IMG/VR virus record: IMGVR_UViG_3300025769_000422
Coordinates: 1 to 34,209 of that record
Source of the DNA: a virus
Taxonomy: Duplodnaviria; Caudoviricetes
Direction: 5' to 3' (one strand)
DNA: 34,209 bases
Shown here: piece by piece, positions 1 to 34,209 of the stretch
How the letters are laid out: every line of letters begins with the position of its first letter
Numbering within the stretch: the stretch's first letter is position 1
Notes under the pieces: model-generated
Database searches by the model: none
What the model was told of the DNA's origin: nothing
Seen by the model: the letters and a program-made list of their open reading frames with translations, nothing else
Made by a program: the position numbers and the translations under genes

Positions 1-2
1 AT

Positions 3-536
3 CCGGCACCTGATGGTCGTTGCCGTGCAGTTCCGCCGAACACCGATGGAACTTTCGATGGTGAAACGATAACTGTGCAGTGTTATCCCAGCGGATTGTG
101 CTCTTACGTCACAGAAATGAACGACCCAATAGATTTGTGCTGTGATGAATTGATTGCGGATCCCGATGATGTACCGCGTCAAGAAGGTCACAAAACTGAC
201 GCAGAGCAGGTCAGTCCTGACACGTACGGAGATCCAGTTAAAGCATTTTCGATCGACAAAATGACGCAACCGGGGTCGTTCGATTTAACTGCTGCTCCCG
301 GAACCTACGGGTTTATGTTGCCTCTGAAGAGCGGTCAGTTTGATCCAGACATCAACGAGGAAACGAATTGGGGTATCGTGCAATGGCAAAGGACGTTGAT
401 TAAGGCGTCAATTCCAACCGCGATTCAATGCTGTCCCACGAGTGGTGGCGGAACAGAAAACAAAATCACAGCGTGGACCGACATGATCGTAGAAGGGCTG
501 TACTGCGGCGGTCAAACTGACCCTTGCGAGGTGTAA
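3..536 (+). CDS. Cys-rich hypothetical protein, probably virion/tail-associated (5'-truncated by window edge)
   Basis: The frame of the 75..536 ORF stays open back to the window edge (PAPDGRCRAVPPNTDGTFDGETITVQC...). It has several CC pairs, and its stop overlaps the next ATG (TAATG). Confidence 0.7.
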   Translation, partial: PAPDGRCRAVPPNTDGTFDGETITVQCYPSGLCSYVTEMNDPIDLCCDELIADPDDVPRQEGHKTDAEQVSPDTYGDPVKAFSIDKMTQPGSFDLTAAPGTYGFMLPLKSGQFDPDINEETNWGIVQWQRTLIKASIPTAIQCCPTSGGGTENKITAWTDMIVEGLYCGGQTDPCEV

Positions 537-1117
537 TGATGCCAGTCATTGGCCCTCCGACGTTCATTCAACAACAAGGCGACTACAAACTCGGCCAGTA
601 TGAAGGCAAGTTTTTGTCGACTGACGGTCTTGTCGGACGCGATGGTTACAGGCTAAACACGAACTGCTGCTGCGTCGGCACACCACCATCGGGGCAAATC
701 GTCTGTTGCGACGATTGGCAGGCTGAGCTTGCATCGCTCGGTATTGACCTCGAATGGATCATTGGCACGCCATGCGGCGGCGGCACGCTCACATGGGATC
801 AATTTGGCACTGAATGGAACGGAACAATTGTCTGTGAATGCGAGGGCGGTTTTCCAGTCACAATTGATTTGCGAATCCGCTGTGAACTCAATGAGGACGC
901 TGGAGTCGAGCAATATCGTTTATATGTTAGCTGCAACAATCCCAACCCGCCGGGTGGCTTTGAATCATGGGACGGTTTCCCGCTGACTCAAAGCGAGTGC
1001 CCAACAAACGACAATGGACTGTCGTCTGTACAGGCGACATGGGGCGTGCCAGCCATCTGCTGCGTAGAATTTTCACAAGCGGGCTGGGGCGGTAATCTCA
1101 AGGCAGAAACACCCTGA
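536..1117 (+). CDS. Cys-rich hypothetical protein (NCCC, VCC, CEC, ICC motifs)
   Basis: GAGG precedes ATG536, which is coupled to the upstream TAA. It has 13 Cys and is coupled to the next gene by TGATG. Confidence 0.75.
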   Translation: MMPVIGPPTFIQQQGDYKLGQYEGKFLSTDGLVGRDGYRLNTNCCCVGTPPSGQIVCCDDWQAELASLGIDLEWIIGTPCGGGTLTWDQFGTEWNGTIVCECEGGFPVTIDLRIRCELNEDAGVEQYRLYVSCNNPNPPGGFESWDGFPLTQSECPTNDNGLSSVQATWGVPAICCVEFSQAGWGGNLKAETP

Positions 1118-1359
1118 TGCCAGTCATTAGAGCTAATCGACAACCTAAGCCAAGGCGAGCACGACCGGCGAGTAAACCGTGCGTTTATCGCAGCGAACAA
1201 AGTACTGGAACAGTCGGTTGCAAAACATGCGGTGGCAATGTGCAACGCACACTATATTGGTGCGCATTGCACAAATTAGATGTGATGACTCATCCATACA
1301 GTTCCGCGCACAAGGCGTGTTCTAAGTGCGCTGACTACACGGCGAGGACCGATGACTAA
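1117..1359 (+). CDS. Small Cys-rich, probably Zn-binding protein
   Basis: Motifs CKTC, WCALH and CSKC. Translationally coupled on both sides. Confidence 0.7.
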   Translation: MPVIRANRQPKPRRARPASKPCVYRSEQSTGTVGCKTCGGNVQRTLYWCALHKLDVMTHPYSSAHKACSKCADYTARTDD

Positions 1360-1849
1360 ACAAACATCTGCCGCGCTAAAAACTCAAGTATCGACTCTGC
1401 TGCAAGACGGTGGGGTGTCAGGGACGGGCATTCCGGCATCAGATCACCGCACGACAGAAAACGACACGCACGACAGTGTGCTCAATCATTTAGACTTGAC
1501 CAATGCAGCGACATACGACGGTCAGCCGTTAACGTGTAACACAGTCACAGGTCTCGTCGAACCGGGGGACATCGCGTCTGCAACGCACACAGTGTCCACA
1601 ACGAGTACGTTGACCGCGGCTGGATTTTACGAGGCGTCTGCTGCTGCTGGATCAATAACCGTTTCGCTGCCCGCTTCTCCAGCGGAGGGCGATACGTTTG
1701 AAATAGCTCGGGTCGACACAACGGTAAACACGCTATTGATCGACGGAAACGGCAACACAATCAACGGTAGTTCTCAGCAGCCGTTGATTTCATACGACTG
1801 CCTTAAAGTCAGATTCTCAACAAACCAAACGCGGTGGATCGTCATATGA
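1352..1849 (+). CDS. Putative tail fibre / virion structural protein
   Basis: The C-terminal 'ITVSLPASPAEGDTFEI...LLIDGNGNTING...W' is a beta-rich module typical of phage fibre proteins. GAGG RBS present. Confidence 0.6.
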   Translation: MTKQTSAALKTQVSTLLQDGGVSGTGIPASDHRTTENDTHDSVLNHLDLTNAATYDGQPLTCNTVTGLVEPGDIASATHTVSTTSTLTAAGFYEASAAAGSITVSLPASPAEGDTFEIARVDTTVNTLLIDGNGNTINGSSQQPLISYDCLKVRFSTNQTRWIVI

Positions 1850-2610
1850 CAATTTGGAGACCGCTTGACGGGGTACTGATTTCGTCAGGACAAATCCCCG
1901 GTTTCTTGGCTGTGAACAAATTTGGCCGCAACAGTAATGTTGGAACCTCTGCGGACGAAGATGTGTGGGACGGAGGCGGAACATGGTCTGCACCTACGAG
2001 TGCTCAGACTCATGACATCGTTAGTACAGACGCATCTGACGATTCGTTAGGTGGCACCGGCGCGCAGACGATTATGATTTTTGGTCTGACAGATTGGACC
2101 AGCGGCGAGGTCGCTGAGATTGTCTCGCTCTCTGGGACGACGCCAGTCACCACAAGCAACAACTATGTAATCATCCATCGGATGAAAGTATTAACTTCCG
2201 GATCTGGCCGCACGAATGCAGGCGACATCACAGCGACGGCGTCGTTTGATTCGACAGTGACCGCACAAATTACAGCCGGAAAAGCGCAAACGCTCATGGC
2301 GATTTATGGACTGCCAAGCGAGTCGCAGCTTGTGCTGACTGACATCTATGTCTCGATGACGAAGAAATCGACGACCGGATCGATCGATGCCGAGCTGTTC
2401 GTGACGAGCAATCCGGACGATTTCGATCCAGTGTACCGATCCCTGTCGCGGTTCGGTCTGTCAACATCAGGAACTTCTAGTCAAACAGTGCCGTACACTA
2501 CTCCGCATCCAATTGCTGGCCCGGCAATTGTAAAGATCAGGGCGCTCGACGCGAGCGTCAACAACCTCGACATTGTCGCCGGATTCAATGGTGTGCTGAT
2601 CGACGGGTAA
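1846..2610 (+). CDS. Conserved-type phage structural hypothetical protein (Thr/Ser/Gly-rich)
   Basis: ATGA overlap at 1846-1849. The 'VNKFGRN...EDVWDGGG...SDDSLGGTGAQT...LSGTTPVT' pattern recalls phage virion hypotheticals. Confidence 0.7.
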   Translation: MTIWRPLDGVLISSGQIPGFLAVNKFGRNSNVGTSADEDVWDGGGTWSAPTSAQTHDIVSTDASDDSLGGTGAQTIMIFGLTDWTSGEVAEIVSLSGTTPVTTSNNYVIIHRMKVLTSGSGRTNAGDITATASFDSTVTAQITAGKAQTLMAIYGLPSESQLVLTDIYVSMTKKSTTGSIDAELFVTSNPDDFDPVYRSLSRFGLSTSGTSSQTVPYTTPHPIAGPAIVKIRALDASVNNLDIVAGFNGVLIDG

Positions 2611-2630
2611 GTGTTCGGGGCCGGACTGTC

Positions 2631-2659
2631 TAAAAGGTCAGAAAGGTAGCTACCTTTTA
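2631..2659. promoter_or_regulatory. Palindromic operator-like site upstream of the AlpA-like gene
   Basis: Perfect 16-bp palindrome AAAGGTAGCTACCTTT (2642-2657), plus an extra TAAAAGGT half-site at 2631-2638, in the intergenic gap. Confidence 0.45.
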
Positions 2660-2759
2660 AGGACCGGGACTGACTGTTTCTTCGATTGGCATCACTAGAC
2701 TTTGAGCATTAGGCACTCACTGGGAGTGTCAGCAGCCGAATCTGCTCGAAGGAAGTGAC

Positions 2760-2987
2760 ATGTTTGTAACAGGGAATGAAGTCGCCCCACCATCAGCGAG
2801 ATTGCTTGATAAGTCGGATCTCGCAGTACTGCTGGGATGTTCAAAACGCCACATCGACCGACTCGTCGACAGCGGACAGCTACCAACTCCTGTGAAGCTC
2901 GGAGCGTTGGTTCGTTGGCCATCAAATGTGGTCCAGAACTGGATCGATGCCGGATGTCCCCCTCGTACGAAGGGGACGGGCCGATGA
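2760..2987 (+). CDS. AlpA/excisionase-family HTH DNA-binding protein
   Basis: Typical AlpA/Xis signature 'LLDKSDLAVLLGCSKRHIDRLVDSGQLPTPVKLGALVRWPSNVVQNWIDAGCP'. RBS AAGGAAG. Confidence 0.9.
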   Translation: MFVTGNEVAPPSARLLDKSDLAVLLGCSKRHIDRLVDSGQLPTPVKLGALVRWPSNVVQNWIDAGCPPRTKGTGR

Positions 2988-3139
2988 GAATACTGTCGAC
3001 GGATTCGTATGGAGTCGTACTTGGTCTCTGGCCCAATGGCTGCTCGCTCGCAGCGCTTGAGCCGAGATCTTGCGAAGGTGCGTACAGGGCGAGTTTCTTT
3101 ATGGACTGTGTCAGACGGCTCATTTGGGGTAAAATCTGA
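2984..3139 (+). CDS. Small hypothetical protein (51 aa)
   Basis: ATGA overlap with the AlpA stop; MRILSTDSYG...RLIWGKI. Confidence 0.45.
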   Translation: MRILSTDSYGVVLGLWPNGCSLAALEPRSCEGAYRASFFMDCVRRLIWGKI

Positions 3140-3292
3140 GGCCGAAGAAAAACGAGCGGTTGCATTACTGCAATAAGATTACTACAGTCCATCGAACATC
3201 CTTACACCGCATGATGCGGTCGTTGGTTCGCAGTCCTGACGGAATCCCTGTCGCCAAACAAGAGAAGACCGGCAGTGCTGCATTCAAACAAT

Positions 3293-3336
3293 AAAGGCCG
3301 TCACCGTTTCCAGCGGTGGCGGCCTTTGTTTTTTTT
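3293..3336 (+). terminator. Rho-independent terminator
   Basis: Stem-loop AAAGGCCGTCACCG-tttccag-CGGTGGCGGCCTTT followed by G and T8. Confidence 0.9.
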
Positions 3337-3367
3337 CACAAACTTCCGACTCATACGACCCTATCTG

Positions 3368-3395
3368 TTGCGTCATACGGCCACATGGCGATAAT
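3368..3395 (+). promoter_or_regulatory. Possible sigma70-type promoter for the early genes
   Basis: TTGCGT-N16-GATAAT lies just after the terminator. TCATACG occurs twice (3351, 3373). Confidence 0.35.
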
Positions 3396-3454
3396 GGTTA
3401 GTAGAGGAGAGGCAAAACGAGGCAACGATTGAAGGGGCAAAGCGAGGAGGTGCT

Positions 3455-3694
3455 GTGATGCGACGGTGCGGACTCTGCGGATCGACGAAGCGATACCGCC
3501 CGCAAAATTTGTGTGCAGGGTGCGGTGCGACAATTCCGGAGGCCATGGCTGCACCGAGGAAGATAACAGGCATTACGCCGCCGAAAGGTGACCGAGACCA
3601 GATCTTAAACAGAGAGCAGAACTGCGTTCCGGATCTGGTGTTCTCGGACTGGCAATATACCCACAGCTGGGATGTGGCCAGCGGGCAACGATAG
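3455..3694 (+). CDS. Zn-ribbon hypothetical protein
   Basis: Strong RBS GAGGAGG; CGLC...CAGC motif. Confidence 0.7.
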   Translation: MMRRCGLCGSTKRYRPQNLCAGCGATIPEAMAAPRKITGITPPKGDRDQILNREQNCVPDLVFSDWQYTHSWDVASGQR

Positions 3695-3703
3695 GAGACT
3701 GCG

Positions 3704-4150
3704 ATGAAAGTCAGGATTAACAGCTTCACGTCCTCGTGTATCGAGAATGTCGACAAGTGCATTTTCAGCCGAGAGCTCATCCACACCGCTATGGAGAACC
3801 TGGACGCCGGCCCAGAGACAGACGACCGCGGCCGGAGGTTGCGGATCAAGGTGACGATCGACACGATCGCTCTGACGCCAGTCGAAGACGTGGAGTCGAT
3901 CACGGTCAAGAACAACAGCCTGCACACTGGTCACTGGATGATCACGAAACGAGACTGGTCCGAGGGGGTGGAGGGGCTCGAGCGAGTCTGGCGGGTGCGT
4001 GTCTGCGAACTCCGCAGCGGCAAGCAGTTCGGGCCAGACGCCTGCGCGGTGTTCACCGACAAGAGCGAAGCGATGAAGTACAGAAAGCAGCGGGTGCGAA
4101 CGATCACCAACAGGTTGACCAAAAAGTACGGGCGGCGGCAAGTACCTTGA
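3704..4150 (+). CDS. Hypothetical protein
   Basis: AGGAG RBS; fills the gap between neighbours; protein-like composition. Confidence 0.7.
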   Translation: MKVRINSFTSSCIENVDKCIFSRELIHTAMENLDAGPETDDRGRRLRIKVTIDTIALTPVEDVESITVKNNSLHTGHWMITKRDWSEGVEGLERVWRVRVCELRSGKQFGPDACAVFTDKSEAMKYRKQRVRTITNRLTKKYGRRQVP

Positions 4151-4175
4151 GAACCAGGCACAAGGAAACCAAGCA

Positions 4176-4409
4176 GTGAACAACACGGCCAAGAGCCTTC
4201 ACGATCAGTGTCCATTTTGTGAGTCCAAACGTCGACTGATCATCCGCCAGCGAGCTTACTGCGGTGGTTGCGGATCTGACGGCGCGATGATGGACGACAG
4301 GCGGCGAAAGCTGGCGGCCGAACGAAAGCTGCACACTGGGTACTACGGAAACCGGCGCAGCAGCTACCGAGTGGTCAGGGGGCTGGGCCTTGTGGGAGAC
4401 GACCGATGA
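4176..4409 (+). CDS. Zn-finger protein, Lar (restriction alleviation)-like CPFC...CxxC
   Basis: AAGGA RBS with GTG start; CPFCES...YCGGCG; ATGA overlap downstream. Confidence 0.6.
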   Translation: MNNTAKSLHDQCPFCESKRRLIIRQRAYCGGCGSDGAMMDDRRRKLAAERKLHTGYYGNRRSSYRVVRGLGLVGDDR

Positions 4410-4651
4410 CGCCGATCTGGAAACGATGCCCGTTCTGTGACGACTACACCTGCACGATTCACGCTGGCGAGCACGCTCACGAGTGCCCGTGTCCGACGAT
4501 CGACGAATGGGTGGCATTGGGCGGCGATCCATACACCATCGATGCCGACCGGGTGAAGCTGGATCGGGTGCCGGCGACAGTTCTTGACGATCTGGCCACG
4601 TATCAGCGGGTCATGCGGGCGGTGAGCTCCGGAGACGCTTACGTCACATAG
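4406..4651 (+). CDS. Cys/His-rich hypothetical protein
   Basis: CPFCDDYTCTIHAGEHAHECPCP; GGGAG RBS; ATGA coupling. Confidence 0.7.
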   Translation: MTPIWKRCPFCDDYTCTIHAGEHAHECPCPTIDEWVALGGDPYTIDADRVKLDRVPATVLDDLATYQRVMRAVSSGDAYVT

Positions 4652-4660
4652 CAAACAAGG

Positions 4661-4689
4661 TTGCAGGCGGCAGTCTCGTCGCCTATCAT
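4661..4689 (+). promoter_or_regulatory. Sigma70-type promoter upstream of the csrA-recombination-replication genes
   Basis: TTGCAG (4661-4666), a 17-nt spacer, then TATCAT (4684-4689), in an intergenic gap. Confidence 0.55.
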
Positions 4690-4726
4690 GCGACCGTATC
4701 ACGCCAACTATGGAGAGGAGCGAGAC

Positions 4727-4960
4727 ATGACGCGACTGGTGCTGCATAGGCATGCCGGTGAGGAGATATGTATCGGAAACTTAGTGACGATACACGTGCA
4801 ACAGATCGCGCGTAGCGGCGTCAAGCTGGTGATCGAGGCACCCAGGGAAGTTCAAATTCTGAGAGGAGAACTGCGTGATGAAAGTAACGGGGACGCTGGT
4901 TTGCGAAGCGAATACGGAACAGTGGAAGCAATATCGAAAGACCGGGATCGGAGCGAGTGA
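4727..4960 (+). CDS. csrA: Carbon storage regulator CsrA/RsmA-family RNA-binding protein
   Basis: 'LVLHRHAGEEICIGNLVTIHVQQIARSGVKLVIEAPREVQILRGEL' matches the CsrA fold consensus. RBS GGAGAGGAG precedes ATG4727. Confidence 0.88.
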   Translation: MTRLVLHRHAGEEICIGNLVTIHVQQIARSGVKLVIEAPREVQILRGELRDESNGDAGLRSEYGTVEAISKDRDRSE

Positions 4961-5810
4961 GGCGGCAGCGGCGCTCGGTGTTTCGCCATGGTCGACCGCA
5001 CTGGAGATCTACCATGTGAAACGGGGCGAGCTTCCCGAGTTCGATGGCAACGTGGCGACCCGCTGGGGCCAGCTGCTCGAGCCGGCGGTGTTGCAGCTGT
5101 TTACGGACGAAACCGGGATTCAAATTACTGGATACTGTCCGGGGCTGTTTCGTCATGACCAGCATCATTTTATGCTGGCCACACCGGACGCGATTGCTGG
5201 TGACGGCGTGGGAGTCGAGACCAAGACGACCATGAGCCGCACAGAAATGGGCGAGAACGGGTCCGATGAGGCTCCGATCAGTTGGTGGTTGCAGGCTCAG
5301 CAACAGATTGCGGTCTGTGGCTTCCAGACGGTGTATATCGCCGCGGCCATACTGGACACTCGCCAGCTGAAGTGGTTCCAGATCGACCGAGACGACGAAA
5401 TCATCAGCCATCTGGTGAGTGCCGAGCGTATTCTGTGGGACCAGATCCAGCAGGGCACACCGCCCGAGCCCGACTGGGAGCACGAATCTACCGCCAAGCT
5501 GCTCCGAAGTCGCTTCCCAGACTTCGACGCCACGGCCGAGCGGAAGCTGACAACCAACGCGCAAGCCGCATGGGAGCAGGCGGAGCGACTTGGGGAACGT
5601 ATCAAGCAGATGGAGACCCAGCGGAAGCTGCTTCAGGGTCACGCCATCAAAGAGCTCGATGACGCTGCCTACGGAGTGTTTCCGGACGGTGAGCGAATGC
5701 TGAGGCGGAAAACCATCGCCGCCAGTGAATCGATGGTCAAGAGGAAGGAACGCATCGACATCCGGTGCGTGAAAGTACCCAAGGCGAAAAAGAAGGGATC
5801 TGCGAAGTGA
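4875..5810 (+). CDS. YqaJ-family viral recombination exonuclease
   Basis: Motifs 'W...RKTGIGASEAAAALGVSPW', 'GQLLEP', 'ATPDA', 'VETKT' and 'QAQQQ'. Confidence 0.93.
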   Translation: MMKVTGTLVCEANTEQWKQYRKTGIGASEAAAALGVSPWSTALEIYHVKRGELPEFDGNVATRWGQLLEPAVLQLFTDETGIQITGYCPGLFRHDQHHFMLATPDAIAGDGVGVETKTTMSRTEMGENGSDEAPISWWLQAQQQIAVCGFQTVYIAAAILDTRQLKWFQIDRDDEIISHLVSAERILWDQIQQGTPPEPDWEHESTAKLLRSRFPDFDATAERKLTTNAQAAWEQAERLGERIKQMETQRKLLQGHAIKELDDAAYGVFPDGERMLRRKTIAASESMVKRKERIDIRCVKVPKAKKKGSAK

Positions 5811-7030
5811 TGAACAACCAAGCCCTGATTCCCGGCCAGAGCGCCGGGACCGTGTCAGCCGTACAGGCTGATTCCGAGGTGGCTCGAGCCGCGGCCGAAG
5901 TGCAGAGCCGAATTATTGTGGCCCGCCAGTTTCCGCGGGACATGACCGAGGTGACCTCGAACATCCGCACGGCCTGCCAGCGGCAACGTCTGGCGGAGCT
6001 CGCGATTTACCAGTACCGGAAAGGAGGTGCAGTGGTCGAAGGCCCGTCTATTCGACTGGCTGAGATGATCGCCCGCGAAATGGGCAACATTCAGTTTGGG
6101 CGGCGGGAGCTCAGCACCAACAATCGGGAAACCAAGGTGCAGGTGTTCGCGTACGACCTCGAGCGAAACACGTCCGAGGTGATCGAATTCACCGTGCGGC
6201 ATGAGATGAAGGCCCGCGGCCAGAGGAGGGTGCTGGAAGACCCACGGGAGATCTACGAACACGTTGCCAACCAGTCGGCCCGGCGGATGCGTGCCGCTCT
6301 GCTGGCTGTCATCCCGGGTGACGTGGTCGACATGGCGCTCGACGAGATCAACAAGACGCTGTCGAGGCAGGACGGCGGGAAACCGCTGACTGACCAGATT
6401 CGGGAGATGGTGTTCTATTTCCGAGATCTGGGCGTCACCGCGGAGATGATCGAGGGCCGTGTTGGTCATTCGATCGACAGTCTGAGCCATTACGAAGTGG
6501 CTCAGCTCCGCAAGATCTTCGCCAGCCTGCGGGACGAGGCGTCGTCTGTCAGCGACTGGTTCGAGCAGTCAGCGCCGGCCGACAGCGTGAAGAACGCAGC
6601 TCGCGATGCGGTGAAAAAGAGGATGGCCGAGAAGAAGTCGGCGACCCAGGCTCCAGCCGAGGAGCCTCCAGCGGCCGATGACAAGCCGAAGCCGAAGCGG
6701 AAACGGGCTTCAAGGAAGAAAGCGACGGTCAAGACGCCAGAAACGGCCCCAGAATCGCCACCAGAGCCAGAGCCGCCGGAAGTTCCGACAGACGCACCTG
6801 ACGCAGACTCAGAGCCTGCGGCGGTTGATCTGTTCGGTGAACCGACCGCAGCTGGTCAGGAAAACACTGAAGCCTATTGGGTGCGACAGGTATCGTTGTG
6901 CGAATCGGTGCAGACGGTCGATTCGATGATGGCGTTCGCGATGGAGGACGAGGCTGACGATATTCTCAGCGCCGTCCAGCTGGCCAACGTGATCGATGCC
7001 GCCAACAAGCGCAAGGCGGAGCTATCCTAA
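5810..7030 (+). CDS. Putative single-strand annealing / recombination partner of YqaJ
   Basis: Directly coupled to YqaJ. The N-terminal 'ARQFPRD...YRKGG...GPSIRLAE...YDLERN' family pattern is followed by an acidic, Pro-rich tail. Function is inferred from position. Confidence 0.6.
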   Translation: MNNQALIPGQSAGTVSAVQADSEVARAAAEVQSRIIVARQFPRDMTEVTSNIRTACQRQRLAELAIYQYRKGGAVVEGPSIRLAEMIAREMGNIQFGRRELSTNNRETKVQVFAYDLERNTSEVIEFTVRHEMKARGQRRVLEDPREIYEHVANQSARRMRAALLAVIPGDVVDMALDEINKTLSRQDGGKPLTDQIREMVFYFRDLGVTAEMIEGRVGHSIDSLSHYEVAQLRKIFASLRDEASSVSDWFEQSAPADSVKNAARDAVKKRMAEKKSATQAPAEEPPAADDKPKPKRKRASRKKATVKTPETAPESPPEPEPPEVPTDAPDADSEPAAVDLFGEPTAAGQENTEAYWVRQVSLCESVQTVDSMMAFAMEDEADDILSAVQLANVIDAANKRKAELS

Positions 7031-7263
7031 TGACGAGACCGGTGCGAGTGTTCCTGACTCGCCCGGTGCAGACGCTAGGCGGGACCGTGCCAGTCACGGC
7101 CCGTCTGGTGCTGCACTCACAGTGTGGGAAAGGGGCTGTTAATTTGGCATTCGTCAATTGCCCAGACCGGATTGCTATCAGCGGATTGCGTGATGGCTTC
7201 CGACTGCGCAGGAGAAAGCACAACGATGACTCCCACTGTAGCACTGACGCATCACGTAGTTGA
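7030..7263 (+). CDS. Hypothetical protein (weak CsrA-like C-terminal pattern)
   Basis: TAATG coupling to the upstream gene; 'GAVNLAFVNCPDRIAI'. Confidence 0.45.
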   Translation: MTRPVRVFLTRPVQTLGGTVPVTARLVLHSQCGKGAVNLAFVNCPDRIAISGLRDGFRLRRRKHNDDSHCSTDASRS

Positions 7264-7546
7264 GCGATTAAAAATGCGGTTTGGGCAATTGACGGGCGAG
7301 CTACTAAGCCTTGCGCACGAGCGGTTAGAGCACGGCCTATGGTCGCCTCGTGGAAAGTACCGACAGGTGGACCTTCCGTTCCACGGCGGCCATGCTCGAG
7401 TCGTGTACGATGCGAGCGGCAGCGTGCTGATTACCGCCTGTTGGACTGACTCACGTAGCAAGTGGACCACTGATCAGCTGCATAGGTTTCTGATTGACAG
7501 CGAACTGACAGCCGGAAAAAAGGAGACTGCAAGTGTCATGGATTAA
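7226..7546 (+). CDS. Hypothetical protein, possible RelE/BECR-like (DUF4258-type) fold
   Basis: AGGAG upstream of ATG7226; pattern 'THHVVERLKMR...RVVYD...VLITA'. Confidence 0.5.
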   Translation: MTPTVALTHHVVERLKMRFGQLTGELLSLAHERLEHGLWSPRGKYRQVDLPFHGGHARVVYDASGSVLITACWTDSRSKWTTDQLHRFLIDSELTAGKKETASVMD

Positions 7547-8600
7547 AGTCAGAAACGAACTTAGAACACATCCGAAAATTCGCCAGGTCATGGCCAGGCT
7601 TAACGCAAAAGCCTTGTCACTCTCTGCCGTGACAGGTGAGTCACGCACTACCGTGACAAGAAGCCACGTTATCGGTTGCCTAGTCGTTCTGTGGATGCTG
7701 GCAGACGAACACGCAGACAGTCACGGCATTGTTGAAGGCGGCGAAGACTTTGTCGACGAGCTAGTAGAGTTTCCGGGAATGGCGGCAGAGCTCGAAACAA
7801 TTGGATGGGTGCGATTTATTACAGACGATTTTGGTGTGCAATTGACGCAATTCGTGAACTACCAAGAACATAATGGTTCCACAGCTAAGACTAGATCACA
7901 GAACAACAAGCGAAAACGGAAGCAGCGTGACAGGAGTGTCACGCATGAGCGTGACATGGTGTCACGCATGAGCGCGGATAGAGTAGAGGAGAAGAGAGGA
8001 GATAAGAATAGAGCGATATTTGCGCGACAACACCTCGACTACCAACAAAGCGAAGGCACACCGTTGGTCGACCGTCCGGAACCGATTGAGTTGACCGACA
8101 TTTTGAAGCGTTCCGATTTCCGAAAGTTCATCGACCTGCACCCAAGCCCGTACACTAAGCCGGGGCCAGCGGCGAGGGCGTGGGCGAGGGCTGTTGGTCA
8201 GGCTGGCATCGGCTGGCTGCTGCGGGCGGCGAAGGCTGAGTCAGAAGCGGCTGGCGAGGCGGATCGCAAACCGGCGGCCCACAAGTGGCTTGCCGATCAA
8301 AGCTGGCTGCTACACACTCGCGGCGAGGTGTGCGACCCGATGCTCGAGTCCGCCTCGTCACGAGTTCAGCGTGCTACTAATCTGCTTCGCCGCTGGGTGA
8401 TACGCTCCGAGCCAAGTGGTACGCTTCGTTGCTCGGAACCGGACCAGGCGTTTCGGCACGAGCCCGAGGCGGTCCGCTGCATGCTCGAGAATCTCGAGCT
8501 GATCAGCGATGACGAAACCAAGAAGTTTTTGCTTGACACGTTTGGGGAGCTCTGCAAGGATCGCTTCCCCGAGGCAAACACAAACCTCGATTCGGAGTGA
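7533..8600 (+). CDS. Phage replication initiator protein
   Basis: N-terminal 'WIKVRNELRTHPKI...LVVLWMLADEH...LETIGW...NYQEHNGSTAK', then an iteron-coded linker and 'EEKRGDK'. Lies directly upstream of DnaB. Confidence 0.8.
   Translation: MSWIKVRNELRTHPKIRQVMARLNAKALSLSAVTGESRTTVTRSHVIGCLVVLWMLADEHADSHGIVEGGEDFVDELVEFPGMAAELETIGWVRFITDDFGVQLTQFVNYQEHNGSTAKTRSQNNKRKRKQRDRSVTHERDMVSRMSADRVEEKRGDKNRAIFARQHLDYQQSEGTPLVDRPEPIELTDILKRSDFRKFIDLHPSPYTKPGPAARAWARAVGQAGIGWLLRAAKAESEAAGEADRKPAAHKWLADQSWLLHTRGEVCDPMLESASSRVQRATNLLRRWVIRSEPSGTLRCSEPDQAFRHEPEAVRCMLENLELISDDETKKFLLDTFGELCKDRFPEANTNLDSE
7925..8013. repeat. Putative replication origin: tandem palindromic iterons plus purine-rich tract inside the initiator gene
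   Basis: GCGTGACA-ggag-TGTCACGC-ATGA-GCGTGACA-tgg-TGTCACGC-ATGAGC, followed by GATAGAGTAGAGGAGAAGAGAGGAGATAAGAATAGAG. Confidence 0.7.
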
Positions 8601-8607
8601 TGAACCG

Positions 8608-9972
8608 ATGCTGACCCGAGACCCGGGCTCTGACAAACTCTGCGGAGAGCTGACCCGCGACGACATCGAATTTGCGATAGCCCGCTGTGCGATCCAACGG
8701 CCCGCGGTGCTGCTCGAGTTCGACCCGCGGTTCAGGCCGGAAATGCTCGAAGACCGCGTTGCAGCGGAGATCCTGCGAGCGACCGAAACGCTGCTCGCGA
8801 AGGCGCCGACGCGACCACGGCTGACGCTGGATTTTATCCGGGACCACCACAAGCGGCTGTTCGATTTGGTGAAGCCCAGCCAGCTCCACGGGGCCTACCT
8901 TGCCGACGAGCACTACGTGGTGGACGAACACGCGGCGTACTGGTCGCAGGTCATTGTGCAGGTCTGGGCGTGCGACCAGCTGGCCGAAACGGCCGAGTTT
9001 CTTATTGCTCATGCTCGAGCGAATCGGTCACGAGCGACGGCGGCAGACGCTGGTCTAATCTTGCTGGAACACCAGCAGCAATTGGAGCAGATCGAAAATG
9101 TTCTGAACCAGTCCCGCGAACCGCTCGACGTCCCGGAACAGTTGCCAGTGATCCGCTCTGAGGTGTACGACGGCAAGGTGGTTCGCAAGGTTAAGACGGG
9201 CATCCGAGATCTGGACGACTTAGCCGGTGGCTTACCGAGCGGACAGGTGAGTACGATCGCCGCCCGTCCGGGAGTCGGCAAGACGGCCATCGGGCTCCAG
9301 ATCCTGCAACATGCGTGGGACCACGGTGCCAACGCTTTGTTTTTCTCGATCGAACAACCCTGGCGCGACGTTGACAGGCGGCTGCTGTGCCAGGTCAGCC
9401 AAGCTACGTTTGGTGACATCGACAGACCGGATTGGTGGGACAGCAAAGAGGGCCAAGAAGCGGTGCAGCGTGTGTGTCAGTACCGCGCCAAGGTGATCGA
9501 CAAGGTCGATATGACGGCCCGAGACATTGCAAGTTCGATCGCGATCTTCCATTCGTCTGAGCCTGTCGATTTGGTGCTGGTTGACTACCTACAGTTAATT
9601 CCATCGATCAACACGCGGATCGATCGGCACTTACAGATCCGGCAGTCGATCGAGGCGCTAAACTCTATCGCGAAGCGGCTGGACGTCCCAATCCTGTTGT
9701 TGGCCCAGCTAAACCGCAAGGCCGAGGACATGAAGGGAAACCCGACGCTCGCGTGGCTGGGCGAGTCGGCTTCGATCGAGCAGGCCAGTAACCAAGTGAT
9801 GTTCTTAATTCCCGGTGAGGACGAAGGCAGAATACGAGAGACGACGCTGTGGGTGATGAAGAATCGGCACGGCGCGACTGGTTCGGTGCGACTGGCGTTC
9901 CGCGGTGAGCAGTTCAAGTTCACAGGCTGGGCGGCGGAGAATACGAACACGATCGAACTCGGTGGATTTTGA
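8608..9972 (+). CDS. dnaB: DnaB-like replicative helicase
   Basis: Walker A AARPGVGKT, FFSIEQ, Walker B LVLVDYLQL, LAQLNR, SIEQAS and KNRHG. Confidence 0.95.
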   Translation: MLTRDPGSDKLCGELTRDDIEFAIARCAIQRPAVLLEFDPRFRPEMLEDRVAAEILRATETLLAKAPTRPRLTLDFIRDHHKRLFDLVKPSQLHGAYLADEHYVVDEHAAYWSQVIVQVWACDQLAETAEFLIAHARANRSRATAADAGLILLEHQQQLEQIENVLNQSREPLDVPEQLPVIRSEVYDGKVVRKVKTGIRDLDDLAGGLPSGQVSTIAARPGVGKTAIGLQILQHAWDHGANALFFSIEQPWRDVDRRLLCQVSQATFGDIDRPDWWDSKEGQEAVQRVCQYRAKVIDKVDMTARDIASSIAIFHSSEPVDLVLVDYLQLIPSINTRIDRHLQIRQSIEALNSIAKRLDVPILLLAQLNRKAEDMKGNPTLAWLGESASIEQASNQVMFLIPGEDEGRIRETTLWVMKNRHGATGSVRLAFRGEQFKFTGWAAENTNTIELGGF

Positions 9973-10002
9973 GGCGTGAGTTGATTGGCGATCGACTCGA
10001 GG

Positions 10003-10039
10003 AGCCCCGCTCGGCGGCGTAGTCGGGCGGGGTTTTGTT
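10003..10039 (+). terminator. Rho-independent terminator after dnaB
   Basis: Stem AGCCCCGCTCGGC-ggcgta-GTCGGGCGGGGTT followed by TTGTT. Confidence 0.75.
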
Positions 10040-10073
10040 CCCAATTGATTTCCAATTTCGGAGTGATGACCCG

Positions 10074-10487
10074 ATGAGTGACTTAACAGACGTGCTGCAC
10101 TGGCTGCGACCAAGCAATTGGGCTGGTGTTGAGTCCCACAAGGCAGCACAAACGCTGGTCGTAATCACCGAACTCCAAGCCGAGAACCAGCGGCTGCGGG
10201 AGCGGGCAGAGGAACTGACCAAGTTATGTAGCGACAGACTCTGTCAACGATGGGACGACAACAAAGAGTATCGTGCAGAGATTGATAGGCTGCGGGATGA
10301 GAACCGCGAACTAATCACGGAACGTGACGAGGCAGTCAATTCAGCCTGCGATAACCGCAAGACGTTTGAGCGGGTGATGACCGAGAACACGCGGCTGCGG
10401 GCGGCACTGGTGAAGATCGATGACTGCGTGCCAGCTTCTCTCGTCAGAGAGATCGCACGAGAAGCACTGGAGGTGCAGGGTGAGTGA
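10074..10487 (+). CDS. Coiled-coil hypothetical protein (nin-like region)
   Basis: GGAG upstream of ATG10074; repeated 'ENQRLR/EIDRLR/ENTRLR' heptads. Confidence 0.75.
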   Translation: MSDLTDVLHWLRPSNWAGVESHKAAQTLVVITELQAENQRLRERAEELTKLCSDRLCQRWDDNKEYRAEIDRLRDENRELITERDEAVNSACDNRKTFERVMTENTRLRAALVKIDDCVPASLVREIAREALEVQGE

Positions 10488-10689
10488 CGCAGTCGATAGT
10501 CAAATTCGGACGTTCCGCGAACTACTCAGCGACTACTCTGAGCACACTGCAATTGAGTGGTTGCGCGAACTATTTACAGAAGCGGAACGCGAGTCAGCAG
10601 AGAGACAGCGACTGGCTCAACGTAACCACGATCTGACGCATAAACTCATCGAACTGTCTGACGAAATTGAAAGGCTGAGAAATTTATGA
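10480..10689 (+). CDS. Small coiled-coil hypothetical protein
   Basis: GGAGG precedes GTG10480; ends in 'DEIERLR'; ATGA coupling downstream. Confidence 0.65.
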   Translation: MSDAVDSQIRTFRELLSDYSEHTAIEWLRELFTEAERESAERQRLAQRNHDLTHKLIELSDEIERLRNL

Positions 10690-10934
10690 CCGACGAATAC
10701 AAACAGTGGGACATTCCGGGCGAGTTGCTGCAACAGGTTCTGGATCGACTCCCCGACGATTGGAATCTAACGATCCGGTTGCAAGGTGGGTCGATTAGAC
10801 CCTACCTCATTCTGACCGACGAAAATGACGACGGGATGTGGGACAACGATGGGCCGTTAGATGGAGAGTCCGTTGTCGACTGCATCAGCCGGTTAATTCG
10901 GTTGGTTCCAGACGGCGGTGGCGACGATGAGTGA
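10686..10934 (+). CDS. Acidic hypothetical protein
   Basis: Coupled to both neighbours. Confidence 0.65.
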   Translation: MTDEYKQWDIPGELLQQVLDRLPDDWNLTIRLQGGSIRPYLILTDENDDGMWDNDGPLDGESVVDCISRLIRLVPDGGGDDE

Positions 10935-11193
10935 CCCAATTAAAACAGTAATCGACAAAATGAGCGATGAGCTTGTCAAGGTGGGCGAAGCGGCGGATCG
11001 CAAGATAGAGAAAGTAATGGAGGAGAACGCCCAGCTGCGGGAGCTTCTCTACAAGACGACGCACACGCCGTTCGGATGGTGCAATTTCTCTCATTTGCAC
11101 AACGGCGATCAGTGCGGTCAGTGCGAAGCGTGCGAGCACACCAAGAAAGTTATGAAGTCAGTTCGCGAAATACTTGAAGGAGGTGCAGAATGA
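10927..11193 (+). CDS. Hypothetical protein with C-terminal CxxCxxC
   Basis: 'CNFSHLH...CGQCEAC'; coupled on both sides. Confidence 0.65.
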   Translation: MSDPIKTVIDKMSDELVKVGEAADRKIEKVMEENAQLRELLYKTTHTPFGWCNFSHLHNGDQCGQCEACEHTKKVMKSVREILEGGAE

Positions 11194-11474
11194 TCATTGA
11201 TGGAGTCGAGTATGTGCGGGCGGATTCGGTGACCGCAGAGATTGGTGACATGCGGATTATTGTGGCGGATCGTGGATGGATCTTCGTTGGTCAATGCGAA
11301 GACCAAGACGACGGCAGTGTGATCATCACAAACGCTAGGAATATCCGCAAATGGGGCACAACTTGCGGCCTTGGAGAACTGGCAAGCGGGCCAACGTCGG
11401 AGACTGTGATTGATTCGTATGGCACAGTCAGGACGACGCCAATTGTGTCAATCGCCGTGACTGGGGGTTGGTAG
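11190..11474 (+). CDS. Conserved phage hypothetical protein (Sm-like beta fold; DUF6948-like by recollection)
   Basis: 'IIVADRGWIFVG...ITNARNIRKWGTTCGLGELASGP'; RBS GGAGG. Confidence 0.75.
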   Translation: MIIDGVEYVRADSVTAEIGDMRIIVADRGWIFVGQCEDQDDGSVIITNARNIRKWGTTCGLGELASGPTSETVIDSYGTVRTTPIVSIAVTGGW

Positions 11475-11475
11475 A

Positions 11476-11655
11476 ATGGACTGGGTAATCACAGGCAGCA
11501 ATGGCTGGGGCAATGGCTATGGCTATGGCAATGGCGATGGCGATGGCAATGGCGATGGCAATGGCTATGGCTATGGTGACGGCTATGGCGATGGCAATGG
11601 CGATGGCAATGGCTATGGCTATGGTGACGGCTATGGCGATGGCGATGGCTGGTGA
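11476..11655 (+). CDS. Gly-rich G[YDN] dipeptide repeat protein (59 aa), missing from the ORF track
   Basis: ATG11476 lies 1 nt after the upstream stop and reads MDWVITGSNGWGNGYGYGNGDGDG...GYGDGDGW-stop. The DNA is a GGCNAT hexamer repeat. Confidence 0.75.
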   Translation: MDWVITGSNGWGNGYGYGNGDGDGNGDGNGYGYGDGYGDGNGDGNGYGYGDGYGDGDGW

Positions 11656-11706
11656 GATCGCAGATCCAATGTTTATTGTACCGAACCGGGGGGCAGCGGA
11701 ACGGAC

Positions 11707-12192
11707 GTGAACTACGACGAAGATGACCCGACATTTGTCGACGATCTACGCAGGTCGCAGGATTCAGTGGACGTTGCGGCGAAGTGGCTACGGTCGCAGG
11801 GCTACCCATTGGTAGTGCGGCCTACGTTTGTGCGACCCACGAGCGACCAAATGGCAGAGTTTTCCGACAGCGGTGATTTGGAGATCATGCAGCGAGTCGA
11901 GGTGAAACAGCGAGTCGACATCGACTTTACTAGCGCTGATGATTTCCCGTACCAGACCGTAATCGTCGACGCTTGCCATTGCTACGACAAGGCACGCCCG
12001 AAGCCTTACGCCTACATCATTTTTAACTCACAGTTGACTCACGCGATGGTGGTCAACGTCCGGGAAACGATCGGAGCGTGGTCGAGAACGGTCAAGCTGG
12101 ATCGAAAGAAGAATCGACGCCGCAAGTTTTACGAGTGTCCGGTGAGTGAGGCGAGATTTGTGACCATTCCACATGCAGCAGGTGAAGAATGA
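11707..12192 (+). CDS. Putative PD-(D/E)XK nuclease-like protein
   Basis: 'DSGDL....VEVKQR' catalytic-type motif. Confidence 0.6.
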   Translation: MNYDEDDPTFVDDLRRSQDSVDVAAKWLRSQGYPLVVRPTFVRPTSDQMAEFSDSGDLEIMQRVEVKQRVDIDFTSADDFPYQTVIVDACHCYDKARPKPYAYIIFNSQLTHAMVVNVRETIGAWSRTVKLDRKKNRRRKFYECPVSEARFVTIPHAAGEE

Positions 12193-12422
12193 TCCAAGCA
12201 GTTGACTGGAGGGGCGATGCGGATCGGTGGAAGGCAAAAGCCTTAACATTCCAAACGATACTAGCCGCTCTCCTGTTGCACGATGAAGGCCGGCAGCTGG
12301 TGACCACAATGGAGAACCTGGAAGCGGCCGAGGCGCTCAGCTGGAATCTATTTGTCCAGGAAAACCCCGAAAATGGGACGGTTACGTTTTCGATGGAAGA
12401 CATGGACGAGGAGGAAGAATGA
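12189..12422 (+). CDS. Hypothetical protein
   Basis: ATGA coupling on both sides. Confidence 0.65.
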   Translation: MIQAVDWRGDADRWKAKALTFQTILAALLLHDEGRQLVTTMENLEAAEALSWNLFVQENPENGTVTFSMEDMDEEEE

Positions 12423-12805
12423 GCTGCGAACGGACGGGAGCCAAAGGTCGCGACCAGTGGCGGCGAATGCAGATGGAACGGGACGGCTATTGCATGCTCT
12501 GTTCGAGCCAGCCGGCGACCGAAGTACATGAGATCGAACGTCGCAGCCATGCGCCGCGGACGTGGGCACACACCTGCAACTACCTGCATCTGTGCCACGA
12601 TTGTCACCACGGCCGCATCCCGAAGATGGATCACGCGGAGCAGCTGGCCGTCAAGCTGGTCTGTGACCCGCGAAACTTCGCACTGGTGCAGTGGCTCAAA
12701 CTGCGAGATCCAGACCTAAGAGCACCCGAGCGGGTGACAATGGAAGACATTGCGAACCATTTAACCGCCAATTTGGCGCTCCTGCGGAAAATGGGGTCAG
12801 TATGA
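12419..12805 (+). CDS. HNH endonuclease-like protein
   Basis: 'RDGYCMLC...EVHEI...NYLHLCHDCH'. Confidence 0.8.
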   Translation: MSCERTGAKGRDQWRRMQMERDGYCMLCSSQPATEVHEIERRSHAPRTWAHTCNYLHLCHDCHHGRIPKMDHAEQLAVKLVCDPRNFALVQWLKLRDPDLRAPERVTMEDIANHLTANLALLRKMGSV

Positions 12806-13389
12806 GCGGCGAGCGAATCATCGCGATTGATCCAGGGCCACGGCAGAGTGGTTATTGCGTGTTCGACCCGGCTGCGTTTCAGGTTATAACATGCCGTAAC
12901 ATGGACAACATCGAGTTGTTTGAGATCATGACACGCTCAAGCAACTGGAGCCGAGACGGTGACACGCTGGTAATCGAAAAGGTCGCGCACTACGGAATGC
13001 GAGTCGGAAAGGAAGTGTTTGATACTTGTACGTGGGCGGGCATCTACGCGGCGAAGTTCGGGGTGCTGCACACGTTTCAGATTCCGTTTGCGACGGTGAG
13101 CATGACCATCTGCCACCGTCGCGGAGCGAAAGAGGCGGACGTCTGGCGAGTGGTGCGAGACATGTTCCCGAAGTCGGGCGGCGGCCTTAGTCCGGAGATC
13201 GGAACCAAGTCAAAGCCAGGTCCGCTTTACAAGACCAGGGCGCAGGAGCACGGGCGCTCCGCGCTAGCAGTGGCAATCACGCATGGCATTCTGATGCGAG
13301 AGAACGCAGAACAGCACCTGCGGGACTACAGCATGTACGCCACGATGTTCGATGGTGTTATTGACGAACCAGCCATGGAACCAACATAA
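12802..13389 (+). CDS. RuvC-like Holliday junction resolvase
   Basis: RNase H-fold motifs 'IIAIDPGPRQSG', 'LVIEKV' and 'SALAVA'. Confidence 0.8.
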   Translation: MSGERIIAIDPGPRQSGYCVFDPAAFQVITCRNMDNIELFEIMTRSSNWSRDGDTLVIEKVAHYGMRVGKEVFDTCTWAGIYAAKFGVLHTFQIPFATVSMTICHRRGAKEADVWRVVRDMFPKSGGGLSPEIGTKSKPGPLYKTRAQEHGRSALAVAITHGILMRENAEQHLRDYSMYATMFDGVIDEPAMEPT

Positions 13390-13399
13390 TGACCACACC

Positions 13400-13702
13400 A
13401 TGCAACGGAACCGCATCAACCCGGACCAGCGAGCCCGCTCGACAGGAATGTTCGAGCCGGATCGGCTGCGTTACCACCTCAGCCAATTGGCTGAGCTGTC
13501 GGCAATCACAGGGCGTCAGTTGGTTCTGGTATACGAATCGCCGTGTTGGCGCGTGGTAGAACTTGACACAAGGGTGTCTGCCGTGGGAATCTCGGCGGAA
13601 CCAGACCCGGCCGATGCAATCAGCAGAGCGGCAAACAGAATTAGACGGATCGAGGAGATTGCGAAGGATGGCAACCACCGAAGCTGCAAGTCCGCAAGCT
13701 GA
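13400..13702 (+). CDS. Hypothetical protein (start uncertain)
   Basis: Open frame filling the gap; protein-like sequence. Confidence 0.5.
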   Translation: MQRNRINPDQRARSTGMFEPDRLRYHLSQLAELSAITGRQLVLVYESPCWRVVELDTRVSAVGISAEPDPADAISRAANRIRRIEEIAKDGNHRSCKSAS

Positions 13703-14858
13703 CACTGACCGACTCGATGAGATTGTTGAAGCGGTCAACCAACTGCTAGATGAGCACGAAACTTTCGTCGCTGGCGATGCTGCATTCCCACCAGAGTCTT
13801 TTGACGTGGCTGTTACAGCGGCGGACATTGCGATTCATTCGGGCGACTGGCCCAAACAGTCGATCAAGATTTGCGTGAAGTTTGGTGCGTTCCTCGAGCA
13901 CTGGAATCGGTATCGCGGCGGGGAGTGGACCCGCGACTACTCACCGCGGCCGCAAGTGTGGTCAGCACTCCGGGATCTGATCGAGGAATTCGAGCTCGTT
14001 CGCAACCCGATCCAGCGGACGATCGAGCCGGTTCATGTGCTGTTGGAGCAGATGAAGGACTTCCCCGGCAGGTACCGTCAGGTGGCCAAGGCGTACGGCT
14101 GGCGAAAGGAAGTGCGACCCGGCCAATTCCGATGGACCGGCCCGTTCTTCGACGGGAACGAGGTCGAGGTGACGTCGCTGATCGAGAAGGAAGCAAAGGA
14201 TCCGGGAAGCGTGGTTCCTGTGGGCTGGCGTCCTGATGACGAGATAGAGCGGGAGAAGCGGAGCCAGGTTGAGAACCAGAACCGCCTTGCGAACGCTCGA
14301 AGACGCTTGAACAACGCGAAAGAGGACGTTGACCCGGCAAGCATCGATGATTTGCTGTTTGAGGGTCAATTCCCGGACGTGATCGCCAAAGTGAAAAAGG
14401 TGGAGATTGGCGAAGTGCTGGCGAGAGCCGAGGCACTAGCAATGAAGCCGAACGACCGAGAGAATCCAGACCCGTGGGTGGACCCGCGGAAGCAATCGCA
14501 GGACGCGAGCAACTTCGGCAGCACGGATGCGCGTCAAAAGCCGGAGTTGCATGCAACAGAGGAGTCTCTACCGAGCGACGTAGTTACGACCGAGGTAGAG
14601 CCCGAGGACGCAACGGACGCCAGCGCCACCGGATCGGCAGGGACGACTCATCCCGATCCGGTGGCATTTTCTCCCGATGCTGAGGAGAAGCTGACGCGCC
14701 GCCAGCGGCAGAAGCGGGACCGCGGTTACATTCAGCAGGCGATCGAGCTTAACCCAGACGCATCCGCCGGCGAGGTGTCGGAGATCATCAAGACGCGGTT
14801 TGGCTGCACTATTTCAACGCGGTCCGTTGCTGGCCATCTCGCCAATATGCGCAACTGA
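13668..14858 (+). CDS. Hypothetical protein with probable C-terminal HTH
   Basis: GAGGAG/AAGG upstream of ATG13668; C-terminal 'NPDASAGEVSEIIKTRFGCTISTRSVAGHL'. Confidence 0.75.
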   Translation: MATTEAASPQADTDRLDEIVEAVNQLLDEHETFVAGDAAFPPESFDVAVTAADIAIHSGDWPKQSIKICVKFGAFLEHWNRYRGGEWTRDYSPRPQVWSALRDLIEEFELVRNPIQRTIEPVHVLLEQMKDFPGRYRQVAKAYGWRKEVRPGQFRWTGPFFDGNEVEVTSLIEKEAKDPGSVVPVGWRPDDEIEREKRSQVENQNRLANARRRLNNAKEDVDPASIDDLLFEGQFPDVIAKVKKVEIGEVLARAEALAMKPNDRENPDPWVDPRKQSQDASNFGSTDARQKPELHATEESLPSDVVTTEVEPEDATDASATGSAGTTHPDPVAFSPDAEEKLTRRQRQKRDRGYIQQAIELNPDASAGEVSEIIKTRFGCTISTRSVAGHLANMRN

Positions 14859-14869
14859 GGGGCGCATCG

Positions 14870-15595
14870 TTGGCGAAGAAAAAAAAAGCTGCCGCCAAGA
14901 TTCCTTCTAAGGCGAACCGCACTGCGAGGGCGAAGAAGGTCACCAAGAAAAAGGTCGAGCAGGTCGCAAGGCAATGCGGCAACCGTGGACGTGGTCTGGG
15001 GCGGAAGTCTTGGAAGCAGCACAAAGCTGACCCCGACGAGGTGGCACCGAGCGATCGAGATTTGCAAATTTACTTGCTCGCTCACGAGGGCATCCACACC
15101 CAAATGGAGATTGCCCGGCAGTTCGAGGTTTCTCGCGGGCGAGTGACGCAGATTCTGACCGCCGTGGGCAACTGGATGCTTCGCCGGCTGACGGACGACA
15201 TTCGCACGGTCAAGCTGGAGAATCACGCGCGGCTGCAAGTTTTGTACGCTGAAGCGTACAAGGGATGGCTTGCCAGCAAGGAGGACGCGGAAGAATCGAC
15301 GGTGACTGAGGGCGGACCGGGCGGCACGGTGACAACCAGCAAGCGGAAGGGGCAAACTGGCAACCCCGCGTTTTTGCGGGAATGCCGCGAGATCTTGGCC
15401 GACATTCGCAAGATCTGGGGAGCTGACGCTCCGATGGAAGTGAAGCACACCGGCGAGATTCGCGTAGCCGGCAAGTCACTGGCGGAGGCAGTGATTGAAA
15501 AGCGGGACCAGCTGAACCGAATCGGCAACGTGCTGTTAAACTCATCAAATTACACAGTGGTGGGCGACGACGATGACGATGGAGCTGTCAAGTGA
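14870..15595 (+). CDS. terS: Terminase small subunit (HTH)
   Basis: HTH 'HTQMEIARQFEVSRGRVTQIL' and tail 'KIWGADAPMEVKHTG'. Lies immediately upstream of TerL. Confidence 0.75.
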   Translation: MAKKKKAAAKIPSKANRTARAKKVTKKKVEQVARQCGNRGRGLGRKSWKQHKADPDEVAPSDRDLQIYLLAHEGIHTQMEIARQFEVSRGRVTQILTAVGNWMLRRLTDDIRTVKLENHARLQVLYAEAYKGWLASKEDAEESTVTEGGPGGTVTTSKRKGQTGNPAFLRECREILADIRKIWGADAPMEVKHTGEIRVAGKSLAEAVIEKRDQLNRIGNVLLNSSNYTVVGDDDDDGAVK

Positions 15596-17087
15596 AGACC
15601 AAGCACTGCTACACGCGGACTTGCCGGCTTACCTGACCTACCGGCCACGGCCGGACCAGCCGGACCGCTTCGACGAGCAGACCAGCTTTTATGAGTCGCA
15701 AAGCACGGGGGTCATCTTCCACTTGGGCGGGAATGGAAGCGGGACTACCGAAAACACGCTGGCGAAAGTGGCCAAGTTCGTTCTACGGGAACAGCAGCCG
15801 CCGCGGCGTGATACACCATTCTGGATTATCGCAGGCTCGTACGAGCAGGTGATGGAAGCCTGTTGGGCGGAAAAGCTGTACGGACGTGGCCACATACCAA
15901 GCAGCGAAGTCGACTGGCCTCGAGTGGTCTGGAAGTCCAGCAAGTCGAACTGGCCGTACCGAGTGCCGCTAAAACCGTGGCCCGGCACACCCGACAAGAA
16001 CTGGTGCCTTGAGTTCAAATCTTACGAACAGGGCCGGCAGCAGTTCCAAGCTCGAGCTATCGGGGGATTTGCATTCATCGAACAGATGCCGTACGTGCTG
16101 CTGAACGAAGTTCTGCGCGGATGCCGAGAATACAACTTTCCGGGCTCGAAGCTGGTTGAGCAAACGCCGATCGATCCGCATTTGAGTTACGAGATTCAGA
16201 ACATGATCGAAACCGACGCACTCCCCCCAAGCTGGGAAGTGTGGCGGGCAAACACTCAGTGCAACCTCGAAGCGGGCTACATCACGCAAGAATGGTTTGA
16301 GCAGTTCTACGGATCGATCCCGGAGGAGATGCTTGAGACCCGGATGACGGGGGCGTTTGCTTCCTATGAGGGGCTGATCTACTCAACCTTTTTCCCGCGG
16401 ATGCACGTAGCTGGCGATGACGTCATAGACTTTCCTCCGGGAGTGTACCATTACCGCGCAATTGACTGGGGAGCAGGTCCACACAACCCGTTTGCGTGCA
16501 TCTGGGGCTACAAAAACGGAGTTGGTGAACACTTCATTTACGACGAGTATTACAGCACCAACCAGACTAAGACGACGATCGACCACCTATGCGAAGTGCA
16601 GGACCGGTGGCCATGGCCGGGGAACAACCCGTACTTCTCGAGCACATTCGCCGACCCGGCGAGCCCCGATAACATCCGGATCGCTCAGAAGCTGGCGCAG
16701 TACACGAATGACGAGTACGAAAACATTCAGGGCATGATGCGAGGCTCGAACGCCGTCCTCGAGGGGATAGAGCACGTTCAGTTCCTGCTGAAAAAGAACG
16801 AAGCGACCGGACGACCGCGGCTAGTGATCCATGAAAGCTGCGTCAACCTGATTCGAGAAATGCGAACCTACAGCTGGGAGCGAGCGAGCGACCAAGGACT
16901 CAACCCGCGAGACGCGGCCAAAAGGCCGTTAAAGAAGGACGACCACCTCTGCGATGCGCTGCGATACCTCGTTTTCTCGCTGGCACAGATGGAAGGCACT
17001 AGCGTACAAGAGAGCATCAGGAGACCCGTGCGGAGCCGTCATGGTGTCAGGTTTCATCAGCCGGACGCAGTGGAGAGGCTCACCTAA
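15573..17087 (+). CDS. terL: Terminase large subunit
   Basis: The RNase H-like nuclease has 'AIDWG', 'FADPA' and 'DDHLCDALRY'. The ATPase has 'GGNGSGTT' and 'FKSYEQGR..FQ', but its Walker motifs are atypical. Confidence 0.92.
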   Translation: MTMELSSEDQALLHADLPAYLTYRPRPDQPDRFDEQTSFYESQSTGVIFHLGGNGSGTTENTLAKVAKFVLREQQPPRRDTPFWIIAGSYEQVMEACWAEKLYGRGHIPSSEVDWPRVVWKSSKSNWPYRVPLKPWPGTPDKNWCLEFKSYEQGRQQFQARAIGGFAFIEQMPYVLLNEVLRGCREYNFPGSKLVEQTPIDPHLSYEIQNMIETDALPPSWEVWRANTQCNLEAGYITQEWFEQFYGSIPEEMLETRMTGAFASYEGLIYSTFFPRMHVAGDDVIDFPPGVYHYRAIDWGAGPHNPFACIWGYKNGVGEHFIYDEYYSTNQTKTTIDHLCEVQDRWPWPGNNPYFSSTFADPASPDNIRIAQKLAQYTNDEYENIQGMMRGSNAVLEGIEHVQFLLKKNEATGRPRLVIHESCVNLIREMRTYSWERASDQGLNPRDAAKRPLKKDDHLCDALRYLVFSLAQMEGTSVQESIRRPVRSRHGVRFHQPDAVERLT

Positions 17088-17110
17088 CCATTAGTAGGCG
17101 GTTTGCAACA

Positions 17111-18283
17111 ATGGGCAAGCAACGGCTGAGCCAGAGCGCGATAGCGCGGTATGGGCGTCAAAAGTTCGATGAGGCACAGAAGCAAGCGCGACGCGACTGG
17201 GAACGGTCAACGGTGGGTTCGGCAGTCCTGGACGTGGCGAGAATGGGGCGGAGCGTTCTGAGCCGGAGAACTCCTACCAGCAGAGCCAAGCGAGCGGTAA
17301 ACCGACTGAGCAAGTTTGCCACAAGCGGCGGAATGGGCGACGTCATTGCGAGTACCAAAGTCGGCAGCCAAGTGATGAAACTGGCGCGATTGGGCGACGT
17401 TGACAAGTACAGCAGCGGTCTCGTCGAGCAGATGGTAGGCAGCGTTCTATCGAGCATGTTTGGACCGCTAGGCGGAAGTCTCGCGCAGATCGTGTTTGCG
17501 AGCGACGACGCCGCGCAGGACGCGGGGCTCAATGATCCGGGTAGAGATCCAGGCGTAGAAGATTCGTTACGGGCGGCGCTTGAGTTCATCAACCTTGTCG
17601 ACCCGAAGCTATTGAGCGGGAAGGGCAAGGAAACGCTGACGGGCACACCGGAGGCGGCGGGACTACAGCGGGCACCGGATGACGGAACTTATCTTCAAGC
17701 ATCGCCAGTAATCAGAGGCCGGGAAGGGTTCTATGTCACCACGTACGAGGGCGGGCGGATGATGACATACCCGCGCACCGATCCGATGGTGACGGGTGAA
17801 ATGATTCCAGTGCAGAGCTCAAATGTCCATTCGATCGGATTTATTTACGACTTTGACAACACGCTGAACGGTGTTCTCAAGGTTCGATTCTTGCAGGGCA
17901 AGCGGTCAGACCGGAGACAGAAGATCGCCGGCCCGCTCTATTTCTACTACAACGTCGAACCGAAACTGTTCCGCGAGTTCCGCAAGGCAATCAGCGCGGG
18001 TGTCTTTGTCTGGGACAACTTGCGTGTGCGTGGTACAGTTTCAGGTCACCAGAAGCCATACGAGCTGAAGGGGGTCGCAGAGGGCTACGTCCCGAGAAAG
18101 GCGACTCGATACGGCGGAAACGAATACTATATTCAGCGGCAGATCAACGTCCGGCATACCCGGACGGGCAGCCGGCGTACGATTTCGAGCGAGAAGCCGG
18201 ACCGACTTGTCCAGCCATACCCGGACCGAGGAACGCCCGGACGCGGAGCACCGAACCGCGGGCGACCGAATCGAGGACGCTAA
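17111..18283 (+). CDS. KTSC-domain protein
   Basis: 'MIPVQSSNVHSIG...LKVRF...YFYYNVEPKLFREFRKAISAGVFVWDNLR' matches KTSC. C-terminal PxRG repeats. Confidence 0.75.
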   Translation: MGKQRLSQSAIARYGRQKFDEAQKQARRDWERSTVGSAVLDVARMGRSVLSRRTPTSRAKRAVNRLSKFATSGGMGDVIASTKVGSQVMKLARLGDVDKYSSGLVEQMVGSVLSSMFGPLGGSLAQIVFASDDAAQDAGLNDPGRDPGVEDSLRAALEFINLVDPKLLSGKGKETLTGTPEAAGLQRAPDDGTYLQASPVIRGREGFYVTTYEGGRMMTYPRTDPMVTGEMIPVQSSNVHSIGFIYDFDNTLNGVLKVRFLQGKRSDRRQKIAGPLYFYYNVEPKLFREFRKAISAGVFVWDNLRVRGTVSGHQKPYELKGVAEGYVPRKATRYGGNEYYIQRQINVRHTRTGSRRTISSEKPDRLVQPYPDRGTPGRGAPNRGRPNRGR

Positions 18284-18286
18284 TAC

Positions 18287-21200
18287 ATGCTGACCACGGA
18301 TGAGAAAAGCGAGTTGCACAACGAGTTCACCGCCCGAGCACAGGGCCGCAATCGTCCGCCGGAATTCATCCAGCGGGTGATCGACGAGAAGGAAGCCGGG
18401 ATCATGGACCCGGCGACCGAGTCACCCGGTGTTGCACCCAACTTCGGCCAGTACGCGCTGCCGCATCTGTTGACGTACCAGAGCCTGCACGGCACGTACA
18501 GTCGCGTCTACAAAGCCAGTGACGAGGCGATCAAGCACAGCATCGAGAACTCGCGATTCATGCGAAACGATGTTGGCATCATGGAGTGCGTAGAGGCACG
18601 GCAGCGGGCAACGGCGCTTCTGGACTGGCACATCGAGCCGGAGGACGACAACAGCCAGAGCCAGAAAGACCTATGCACCGAGCTGACGAAGATCATGAGC
18701 CGGATACGTCGCTTCACCGAGTATCGCAACAACCTTCTGCATGCCATCTGGTACGGCAAGTATGCGGTGCAGAACCGATACGGCTGGCAAAACATCGGCG
18801 GGGCGATGCGAGTGATGCCGACCCCGCTACGTGAGAACTACGGCTGGCAGCCGATCAACGGTGACAAGCTGGTATTTCGCTATGACGATGGCCAGCTGGA
18901 CCCGACTCGACCAATCCATCAGCTGGGGGTGCGTGTCGGACATCGGAAGCAGATCGGCACCAAAATCAACAAGCGGTGGGAAGTCGAGCCGACTGGGCAC
19001 GGGCTGGCTTACTTCCTTAGTGAGTACGAGCGACGTTCGTTGGTTGTTCACAAGCATCTAATCGAGGACGGAGCGTACGAGGATAACTGGGGCGGCGAGC
19101 AGATCCACGGCGTGGGTGTTCGGTCGCGCATCTACTGGGACTGGTTCCAGAAGCAGGAGACTTTATCGTTCCTGATGGAGTACCTCGAGCGATCCGCAGG
19201 CGGAATCGAGATTTGGAGCTATCCGGCCGGCGACAAGGGCGCACTGGAAGCGGCGAAAAGTGCAGCCACCGACCGAATCAGCAACCAGCGGAACGTCGTG
19301 TTCTTCCCGAAACCCATGGGCGACGAGGGCGCCATGTATGACGTGCAGGTGATCGAGCCAGGTATGTCGGGAATCGAGAGCCTGAAGGACATCGTGACCA
19401 ACTATTTCGGCCACCGAGCGAAGCGGTACATTCTCGGCCAGACGTTGAGCACAGAGGCGGATGCCACCGGGCTAGGCTCAGGCGTGGCGGAGCTCCACTA
19501 CAACTCCTTCTTGATGATCGTGAAATACGACGCGGTCAACCTCGAGGAGACGATTACGCGCGACCTGCTCCGACCGTTGCAGGAATGGAACTTTCCGAAG
19601 TCCAAAGGCATTGCTCTGCAATTCAAGATCGAGACCGAGTCTCCGGACGTGGAGAAGCGACTCGAGGCATATCAGGCGGCGTGGAGCATGGGCGCGAGTC
19701 TGAGCGAATCAGACGTCATGGACATGATCGGTGCGAGCGTGCCAACCGACAACGAAAGCGTGCTGAAGAATCCACAACTTGACCCGGAAGCACAGCAGGG
19801 AATGGACCCGATGGGCGGCATGGGCGGCGGAATGCCGGGCATGGCCCCCATGGGTGGAATCCCGCAGGACGGCGACGGTGACGGGATCGCAGGCGATGGA
19901 ACGTCACAAGCTACGGCTGTTGGCTTTAGTGGTGTCGACCAAATGAAAACGGACGCGATCGACAGCATGTATAACGACCCGGAAACGGCCGCGGGCGGCG
20001 ACGTGACGTACGTGAACGAAGGCGGCGAGTACCAGACTCGCGAGATGCCGGAGTTTGACACGGGTGACCGCAAGCCCGAGGGCAAGGTGGAGCGGTTCGA
20101 GCGGGATGGCGACGTCGACCTGTATCGACAGCAGATTGACAGCGCCGGGACGTCACTCAACCAGGTGCCTGCATTGTTCAAGCGAGTGCAGAAGGCCGGC
20201 GGATTCAAGCCGAACTCAATCAACCTGGACTATGGCGGCGGCAAGTACGACAAGGGAACCGAGTTCCTGAAACAGCTGGGCGTGAACAACCTGGTGCTAG
20301 ATCCCTTCAACCGATCAGGCGACCACAACCAGGCCGTTGTCGCAGCGATCAAGAAAGCCGGCGGCGCTCCGACTGCGACCATGGCGAACGTGCTGAACGT
20401 CATCGCCGAGCAGGAGGAACAGATCAAGGCACTCCAGAACGCCAAGTCGCTGCTGGCACCGGGCGGAATGCTGTATATCGACGTCCACGAGGGCGACGGC
20501 AGCGGCCAGGGCAAAGCGACGAGCCGCGGATTTCAGCAGAATGCGAAGCTCGACGCCTACCTGCCGATGGTGCAGAAGGTGTTCGGCCAGGCAGCGAAAG
20601 AGGGCGGTGTGATCGTGGCGACGACTCAGGCCCAGGGGAACGCTGCCTACAGCCGGATGGCCTACAACCTGGGCGAAGTCGAGCGATACGAAAAGCAACT
20701 GACGTTCGATTTCGGCAGCAAGGACGACGGCGAGTGGAAGACGATCAACGGCAGCCACGTGTACGTCGAGGGCGGCGAGATTACCAAAGGTCCGCCGGAT
20801 CTGTTGGGCAGGGGTGGCGACGGCCGGAAGGAGGACAGGCCGAAGCCGTTGGGAAAAAACCGACCCGGTGGGCGAAGCGAATTCAAGCCCGCCGGGGATT
20901 CACCGTCCGATGAGCTGCCAGCTGAGTTCGGCGCAATTGATTTGCCGATCCTCAACAACGCTCCGACAGGCGGCGATCCTCCAGAGGCCAGCACCGGGAA
21001 TGCGGTCAAGCTGCATCCGATCAAGTCCTACGACAAGGTTCTGGTCCAGTTCTCAGGCGGCAAGGACTCACTGGCGGCGGTGCTCGATCTGATCGACCGC
21101 GGAGTCGACCCGAAGAAAATCGAGCTCTGGCACCAGCGGATTGACGGCGACGGTGAGCGGTTCATGGACTGGCCAGTGACCGAAGACTACGTGCGAGCGA

Positions 21201-24200
21201 TCGCCGACCATCTGGGCGTCAAGCTCCGGATGCAGTGGCGTGAGGGCGGATTCAAGCGGGAGCTGGAGCGCCACAAGGAACGCACGCAAGGTGTGTGGTT
21301 CGAGGATGAGAACGGCAAGCGGAAGTTTCTGCCGACCACGAAAGGCGGCGAGACGACCCGCGAGAAGTGGCCCGCCAAGTCATGCGATCTGGGGAAACGG
21401 TGGTGCAGCGCTACGCTGAAGATCGACGTAGCGGCGCGGAGCATAACGAACGATCCGAGCCTGAAGGGCGACAAGCTGCTGTTCGTCAGCGGCGAGCGGC
21501 GCGAGGAAGGCGGCCGGCGGTCCAAGTACCTCGAGAGCGAGAAGCACCGGACCCACAACAAAAGCCGGACGAACCATCATTACAGACCCGTCCTGGATTG
21601 GTCCGAACAGCAAGTGTGGGACAAGATCAAAGAGCACGGGATCAACCCGCACCCAGCGTATCGCCTGGGCTACAACCGGCTGAGCTGTCAGCACTGCATC
21701 TTCGCCGACCCGGACCAGGTCGCGAGTAACCAGGAGCTAGACCCGAACGCGGTAGAGAAGCTGGCGGAGATGGAGGACAAGCTAGGCCACACCATCAGCG
21801 CCACCCCGAAGGGCGAAGGGGTCAGCATCCGCGACTGGGCGAAACAGGGCGTCAGTTTTGTCACTGACTCCCCGGACGAGCTCAAGAAGCTCGCGATGAG
21901 CACCGAGTTTACCGAGCCGATCCACGTCGGCGATGACTGGGAAATGCCGAAGGGGGCGATGAAAAAGGGCCAGGGAGCGCCCGCGAACTACGCGCGGATG
22001 GGCTACACCTGGGCGGACGTCGACCGTTATTGGCGATTTGACCGGATGGTCCGCGACTTGTACAGGGCGCAGTTCAACGAGGGCGATCATCCGCGGGACC
22101 AGGACGGCCAGTTCACGAGCGGAGCGGAGACCGCGCGTGCAATGGACGTCCCTGCGACTGAGCTCAATCGCGACGTTCACAGCCTGTTAAAAGGCACGGA
22201 GGGGTGGGTTCGTCCGGTTGAGCTCTTTCGCCAGTACAAAGGCAAGGCGAAGCTGTTGGACTTCATCAAGGAAGTGAAGACGGCCGCGTCCGAGGGCGAG
22301 GTAGAAACCAAGGGCAAGGGCGACAAGTTCCAGGTGCGCCGGATCGATACCGAGAGCAGCCTGATCAGTGACACGAATCGCCGGCTGGCAGGTCACAAGG
22401 TCGAGTACAACCCGCGGCAGATGACGTTGTTTCGGAAGCCAGGACGACCAGAGCCCTATCGACGGGTGAAGGATCGAAAAGGTCAGGGCACGTTCGACTG
22501 GAACGAGGAGGATCACCCCAGGGGGCAACCCGGCAACGCTGGCCAATTCGCCAGCAAGGAGGGCGGCGGGAGCGCGGAAGCCCCAGAAGCTCCAGAGGAG
22601 CGGAAGCCACAGGCAGAGGACAACTGGAGCGGTCCAGTTATTCAGTCGCCAGCGTTCAAGCAGTGGTTCGGCGACTGGGAGAACGACCCGCAGAACTCCT
22701 CAAAGGTAGTCGACGAGAACGGCGAGCCTGAGCAGCAGCACAGCATGGTGGTGGACGAGAACGGACAGCCGAAGAAAGCCTATCACGGCACGTCACACGG
22801 CGGATGGGACACATTCGAGCCACGTTTCGGACAGGCATCCGCAGGAGGGATTTCGGATCACCTGCTGTACGGGCCGGGGTTCTACTTCACAGAGGACAGG
22901 GGCATTGCCGAGGAATACACCCAGATTGCGAGAGAGCCTGAATACTCGCTCGCGATGGATGAGGACGCGGCCAACGCAAAGCTGCGCGATCGGGTGGAGG
23001 CAGTCGCAGAAGCATCCGACGATGAAATGCTGATCGAGGAGGCGGGCGACGTCATGCGGGACATTGATTCCGGGCGTTATGGCGTCCACAGGATGGTTGG
23101 CAAGAGCAAGAGCCAGCACGACTATTTTGCATCGACGTTCGGCATCGATGTCAGCGATCTGTTTGAGGAAAAGGACGATTCGGAGGTCAAGGAACTCTAT
23201 CTCAACATTCGGAAGCCGTTCGACGCTGACAATGACCGGATCCCGGCAAGCCCGGCAATGAGAGAAACGCTCGAGCGTTACATTCGCGAGTCAGAGGAAC
23301 AAGGGCATATGTCTGAGGCTAACGAATGGCGGGAGAAACTGAGGGAAGGGTACACGTATCAGGAAGCACTGGGTTTCAAGCCGACGAAAGAAGCCTTGAA
23401 CGAATACCTGAAGGAACTGGGCTACGACGGCATCACACACATCGGCGGGCGGCACATGGGGAGCCGTGACCATCAGGTCTGGATCGCGTTTCAGCCGAAC
23501 CAGATCAAGAGCACCGACAATCGCGGCACGTTCGATCCGAATGACAACCGGATGAACTACCGCAAGGTGAAGGATCGAAGAGGACAGCAGGCGTTCGACT
23601 GGGACGAGTCAGCACACCCCAGGGATGAAGACGGCAAGTTCGCCACGAGTGACAAGCCGAGTGACACGAAAAGCGCGAGTGACACGGAGATCGGCGGCAT
23701 TAAAAGCAGCGGAAGCGAACTTGGTGATGAGGCAACGATGGCCATCAGCGAGCTTTCGGAGGAAGCGGTATTGTCTGCCGTTCAGACCGACGGGTTCAAC
23801 GAAGCGGCGGTGCGTTCTGTGCAAGCACACACCAAGACGGTTGTTGGCCGGATGAATGCCGCGTGCAGGATGAAGATTGCCAACAACCTCGAGAGGATCA
23901 AATACGCGCCCGACCTGAACGAGTTGACCCGCCAATACAACTTTTTCAACCTTGCTAACCGTCGACTGGGATCGATCGGCGGATTCTATATGTTCGATGA
24001 GCAATGGCTGTTCCTGAACGGTGCGTTTGATGAGTACACCGAGTTCGGGAAGGGCGAAGCGAAAGACACAGCCGAAGGTATCCAGGCTCACGAGTTCGCG
24101 CATGCGATTGACGGCCCGAAGTCCGTCTACAGCAATATGGTCGAGTGGAAGACGGCATATCTTAGCGAAATCTGGGCGGCGAAGTCGCAGGATGCTCCGT

Positions 24201-24364
24201 TGACGCGATACGCCACAACAGACGCATCTGAAGGATTCGCCGAGTTCGGCCGATTGCTGTTTAGCGAAACGGAATACTTACAGGCTGCGGGGCGAGAAAC
24301 GATACGGGCGACCTTTCCGAAGTGCTACAAGTTCTGGCTAGACATGGGGCTTATCGATGACTGA
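18287..24364 (+). CDS. Portal (DUF935/Mu gp29-like) fused to SAM methyltransferase, PAPS-reductase-like, ADP-ribosyltransferase-like (ART-PolyVal type) and zincin metallopeptidase domains
   Basis: Portal ~18287-19790 (ILGQTLSTE..GLGSGVAELH); MTase ~20130-20620 (LDYGGG, DPFN, NVLNV); PAPS reductase ~21030-21960 (FSGGKDS, RWCS..LK, GERREE, RLSCQHC); ART ~22640-23555 (YHGT, GFYF, GYDG, QIKS); peptidase ~23740-24360 (HEFAH...YA...EGFAE). Confidence 0.88.
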   Translation: MLTTDEKSELHNEFTARAQGRNRPPEFIQRVIDEKEAGIMDPATESPGVAPNFGQYALPHLLTYQSLHGTYSRVYKASDEAIKHSIENSRFMRNDVGIMECVEARQRATALLDWHIEPEDDNSQSQKDLCTELTKIMSRIRRFTEYRNNLLHAIWYGKYAVQNRYGWQNIGGAMRVMPTPLRENYGWQPINGDKLVFRYDDGQLDPTRPIHQLGVRVGHRKQIGTKINKRWEVEPTGHGLAYFLSEYERRSLVVHKHLIEDGAYEDNWGGEQIHGVGVRSRIYWDWFQKQETLSFLMEYLERSAGGIEIWSYPAGDKGALEAAKSAATDRISNQRNVVFFPKPMGDEGAMYDVQVIEPGMSGIESLKDIVTNYFGHRAKRYILGQTLSTEADATGLGSGVAELHYNSFLMIVKYDAVNLEETITRDLLRPLQEWNFPKSKGIALQFKIETESPDVEKRLEAYQAAWSMGASLSESDVMDMIGASVPTDNESVLKNPQLDPEAQQGMDPMGGMGGGMPGMAPMGGIPQDGDGDGIAGDGTSQATAVGFSGVDQMKTDAIDSMYNDPETAAGGDVTYVNEGGEYQTREMPEFDTGDRKPEGKVERFERDGDVDLYRQQIDSAGTSLNQVPALFKRVQKAGGFKPNSINLDYGGGKYDKGTEFLKQLGVNNLVLDPFNRSGDHNQAVVAAIKKAGGAPTATMANVLNVIAEQEEQIKALQNAKSLLAPGGMLYIDVHEGDGSGQGKATSRGFQQNAKLDAYLPMVQKVFGQAAKEGGVIVATTQAQGNAAYSRMAYNLGEVERYEKQLTFDFGSKDDGEWKTINGSHVYVEGGEITKGPPDLLGRGGDGRKEDRPKPLGKNRPGGRSEFKPAGDSPSDELPAEFGAIDLPILNNAPTGGDPPEASTGNAVKLHPIKSYDKVLVQFSGGKDSLAAVLDLIDRGVDPKKIELWHQRIDGDGERFMDWPVTEDYVRAIADHLGVKLRMQWREGGFKRELERHKERTQGVWFEDENGKRKFLPTTKGGETTREKWPAKSCDLGKRWCSATLKIDVAARSITNDPSLKGDKLLFVSGERREEGGRRSKYLESEKHRTHNKSRTNHHYRPVLDWSEQQVWDKIKEHGINPHPAYRLGYNRLSCQHCIFADPDQVASNQELDPNAVEKLAEMEDKLGHTISATPKGEGVSIRDWAKQGVSFVTDSPDELKKLAMSTEFTEPIHVGDDWEMPKGAMKKGQGAPANYARMGYTWADVDRYWRFDRMVRDLYRAQFNEGDHPRDQDGQFTSGAETARAMDVPATELNRDVHSLLKGTEGWVRPVELFRQYKGKAKLLDFIKEVKTAASEGEVETKGKGDKFQVRRIDTESSLISDTNRRLAGHKVEYNPRQMTLFRKPGRPEPYRRVKDRKGQGTFDWNEEDHPRGQPGNAGQFASKEGGGSAEAPEAPEERKPQAEDNWSGPVIQSPAFKQWFGDWENDPQNSSKVVDENGEPEQQHSMVVDENGQPKKAYHGTSHGGWDTFEPRFGQASAGGISDHLLYGPGFYFTEDRGIAEEYTQIAREPEYSLAMDEDAANAKLRDRVEAVAEASDDEMLIEEAGDVMRDIDSGRYGVHRMVGKSKSQHDYFASTFGIDVSDLFEEKDDSEVKELYLNIRKPFDADNDRIPASPAMRETLERYIRESEEQGHMSEANEWREKLREGYTYQEALGFKPTKEALNEYLKELGYDGITHIGGRHMGSRDHQVWIAFQPNQIKSTDNRGTFDPNDNRMNYRKVKDRRGQQAFDWDESAHPRDEDGKFATSDKPSDTKSASDTEIGGIKSSGSELGDEATMAISELSEEAVLSAVQTDGFNEAAVRSVQAHTKTVVGRMNAACRMKIANNLERIKYAPDLNELTRQYNFFNLANRRLGSIGGFYMFDEQWLFLNGAFDEYTEFGKGEAKDTAEGIQAHEFAHAIDGPKSVYSNMVEWKTAYLSEIWAAKSQDAPLTRYATTDASEGFAEFGRLLFSETEYLQAAGRETIRATFPKCYKFWLDMGLIDD

Positions 24365-25412
24365 CAGGCAACTGATACCAGAGCTGTTCGGCGAGAGTAT
24401 CAATACGGACGGCAGCCACGCGGATGTACTGTTAGGTCAGGGCGAGGAAGAGGAACCGCACGCATCAAATACGCAGGCCGGCGGTCTGTACGGCGACGTT
24501 CTGCTCACACCAGACGAGCGTGAGAAGTACGCGCGGCAGATATCACTGTTCAACGAGGAAGACCATCCGCGCGACGATTCCGGGAGATTTACCAGCGGCG
24601 GAGGCCGATCGAAGTCAGCGAAGCCGGTCAAGCCGTTCCACCCATTGAAGGGCGAAGGCGGGAAGCTGCACCCGAAGCGGAAACCGAACAAGGAAGCGTC
24701 TGAATACCACGGAGTCGAAAAGCTGAACTCTCCCGGGAATCTGCCGGCGGTGTTCCTGACTGGGGTGAGCAACAAGAAGACACGCGAGGCGGCGAAGGAT
24801 AGGCCGGGGCTGGGCGTCCTGATCACCCCGAATACTGGGCAGTACGTGAACCACGTGAACGATTACAGCGCGTTCGCAGTGGACAACGGTTGTTACTCCG
24901 AGCACACCGGCAAATGCGAATTTAAGCCGGCGGAGTTCCGGAAGCTGCTGAAGGATCTGAAGCCGGAAGCACACAAGGCGATGTTTGTGACTGCTCCGGA
25001 TGTTGTGGGCGACTGGGAAGCGACGAGGAAACGGAGCGAGCCGTGGCTGGGTGAGATTCGCGAGGCGGGTTTTCCGGTAGCCTGGGTGGCTCAGAACGGC
25101 ATCGAGAACAACCAAGGCGAAATTCCCTGGGACGATTTCGACGTCCTGTTCATCGGCGGAAGCACCGAATGGAAGCGGGGTTTCGATTCCAAGGGCGGCA
25201 CGAACTCCGAGTTCGTCAAGATGCTCAAGGAAGCACACAAGCGAAAGAAACCGGTACACTTTGGTCGCATCAACAGCTGGAAATCGCTCGACACGGTGGG
25301 CTACGGCCTGGGAGCCTCGAGCGTGGACGGGACGTATCTGGCATTCGGCCCAGAGAAGAACCTACCGAAGCTGCTCGATTGGGTGGATAGCGAGACCGCA
25401 ACGCGATACTAG
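24357..25412 (+). CDS. tRNA-guanine transglycosylase (TGT/DpdA)-like TIM-barrel protein with N-terminal HPR tag
   Basis: 'AVDNGCY', 'PDVVGDWEAT', 'VAQNG', 'FIGGSTEWK', 'HFGRIN' and 'SVDGT' follow the TGT-superfamily motif order. Confidence 0.6.
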   Translation: MTDRQLIPELFGESINTDGSHADVLLGQGEEEEPHASNTQAGGLYGDVLLTPDEREKYARQISLFNEEDHPRDDSGRFTSGGGRSKSAKPVKPFHPLKGEGGKLHPKRKPNKEASEYHGVEKLNSPGNLPAVFLTGVSNKKTREAAKDRPGLGVLITPNTGQYVNHVNDYSAFAVDNGCYSEHTGKCEFKPAEFRKLLKDLKPEAHKAMFVTAPDVVGDWEATRKRSEPWLGEIREAGFPVAWVAQNGIENNQGEIPWDDFDVLFIGGSTEWKRGFDSKGGTNSEFVKMLKEAHKRKKPVHFGRINSWKSLDTVGYGLGASSVDGTYLAFGPEKNLPKLLDWVDSETATRY

Positions 25413-25420
25413 GGCGAAGA

Positions 25421-28400
25421 ATGAACATTCAGCAGATCAACGAAGCGGTTGAACGTGCGGTCTACGAAAAGGTCCACGGGTGGAGTGAGGACGACCATCC
25501 GCGTGCCGATGACGGCAAGTTCACCAGCGGCAGCGGTTCGGTCGAGGGCGGCCAGGCAGAGCCCAAGAATCCGAAGTTCGTCGACCCGGGGCAGTTTGCC
25601 ACGTTCGAGGAATACACCGACTTCCTGTCCGACAAGCTGGGGCGCTCGATATTCGGTGTGTCTGGCGGCAACCGGGCGAAGCTGATGGACAACTGGCACA
25701 AGGCCCAGGCTGAGAAACGCGGCGACGATTACGAGTTGCCGGACTGGATCGCAGACATGTCGGAGAATCATTCCGCCGGCGACGTCAGCGACTGGGCAAA
25801 GGACATGATAGCGAACCGCGGATTCGACGAGACCGAAGTGCGCGGAGCACTCGAGGAATCGAGCGACCTGAAAGTTGATCCAACCAAGCACGACGACCTA
25901 TACAGCCTGGGCCATTACATCGAATCGCTCGACGATGAGGACGAGCGGCCGGTTCAGCGGGAGCTATTCGGCCGTTACCGATCGCTCGAGCACGCCACCC
26001 AGAGCGCCAACCCTGCGCTGCGACTGATGGCAGCGAAGCAGATGCGGTACAGCCTGGTCCATTCAGGCGGACACTGGCGGGATCTGGACCGACTCGATGG
26101 AATCATTGAGGAAGCGGTCGACCACGGGCGTAGAATGGCAACACTGGCCAACAGCGAAGCCGGCCAGGCTGTGCTTGACCACTACCTGGACGAAGCTGTC
26201 GCAGTGATGCACCAGCTGGAGCCAGAGCGGGAGATGTACCGCAAGGTTAAGAGCCGACCAGGCCAGAAAAGCCTGTTCGATGAGGACACTGTCGAACGCC
26301 ATCCAGCCGGCAGCCCCGAGGGCGGCCGATTCGCTCCCAAGGGCAGCGGCAAGAAGGGGAAGAAAGATGCGAAGTCGAGCAGCAAAAAGCGAGTGGGGAA
26401 GAAGACTCGAAAACCACGTACGCGAAAACTTCCCGACGGAGTGGGCGAAGATGAGCGAGGATCAGCGCAACGACTTTTTGACTGGGGTAGTGACTCAGGC
26501 GGAGAACGACGTGGTGCTGATGATTCGGCAGGGGATGCTGCCAGCAGAGGCGAGGGCACAGGCACGGGCGGAGATGTTCCCGAGACCGGAAGAAAGCGAC
26601 GACGAAACACTCTGAACGTCATGAGCTCCACCGATTGGAGCTACAAAGACAACTCCTTCGTTGAGGGCGGCAAGAAGGCCAAGTTTCAGCACAATATCGA
26701 AGCGATCAAGGTTCTGAACCAGATCGAAGCCGAGGGACGCGACCGCGCGACCGTCGATGAGCAGGAAGTGCTGTCTAAGTTCAACGGCTGGGGCCAGTAC
26801 CCGCAGGTATTCGACCCATACCCGCGGCCAGAGTGGAAGGCCGAAGCGGAGCAACTCGAGAGCCTTCTGGGTGAAGCACAATTCAAGCAGGAAGCGAGAG
26901 AGTCCCGCGACAACCGCAAGAGCGCCGGCCGCGCTACGCTCAACAGCCACTTCACCGACCCAGCCGTGGTCGATGCGCACTGGAAAGCTGCCCAGCGGCT
27001 GGGTTTCAAAGGCGGTCGATTCCTCGAGCCGTCCATCGGATCGGGCCACTATGTCGGCCTGATGCCGGAAGAGCTCCGCAAGAATACGGCTGTGACTGGC
27101 GTAGAGCTGGACACGACAACGGCCCGCGTTGCTTCGATGCTGTACCCGTCGGTCAACATTCAGAATCAAGGTTTCGAGAAGTTCAGCGCGCCGGACGGGT
27201 TCTACGATCTGGCTGCTTCCAACGTCCCGTTCGGTGACTACCGACTGAGCGAGCGACGTTACAACCGTCTGCGCCCGTACATCCACGACCACTTCTTTCT
27301 GAAGACGATCGACAAGGTGAAGCCGGGCGGTCTGGTGATGCACGTGACCAGCACGGGCACGATGGACAAGAAGAACGACAAGATCCGCAAGAACATGGCG
27401 AAAAATGCGGATCTAGTCGGCGCCTTTCGGATGCCATCAGGGGCGCACGGGCAATCGGCCGGGACCGCTGTTGTGACCGACATGCTGATCTTCAGGAAGC
27501 GGGACGAACACGGGGCAGCACCGGAGCACAACCCGAAGGAGGTTCTGGACCAGCTGAAACCGGGTTTCACGGGAGTCCTGACCGACAGTCTGGGGCGGGT
27601 GTACCACTTCGTTGACGGTAAGCGGGTTCCGGCTGACTACTGGACCGAGATAGGATCAGTTCCCGACCCAGAGGGCGGCGAAGACATTCCAGTCAACAAA
27701 TACTTCCAGCACAACCCGGACCAGATCCTTGGCCAGATCGGATGGACAGGAACGCTCTACGGCGGTCACGAGATGGGCGTGCAGTCGACTGGTGACCTGA
27801 CCGAGATGCTAGACGCTGCGATCAACCGGTTGCCAGAGAACATCATGAGCGACCGCCAGCCGGAAAATCTGGACGCATACGAACCAGAGGCGCAGCCAGG
27901 TGCAGAAGATGAGCGGGACGGGAACCTCGTAGTCGATGGCGATGAGGTGTTTCAGAAGGTGGGCAACATTCGCGTCAAGGTGGATCTGAACGCAAAGCAG
28001 GCGGCGATCATCAAAGACGCCGCGGACGTCCGTTCTGGCGTGCGTGACCTGATGCGAGCCGACTTGGCTGGCGAAGACGCGGACGAGATGCGGCAAAAGC
28101 TGAGCGTCTCGTACGACATGTTTGTGGACACTCACGGCCCGTTGCACAGTCCGGCCAACTTGCGAGCGATGGCTCAAGATCCAGACCTGCCTGTAATGCT
28201 GGCGCTCGAGGATTGGGACGCGAAGACAAAGACGGCCACCAAGGCGGAGATTTTCGAGAAGCCGACGGTTCGGCCGCACGTGGAGCCGACCACCGCGGAC
28301 AATGTGATTGATGCGTACGGGATCAGTCTCGCACAGCGGGGCAACATCGACCCTGACTACATGGCACAACTGACAGGGCTACGTCTGGAGGATGTCGAGG

Positions 28401-31400
28401 ACGAGATGCGCAAGTCCGGACTGGCGTTTGAAGATCCTTCGGACGGCTGGACCGAACGCGGGTCGTACTTGTCTGGAGACGTTAAGGACAAGCTGGCGAT
28501 TGCTCGAGCAGCGGCAGAAGCCGACGAGCGATACAAGGTGAACGTGGAAGCACTCGAAGCGGTTCAGCCGAAGGACATCGCATACGACGACATCGGCGTG
28601 AGAATGGGGAGCCCGTGGATTCCACCGAGCGACGTTGAGCAGTGGCTCAGCGACACAATTGGCGGACGTCCGGACGTGTTCAAGATCGAGTACAGTCCAG
28701 AGCTGGGCCAGTGGTCTGTCGACATGGCTCGAGGTGAGGCCAACGCATGGTTGCCGCATGACCACAAGCTGGAGGTGGGTGGCTTCAAGTGGAAGCGAGT
28801 AGTTGACGCGGCGCTGAACTCGAAGACGCTGACGGTGTGGGGTGAGGACAGCAAAGGGAACCGATACGTTGACGTCGACGCGACCGATGCGGCCCGCGAA
28901 AAGGTGGCGGAGGTAAAAGAGCAGTTTGCCGAATGGGTCTGGGAAGACTCCGACCGCCGCGAACGACTCGCGCGAGCGTACAACGACGAGTACAACAACA
29001 CGGTCCCGGCCAACTATGACGGCAGCTATCTCGACTTCCCAGGGATGACTCCAGCGTGGAATCTTCGCGAACCGCAGGCCAACTTCGTCGCACAGGTGAT
29101 CAGCCGGGGTAAAGGGTTTTTGGCTCACGAGGTGGGAATCGGCAAGACGGCGGCGATGGTCGCGAGTGCGATGGAGCTGCGCCGGCTGAGGCTGGCAAAC
29201 AAGCCGGCAATCGTGGTCCCGAAAGCCACACTCGATCAGATGGAGCTCGACGCACGGGAGCTCTACCCGGGTGCGAAGATCCTCAGCACGAGCGGCAAGT
29301 TCGGTGCGACGGAACGTAAAGAGTGGATCAGCAAGATGGCGACCGGCGACTGGGACATGGTCATTATGAGCCACGAGCAGATGAAGTATCTGCCGATGGA
29401 GCGTGATACCGAAGCCAGGTTCTTGCAACAGGAGCTCGACGACCTCGACAGTGCGATGGAGTTCCGCAGGGCGCAGGACGGCAAGGGGATGCGTTCCGAC
29501 ACGCGGCAGGTCAAGGCCATGGAAAAGGCCCGAATGAAACTCGAGGCCCGAATCAAGGACGTCACAGAGGGCAAGCGGGACGACGCCTTGACGTTCGAGC
29601 AGAGCGGCATTGACCAGCTGTTCGTCGATGAAGCGCACGCATTCAAAAACCTGCAAGTCAACACAAGTCTGAAGGGGACCAAGGGCATCCCGACCGCGGC
29701 CAGTCAGCGGGCGCTTGACATGTATATGAAGACGCAGTGGATGCTGGACAACCACGACAACCGCGGAGTGGTGTTTGCGTCTGGTACACCGATCAGCAAT
29801 ACAATGGCTGAGGTCTACAACATCCAGCGGTACCTGCAACCGGACGAGCTCGAGAAGCGTGGCTTGAAACACTTCGACAGCTGGGCGAAGGCATTCGGCG
29901 ACAGCGAGACCACGACCGAGCCGAATCTAGCGGGCGAGTACAAAGACGTTACGCGGTTCACCAAGTTCCAGAACGTACCAGAGCTGATGCAGATGCTACA
30001 GCAGGATCTGGACGTGCGGACGGTCGACGCCTTCAACGAATACAAGCGCGGCGGTGACCCCGACGTAGCCGACGCGATCAAGCGACCGAAGCGGATCGAC
30101 TCGGTCTACGTCCAGCCGGCAAACGACACGACGCAGGCGGTGATGGACGAGATCGCCCTGCGGGCTCGCAACATTCCGAAGCGGCCGGGCAAGGGTGACG
30201 ACAACATGGTCAGCCTCACGACGCTCGCGCGGCAGGCTGCTGTTGATCCACGTCTGTACGACCCGAATGCCGAGGACCGTCCAGATTCCAAAGTCAACAC
30301 GATGGTGGCGAACGTGCTGGCCACATACCACAACCCGGAGAAAGCCGGCAAGACACAGCTGATCTTCTCCGACATCGGGGTAAACCCGTCCAATTCAACC
30401 GGGTTCCACCTGTACGGAGACATCATCGACAAGCTGGTGGCTGGTGGCATTCCGCGCGAGGAGATCGCCGACTATAGCAAGTTGACCGACCTGCAAAAAA
30501 AGACGGTCAGCGCGGAGCTGAAGTCTGGCAAGCGCCGCATCGGCATCGGTTCGTCCAAGAAGCTGGGCACAGGAACCAACGTGCAGACGCATCTGGCGGA
30601 GATGCACAACTTAGACGTTCCGTACGTTCCGACCGAGAACACGCAGCGAGACGGCCGCGGCTACCGTCAGGGCAATCTGAACGACGAGGTGAAGATCTGG
30701 CGGTACGTGTCGGAAGGGTCCGCGGATGAAATCAGCTGGGGCATCGTGGGCCGGAAGCAGGGGTTCATCAACCAGACAGTCACTGACAAAGGTTCGGATT
30801 TACAGCGGGAAGTAACTGAGGAAGACGCCGAGTCGTTCACACCGCAGCAGTTGCAAGCGGCCGCGGCTGGAGACACTCGGATCTTGGATCAGGTGACCTA
30901 TAGCCGAAACCTCAAGAAGTTGGAGCGATCAAAGAAACGTCACACGCGAGAGCAGAGGGAGCTGGTTGCTGGTGTCGCAAAAGCACGAGAGCAGGCGGAG
31001 GTACTCAAATCGGAAGCCACCCGGATGGCTGACGACCATGCGGCTGGCGAAGCTCGAGCGGAGCAAAAGTTGCGGATTGAGGGTGCGGCGACTGATGCGA
31101 AAGCGGCCGACCAGCAGAAGCAGATGGACGCGCTACGCGACAAGGCAGATGAGATCTGGGCATCGATTCCCACGTATCGCCGAACGATTCCGCGGTACGC
31201 TGAGTCGGCGCGGATAAGGGTGGGCGAAGTCCGCGGTATGCCTCTGTACCGATTTGCAGGCAACTTCTACCTCGAGGGCGCGAGCGGTCAGCATTACACC
31301 ACGGGTGAGACGACGCGGTCCGTTGACTACGTGGCCCGCAACCTTGGGAAGCGTGCGGACGACAAACGCCAGCAGGCGAAGATGCACGAGGAATCCGCAG

Positions 31401-33706
31401 CTTCGATGCAGTCGAGAGTTGGGGAGCCATTCAAGAAGCAAGCAGAGCTGGACGAGACGCAGAGGAAGCTGGACGCTGTGACCGAATCGCTCAAGACTGC
31501 GCCGCAGTCAACGCAGAAAGCGGAGGAGCGTTTCAAAAACGACTACCGCCGCGCCGCTCACGCTGCCGTGGCGAAGTATCTCAGAGCCGGCCAGGTTCAG
31601 CGGTATGAGTGGATTACGATTGGATCGGACAAAGGGGCACCAGAAGGGGAAAAGGGCGGCACACCTGTATTTGTGGGCCGTGGGGGGCAGATTGAAAAGG
31701 GGCCCGACAATCTCGAGGGGCAGAACATCAGTCAGGTCGACCAGAACAAGGAGGAAGGCGAGCACACCGAGAAGCAGCGCCGTCAGGATCTGAAGACGAT
31801 CGGCGACGTTCGGAAGACATTCCCGCGCGGGACGATGGTTGAGAGCCTTGACGGCGGACTCAAAGGGCAGGTGACCGGGATCAGTTTCGGCACAGGGTCC
31901 GGAACGCTCACAGTCACTGACGAAGACGGCCAGAAGCACAAGGTTTCACCGTCAGAGATGATGCGACAGGACGAGCCGAATCCCCTGGACATGAAAGAGG
32001 CGGACCAGCTGCCGGCATCCACCCAGGAAGGACTGACGAAGACGCGGGACGATGCCATTGAAGCGGCCGATAAGGCCAGGCAGAAGCTCCACGACGTCTA
32101 CAACGATCCGAACAGCACGCCAGCAGCCAAGCGGAAAGCCAGCGCCGAGCTTGAGAAGGCGGAGCAGCTGGTAGGTCAGGCTCACGGGGCTCTCGACAAC
32201 TTCAAACATCGCGCGAAGGGTGTCACAGAGCCACCGTTTACGAATGCGAAAGGCGAAGTCATTCCAGACCCGCCGGACTGGTTCAAACGCGGACGCGCCA
32301 ACGCACGGTGGGCGCCGGACCGAACCAAGAAGCAGGCGTACCTGTTCGATAAGTGGGAAGACCCGACGCCAGAGAACGCGCCACCGCCGCCGATTGATCA
32401 GGTGCCAGGCGCAGAGAAGCCGATTGAGCGACTCCAGAAGGGCCAATTCAGCGAATACACTGGGCTGACGCTGATGGACATCGACGACATCAAAGCGGAC
32501 CCAGGGCGTTTTCAGTACAAGGTGTCCGGTATCGGCAGCGGGGGCGTATCGCAGAAGCTGAAGGACGCGGAAGTTTTTAACCCCATGCTGATGGGCTCGT
32601 TTCTGGTGTGGCACGATCCGGAGGATGGAGAGACGTACGTCGTGAACGGCCACCATCGTCACGAGCTTGCACAGAGAGCGGACCGAGCCGAAGGTTTCAA
32701 CGGTCTGGTCCCGGCGTACTACGTGGACGCTCCAGACGCCACAACGGCCCGTGCTATGGGAGCTCTCGCGAACATCGCCGACGAGAACGGAACAGCAACG
32801 GACGCTGCCAAGTTCATCCGCGACACTGGAAGCACACCGGAAGACATGCGGCAGCTGGGCGTGAGTCTCAAGGGCCGCATTGCACAGCCGGCACAGGCGC
32901 TCAGCCAGGTTTCGGACACGATGTTCCACCAGCTAACCAGCGGGTTGATGAAGGAATCACGAGCGCTGGCCATTGCGAACAACCTACAGGACCACGAAAA
33001 GCAGAACCAACTGGTAAGACGCATCGACAAGGCCGAGAATGAGGGCAAAACGCTGTCGGATGCTGTCGTAGCTGAGATGGCTCGCCAGTATGATGCAGCT
33101 GGCGAGAAGCGAAGCGACGGCGGAGGTGGCGGTCTGTTCGGTGACGACGATTTCAAAGAATCACTGATCGTCGAGCGGTCTGAGTTGATCAGTGGCGTCC
33201 GACAGGCTTTGAACGGCATGCGGACGGCGCTTGCTCGAGCAAGTACCAAGAAAGCCGCGGAGCGTCTCGAGTCTGTCGGTGGTAACATTGTCGACACGGA
33301 AGCCAACAAGGCCCGCAAGGCGGAACTGGACCGTCTGGTGGAGGATTTCAACAGCACGGTAAACTACCGCGGTACAGGACTGTCGGAGCTATTCAATGAC
33401 TACGCCCAGCGACTCGCAGACAACCCAAAAGCCGGAAACCAACTCCGAAAAGAGCTCATCGAACGAATCGCCGGAGGCGGTCAACTGGGAGGCGGTCAAT
33501 CAGGGGCTGTCCAACCTTCAGGGGCAGGGGCTGGTGGGCAGAACTCCGGACGGCAAGCGCAACGACCTATTAGTGTCGCAAGCCCTGCACAGCAGCAACA
33601 GTTCGCAAGGGACGTCAGCCGGCTGATGCGGTACGGCATGGGCTACACAGCGGCCGCAAATGTGGCCAGAGGCTACCAACTGAATCGCTTCGGGGAGCGG
33701 AATTGA
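25421..33706 (+). CDS. DarB-like polyvalent protein: N6-adenine DNA methyltransferase + SNF2/SF2 helicase + SH3/KOW-like + ParB-like domains
   Basis: MTase LEPSIGSG and NVPFG; helicase HEVGIGKT, DEAH, SGTPISN, GTGTNVQ and QRDGRGYRQGN; ParB-like 'DPGRFQYK...YVVNGHHR'. Confidence 0.9.
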   Translation: MNIQQINEAVERAVYEKVHGWSEDDHPRADDGKFTSGSGSVEGGQAEPKNPKFVDPGQFATFEEYTDFLSDKLGRSIFGVSGGNRAKLMDNWHKAQAEKRGDDYELPDWIADMSENHSAGDVSDWAKDMIANRGFDETEVRGALEESSDLKVDPTKHDDLYSLGHYIESLDDEDERPVQRELFGRYRSLEHATQSANPALRLMAAKQMRYSLVHSGGHWRDLDRLDGIIEEAVDHGRRMATLANSEAGQAVLDHYLDEAVAVMHQLEPEREMYRKVKSRPGQKSLFDEDTVERHPAGSPEGGRFAPKGSGKKGKKDAKSSSKKRVGKKTRKPRTRKLPDGVGEDERGSAQRLFDWGSDSGGERRGADDSAGDAASRGEGTGTGGDVPETGRKRRRNTLNVMSSTDWSYKDNSFVEGGKKAKFQHNIEAIKVLNQIEAEGRDRATVDEQEVLSKFNGWGQYPQVFDPYPRPEWKAEAEQLESLLGEAQFKQEARESRDNRKSAGRATLNSHFTDPAVVDAHWKAAQRLGFKGGRFLEPSIGSGHYVGLMPEELRKNTAVTGVELDTTTARVASMLYPSVNIQNQGFEKFSAPDGFYDLAASNVPFGDYRLSERRYNRLRPYIHDHFFLKTIDKVKPGGLVMHVTSTGTMDKKNDKIRKNMAKNADLVGAFRMPSGAHGQSAGTAVVTDMLIFRKRDEHGAAPEHNPKEVLDQLKPGFTGVLTDSLGRVYHFVDGKRVPADYWTEIGSVPDPEGGEDIPVNKYFQHNPDQILGQIGWTGTLYGGHEMGVQSTGDLTEMLDAAINRLPENIMSDRQPENLDAYEPEAQPGAEDERDGNLVVDGDEVFQKVGNIRVKVDLNAKQAAIIKDAADVRSGVRDLMRADLAGEDADEMRQKLSVSYDMFVDTHGPLHSPANLRAMAQDPDLPVMLALEDWDAKTKTATKAEIFEKPTVRPHVEPTTADNVIDAYGISLAQRGNIDPDYMAQLTGLRLEDVEDEMRKSGLAFEDPSDGWTERGSYLSGDVKDKLAIARAAAEADERYKVNVEALEAVQPKDIAYDDIGVRMGSPWIPPSDVEQWLSDTIGGRPDVFKIEYSPELGQWSVDMARGEANAWLPHDHKLEVGGFKWKRVVDAALNSKTLTVWGEDSKGNRYVDVDATDAAREKVAEVKEQFAEWVWEDSDRRERLARAYNDEYNNTVPANYDGSYLDFPGMTPAWNLREPQANFVAQVISRGKGFLAHEVGIGKTAAMVASAMELRRLRLANKPAIVVPKATLDQMELDARELYPGAKILSTSGKFGATERKEWISKMATGDWDMVIMSHEQMKYLPMERDTEARFLQQELDDLDSAMEFRRAQDGKGMRSDTRQVKAMEKARMKLEARIKDVTEGKRDDALTFEQSGIDQLFVDEAHAFKNLQVNTSLKGTKGIPTAASQRALDMYMKTQWMLDNHDNRGVVFASGTPISNTMAEVYNIQRYLQPDELEKRGLKHFDSWAKAFGDSETTTEPNLAGEYKDVTRFTKFQNVPELMQMLQQDLDVRTVDAFNEYKRGGDPDVADAIKRPKRIDSVYVQPANDTTQAVMDEIALRARNIPKRPGKGDDNMVSLTTLARQAAVDPRLYDPNAEDRPDSKVNTMVANVLATYHNPEKAGKTQLIFSDIGVNPSNSTGFHLYGDIIDKLVAGGIPREEIADYSKLTDLQKKTVSAELKSGKRRIGIGSSKKLGTGTNVQTHLAEMHNLDVPYVPTENTQRDGRGYRQGNLNDEVKIWRYVSEGSADEISWGIVGRKQGFINQTVTDKGSDLQREVTEEDAESFTPQQLQAAAAGDTRILDQVTYSRNLKKLERSKKRHTREQRELVAGVAKAREQAEVLKSEATRMADDHAAGEARAEQKLRIEGAATDAKAADQQKQMDALRDKADEIWASIPTYRRTIPRYAESARIRVGEVRGMPLYRFAGNFYLEGASGQHYTTGETTRSVDYVARNLGKRADDKRQQAKMHEESAASMQSRVGEPFKKQAELDETQRKLDAVTESLKTAPQSTQKAEERFKNDYRRAAHAAVAKYLRAGQVQRYEWITIGSDKGAPEGEKGGTPVFVGRGGQIEKGPDNLEGQNISQVDQNKEEGEHTEKQRRQDLKTIGDVRKTFPRGTMVESLDGGLKGQVTGISFGTGSGTLTVTDEDGQKHKVSPSEMMRQDEPNPLDMKEADQLPASTQEGLTKTRDDAIEAADKARQKLHDVYNDPNSTPAAKRKASAELEKAEQLVGQAHGALDNFKHRAKGVTEPPFTNAKGEVIPDPPDWFKRGRANARWAPDRTKKQAYLFDKWEDPTPENAPPPPIDQVPGAEKPIERLQKGQFSEYTGLTLMDIDDIKADPGRFQYKVSGIGSGGVSQKLKDAEVFNPMLMGSFLVWHDPEDGETYVVNGHHRHELAQRADRAEGFNGLVPAYYVDAPDATTARAMGALANIADENGTATDAAKFIRDTGSTPEDMRQLGVSLKGRIAQPAQALSQVSDTMFHQLTSGLMKESRALAIANNLQDHEKQNQLVRRIDKAENEGKTLSDAVVAEMARQYDAAGEKRSDGGGGGLFGDDDFKESLIVERSELISGVRQALNGMRTALARASTKKAAERLESVGGNIVDTEANKARKAELDRLVEDFNSTVNYRGTGLSELFNDYAQRLADNPKAGNQLRKELIERIAGGGQLGGGQSGAVQPSGAGAGGQNSGRQAQRPISVASPAQQQQFARDVSRLMRYGMGYTAAANVARGYQLNRFGERN
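26367..26615 (+). CDS. Candidate nested (overprinted) TnpV-like helical protein, 82 aa
   Basis: Purine-rich AGGGGAAG precedes ATG26367. The alternative frame reads WGRRLENHVRENFPTEWAKMS...FL..V..QAE...IRQGM..AEARAQARAEMF, while the main frame there is low-complexity. Confidence 0.55.
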   Translation: MRSRAAKSEWGRRLENHVRENFPTEWAKMSEDQRNDFLTGVVTQAENDVVLMIRQGMLPAEARAQARAEMFPRPEESDDETL

Positions 33707-33707
33707 C

Positions 33708-34209
33708 ATGGTATCCAAGCGGTTCAAGTACCTGCGACCACGGCCGAGTGTTGAAACTGGCGGTCCAAAGCCAGAATTCCAGACAGGGTGGCCGTGCCCA
33801 ACCAACATGGCTCCGTTTACTGTGACAATCACATGGTCGGAGCCTGTCAATGGTTTTGATTTGAGCGATCTTCAGCTCACCAACTGCACTGCTGCAAATT
33901 TCACTGAAGTGACGCCGAACTTGGTCTACACTGTAGATCTGACGCCAGCCGCAGAAGGCCAGTTTTGTTTTGCGATTCCGAAGGACTCGGTGACTGCGGT
34001 GGCAGACCCATTGCAGGGGAACGGTTACAAACAATTCTGTTGCGTGTACGACATCACCGATCCAACGGTGGTGGTCTCGGGTCCTGCTGCGGGCATCCAA
34101 TCTGTTCCTCACGACGTTACGATCACATTCGACGAAGCTGTGACCGGACTGGTCATCGGTGACCTCACAGTGACCGGTGCTTCCGCAGATGCTTTGACAG
34201 GCTCGGGGG
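33708..34209 (+). CDS. Ig-like (bacterial Big-type) repeat protein, 3'-truncated; missing from the ORF track
   Basis: ATG33708 follows GGAG and has no stop before the window end. It reads 'FTVTITWSEPVNGFDLSDLQLTN...YTVDLTP' and a second repeat 'VTITFDEAVTGLVIGDLTVTG'. Confidence 0.85.
   Translation, partial: MVSKRFKYLRPRPSVETGGPKPEFQTGWPCPTNMAPFTVTITWSEPVNGFDLSDLQLTNCTAANFTEVTPNLVYTVDLTPAAEGQFCFAIPKDSVTAVADPLQGNGYKQFCCVYDITDPTVVVSGPAAGIQSVPHDVTITFDEAVTGLVIGDLTVTGASADALTGSG

Follow-up and report, generated by a model that had tools for sequence, protein, structure and literature searches.

A phage portal protein fused to five cargo modules with a recurring tyrosine motif at their joints: a candidate polyprotein of the prohead protease

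How can enzymes that are built into a phage portal act in the next host cell? This question is raised by a 2025-aa reading frame in a stretch of 34,209 nucleotides (the window) from an uncultured phage, the host of which is likely to be a planctomycete bacterium. A preliminary description had proposed that fusion to the portal fixes up to 12 copies of each of four enzymes in the virion for injection. Loading of up to 12 copies per enzyme by way of the portal is a reasonable inference, but the portal stays in the head and enzymes fixed to it are thus not injectable. Sequence comparisons suggest another solution, to which we assign a probability of about two in three: the ORF would be a polyprotein that is cut by the prohead protease, and its pieces would be delivered separately.

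The reading frame, its modules and its surroundings

The ORF lies within the following series of genes:

15573..17087 (+), terminase large subunit, from profile searches (Pfam, PHROGs)
17111..18283 (+), KTSC-like gene between terminase and portal, from a profile search
18287..24364 (+), portal-cargo ORF, 2025 aa, open frame, identical protein in L019-L021
24357..25412 (+), separate cargo gene, 351 aa, with leader, EKY58AR, QISLF, HPR tag and phrog_15826 domain
25421..33706 (+), DarB-like methylase-SNF2 polyvalent protein, 2761 aa, from profile searches

The uninterrupted frame that had been described was borne out. No stop occurs over the 2025 aa encoded at 18287-24364 (+), and three other metagenome assemblies (L019, L020, L021) contain a protein that is 100% identical over this length. 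The junctions are also crossed by single contigs of the runs X1 and X2, each of which covers 17000-26000 and thereby the whole ORF without differing letters or gaps; both runs were flagged as a possible source of the stretch, so these contigs are not independent support. A misassembly, or a merger of separate genes by read-through, is scarcely credible in view of the identical proteins, the single contigs and 269 long homologs, even though the assemblies may share samples and hence are not fully independent, and a 916-aa record (P0297) consists of the C-terminal part alone, starting within the PAPS-like domain.

The terminase gene precedes the portal ORF, and in relatives the protease and capsid genes follow the portal. 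Using tblastn, no head protease or capsid gene was detectable in the window to 34209 (best E 0.77). As had been noted before, the window has no separate MuF gene: none of the 25 ORFs scanned, portal ORF included, matched a MuF family of Pfam or PHROGs. Because the window stops at 34209 without protease and capsid genes, the genome is incomplete and the absence of MuF applies to the window rather than to the whole phage. Look-alikes of the KTSC-like gene occupy the same locus position in L001, L002 and L004-L006, and the last ORF of the window had no relative among the viral contigs searched. Scans for promoters and terminators gave signals at or below chance.

The chain is a Mu-type portal followed by five modules, i.e. 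a SAM methyltransferase, a PAPS-reductase-like module, a predicted winged helix, an ART-PolyVal module and a zincin:

18560..19732 (+), Mu-type portal core (PF06074), aa 92-482, E 8e-37, phrog_113
19733..20125 (+), low-complexity linker ending in the candidate first sites ERF604ER and DLY613RQ, from sequence and site profile
20126..20632 (+), class I SAM methyltransferase module, from a weak library match and short homologs
21029..21982 (+), PAPS-reductase-like PP-loop module with SGGKDS (aa 923), RWC (aa 1038) and SCxxC (aa 1133)
22142..22351 (+), predicted winged-helix domain, from a structure model
22634..23557 (+), ART-PolyVal ADP-ribosyltransferase-fold module with YHGT (aa 1499), from a profile match
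23834..24361 (+), zincin-like metallopeptidase module with HEFAH at 24089 (aa 1935)

The N-terminal part is a true portal, as proposed, since Portal_Mu matched with 127.8 bits (cut-off 23.9) over positions 7-335 of the 336 of the profile, and profiles of polyvalent-type cargo were found behind it. Within the proposed enzyme train the PAPS-like module (PAPS_reduct, aa 918-1138, E 1.5e-12) and the ART (E 1e-16; 72.8 bits, cut-off 31.2) are firm by profile, while the methyltransferase and the zincin retain their motifs with matches below the cut-offs. For the zincin all family matches were sub-threshold (ATLF 0.0088, M90 0.056). The best library match of the methyltransferase was PF13489 (E 8.7e-6; 26 bits, cut-off 27), and a search of solved-structure sequences got no further than weak matches to small-molecule methyltransferases (best E 0.009). 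Its glycine-rich SAM motif is kept in 26 short homologs; the NPP(Y/F) motif of DNA adenine methyltransferases is absent, both as NPPY and as DPPY, and the alignment has an invariant NVLNV instead. Compared with curated DndC/CysH models, the PAPS-like module scored 33 bits versus 290 (TIGR03183) and 23 versus 254 (TIGR02057). By sequence it is thus assigned to the superfamily only, not to DndC or PAPS reductase proper, and the idea of a Dnd mimic made up of the methyltransferase and a DndC-like enzyme was dropped on account of scores far under the cut-offs. The catalytic triad of ARTs is H-Y-E; here the His is kept, and the third position is by eye a Val, with Glu in one of 11 aligned homologs.

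For the small unknown domain reported at about 22130-22400, a structure model (pLDDT 66) now suggests a winged helix, with a best Z of 8.6 that is shared among winged helices. No homolog was found among longer proteins, except for the partial record of the same protein, or among the proteins compared here. A single blast overlap with P0098 was not confirmed in a second comparison.

As regards the fusion as such, the earlier description was overstated. The 269 long portal homologs measure 1113-3544 aa and have swapped cargo between them, so that by sequence portal-cargo fusion is routine in this clade and ordinary by itself; its principle has also been published (Iyer 2017, PMC5512222; PMC9503650). 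What is added here is the joint punctuation. The unfamiliarity of the particular combination was confirmed, as 0 of the 120 homologs listed carry this methyltransferase or this PAPS-like domain on the portal. Several unrelated effector domains in variable order and a late-gene setting, as expected of polyvalent proteins, were found for this chain.

A tyrosine motif at the joints and in the head genes of relatives

The earlier picture of portal plus cargo stands, yet it overlooked a recurring Tyr motif, x-[R/K]-Y-[A/S]-[K/R/A], at the joints, two N-terminal tags and peptides resembling sliding-clamp motifs. The features of the joints are:

20648..20689 (+), tandem Tyr sites AAY788SR (site-profile score 2.8) and ERY801EK (4.5)
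20696..20791 (+), QLTFDF peptide and W-x-T-I...V...G-x-I-x-K-G hairpin-like tag, from sequence
21989..22114 (+), Tyr sites Y1235, Y1248 and Y1259 and first HPR...G-x-F tag, from site profile and sequence
22457..22549 (+), Tyr site EPY1391RR and second HPR tag, from site profile and sequence
23558..23641 (+), Tyr site MNY1758RK and third HPR tag, from site profile and sequence

The initial regular expression was written after viewing examples, and hence only a profile trained on scaffolds is unbiased in this respect. This profile was derived solely from 245 Tyr of 23 scaffolds, without the cargo joints. It passes 53% of these 245 training residues; of other Tyr it passes 4% in protease domains (n = 74), 3% in portal cores (n = 1243) and 4% in capsids (n = 250). 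When 69 non-redundant portal fusions were scanned, a passing site within 30 aa was present upstream of 45 of 75 HPR tags (3.6 in shuffled sequences; downstream 1) and of 13 of 22 W-I-T-I tags (0.9 expected; downstream 1). Any Tyr was found upstream of 72 of the 75 HPR tags and downstream of 19. Similarly, a test independent of tags placed a site near 78 of 357 ends of shared modules versus 27 at random. The separate 351-aa cargo gene carries the same signature (EKY58AR, score 6.0), and in the 2761-aa neighbour two HPR tags and one W-I-T-I tag are each preceded by Tyr, with 3 of its 73 Tyr passing, i.e. no enrichment.

Stand-alone homologs locate the module borders. Those of the methyltransferase begin at aa 610-619 (12 of 26) and end at aa 775-784 (23 of 26), and those of the PAPS-like module end at aa 1230-1234 (115 of 150). 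With median ends at aa 780 and 1232 and sites at Y788 and Y1235, these homologs stop 3 to 8 residues short of the motifs; the 176 of them contain one tag in total.

The rule is not without exceptions. A passing site in aa 490-640 was seen in only 33 of 69 portals (5.6 expected), and the joint between portal and methyltransferase in this ORF shows a weak Tyr (DLY613RQ, -0.7) beside a Phe variant (ERF604ER, 4.7). Seven Tyr of the ORF pass, two of them inside domains (aa 462 and 1665), and DnaB has one Tyr with a score of 5.4. The ART end is followed by an aromatic residue (Phe) in an unrelated cyanophage and by none in Tunturi_5, and the ART ends of three cultured phages are mixed; the ART joint may therefore reflect a wider habit.

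The same motif closes the protease domain of relatives and studs their scaffolds, so that in sequence comparisons of relatives and this ORF one motif is common to protease end, scaffold and cargo joints. All 24 related head proteases have invariant His58 and Ser116 and end in Tyr162. The model of the 170-aa domain fits the gp21/assemblin fold, with His and Ser conserved: the best folds were T4 gp21 (Z 6.8, rmsd 4.1, 114 aligned), VZV protease (6.5) and HCMV protease (5.0), all with Z below 8, and BFVD gave a capsid maturation protease (E 9.9e-6). The protease alignment had no match among sequences of solved structures, Foldseek on PDB had no hit at E 0.001 and its top rows included herpesvirus proteases, and a comparison with cultured phages gave no match. 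Because the window does not include the protease of this phage itself, the link between protease and joints rests on relatives with portals that are 46-65% identical; the nearest cultured portals are only 23-30% identical.

The motif might instead be a binding or assembly signal for scaffold, capsid or chaperone, with the train staying tethered as an inner core, which is the picture implied by the preliminary description, or leaving as a single unfolded chain after one cut. In scaffolds and cargo leaders, many motifs do come at the end of a short helical segment, the virion RNA polymerase of N4 is packaged without processing (PMC5512222), and some 80% of the head proteins of SPN3US escape cutting (PMC10052503). 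This is nevertheless unlikely, given an invariant Tyr exactly at the protease-scaffold border, where such proteases free themselves, and sites 3-8 residues beyond the natural ends of stand-alone homologs. Autoproteolysis by the C-terminal zincin, before packaging, in the head or after entry, would agree with the HEFAH in the chain and with the processing role proposed for zincins of polyvalent proteins (PMC5512222). However, HExxH is missing from 38 of 69 portal fusions, motif-marked tags are equally frequent in proteins without it (25 of 39) and with it (20 of 36), and the Tyr motif also terminates the head protease and fills scaffolds, which makes this explanation very unlikely.

Delivery of the pieces and clamp-motif-like peptides

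If the ORF is a polyprotein cut by the prohead protease, known portal biology suggests that the C-terminal tails of twelve assembled chains would lie within the prohead, a cargo of about 1.9 MDa. The motif x-[R/K]-Y-[A/S]-[K/R/A] would then be cut, after head assembly, by the gp21/assemblin-fold protease, most likely past the Tyr. The portal would be left with about 69 kDa, and the pieces set free would be the methyltransferase (about 18 kDa), the PAPS-like module (about 49 kDa), the winged helix (about 15 kDa), the ART (about 42 kDa) and the zincin (about 30 kDa). Short tags (HPR...G-x-F or W-x-T-I...) would stand at the start of four of these five pieces and probably hold them in the head or route them to ejection. 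Cutting of portals has been described for SPN3US (PMC10052503) and for the connector of lambda (PMC3185693).

Alternatively, the tail might be cut while its modules are mostly disposable, act in the producer cell or are tolerated as selfish hitch-hikers, never reaching the next host. Propeptides usually exit the head (PMC10052503), close portals of 484-518 aa in L006, L014, L042 and L053 are free of cargo, and the ART deviates from the canonical third-position Glu. This is quite unlikely, because injected polyvalent proteins have the same cargo families, pieces of 15-49 kDa would be large for capsid pores, and tags and clamp-like peptides are concentrated in portal tails and cargo genes, where they number 1.39 and 0.65 per 1000 aa as against 0.22 and 0.14 elsewhere.

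One of these peptides stands at the end of the winged-helix module:

22418..22432 (+), QMTLF, sliding-clamp-motif-like, from motif and complex model

QxxLF occurs 82 times in portal tails versus 18 expected, once in portal cores and in none of 10 other ORFs of the window. A complex model of the peptide with a planctomycete clamp scored 0.70 (best control 0.00), although the clamp was a stand-in from a planctomycete genome bin and the pair is of textbook type and may pass by likeness; the mark applied is reached by 116 of 157 solved pairs and 2 of 215 mismatched pairs. The runs shared at least 76% of contacts, with partner pLDDT of at least 47, and in the model aa 1377-1382 lie against residues 171-176, 245-250 and 362-369 of the clamp. 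We speculate that QxxLF peptides anchor some pieces to the sliding clamp of the host, so that the enzymes there might work early in infection, against host defence or on DNA. It is possible, if rather doubtful, that in this large clade of uncultured planctomycete phages the portal tail is a programmable cargo cassette with a Tyr-specific protease, ejection tags and clamp targeting, and that the PAPS-like enzyme and the unusual methyltransferase could modify nucleic acid on entry.

Comparison with known systems

Should the Tyr motif be a cut site, multi-enzyme polyvalent proteins would be separated into effectors by a Tyr-specific head protease and not by the zincin proposed in print. If so, the mature virion cargo or injected proteome would be predictable from sequence over hundreds of uncultured phages. 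The portal of Mu, gpH, belongs to the same family (PF06074) and is C-terminally processed.

Polyvalent proteins in which 2H, PBECR, Nudix or ART domains are fused to portal or MuF have been proposed to be packaged and injected (PMC5512222, PMC9503650). Phage-type members share the late-gene context and cargo such as ART, zincin, methylase-SNF2, InPase, LPD and 2H. That proposal casts the zincin as processing enzyme, whereas here five modules on one portal have a common delimiter; the main text of PMC5512222 has 0 occurrences of 'PAPS', 'clamp', 'linker' and 'planctomyc'. Titles and abstract beginnings, a search with most subscription papers outside its scope, yielded no Tyr-specific prohead protease and no clamp motifs on virion cargo. 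In Microbacterium phages a head protein is fused to an ADP-ribosyltransferase and the portal to another head protein (PMC7302621). An ART on a head protein is thus a feature that this chain has in common with MuF-toxin and portal-MuF fusions; in our case no MuF domain was found and several cargos replace one. The clamp-like peptides QMTLF and QISLF fit the form of the bacterial beta-clamp-binding consensus QL[S/D]LF (PMC11417375), whereas the family consensus here, G-Q-[K/Q/G/R]-[S/G/D]-L-F, differs from it.

A further parallel is offered by T4 gp21 and SPN3US gp245, the fold of which matches the protease of the relatives. In SPN3US one short motif is likewise common to protease, scaffold, portal and ejection proteins, and the protease removes its own C-terminal part (PMC10052503). 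While gp245 cuts after Glu and strips N-terminal propeptides (PMC10052503), the motif described here is centred on Tyr and the portal would lose a C-terminal train of enzymes.

A portal protein with five cargo modules

The window is a phage contig with replication and recombination genes and a terminase, together with the following ORFs (L handles denote loci with related genes in other assemblies or genome bins):

13563-14858: 431-aa ORF upstream of the terminase genes; judged by eye, apparent look-alikes occupy the corresponding position in L001, L003 and L008
17111-18283: KTSC-like gene lying after the terminase and before the portal, with P-x-R-G repeats at its end; look-alikes that share this ending occupy the corresponding position in L001, L002 and L004
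18287-24364 (+): 2025-aa ORF, portal plus five cargo modules
24357-25412 (+): 351-aa ORF, separate cargo gene
25421..33706 (+): 2761-aa ORF, DarB-like methylase-SNF2 protein
33708-34208: Ig-like (Big_12) ORF directly after the cargo genes, running off the contig end

The 2025-aa frame is free of stops, as the preliminary description had it, and an identical protein occurs in three other assemblies (L019-L021). Single contigs from two runs, both possibly the source of the window DNA, span the ORF with no differences. L020 matches the window from 10171 onward; its bases 1-643 do not, which points to a variant or chimera diverging near window position 10170.

The N-terminus is indeed a portal, since aa 92-482 match the Mu-type portal well above the profile cut-off. 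A SAM methyltransferase, a PAPS-reductase-like PP-loop domain, a predicted winged helix, an ART-PolyVal domain and an HExxH zincin follow in this order, and the proposed train of four enzyme-like domains agrees with the profile matches, homologs and motif. The methyltransferase gave a weak library match and 26 short homologs (23 aligned); the alignment showed no NPPY motif. Curated scores place the PAPS-like domain in neither the DndC nor the CysH family. The catalytic triad of ARTs normally includes a third-position Glu, which, judged by eye, appears to be missing from this ART in the alignment. The small domain between the PAPS-like and ART modules is a winged helix by structure prediction. 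From the class of cargo, we infer a role at entry in counter-defence or nucleic-acid modification.

The product of the 351-aa ORF, whose nearest named Atlas cluster is DUF6610 (score 0.91), may work together with the PAPS-like domain. Residues 2355-2651 of the 2761-aa ORF (32483-33373) match positions 1024-1312 of the profile phrog_21 ('portal protein'); rather than a second portal, this is probably a cargo domain that portals of phrog_21 carry as a fusion.

Relatives of the portal fusion

No close portal was found in cultured phages (identity 23-30%). Among the portal-bearing genome-bin loci, 10 of 11 belong to Planctomycetota, which suggests this phylum as host. In L009-L017 and L025, from Schlesneria and other planctomycete bins, the portal lies among cellular genes, at some loci with a terminase and at several without nearby protease or capsid genes; these may be remnant or domesticated head genes.

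This portal occurs in 269 proteins of 1113-3544 aa, and cargo-free portals of 484-518 aa also occur among the relatives. InPase, LPD1, LPD3, ART, 2H, SNF2, Strawberry-notch helicase and topoisomerase IB were found as cargo in 21 listed portals and two locus portals scanned. The combination had been called unfamiliar on a portal. This holds for the module set, as neither the methyltransferase nor the PAPS-like domain was present in any of the 120 homologs among the matches listed (ART was shared by seven, zincin by three), but not for the general habit: portal-cargo fusion is ordinary for the clade. Effector fusions to portal or MuF are described as packaged and injected in the available text of Iyer et al. 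2017 (PMC5512222) and 2022 (PMC9503650), and portal-PAPS architectures could be contained in the supplements of PMC5512222.

Tyrosine motif, tags and clamp-like peptides

The punctuation of the module joints was overlooked in the preliminary description. At every joint of the 2025-aa ORF lies the motif x-[R/K]-Y-[A/S]-[K/R/A], centred on an aromatic residue that is Tyr in almost all cases, and in four of five modules this motif is followed by a tag, HPR...G-x-F or W-x-T-I...G-x-I-x-K-G. Where the modules naturally end can be read from stand-alone homologs: the median end is aa 780 for methyltransferases (motif at Y788) and aa 1232 for PAPS-like proteins (115 of 150 within 1230-1234; motif at Y1235), and each of the 11 ART homologs aligned closes with an aromatic residue level with Y1758, which is Tyr in 10. 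The 351-aa ORF has the best-scoring site, then QISLF, an HPR tag and a phrog_15826 domain. Some observations weigh against the motif as a cut site. The site between portal and methyltransferase is weaker than those at the other joints, with a score of -0.7 for its Tyr and 4.7 for a Phe variant. Two passing Tyr of the 2025-aa ORF lie inside domains, and DnaB also has one. The 2761-aa ORF shows no overall site enrichment, yet each of its three tags follows a Tyr. An unrelated cyanophage has a Phe after its ART, and another phage has no aromatic residue there.

A four-position profile was trained on scaffold Tyr alone (245 sites), and the 120 listed homologs plus the query were reduced to 69 groups at 75% portal identity.

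Tyr passing the scaffold profile
Scaffold (training): 53% of 245
Protease domain: 4% of 74
Portal core: 3% of 1243
Portal tail: 9% of 2090
Capsid: 4% of 250

In the 69 portals, 45 of 75 HPR tags had a profile site no more than 30 aa upstream, where 3.6 were expected, and 1 had a site downstream; for W-I-T-I tags the figures were 13 of 22 upstream, with 0.9 expected, and 1 downstream. Independently of tags, sites were near 78 of 357 shared-module ends versus 27 at random. Marked tags were as follows: 25 of 39 in chains without HExxH versus 20 of 36 in chains with it; judged by these sequences, a zincin in the chain is not required for the motif.

The tails are also rich in Q-x-x-[L/M/F]-[F/W] (82 in 69 tails versus 18 expected; 1 in portal cores), with none in 10 other window ORFs scanned. 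Rates per 1000 aa were 1.39 in portal tails and 0.65 in cargo-zone genes versus 0.22 and 0.14 elsewhere. When a 34-aa stretch with QMTLF was modelled in complex with a clamp from a planctomycete, the score was 0.70, against 0.00 for the best control; contacts agreed to 76% or more, the partner had a pLDDT of 47 or higher, and aa 1377-1382 were in contact. The mark used was attained in 116 of 157 solved pairs and in 2 of 215 mismatched ones. Solved structures include many clamp-peptide complexes, and the model is therefore read as likeness, not binding: QMTLF resembles a clamp-binding peptide. In the planctomycete genome G030 there are five matches to the sliding clamp, which lie on different contigs.

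Head protease, processing and delivery

No head protease gene was found in the window, so protease sequences were collected in relatives. Of 26 distinct ones, 24 were aligned and 23 served for training once truncated or near-duplicate entries had been dropped. His58, Ser116 and the terminal Tyr162 are invariant in the 24 aligned sequences. The protease model (pLDDT 84) best matches the T4 gp21 (Z 6.8), VZV (6.5) and HCMV (5.0) proteases; it also matches a capsid maturation protease of a phage (E 9.9e-6), and three of 24 members match a PHROG head maturation protease. An E-K-Y-S-A-type sequence closes the domain, and the Tyr motif abounds in the scaffold that follows. Some scaffolds have Phe instead (K-F-S-R; L002 6544-8370, L008 14856-16736), which suggests that the protease pocket may accept both residues; several portals have His (R-H-A-K).

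Portals are dodecamers with their C-termini inside the head, and twelve tails amount to about 1.9 MDa (158 kDa each, computed). The portal of phage Mu undergoes processing. The proposed injection of the portal-fused enzymes could not follow from fusion alone; because the portal stays in the virion, delivery needs at least one cut. In the simplest reading, one motif would serve the prohead protease for cutting the scaffold, the protease itself, the portal tail and the products of separate cargo genes, and the fusion would yield pieces of about 69, 18, 49, 15, 42 and 30 kDa. A short leader precedes the first site in the 351-aa ORF and in separate cargo genes at several loci, and could act like a targeting propeptide.

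A literature search found no published paper on the Tyr motif. Comparison lends good support to its putative role as a cut-site code, which would be cheap to test. Cleavage after the Tyr is a guess by analogy: SPN3US gp245, as described in the available text of PMC10052503, cuts after the key residue of its motif.

What the first reader, a model, noticed from the sequence alone, without database searches (positions are those of the whole stretch)
20081..33706. Headline: a repeated linker grammar (Tyr sites + HPR..G[QKR]F tags) punctuates domain boundaries of three cargo ORFs - candidate capsid-loading and proteolytic-release system
Seen, six tags: LYRAQFNEGDHPRDQDGQFTSG (His 22088), PYRRVKDRKGQGTFDWNEEDHPRGQPGNAGQFASK (22514), NYRKVKDRRGQQAFDWDESAHPRDEDGKFATS (23615), KYARQISLFNEEDHPRDDSGRFTSG (24564), VYEKVHGWSEDDHPRADDGKFTSG (25496), MYRKVKSRPGQKSLFDEDTVERHPAGSPEGGRFAPK (26300). 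Each follows a Tyr-[R/A/E] site and precedes a new domain. A second tag occurs twice, also after RYE: WKTINGSHVYVEGGEITKGP (~20733) and WITIG...GTPVFVGRGGQIEKGP (~31609). Tyr sites also occur alone (DLYR ~20120, GRYRS, MRYS, and the terminal TRY-stop at 25412). Known: T4 internal proteins use a short capsid-targeting sequence and are trimmed by the prohead protease. Inference: a Tyr-specific prohead protease cuts these polyproteins into separate enzymes, each starting with a short tag for retention in the head, DNA binding or ejection.
Basis: partly seen in the sequence, partly recalled or inferred. Interest (0 to 1): 0.92.

Follow-up and report, generated by a model that had tools for sequence, protein, structure and literature searches.

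The report
Cut-and-tag code for phage head cargo
An uncultured freshwater phage strings enzymes into giant head-region proteins whose modules start with a short tag found in thousands of phage proteins; the residue just before the tag matches each phage's own head protease (tyrosine here), so the chains are likely cut inside the capsid into separately tagged enzymes that are probably carried into the host, though no cut has been measured.

Summary
All six HPR..G.F tags and both W.TI tags are at the stated places in a Mu-type portal fused to cargo (2025 aa), a 351-aa ORF and a DarB-like giant (2761 aa); shuffles give 0.005 tags. The window ends before its protease gene. Related phages carry an unannotated assemblin/gp21-fold protease-scaffold full of [RK]Y[SAR] sites (234 vs 24 shuffled), and a profile from those scaffolds picks the window's linker tyrosines. 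The first tag occurs in 4,415 protein clusters. The residue before it follows the resident protease's self-site (Y, D, N, K, R; 49 loci, 0 of 20,000 shuffles). A label-free test agrees: 76 of 110 multi-tag proteins share one residue, against 15 shuffled. Where no protease was found, the tag follows the start Met. Tag plus domain is the unit of exchange. Cleavage, packaging and the tag's partner are untested. Polyvalent cargo and protease trimming are known; the tag was not found in print.

The parts
14870..15595 (+). Terminase small subunit-like ORF (context)
   Evidence: HTH-type Pfam hits below cut-off; position before terL
15573..17087 (+). Terminase large subunit (context)
   Evidence: Pfam Terminase_3C E 1e-7
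17111..18283 (+). KTSC-containing ORF with C-terminal basic G-x-P-x-R-G repeats, conserved between terL and portal in relatives (context)
18287..24364 (+). Portal-fused polyvalent protein, 2025 aa
18365..19777 (+). Mu-type portal domain
   Evidence: Pfam Portal_Mu E 8e-37; 46-61% identity to ten viral loci
20123..20125 (+). Tyr site after the portal tail (weak score 1.1)
20126..20647 (+). SAM methyltransferase module, no tag of its own
   Evidence: Pfam Methyltransf_23 E 9e-6; also untagged in L282
20648..20689 (+). Tyr sites Y788 and Y801 (Y801 scores 6.5)
20735..20794 (+). Tag type 2 (W-x-T-I...G-x-V...I-x-K-G-P)
21014..21982 (+). PAPS-reductase-family module (DndC-like hit below cut-off); the whole tag-2 cassette is absent in close relative P0203
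21989..22063 (+). Spacer flanked by Tyr sites Y1235 and Y1259
22073..22120 (+). Tag type 1, copy 1 (His 22088)
22139..22402 (+). Small unassigned module
   Evidence: no Pfam hit at E 0.1; homologue in P0203
22457..22558 (+). Tyr site Y1391, basic leader and tag type 1, copy 2 (His 22514)
22637..23551 (+). ART-PolyVal ADP-ribosyltransferase module; homologues start at a tag in other phages
   Evidence: Pfam E 1e-16
23558..23647 (+). Tyr site Y1758, basic leader and tag type 1, copy 3 (His 23615)
23774..24361 (+). Zincin-like metallopeptidase module (HEFAH)
   Evidence: sequence; weak Pfam peptidase hits
24357..25412 (+). 351-aa ORF: leader, Tyr site Y58 (best score 7.1), tag 1 copy 4 (24549-24596), DpdA/TGT-like domain (lead only), terminal Tyr
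   Evidence: same module inside a 3551-aa polyprotein, starting at a tag
25421..33706 (+). DarB-like polyvalent protein, 2761 aa
   Evidence: PHROG 10089 E 0; Pfam SNF2
25463..25528 (+). Tyr site Y15 and tag 1, copy 5 (His 25496)
25538..25960 (+). Unassigned module; a marine relative has other DNA from 25530 to 26371
25976..26239 (+). Spacer with Tyr sites Y186, Y210 and Y273
26276..26338 (+). Tag 1, copy 6, long-loop variant (His 26300)
26633..31528 (+). Adenine MTase-SNF2 helicase module
31544..31606 (+). Tyr sites Y2042, Y2053 and Y2062
31610..31705 (+). Tag type 2, copy 2
32453..33475 (+). Module read as ParB-like (name recalled from its sequence, not from a call), no tag of its own here; tagged in other phages
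   Evidence: PHROG 21 region E 3e-62
33632..33706 (+). C-terminal Tyr-rich tail
33708..34208 (+). Ig-like (Big_12) ORF, cut by the contig end; protease and capsid genes are expected beyond it

Best explanation
The three ORFs are phage polyvalent proteins built from cassettes of Tyr motif + tag + enzyme domain, which are likely built into the prohead and likely cut after Tyr by the phage's own assemblin-fold head protease, so that each enzyme would be freed with a conserved tag at its new N-terminus that probably keeps it in the head and lets it be delivered with the DNA. Steps: (1) shown: cassette anatomy, tag N-terminal to its cargo, Tyr motif shared with relatives' protease-scaffolds, co-variation of the pre-tag residue with protease type across lineages; (2) inferred: the portal fusion and helical leaders bring the chains into the prohead; (3) inferred: cleavage Y|[S/A/R], by analogy with T4 gp21 and SPN3US gp245, removes spacers and frees about 8 modules of 15-200 kDa; (4) inferred, least certain: the 16-20-residue tag (a predicted mini-hairpin) binds a conserved site inside the head, which retains fragments while scaffold peptides leave and loads stand-alone Met-tag proteins in phages without a protease; (5) inferred: the cargo (MTase-SNF2, ART, DpdA-like, PAPS-reductase-like, peptidase) is injected to protect incoming DNA and alter the host. 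The tags also serve as crossover points for swapping cassettes.
For: Scaffolds of 61 related proteases hold 234 [RK]Y[SAR] sites against 23.6 shuffled (max 37); 21 DUF2213 and 10 S78 scaffolds hold 2 each. The centre of the flanking pattern is Y in 110 of 168 (5.7 expected). Protease fold: pLDDT 92; best matches VZV assemblin Z 8.0 and T4 gp21 Z 7.7, with invariant His and Ser. The scaffold-derived profile scores 11 of 33 linker Tyr against 3 of 119 in-domain Tyr at >=2 (Fisher p 3e-6). Co-variation: 49 loci, 84 tags, match 0.87 against 0.38 shuffled, 0 of 20,000. Within DUF2213, all 4 rows with an N self-site have N before the tag, against 1 of 17 tags in rows with a D self-site. Label-free: 76 of 110 multi-tag proteins share one pre-tag residue, 15.5 shuffled, max 25. 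The same ART module carries K, F or Y upstream in different phages. The tag lies in the first third of 50 of 56 small single-tag ORFs and the last third of 1; it follows Met within 4 residues in 23 ORFs, and 18 of 22 such loci had no hit to my protease or portal profiles. Carriers are portal (25), protease (7) and other ORFs (106). A complete relative places this protease right after its cargo genes.
Against: No cleavage, packaging or injection data exist. The window's own protease is not in the contig. Two modules lack a tag, and one is untagged in a relative too. Two strong Tyr sites lie inside domains (30473, 23903), and one in the DnaB control scores 4.2. Several window sites are of the Y-R type, which makes up only 8% of scaffold sites, and score 0.8-2.1. 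9 of 27 tags in Tyr-type phages have no Tyr within 15 residues (F or H instead, or farther away), and three close relatives have H or N at the first post-portal site. Protease classes were assigned after I had seen the tags; six D-class rows were assigned by family default; kin loci are not independent; within-protein concordance can partly come from cassette duplication. In SPN3US about 80% of head proteins are not cut, and all cuts found were terminal (PMC10052503, passages). The tag is net acidic and no partner is known.
Confidence: 0.62

Rival explanations
1. Cleavage by the head protease is real, but the tag is only a protease-docking (P'-side) element or an N-terminal stabiliser, not an address.
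For: The tag sits a few residues after the site in all protease classes.
Against: The same tag serves proteases of different families and specificities. The scaffolds' own many sites mostly lack it. It follows the start Met where no protease was found.
Confidence: 0.1
2. The tag acts after injection: it binds DNA or a conserved host component and brings each enzyme to its target. It plays no part in loading or retention.
For: A partner conserved across host phyla and across unrelated portal and capsid families is easier to imagine as DNA or a host machine than as a capsid surface. Linkers also carry a clamp-like Q-x-x-[LM]-F motif.
Against: The tag is acidic and tolerates E or Q at the 'basic' position. 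Carriers are concentrated in head modules. Stand-alone Met-tag genes have no other shared feature that could load them.
Confidence: 0.14
3. The tags are DNA-level recombination anchors for cassette shuffling, and the chains work uncut or are cut by their own zincin peptidase, as Iyer et al. 2017 proposed for polyvalent proteins.
For: A marine relative swaps 840 nt for 1,326 nt from just after tag 5 to just after tag 6 (one contig, depth 5). Homologous modules begin at tags. The portal chain ends in an HEXXH peptidase.
Against: Tag copies are only 64-78% alike in DNA with varied synonymous codons. Residues, not codons, are conserved across phyla. Recombination cannot explain why the pre-tag residue tracks the head protease. 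Many tagged chains showed no peptidase hit in the Pfam scans.
Confidence: 0.1
4. Chance motifs in low-complexity linkers.
For: About 58% of DNA-pattern matches in prokaryotic genomes (72 of 125) are not tags.
Against: 0.0045 expected in shuffles. An aromatic residue not specified in the pattern is present in 115 of 119 viral matches. 4,415 clusters match the profile.
Confidence: 0.01

Closest known systems
Phage polyvalent proteins (Iyer et al. 2017, PMC5512222; passages read via term search)
   Same: Giant multi-enzyme proteins beside portal and terminase genes, with ART-PolyVal, MTase-SNF2, zincin peptidase and portal fusions; proposed to be packaged, injected and processed.
   Different: The paper proposes processing by embedded metallopeptidases. 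The main text has no hit for 'linker', 'HPR' or 'clamp'. Site-plus-tag cassettes keyed to the head protease were not in the passages seen; its supplements could not be read.
T4 internal proteins IPI-III and Alt with the capsid-targeting sequence and gp21 (PMC9026906; passages)
   Same: A prohead protease of the same fold cuts scaffold and cargo after a short motif; cargo is ejected into the host.
   Different: T4 cuts after L/I-X-E and removes a 10-19-residue N-terminal targeting peptide from single proteins. Here the predicted P1 is Tyr, sites are internal in polyproteins, and the conserved tag lies after the cut, is kept, and is shared by unrelated phage lineages.
SPN3US gp245 / phiKZ gp175 maturation (PMC10052503; passages)
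   Same: One short motif (A-X-E, P1' Ser preferred) is used on portal, ejection proteins and the protease's own C-terminus.
   Different: Only terminal propeptides are removed; no shared retained tag and no release of several enzymes from one chain.
P1 Dar system: DarB with its N-terminal 30-residue packaging signal (PMC9024508; passages)
   Same: A DarB-like MTase-SNF2 is packaged by a short N-terminal signal that can carry a reporter.
   Different: The paper found no consensus among Dar N-termini. Here the module sits inside a longer chain behind a widely shared tag.
MuF polymorphic toxins (Jamet et al. 2017, PMC5576092; passages)
   Same: Variable enzymes are fused to a head protein.
   Different: No MuF domain in the window ORFs; several cargoes per chain; the main text has no hit for 'motif' or 'cleav'.

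Membership tests
Phage polyvalent proteins | Several unrelated enzymatic domains in one large polypeptide | tested here: met
Phage polyvalent proteins | Hallmark domains (ART-PolyVal, adenine MTase-SNF2, zincin peptidase) | tested here: met
   Pfam PF18760 above cut-off, PF00176, PHROG 10089, HEFAH motif
Phage polyvalent proteins | Encoded in a portal-terminase head module | tested here: met
   terL and Portal_Mu adjacent or fused
Phage polyvalent proteins | Packaged in the virion and injected | not testable with these tools
   needs virions
T4 capsid-targeting system | Short N-terminal targeting peptide placed before the cut and removed | tested here: not met
   the conserved tag lies after the predicted site and is internal in 6 of 8 window copies; unconserved helical leaders before the first site might fill this role
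T4 capsid-targeting system | Cleavage after L/I-X-E | tested here: not met
   scaffold motif centres on Tyr, 110 of 168
T4 capsid-targeting system | Protease of the gp21/assemblin fold | tested here: met
   in relatives only: Z 8.0 (rmsd 3.4, 107 aligned) to VZV protease and Z 7.7 (rmsd 3.8, 112 aligned) to T4 gp21; Foldseek top hits gp21 at E 0.12
Assemblin/HK97-type prohead proteases | Invariant His and Ser, gene between portal and major capsid protein, self-site right after the catalytic domain | tested here: met
   alignment A3 H55 and S113; gene order; Y or F after the catalytic loop in 60 of 75. Catalytic roles inferred.
Assemblin/HK97-type prohead proteases | Member of a named Pfam or PHROG protease family | tested here: inconclusive
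   no hit for 3 members; none of the 120 listed of 546 homologues has a precomputed Pfam domain
Assemblin/HK97-type prohead proteases | The window's phage encodes this protease | not testable with these tools
   contig ends at 34209; inferred from relatives with 56-61% identical portals
P1 Dar system | DarB-like MTase-helicase | tested here: met
   PHROG 10089
P1 Dar system | DarA/Hdf/Ulx partners and the DarB-type N-terminal signal | not tested
   no such Pfam hit among the 17 window ORFs scanned; signal not compared
MuF polymorphic toxins | N-terminal MuF domain | tested here: not met
   no MuF hit in the three ORFs; tags do occur on MuF proteins elsewhere

The most novel reading that the evidence does not exclude
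The 16-20-residue tag is a portable, near-universal virion address of tailed phages. It works at a free N-terminus regardless of host phylum, portal, capsid or protease family, is enough to load and eject any attached protein, and is paired with a cut site that is re-written to suit each phage's own protease (Y, F, D, N, K, R, E, L). It would then mark thousands of uncharacterised domains as injected effectors and give a sequence read-out of head-protease specificity.
Probability: 0.35. Interest if true: 0.93.

Novelty: new variant of a known kind. Interest (0 to 1): 0.8.

Why it matters
How polyvalent phage proteins are processed, and how cargo is held in and ejected from capsids outside T4 and P1, is open. 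This grammar gives exact, testable cut sites and a minimal tag. It predicts the specificity of unnamed head-protease families (a Tyr-cutting family of at least 546 proteins; Asp or Asn for DUF2213) and flags the domain after each tag as a candidate injected effector in 4,415 protein clusters. If the tag is sufficient, it is a general tool for delivering proteins into bacteria by phage.

Tried and rejected
Searching the window's genome for the protease: the assembly is the window. Tag profiles against PDB sequences gave only chance-level hits, and against NCBIfam none; an Atlas search of a tag region gave no usable hit. Complex prediction of the tag with a relative's major capsid protein was never run because the queue was full, so the tag's partner is open. 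Viral-contig searches with the MTase-SNF2 and the 351-aa domain found no relatives. No RNA holder was listed for the stretch. tblastn of a tag against plasmids gave one unrelated hit; a 31-residue query is insensitive, so this is not counted as evidence. Promoter and terminator scans were at or below chance. A phylum-wide search found the protease in 2 of 401 genomes; it adds little. Foldseek alone gave no match at E <= 0.001 for the protease. Literature: ten searches found no description of the tag or of a Tyr-specific head protease; subscription journals are mostly missing, and the Iyer 2017 supplements could not be read. The phi24B preprint (10.64898/2026.04.10.717836, passages) shows a packaged 2811-aa polyvalent protein but no such tag in the passages seen. 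Rejected: chance; pure DNA repeats; a strict T4-type removed signal. Rows left out of the co-variation test: 5 XkdF rows, 1 Mu-I row, loci without a recognised protease, duplicates of the L012 clade, and tags with fewer than 15 residues of leader.
Full report
WHAT THE WINDOW IS. The window is a whole 34,209-nt virus record. Replication genes (YqaJ, DnaB) are followed by terminase subunits, a KTSC ORF, a 2025-aa protein that starts with a Mu-type portal, a 351-aa ORF, a 2761-aa DarB-like protein and an Ig-like ORF cut by the contig end. Freshwater runs hold it, and one contig is identical over 15500-33849 but may be its source. The host is probably a planctomycete (inference): homologues of the relatives' protease are named from Planctomycetaceae and Pirellulales bins, one such locus lies in a Planctomycetaceae bin, and a Phycisphaerae bin contig is 56% identical to the portal-MTase junction.

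OBSERVATION. 2,000 shuffles give a mean of 0.0045 type-1 tags. Each has a Tyr 9-21 residues before the His. Domains between tags are a methyltransferase, a PAPS-reductase-family domain, a small unknown domain, ART-PolyVal and an HEXXH peptidase in the portal chain; a DpdA-like domain (Atlas structure row TM 0.66, a lead only) in the small ORF; and an unknown domain, MTase-SNF2 and a module I read as ParB-like in the giant. The MTase and the ParB-like module have no tag of their own.

THE PROTEASE. Ten viral loci with 46-61% identical portals were found. Their order is portal, cargo, a 430-630-aa ORF, a cement-like protein, major capsid protein. A complete 62.6-kb relative with the same portal-ART-peptidase layout has that ORF right after four cargo genes. 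Its N-terminal domain has invariant His and Ser, folds with pLDDT 92 and matches herpes assemblin (Z 8.0) and T4 gp21 (Z 7.7) best among 48,161 chains (middling Z, but the three top rows are this fold). It has no Pfam or PHROG name, and 546 homologues were found. Its C-terminal scaffold is studded with Tyr motifs: 234 [RK]Y[SAR] in 61 scaffolds against 23.6 shuffled, but only 2 each in 21 DUF2213 and 10 S78 scaffolds. Tyr is the centre in 110 of 168 flanking-pattern matches, and Ser or Ala follows in 48%, as at P1' of SPN3US (PMC10052503, passages). A profile built only from these scaffolds ranks the window's linker tyrosines first: 11 of 33 linker against 3 of 119 in-domain Tyr score 2 or more (domain limits set by me). 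Exceptions: two in-domain sites, one DnaB control site, and the weak scores of several Y-R sites.

THE TAG IS GENERAL. Two DNA patterns matched about 150 and 370 viral stretches, and one matched about 350 genome stretches from many phyla. An aromatic residue at -5, not in the pattern, is present in 115 of 119, 71 of 125 and 53 of 125 distinct matches, so most genome matches are chance and the rest are true tags. A 31-position profile finds 4,415 clusters at 50% identity, with up to 20 matched stretches per protein. Core: [FW]-x-E-x-x-H-P-R-(2-10)-G-[KRQE]-F. AlphaFold orders residues 1-20 (pLDDT 82-86) as a short turn and bridge. Of 138 complete tagged ORFs, 25 are portal fusions, 7 protease fusions and 106 others; the tag lies N-terminal to its cargo (first third in 50 of 56 small single-tag ORFs, last third in 1).

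CO-VARIATION. I labelled loci by head protease (Pfam; local profiles) and by the residue at the protease's own first self-site. Within four residues before the tag: D in 27 of 28 tags of D-type phages, N in 3 of 3, K in 24 of 24, R in 2 of 2, and Y/F in 17 of 27 (25 of 27 within ten). Per-locus match was 0.87 against 0.38 shuffled, and none of 20,000 shuffles reached it. The labelling was not blind, six D rows were assigned by family default, and kin loci are not independent. Two checks reduce this worry. Inside DUF2213 the self-site column is D in 10 rows, N in 4 and unaligned in 7 of 21; N precedes the tag in all 4 N rows and in 1 of 17 tags of D rows. Without any labels, 76 of 110 proteins with three or more distinct tags share one residue before all their tags (shuffles 15.5, max 25); the residues are K, D, E, L, Y/F and a few others (duplication within a gene can add to this). 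The same ART module is preceded by K, F or Y in different phages. Tag type 2 follows the same rule in the 14 copies found: a Tyr motif in most Tyr-type phages and Asp in two DUF2213 phages. Two cultured phages looked up in the annotated collection fit the D rule; a third, Sixama, has a tag but no clear site. In 23 ORFs the tag follows Met within four residues; 18 of 22 such loci had no hit to my protease or portal profiles, and four show a minor-capsid, scaffold-like and capsid gene set without one. These are fragments, so absence is not proven.

CASSETTE EXCHANGE. A marine relative replaces 25530-26371, from just after tag 5 to just after tag 6, with 1,326 other bases (one contig). A close relative lacks the whole tag-2/PAPS cassette. 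The 351-aa ORF's module sits inside a 3551-aa chain, starting at a tag. Tag copies in the window are 64-78% alike in DNA with varied synonymous codons, so selection acts on the peptide and recombination uses it secondarily.

MECHANISM. Shown: the anatomy and the statistics above. Inferred: cutting after Tyr in the prohead would free about eight modules of 15-200 kDa and discard short spacers. Because the portal chain needs no loading signal yet carries four tags, and each tag would become a new N-terminus, the tag must act on each fragment after the cut. Because stand-alone genes use it right after Met, it probably also loads. I favour binding to a conserved site inside the head, for retention and then ejection; binding to DNA or a host factor after injection is the main rival. 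The partner is untested. My odds: head-protease cleavage at these sites about 0.8; tag as virion address about 0.7; whole model 0.62.

COMPARISON AND NOVELTY. The proteins are phage polyvalent proteins (PMC5512222, passages), and head-protease trimming of cargo is known from T4, SPN3US and P1 (PMC9026906, PMC10052503, PMC9024508; passages; PMC9503650 passages note enzyme fusions to portal, MuF and the head peptidase). It works like T4's system but is not a member of it: the site is Tyr, the cuts are internal, and the signal is kept. Ten literature searches, Pfam, NCBIfam and PDB sequence scans did not show the tag (and others listed under Tried and rejected); unseen supplements may hold it. 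Earlier unchecked notes of this scan report similar grammars in other genomes, one with a Tyr motif; I saw them after the main tests, and they are not independent support. Verdict: a real, well-supported new variant of known kinds, with a widespread undescribed tag whose function needs bench work. Interest 0.8.

Noticed in passing
window 22418, 24537, 25955, 26264, 32333: Linkers carry Q-x-x-[LM]-F, like the bacterial sliding-clamp-binding motif (consensus recalled, not from a call). 20 copies against 4.2 shuffled (max 10) in 31 Tyr-lineage cargo proteins; 20 against 11.1 in other lineages; 4 against 12.4 in structural genes. It may dock injected enzymes on the host clamp, or simply extend the tag.
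   Followed up: partly
L004:18097-19581, L082:3672-5045 and their capsid genes: Just after the protease's first Tyr sites the scaffold has a P-x-G-x-N-T-F-V motif that mimics the major capsid protein's N-terminus (40 of 75 scaffolds by a loose pattern).
   Followed up: partly
window 24747-25409 with 21014-21982: A DpdA/TGT-like domain (lead) and a PAPS-reductase/DndC-like domain are both tagged cargo, hinting at virion-delivered DNA-modifying enzymes.
   Followed up: partly
window 24357-24440; L003:15832-15900: The ORF after the peptidase-ended portal chain starts with a similar I-P-E-[LI]-F leader in both phages; possibly part of the peptidase cassette.
   Followed up: no
window 17111-18283: KTSC ORF with C-terminal basic G-x-P-x-R-G repeats, conserved between terL and portal across relatives; possible DNA-binding head protein.
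   Followed up: no
L012:5455-7137, L068:3677-5887, L086:5046-6647, L469, L470: Site-tag-cargo cassettes are also inserted between the protease domain and its scaffold.
   Followed up: partly
L012/L016, L038, L077 versus other DUF2213 loci: DUF2213 looks like a head protease with Asp- and Asn-type subfamilies, read from self-site and tags.
   Followed up: yes
L505 (G405) 6742-9233: In this complete relative, protease and scaffold are two adjacent ORFs rather than one.
   Followed up: no
P0124 (7334 aa), P0130 (5313 aa): Giant chains with 20 and 17 tag matches, mostly preceded by Phe-Ser motifs: a likely Phe-cutting lineage.
   Followed up: no

Follow-up and report, generated by a model that had tools for sequence, protein, structure and literature searches.

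The window, by which we mean the whole stretch of DNA analysed, is an entire virus record of 34,209 nt, linear and ~45% complete, that encodes a terminase, a 2025-aa polyvalent protein fused to the portal, and a giant protein of 2761 aa (P0002) whose gene occupies 25421..33706 on the + strand, as do the parts of it described below. The sole match among species genomes, a Gemmataceae MAG at 50% identity, gives a weak hint to the host. The giant is a DarB-like polyvalent protein (PHROG 10089, DarB-like antirestriction, E 3e-126) with the fusion of an adenine methyltransferase to an SNF2 helicase that marks a DarB-like dyad (PF00176 above its cut-off). Its parts include a helical domain at aa ~418-502 (26672..26926, assigned to LPD36 by position and a GWG motif, not by a profile), an adenine methyltransferase domain (26951..27505, bounds approximate) with the motifs FLEPSIGSG and NVPF, the latter being the NPP(Y/F)-type motif at aa 601-604, and the first lobe of an SNF2-type helicase at aa 1214-1490 (29060..29890; Pfam ResIII/SNF2). 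This order of helical domain, adenine methyltransferase and SNF2 helicase is also that of the methylase-helicase dyad (Iyer 2017). As described in PMC5512222, phage P1 packages its DarB, which protects DNA in cis; because of this precedent, and because the portal and terminase genes adjoin it, we infer that the giant may be packaged in the virion and shield DNA from restriction.

The neighboring genes also carry features of note. The protein encoded at 18287-24364 joins the portal to two domains, one methyltransferase-like and one PAPS-reductase-like, and to two ART-PolyVal stretches, and Q-x-x-L/F-F and HPR...G-x-F motifs are common to this gene, the gene that starts at 24357 and the giant. 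The latter neighbor (24357-25412, 351 aa) matches PHROG 15826 and, weakly, queuine tRNA-ribosyltransferase (E 0.004), so its product is possibly a deazaguanine DNA-modification enzyme, while a 390-aa gene between terminase and portal (17111-18283) has a weak match to the KTSC domain.

A small gene in the linker of the giant

Within the giant's gene, in its +1 frame and on the same strand, lies an ORF of 82 codons (P0001; 26367..26615) that starts with the ATG at 26367, stops with the TGA at 26613-26615 and encodes a product of pI 5.0 with four predicted helices. A preliminary description, made from the letters alone, gave this ATG, stop and product correctly, and it was also right that the main frame is here a K/R/G/D low-complexity linker, as residues 310-400 of the giant (26348..26620), which cover the small gene, include G17/R13/K12/D9/S8 (n=91). 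The purine-rich ribosome-binding site proposed there is a Shine-Dalgarno-like (SD) AGGGG (26355..26359, + strand) 7 nt 5' of the ATG, a site of moderate strength whose anti-SD pairing is -6.2 kcal/mol, compared with 0.2 for the upstream in-frame ATG at 26280 and 0.4 for the main-frame ATG at 26621. Two other starts were rejected, that at 26280 since it has no SD and homology begins further downstream, and that at 26451 (SD -6.9) since it would lose the conserved helix 1. The statement that the ORF stops just before the methyltransferase domain holds with regard to the helical domain in front of the methyltransferase: the stop lies immediately 5' of that domain, but the Rossmann core starts ~400 nt further on. 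As a search for sigma-70-like promoters in 25400-26700 found none (0.1 expected), we assume that the small gene is translated from the mRNA of the giant.

The length of this ORF alone is at chance level, with a stop-free run of 135 codons compared with other +1 runs of 114, 106 and 103 and one +2 run of 153 in the giant's gene, so the case for the small gene rests on homology and selection. Positions 26101-26800 are identical in four more assemblies (L046-L049), from samples that are possibly shared.

The single sequence yielded few relatives. Matches of P0001 to Pfam and PHROG were at noise level, a word-index search found no homolog, and locus searches with the single protein returned nothing. 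A phmmer search of 1.84 billion proteins gave 20 matches, one of them a true relative (P0013, 39% identical); the remaining 19 were discarded as long multi-stretch proteins, of which P0003, chosen for a closer look, proved to be a repeat protein. With Foldseek there was no match at E<=0.001 in BFVD or the PDB, the family profile described below found nothing meaningful among PDB sequences, and the ESM Atlas provided leads only (0.84 at best, with a TnpV-11% cluster scoring 0.76).

Homologs at related loci and selection on two frames

A profile was built from 36 hand-picked +1-frame segments at the same position in other genomes, with the window's genome left out, and 125 loci with related methylases, four of them from the window's own genome, were fetched. 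P0001 scores 45.2 bits on this profile, compared with 5.2 for the next best of 379 six-frame segments of the window and 11.3 for the best of 1000 shuffled sequences; the HMM search proposed earlier for the product succeeds with the family profile, although it gave no meaningful Pfam or PHROG match for the single sequence.

A survey of the 115 loci with >=450 nt upstream (the window's own genome and 6 short loci were dropped) found a profile match in 105, and in 69 of the 79 loci outside the seed set. The homolog is nested in the +1 frame just 5' of the enzyme core in 89 of the 115; in 13 it is free-standing, immediately 3' of the giant's stop, and 3 are irregular, two of them (L060 and L086) looking frameshifted and the third (L121) having its homolog further upstream. 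The profile search detected no homolog in the other 10, of which 5 end at or inside the giant. Clustering at 70% methylase identity leaves 47 clusters, window included: 35 with nested copies, 5 with free copies, 6 with none and 1 irregular. With relocated copies counted, the small gene adjoins the enzyme in 102 of the 115 loci. The free copies (for example L007:13931-14269, L008:12903-13271, L012:13183-13536, L020:13162-13533 and L044:12938-13306) represent 5 lineages that form one clade in a quick, midpoint-rooted methylase tree (SH-aLRT 100). The position of this clade among nested copies suggests that in this lineage the gene moved from inside the giant to a place of its own, and since the free copies are directly behind the giant's stop, the small gene keeps to the enzyme even when it is not nested. 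At two irregular loci, L060:1400-1865 and L086:469-964, there are apparent single frameshifts within the small gene, and that in L086 joins its start to the methylase.

Sequence comparisons indicate that both frames are kept open and are under selection. Among 67 representative nested copies, which take in the window's genome but neither the 3 irregular loci nor any locus with fewer than 250 enzyme codons, there are no main-frame stops over the small gene, compared with 142 expected under synonymous re-coding, which would leave ~15 of the 67 open by chance. In the 13 free copies, which come from 5 lineages and were not dereplicated, the equivalent frame has 93 stops, compared with 103 expected. 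The frame-specific conservation that the preliminary description had proposed as a check is also found, as in 28 disjoint DNA-aligned pairs, mostly actinobacterial-plasmid-like and compared over a region delimited by the hidden-frame profile, the hidden frame has 73% amino-acid identity, ahead of the main (64%) and third (63%) frames. Hidden-frame identity exceeds that of the main frame in 26 of these pairs, equals it in 1 and is below it in 1, and nucleotide identity is lower at the hidden third codon position (0.75 versus 0.83). Pairing at SD-like sites has a median of -6.3 kcal/mol over 60 rows (leaving out 9 loci that offer no candidate start, counting the window twice and including L121) compared with -3.0 in 541 control windows, the best candidate being taken on both sides, which points to a ribosome-binding site and start that are the small gene's own. 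In a strain contig (X11, depth 5), 7 changes are listed, of which 5 are nonsynonymous when read in the hidden frame and 4 when read in the main one; stops are absent, but there is no sign of tighter constraint on the small gene in X11.

The profile, the positions found in the survey and the selection on two frames lend good support to the earlier claim of a dual-coded gene that travels with the methyltransferase-helicase. The term 'overprinted', on the other hand, is probably the wrong way round: because the small gene's frame is the more constrained one and has free-standing kin, the giant's linker is probably a loose, permissive overlay on the small gene.

Annotated records illustrate how easily such a gene escapes notice. 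Each of the 5 cultured phages checked, among them Agrobacterium phage Atu_ph08 and Vibrio phage VvAW1, has the hidden ORF in the methylase's +1 frame, and it is unannotated in 4 of the 5 records; in the fifth, PBC5, it is the tail of a separate upstream CDS. A search with one family member retrieved 54 plasmid records, of which three were opened. Two of these have a 'TnpV protein' directly 5' of a 'helicase-related protein' (RefSeq labels) and start the helicase downstream of TnpV although the helicase frame is open across it, while in the third only the helicase is called. These records expose an annotation blind spot, as the nested gene is mostly missed in phages and plasmids. We found no description of the nested gene in the open-access papers covered, supplements apart, and TnpV, DUF1896, Ulx and 'overlap' are all absent from the main text of PMC5512222.

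Several irregularities of annotation and sequence were seen at the same loci. In the PBC5 record (L129:1-5461) the annotation splits the giant into two CDS. The first has the small-gene domain as its end, and the intervening methylase stretch carries no annotation, a pattern that resembles a frameshift. The called proteins of four close homologs of the giant (P0026, P0028, P0029 and P0031) start ~30 residues into the enzyme core, and such calls may reflect gene callers dodging the overlap. Loci with a short N-terminus (for example L066, L073, L088, L097 and L103) have a Q-x-x-L/F peptide, such as QLSF or QDALF, in the main frame just 5' of the small gene. This pattern, which was picked post hoc, occurs in 23 of 27 short-extension loci, compared with 1 of 31 loci with long extensions and 9 of 1134 control windows. 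The peptide resembles a sliding-clamp-binding motif and may be the reason that the main frame must read through.

A second SD-led ORF in the +1 frame (33396-33626, + strand, 76 aa, SD -5.8 kcal/mol) overlies the giant's C-terminal G/Q/S linker, 3' of a ParB-like domain. Among other loci with a ParB-like domain, a +1 segment at the giant's C-terminus was not seen in L007, L008/L059, L043 or L044, and L034/L054 and L060 have short helical-looking +1 segments that bear no clear likeness.

Fold and kinship with TnpV and DUF1896

AlphaFold2, given an alignment of 46 rows, confidently predicts a fold of four helices (residues 9-21, 23-28, 31-54 and 59-70; pLDDT 88). The family is acidic, with a median pI of 4.7 and a pI <6 in 35 of 46 members.

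By sequence, P0001 is a distant relative of TnpV and DUF1896 that falls below Pfam cut-offs. TnpV (PF14198) is matched by 15 of the 46 family members at E<=0.05 (best 2.3e-5) and DUF1896 (PF08989) weakly by 3 of the 46 at the same threshold, while P0001 itself has no TnpV match. None of the 14 relatives that were re-scored reaches the 27-bit gathering cut-off of PF14198 (14.6-24.8 bits), and at ~17 bits the relatives also stay below the 25-bit cut-off of DUF1896. In the other direction, RefSeq TnpV proteins score 52-58 bits on a family profile that gives P0001 57.5, so remote homology to TnpV is reached through intermediates. The resemblance to TnpV proposed in the preliminary description thus holds as distant kinship of the family and not as a match of P0001 itself.

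The top structural match, 2APL (PG0816), which we take to be a DUF1896 protein, has a Z of 7.6 (rmsd 2.5 Å, 70 residues aligned; next match Z 5.6), a value under the tool's guide of ~13 for helical bundles; it ranks 18th with Foldseek (E 7) and has 149 residues compared with 82 in P0001. Three of the 46 members match the PHROG 938 'endolysin' profile, which is probably a mixed one.

In the available part of PMC10782964, TnpV is listed as being of function unknown and its nesting is not mentioned. PMC9815147 describes IMEs and CIMEs of Streptococcus suis that are inserted in the snf2 gene of ICEs and encode TnpV, an association of TnpV with SNF2 genes.

A proposed brake on the enzyme and other readings

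DarB-type methylase-helicases are among the commonest domains in polyvalent proteins of phages and conjugative elements, and we know of no account of how they are controlled. A conserved partner hidden in the linker offers a direct handle on this control, may account for trouble in expressing enzymes of this type, and leads us to propose a job for TnpV and DUF1896, two widespread families of unknown function.

The reading that we prefer, and to which we give a little less than an even chance, is that P0001 is a separately translated brake that keeps the enzyme quiet until it is delivered to a new host. The small gene would be translated from its own ribosome site on the giant's late mRNA, and the shared message would supply small protein and giant one to one. 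The acidic four-helix product would then bind the methylase-side core and hold the enzyme inactive in the producing cell, and this brake would be released once the giant has entered a new host. An ATP-driven methylase would need restraint if produced in bulk late in infection, a need that an acidic partner from the same message could fit. Since the family occurs in phages and plasmids, with both virion-delivered and plasmid-borne versions of the enzyme, its partner is more likely to be the enzyme than the capsid.

Co-folding with the methyltransferase-helicase, another check proposed at the outset, gave 0.51 for P0001 with residues 401-1300 of the giant, compared with 0.00 for the best of 3 controls. 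Runs agree in at least 74% of contacts, the partner pLDDT is at least 78, and the prediction gives no interface. This pass is rated weak because passes at or below 0.60 comprise only 18 of 157 solved complexes, together with the sole 2 of 215 mismatches that passed at all. Binding to the methylase-side core is therefore weakly predicted, and while this weakly supports the small regulator or inhibitor suggested in the preliminary description, the role itself is what we infer. A profile search of 231 segments from the surroundings of phage P1 darB found no homolog, so this type of enzyme can manage without the family. A wider form of the proposal seems rather unlikely to us as it stands, namely that TnpV/DUF1896-like proteins are dedicated inhibitors of delivered DarB-type enzymes, that nesting in the linker makes the gene inseparable from the enzyme, that leaving the brake behind switches the enzyme on, and that parasites with a lone TnpV control the enzyme of their helper.

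The same linkage to the enzyme and the same weak co-folding would also be expected of a positive partner, be it a chaperone for folding or delivery or a subunit packaged with the enzyme and needed for anti-restriction, a possibility that we take seriously while giving it a smaller chance than the brake. The arrangement of a nested partner is known from traH in traI, of which P0001 may be a variant: RP4 TraH, according to the accessible part of PMC7314908, is acidic, encoded in another frame inside traI and acts with TraI, so in both cases a large DNA enzyme has a small acidic protein encoded within its gene in a different reading frame. The traH/traI pair differs in being a relaxase system, and TraH stabilises the relaxosome and does not inhibit, which speaks for a positive role (PMC7314908). 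P1 provides a second precedent, as a small gene adjoins the large one there too, and the free copies occupy the place of ulx, directly after darB; Ulx is described, in the available parts of PMC12810830 and PMC11437467, as a virion protein of the Dar system that is incorporated after DarB. Ulx, however, is not nested and lacks detectable homology to P0001, and P0001 was rejected as a Ulx homolog (hhalign probability 0.8%; profile search negative). The presence of the family on plasmids, which have no capsid, makes a capsid-specific role unlikely and leaves that of a general chaperone.

If P0001 is not a brake, it might also act elsewhere, on a host factor, on DNA or on the enzyme of another element, and merely be co-expressed with the giant, which we consider improbable. 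TnpV genes ride small mobilisable elements, in S. suis those inserted in the snf2 gene of ICEs (PMC9815147, in the part available), so TnpV can exist without an intact enzyme in cis, and the weakness of the co-folding support also fits such a role; against it, 102 of 115 loci have the small gene next to the enzyme, even where it has relocated.

A role in cis, in which translation of the hidden frame tunes or restarts that of the methylase-helicase part as a separate gene, is very unlikely, even though the stop of the small gene is mostly <=60 nt from the start of the enzyme core, a main-frame ATG follows it by 5 nt in the window, and several close homologs are called from within the core. Coupled restart of the methylase was rejected as a general rule, since a main-frame start near the stop exists in only 3 of the 67 nested copies and none overlaps the stop; the Met is absent in a relative with 71% identity (P0025), the main frame is held open, the small protein is conserved in sequence and fold, and the free copies are downstream of the enzyme. 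Finally, an ORF of ordinary length, whose sequence by itself gave no meaningful Pfam or PHROG match and retrieved no homolog by word index, could be due to chance or faulty assembly, but this is scarcely credible given the profile match, frame-specific conservation, free-standing homologs and identical stretch in four more assemblies.
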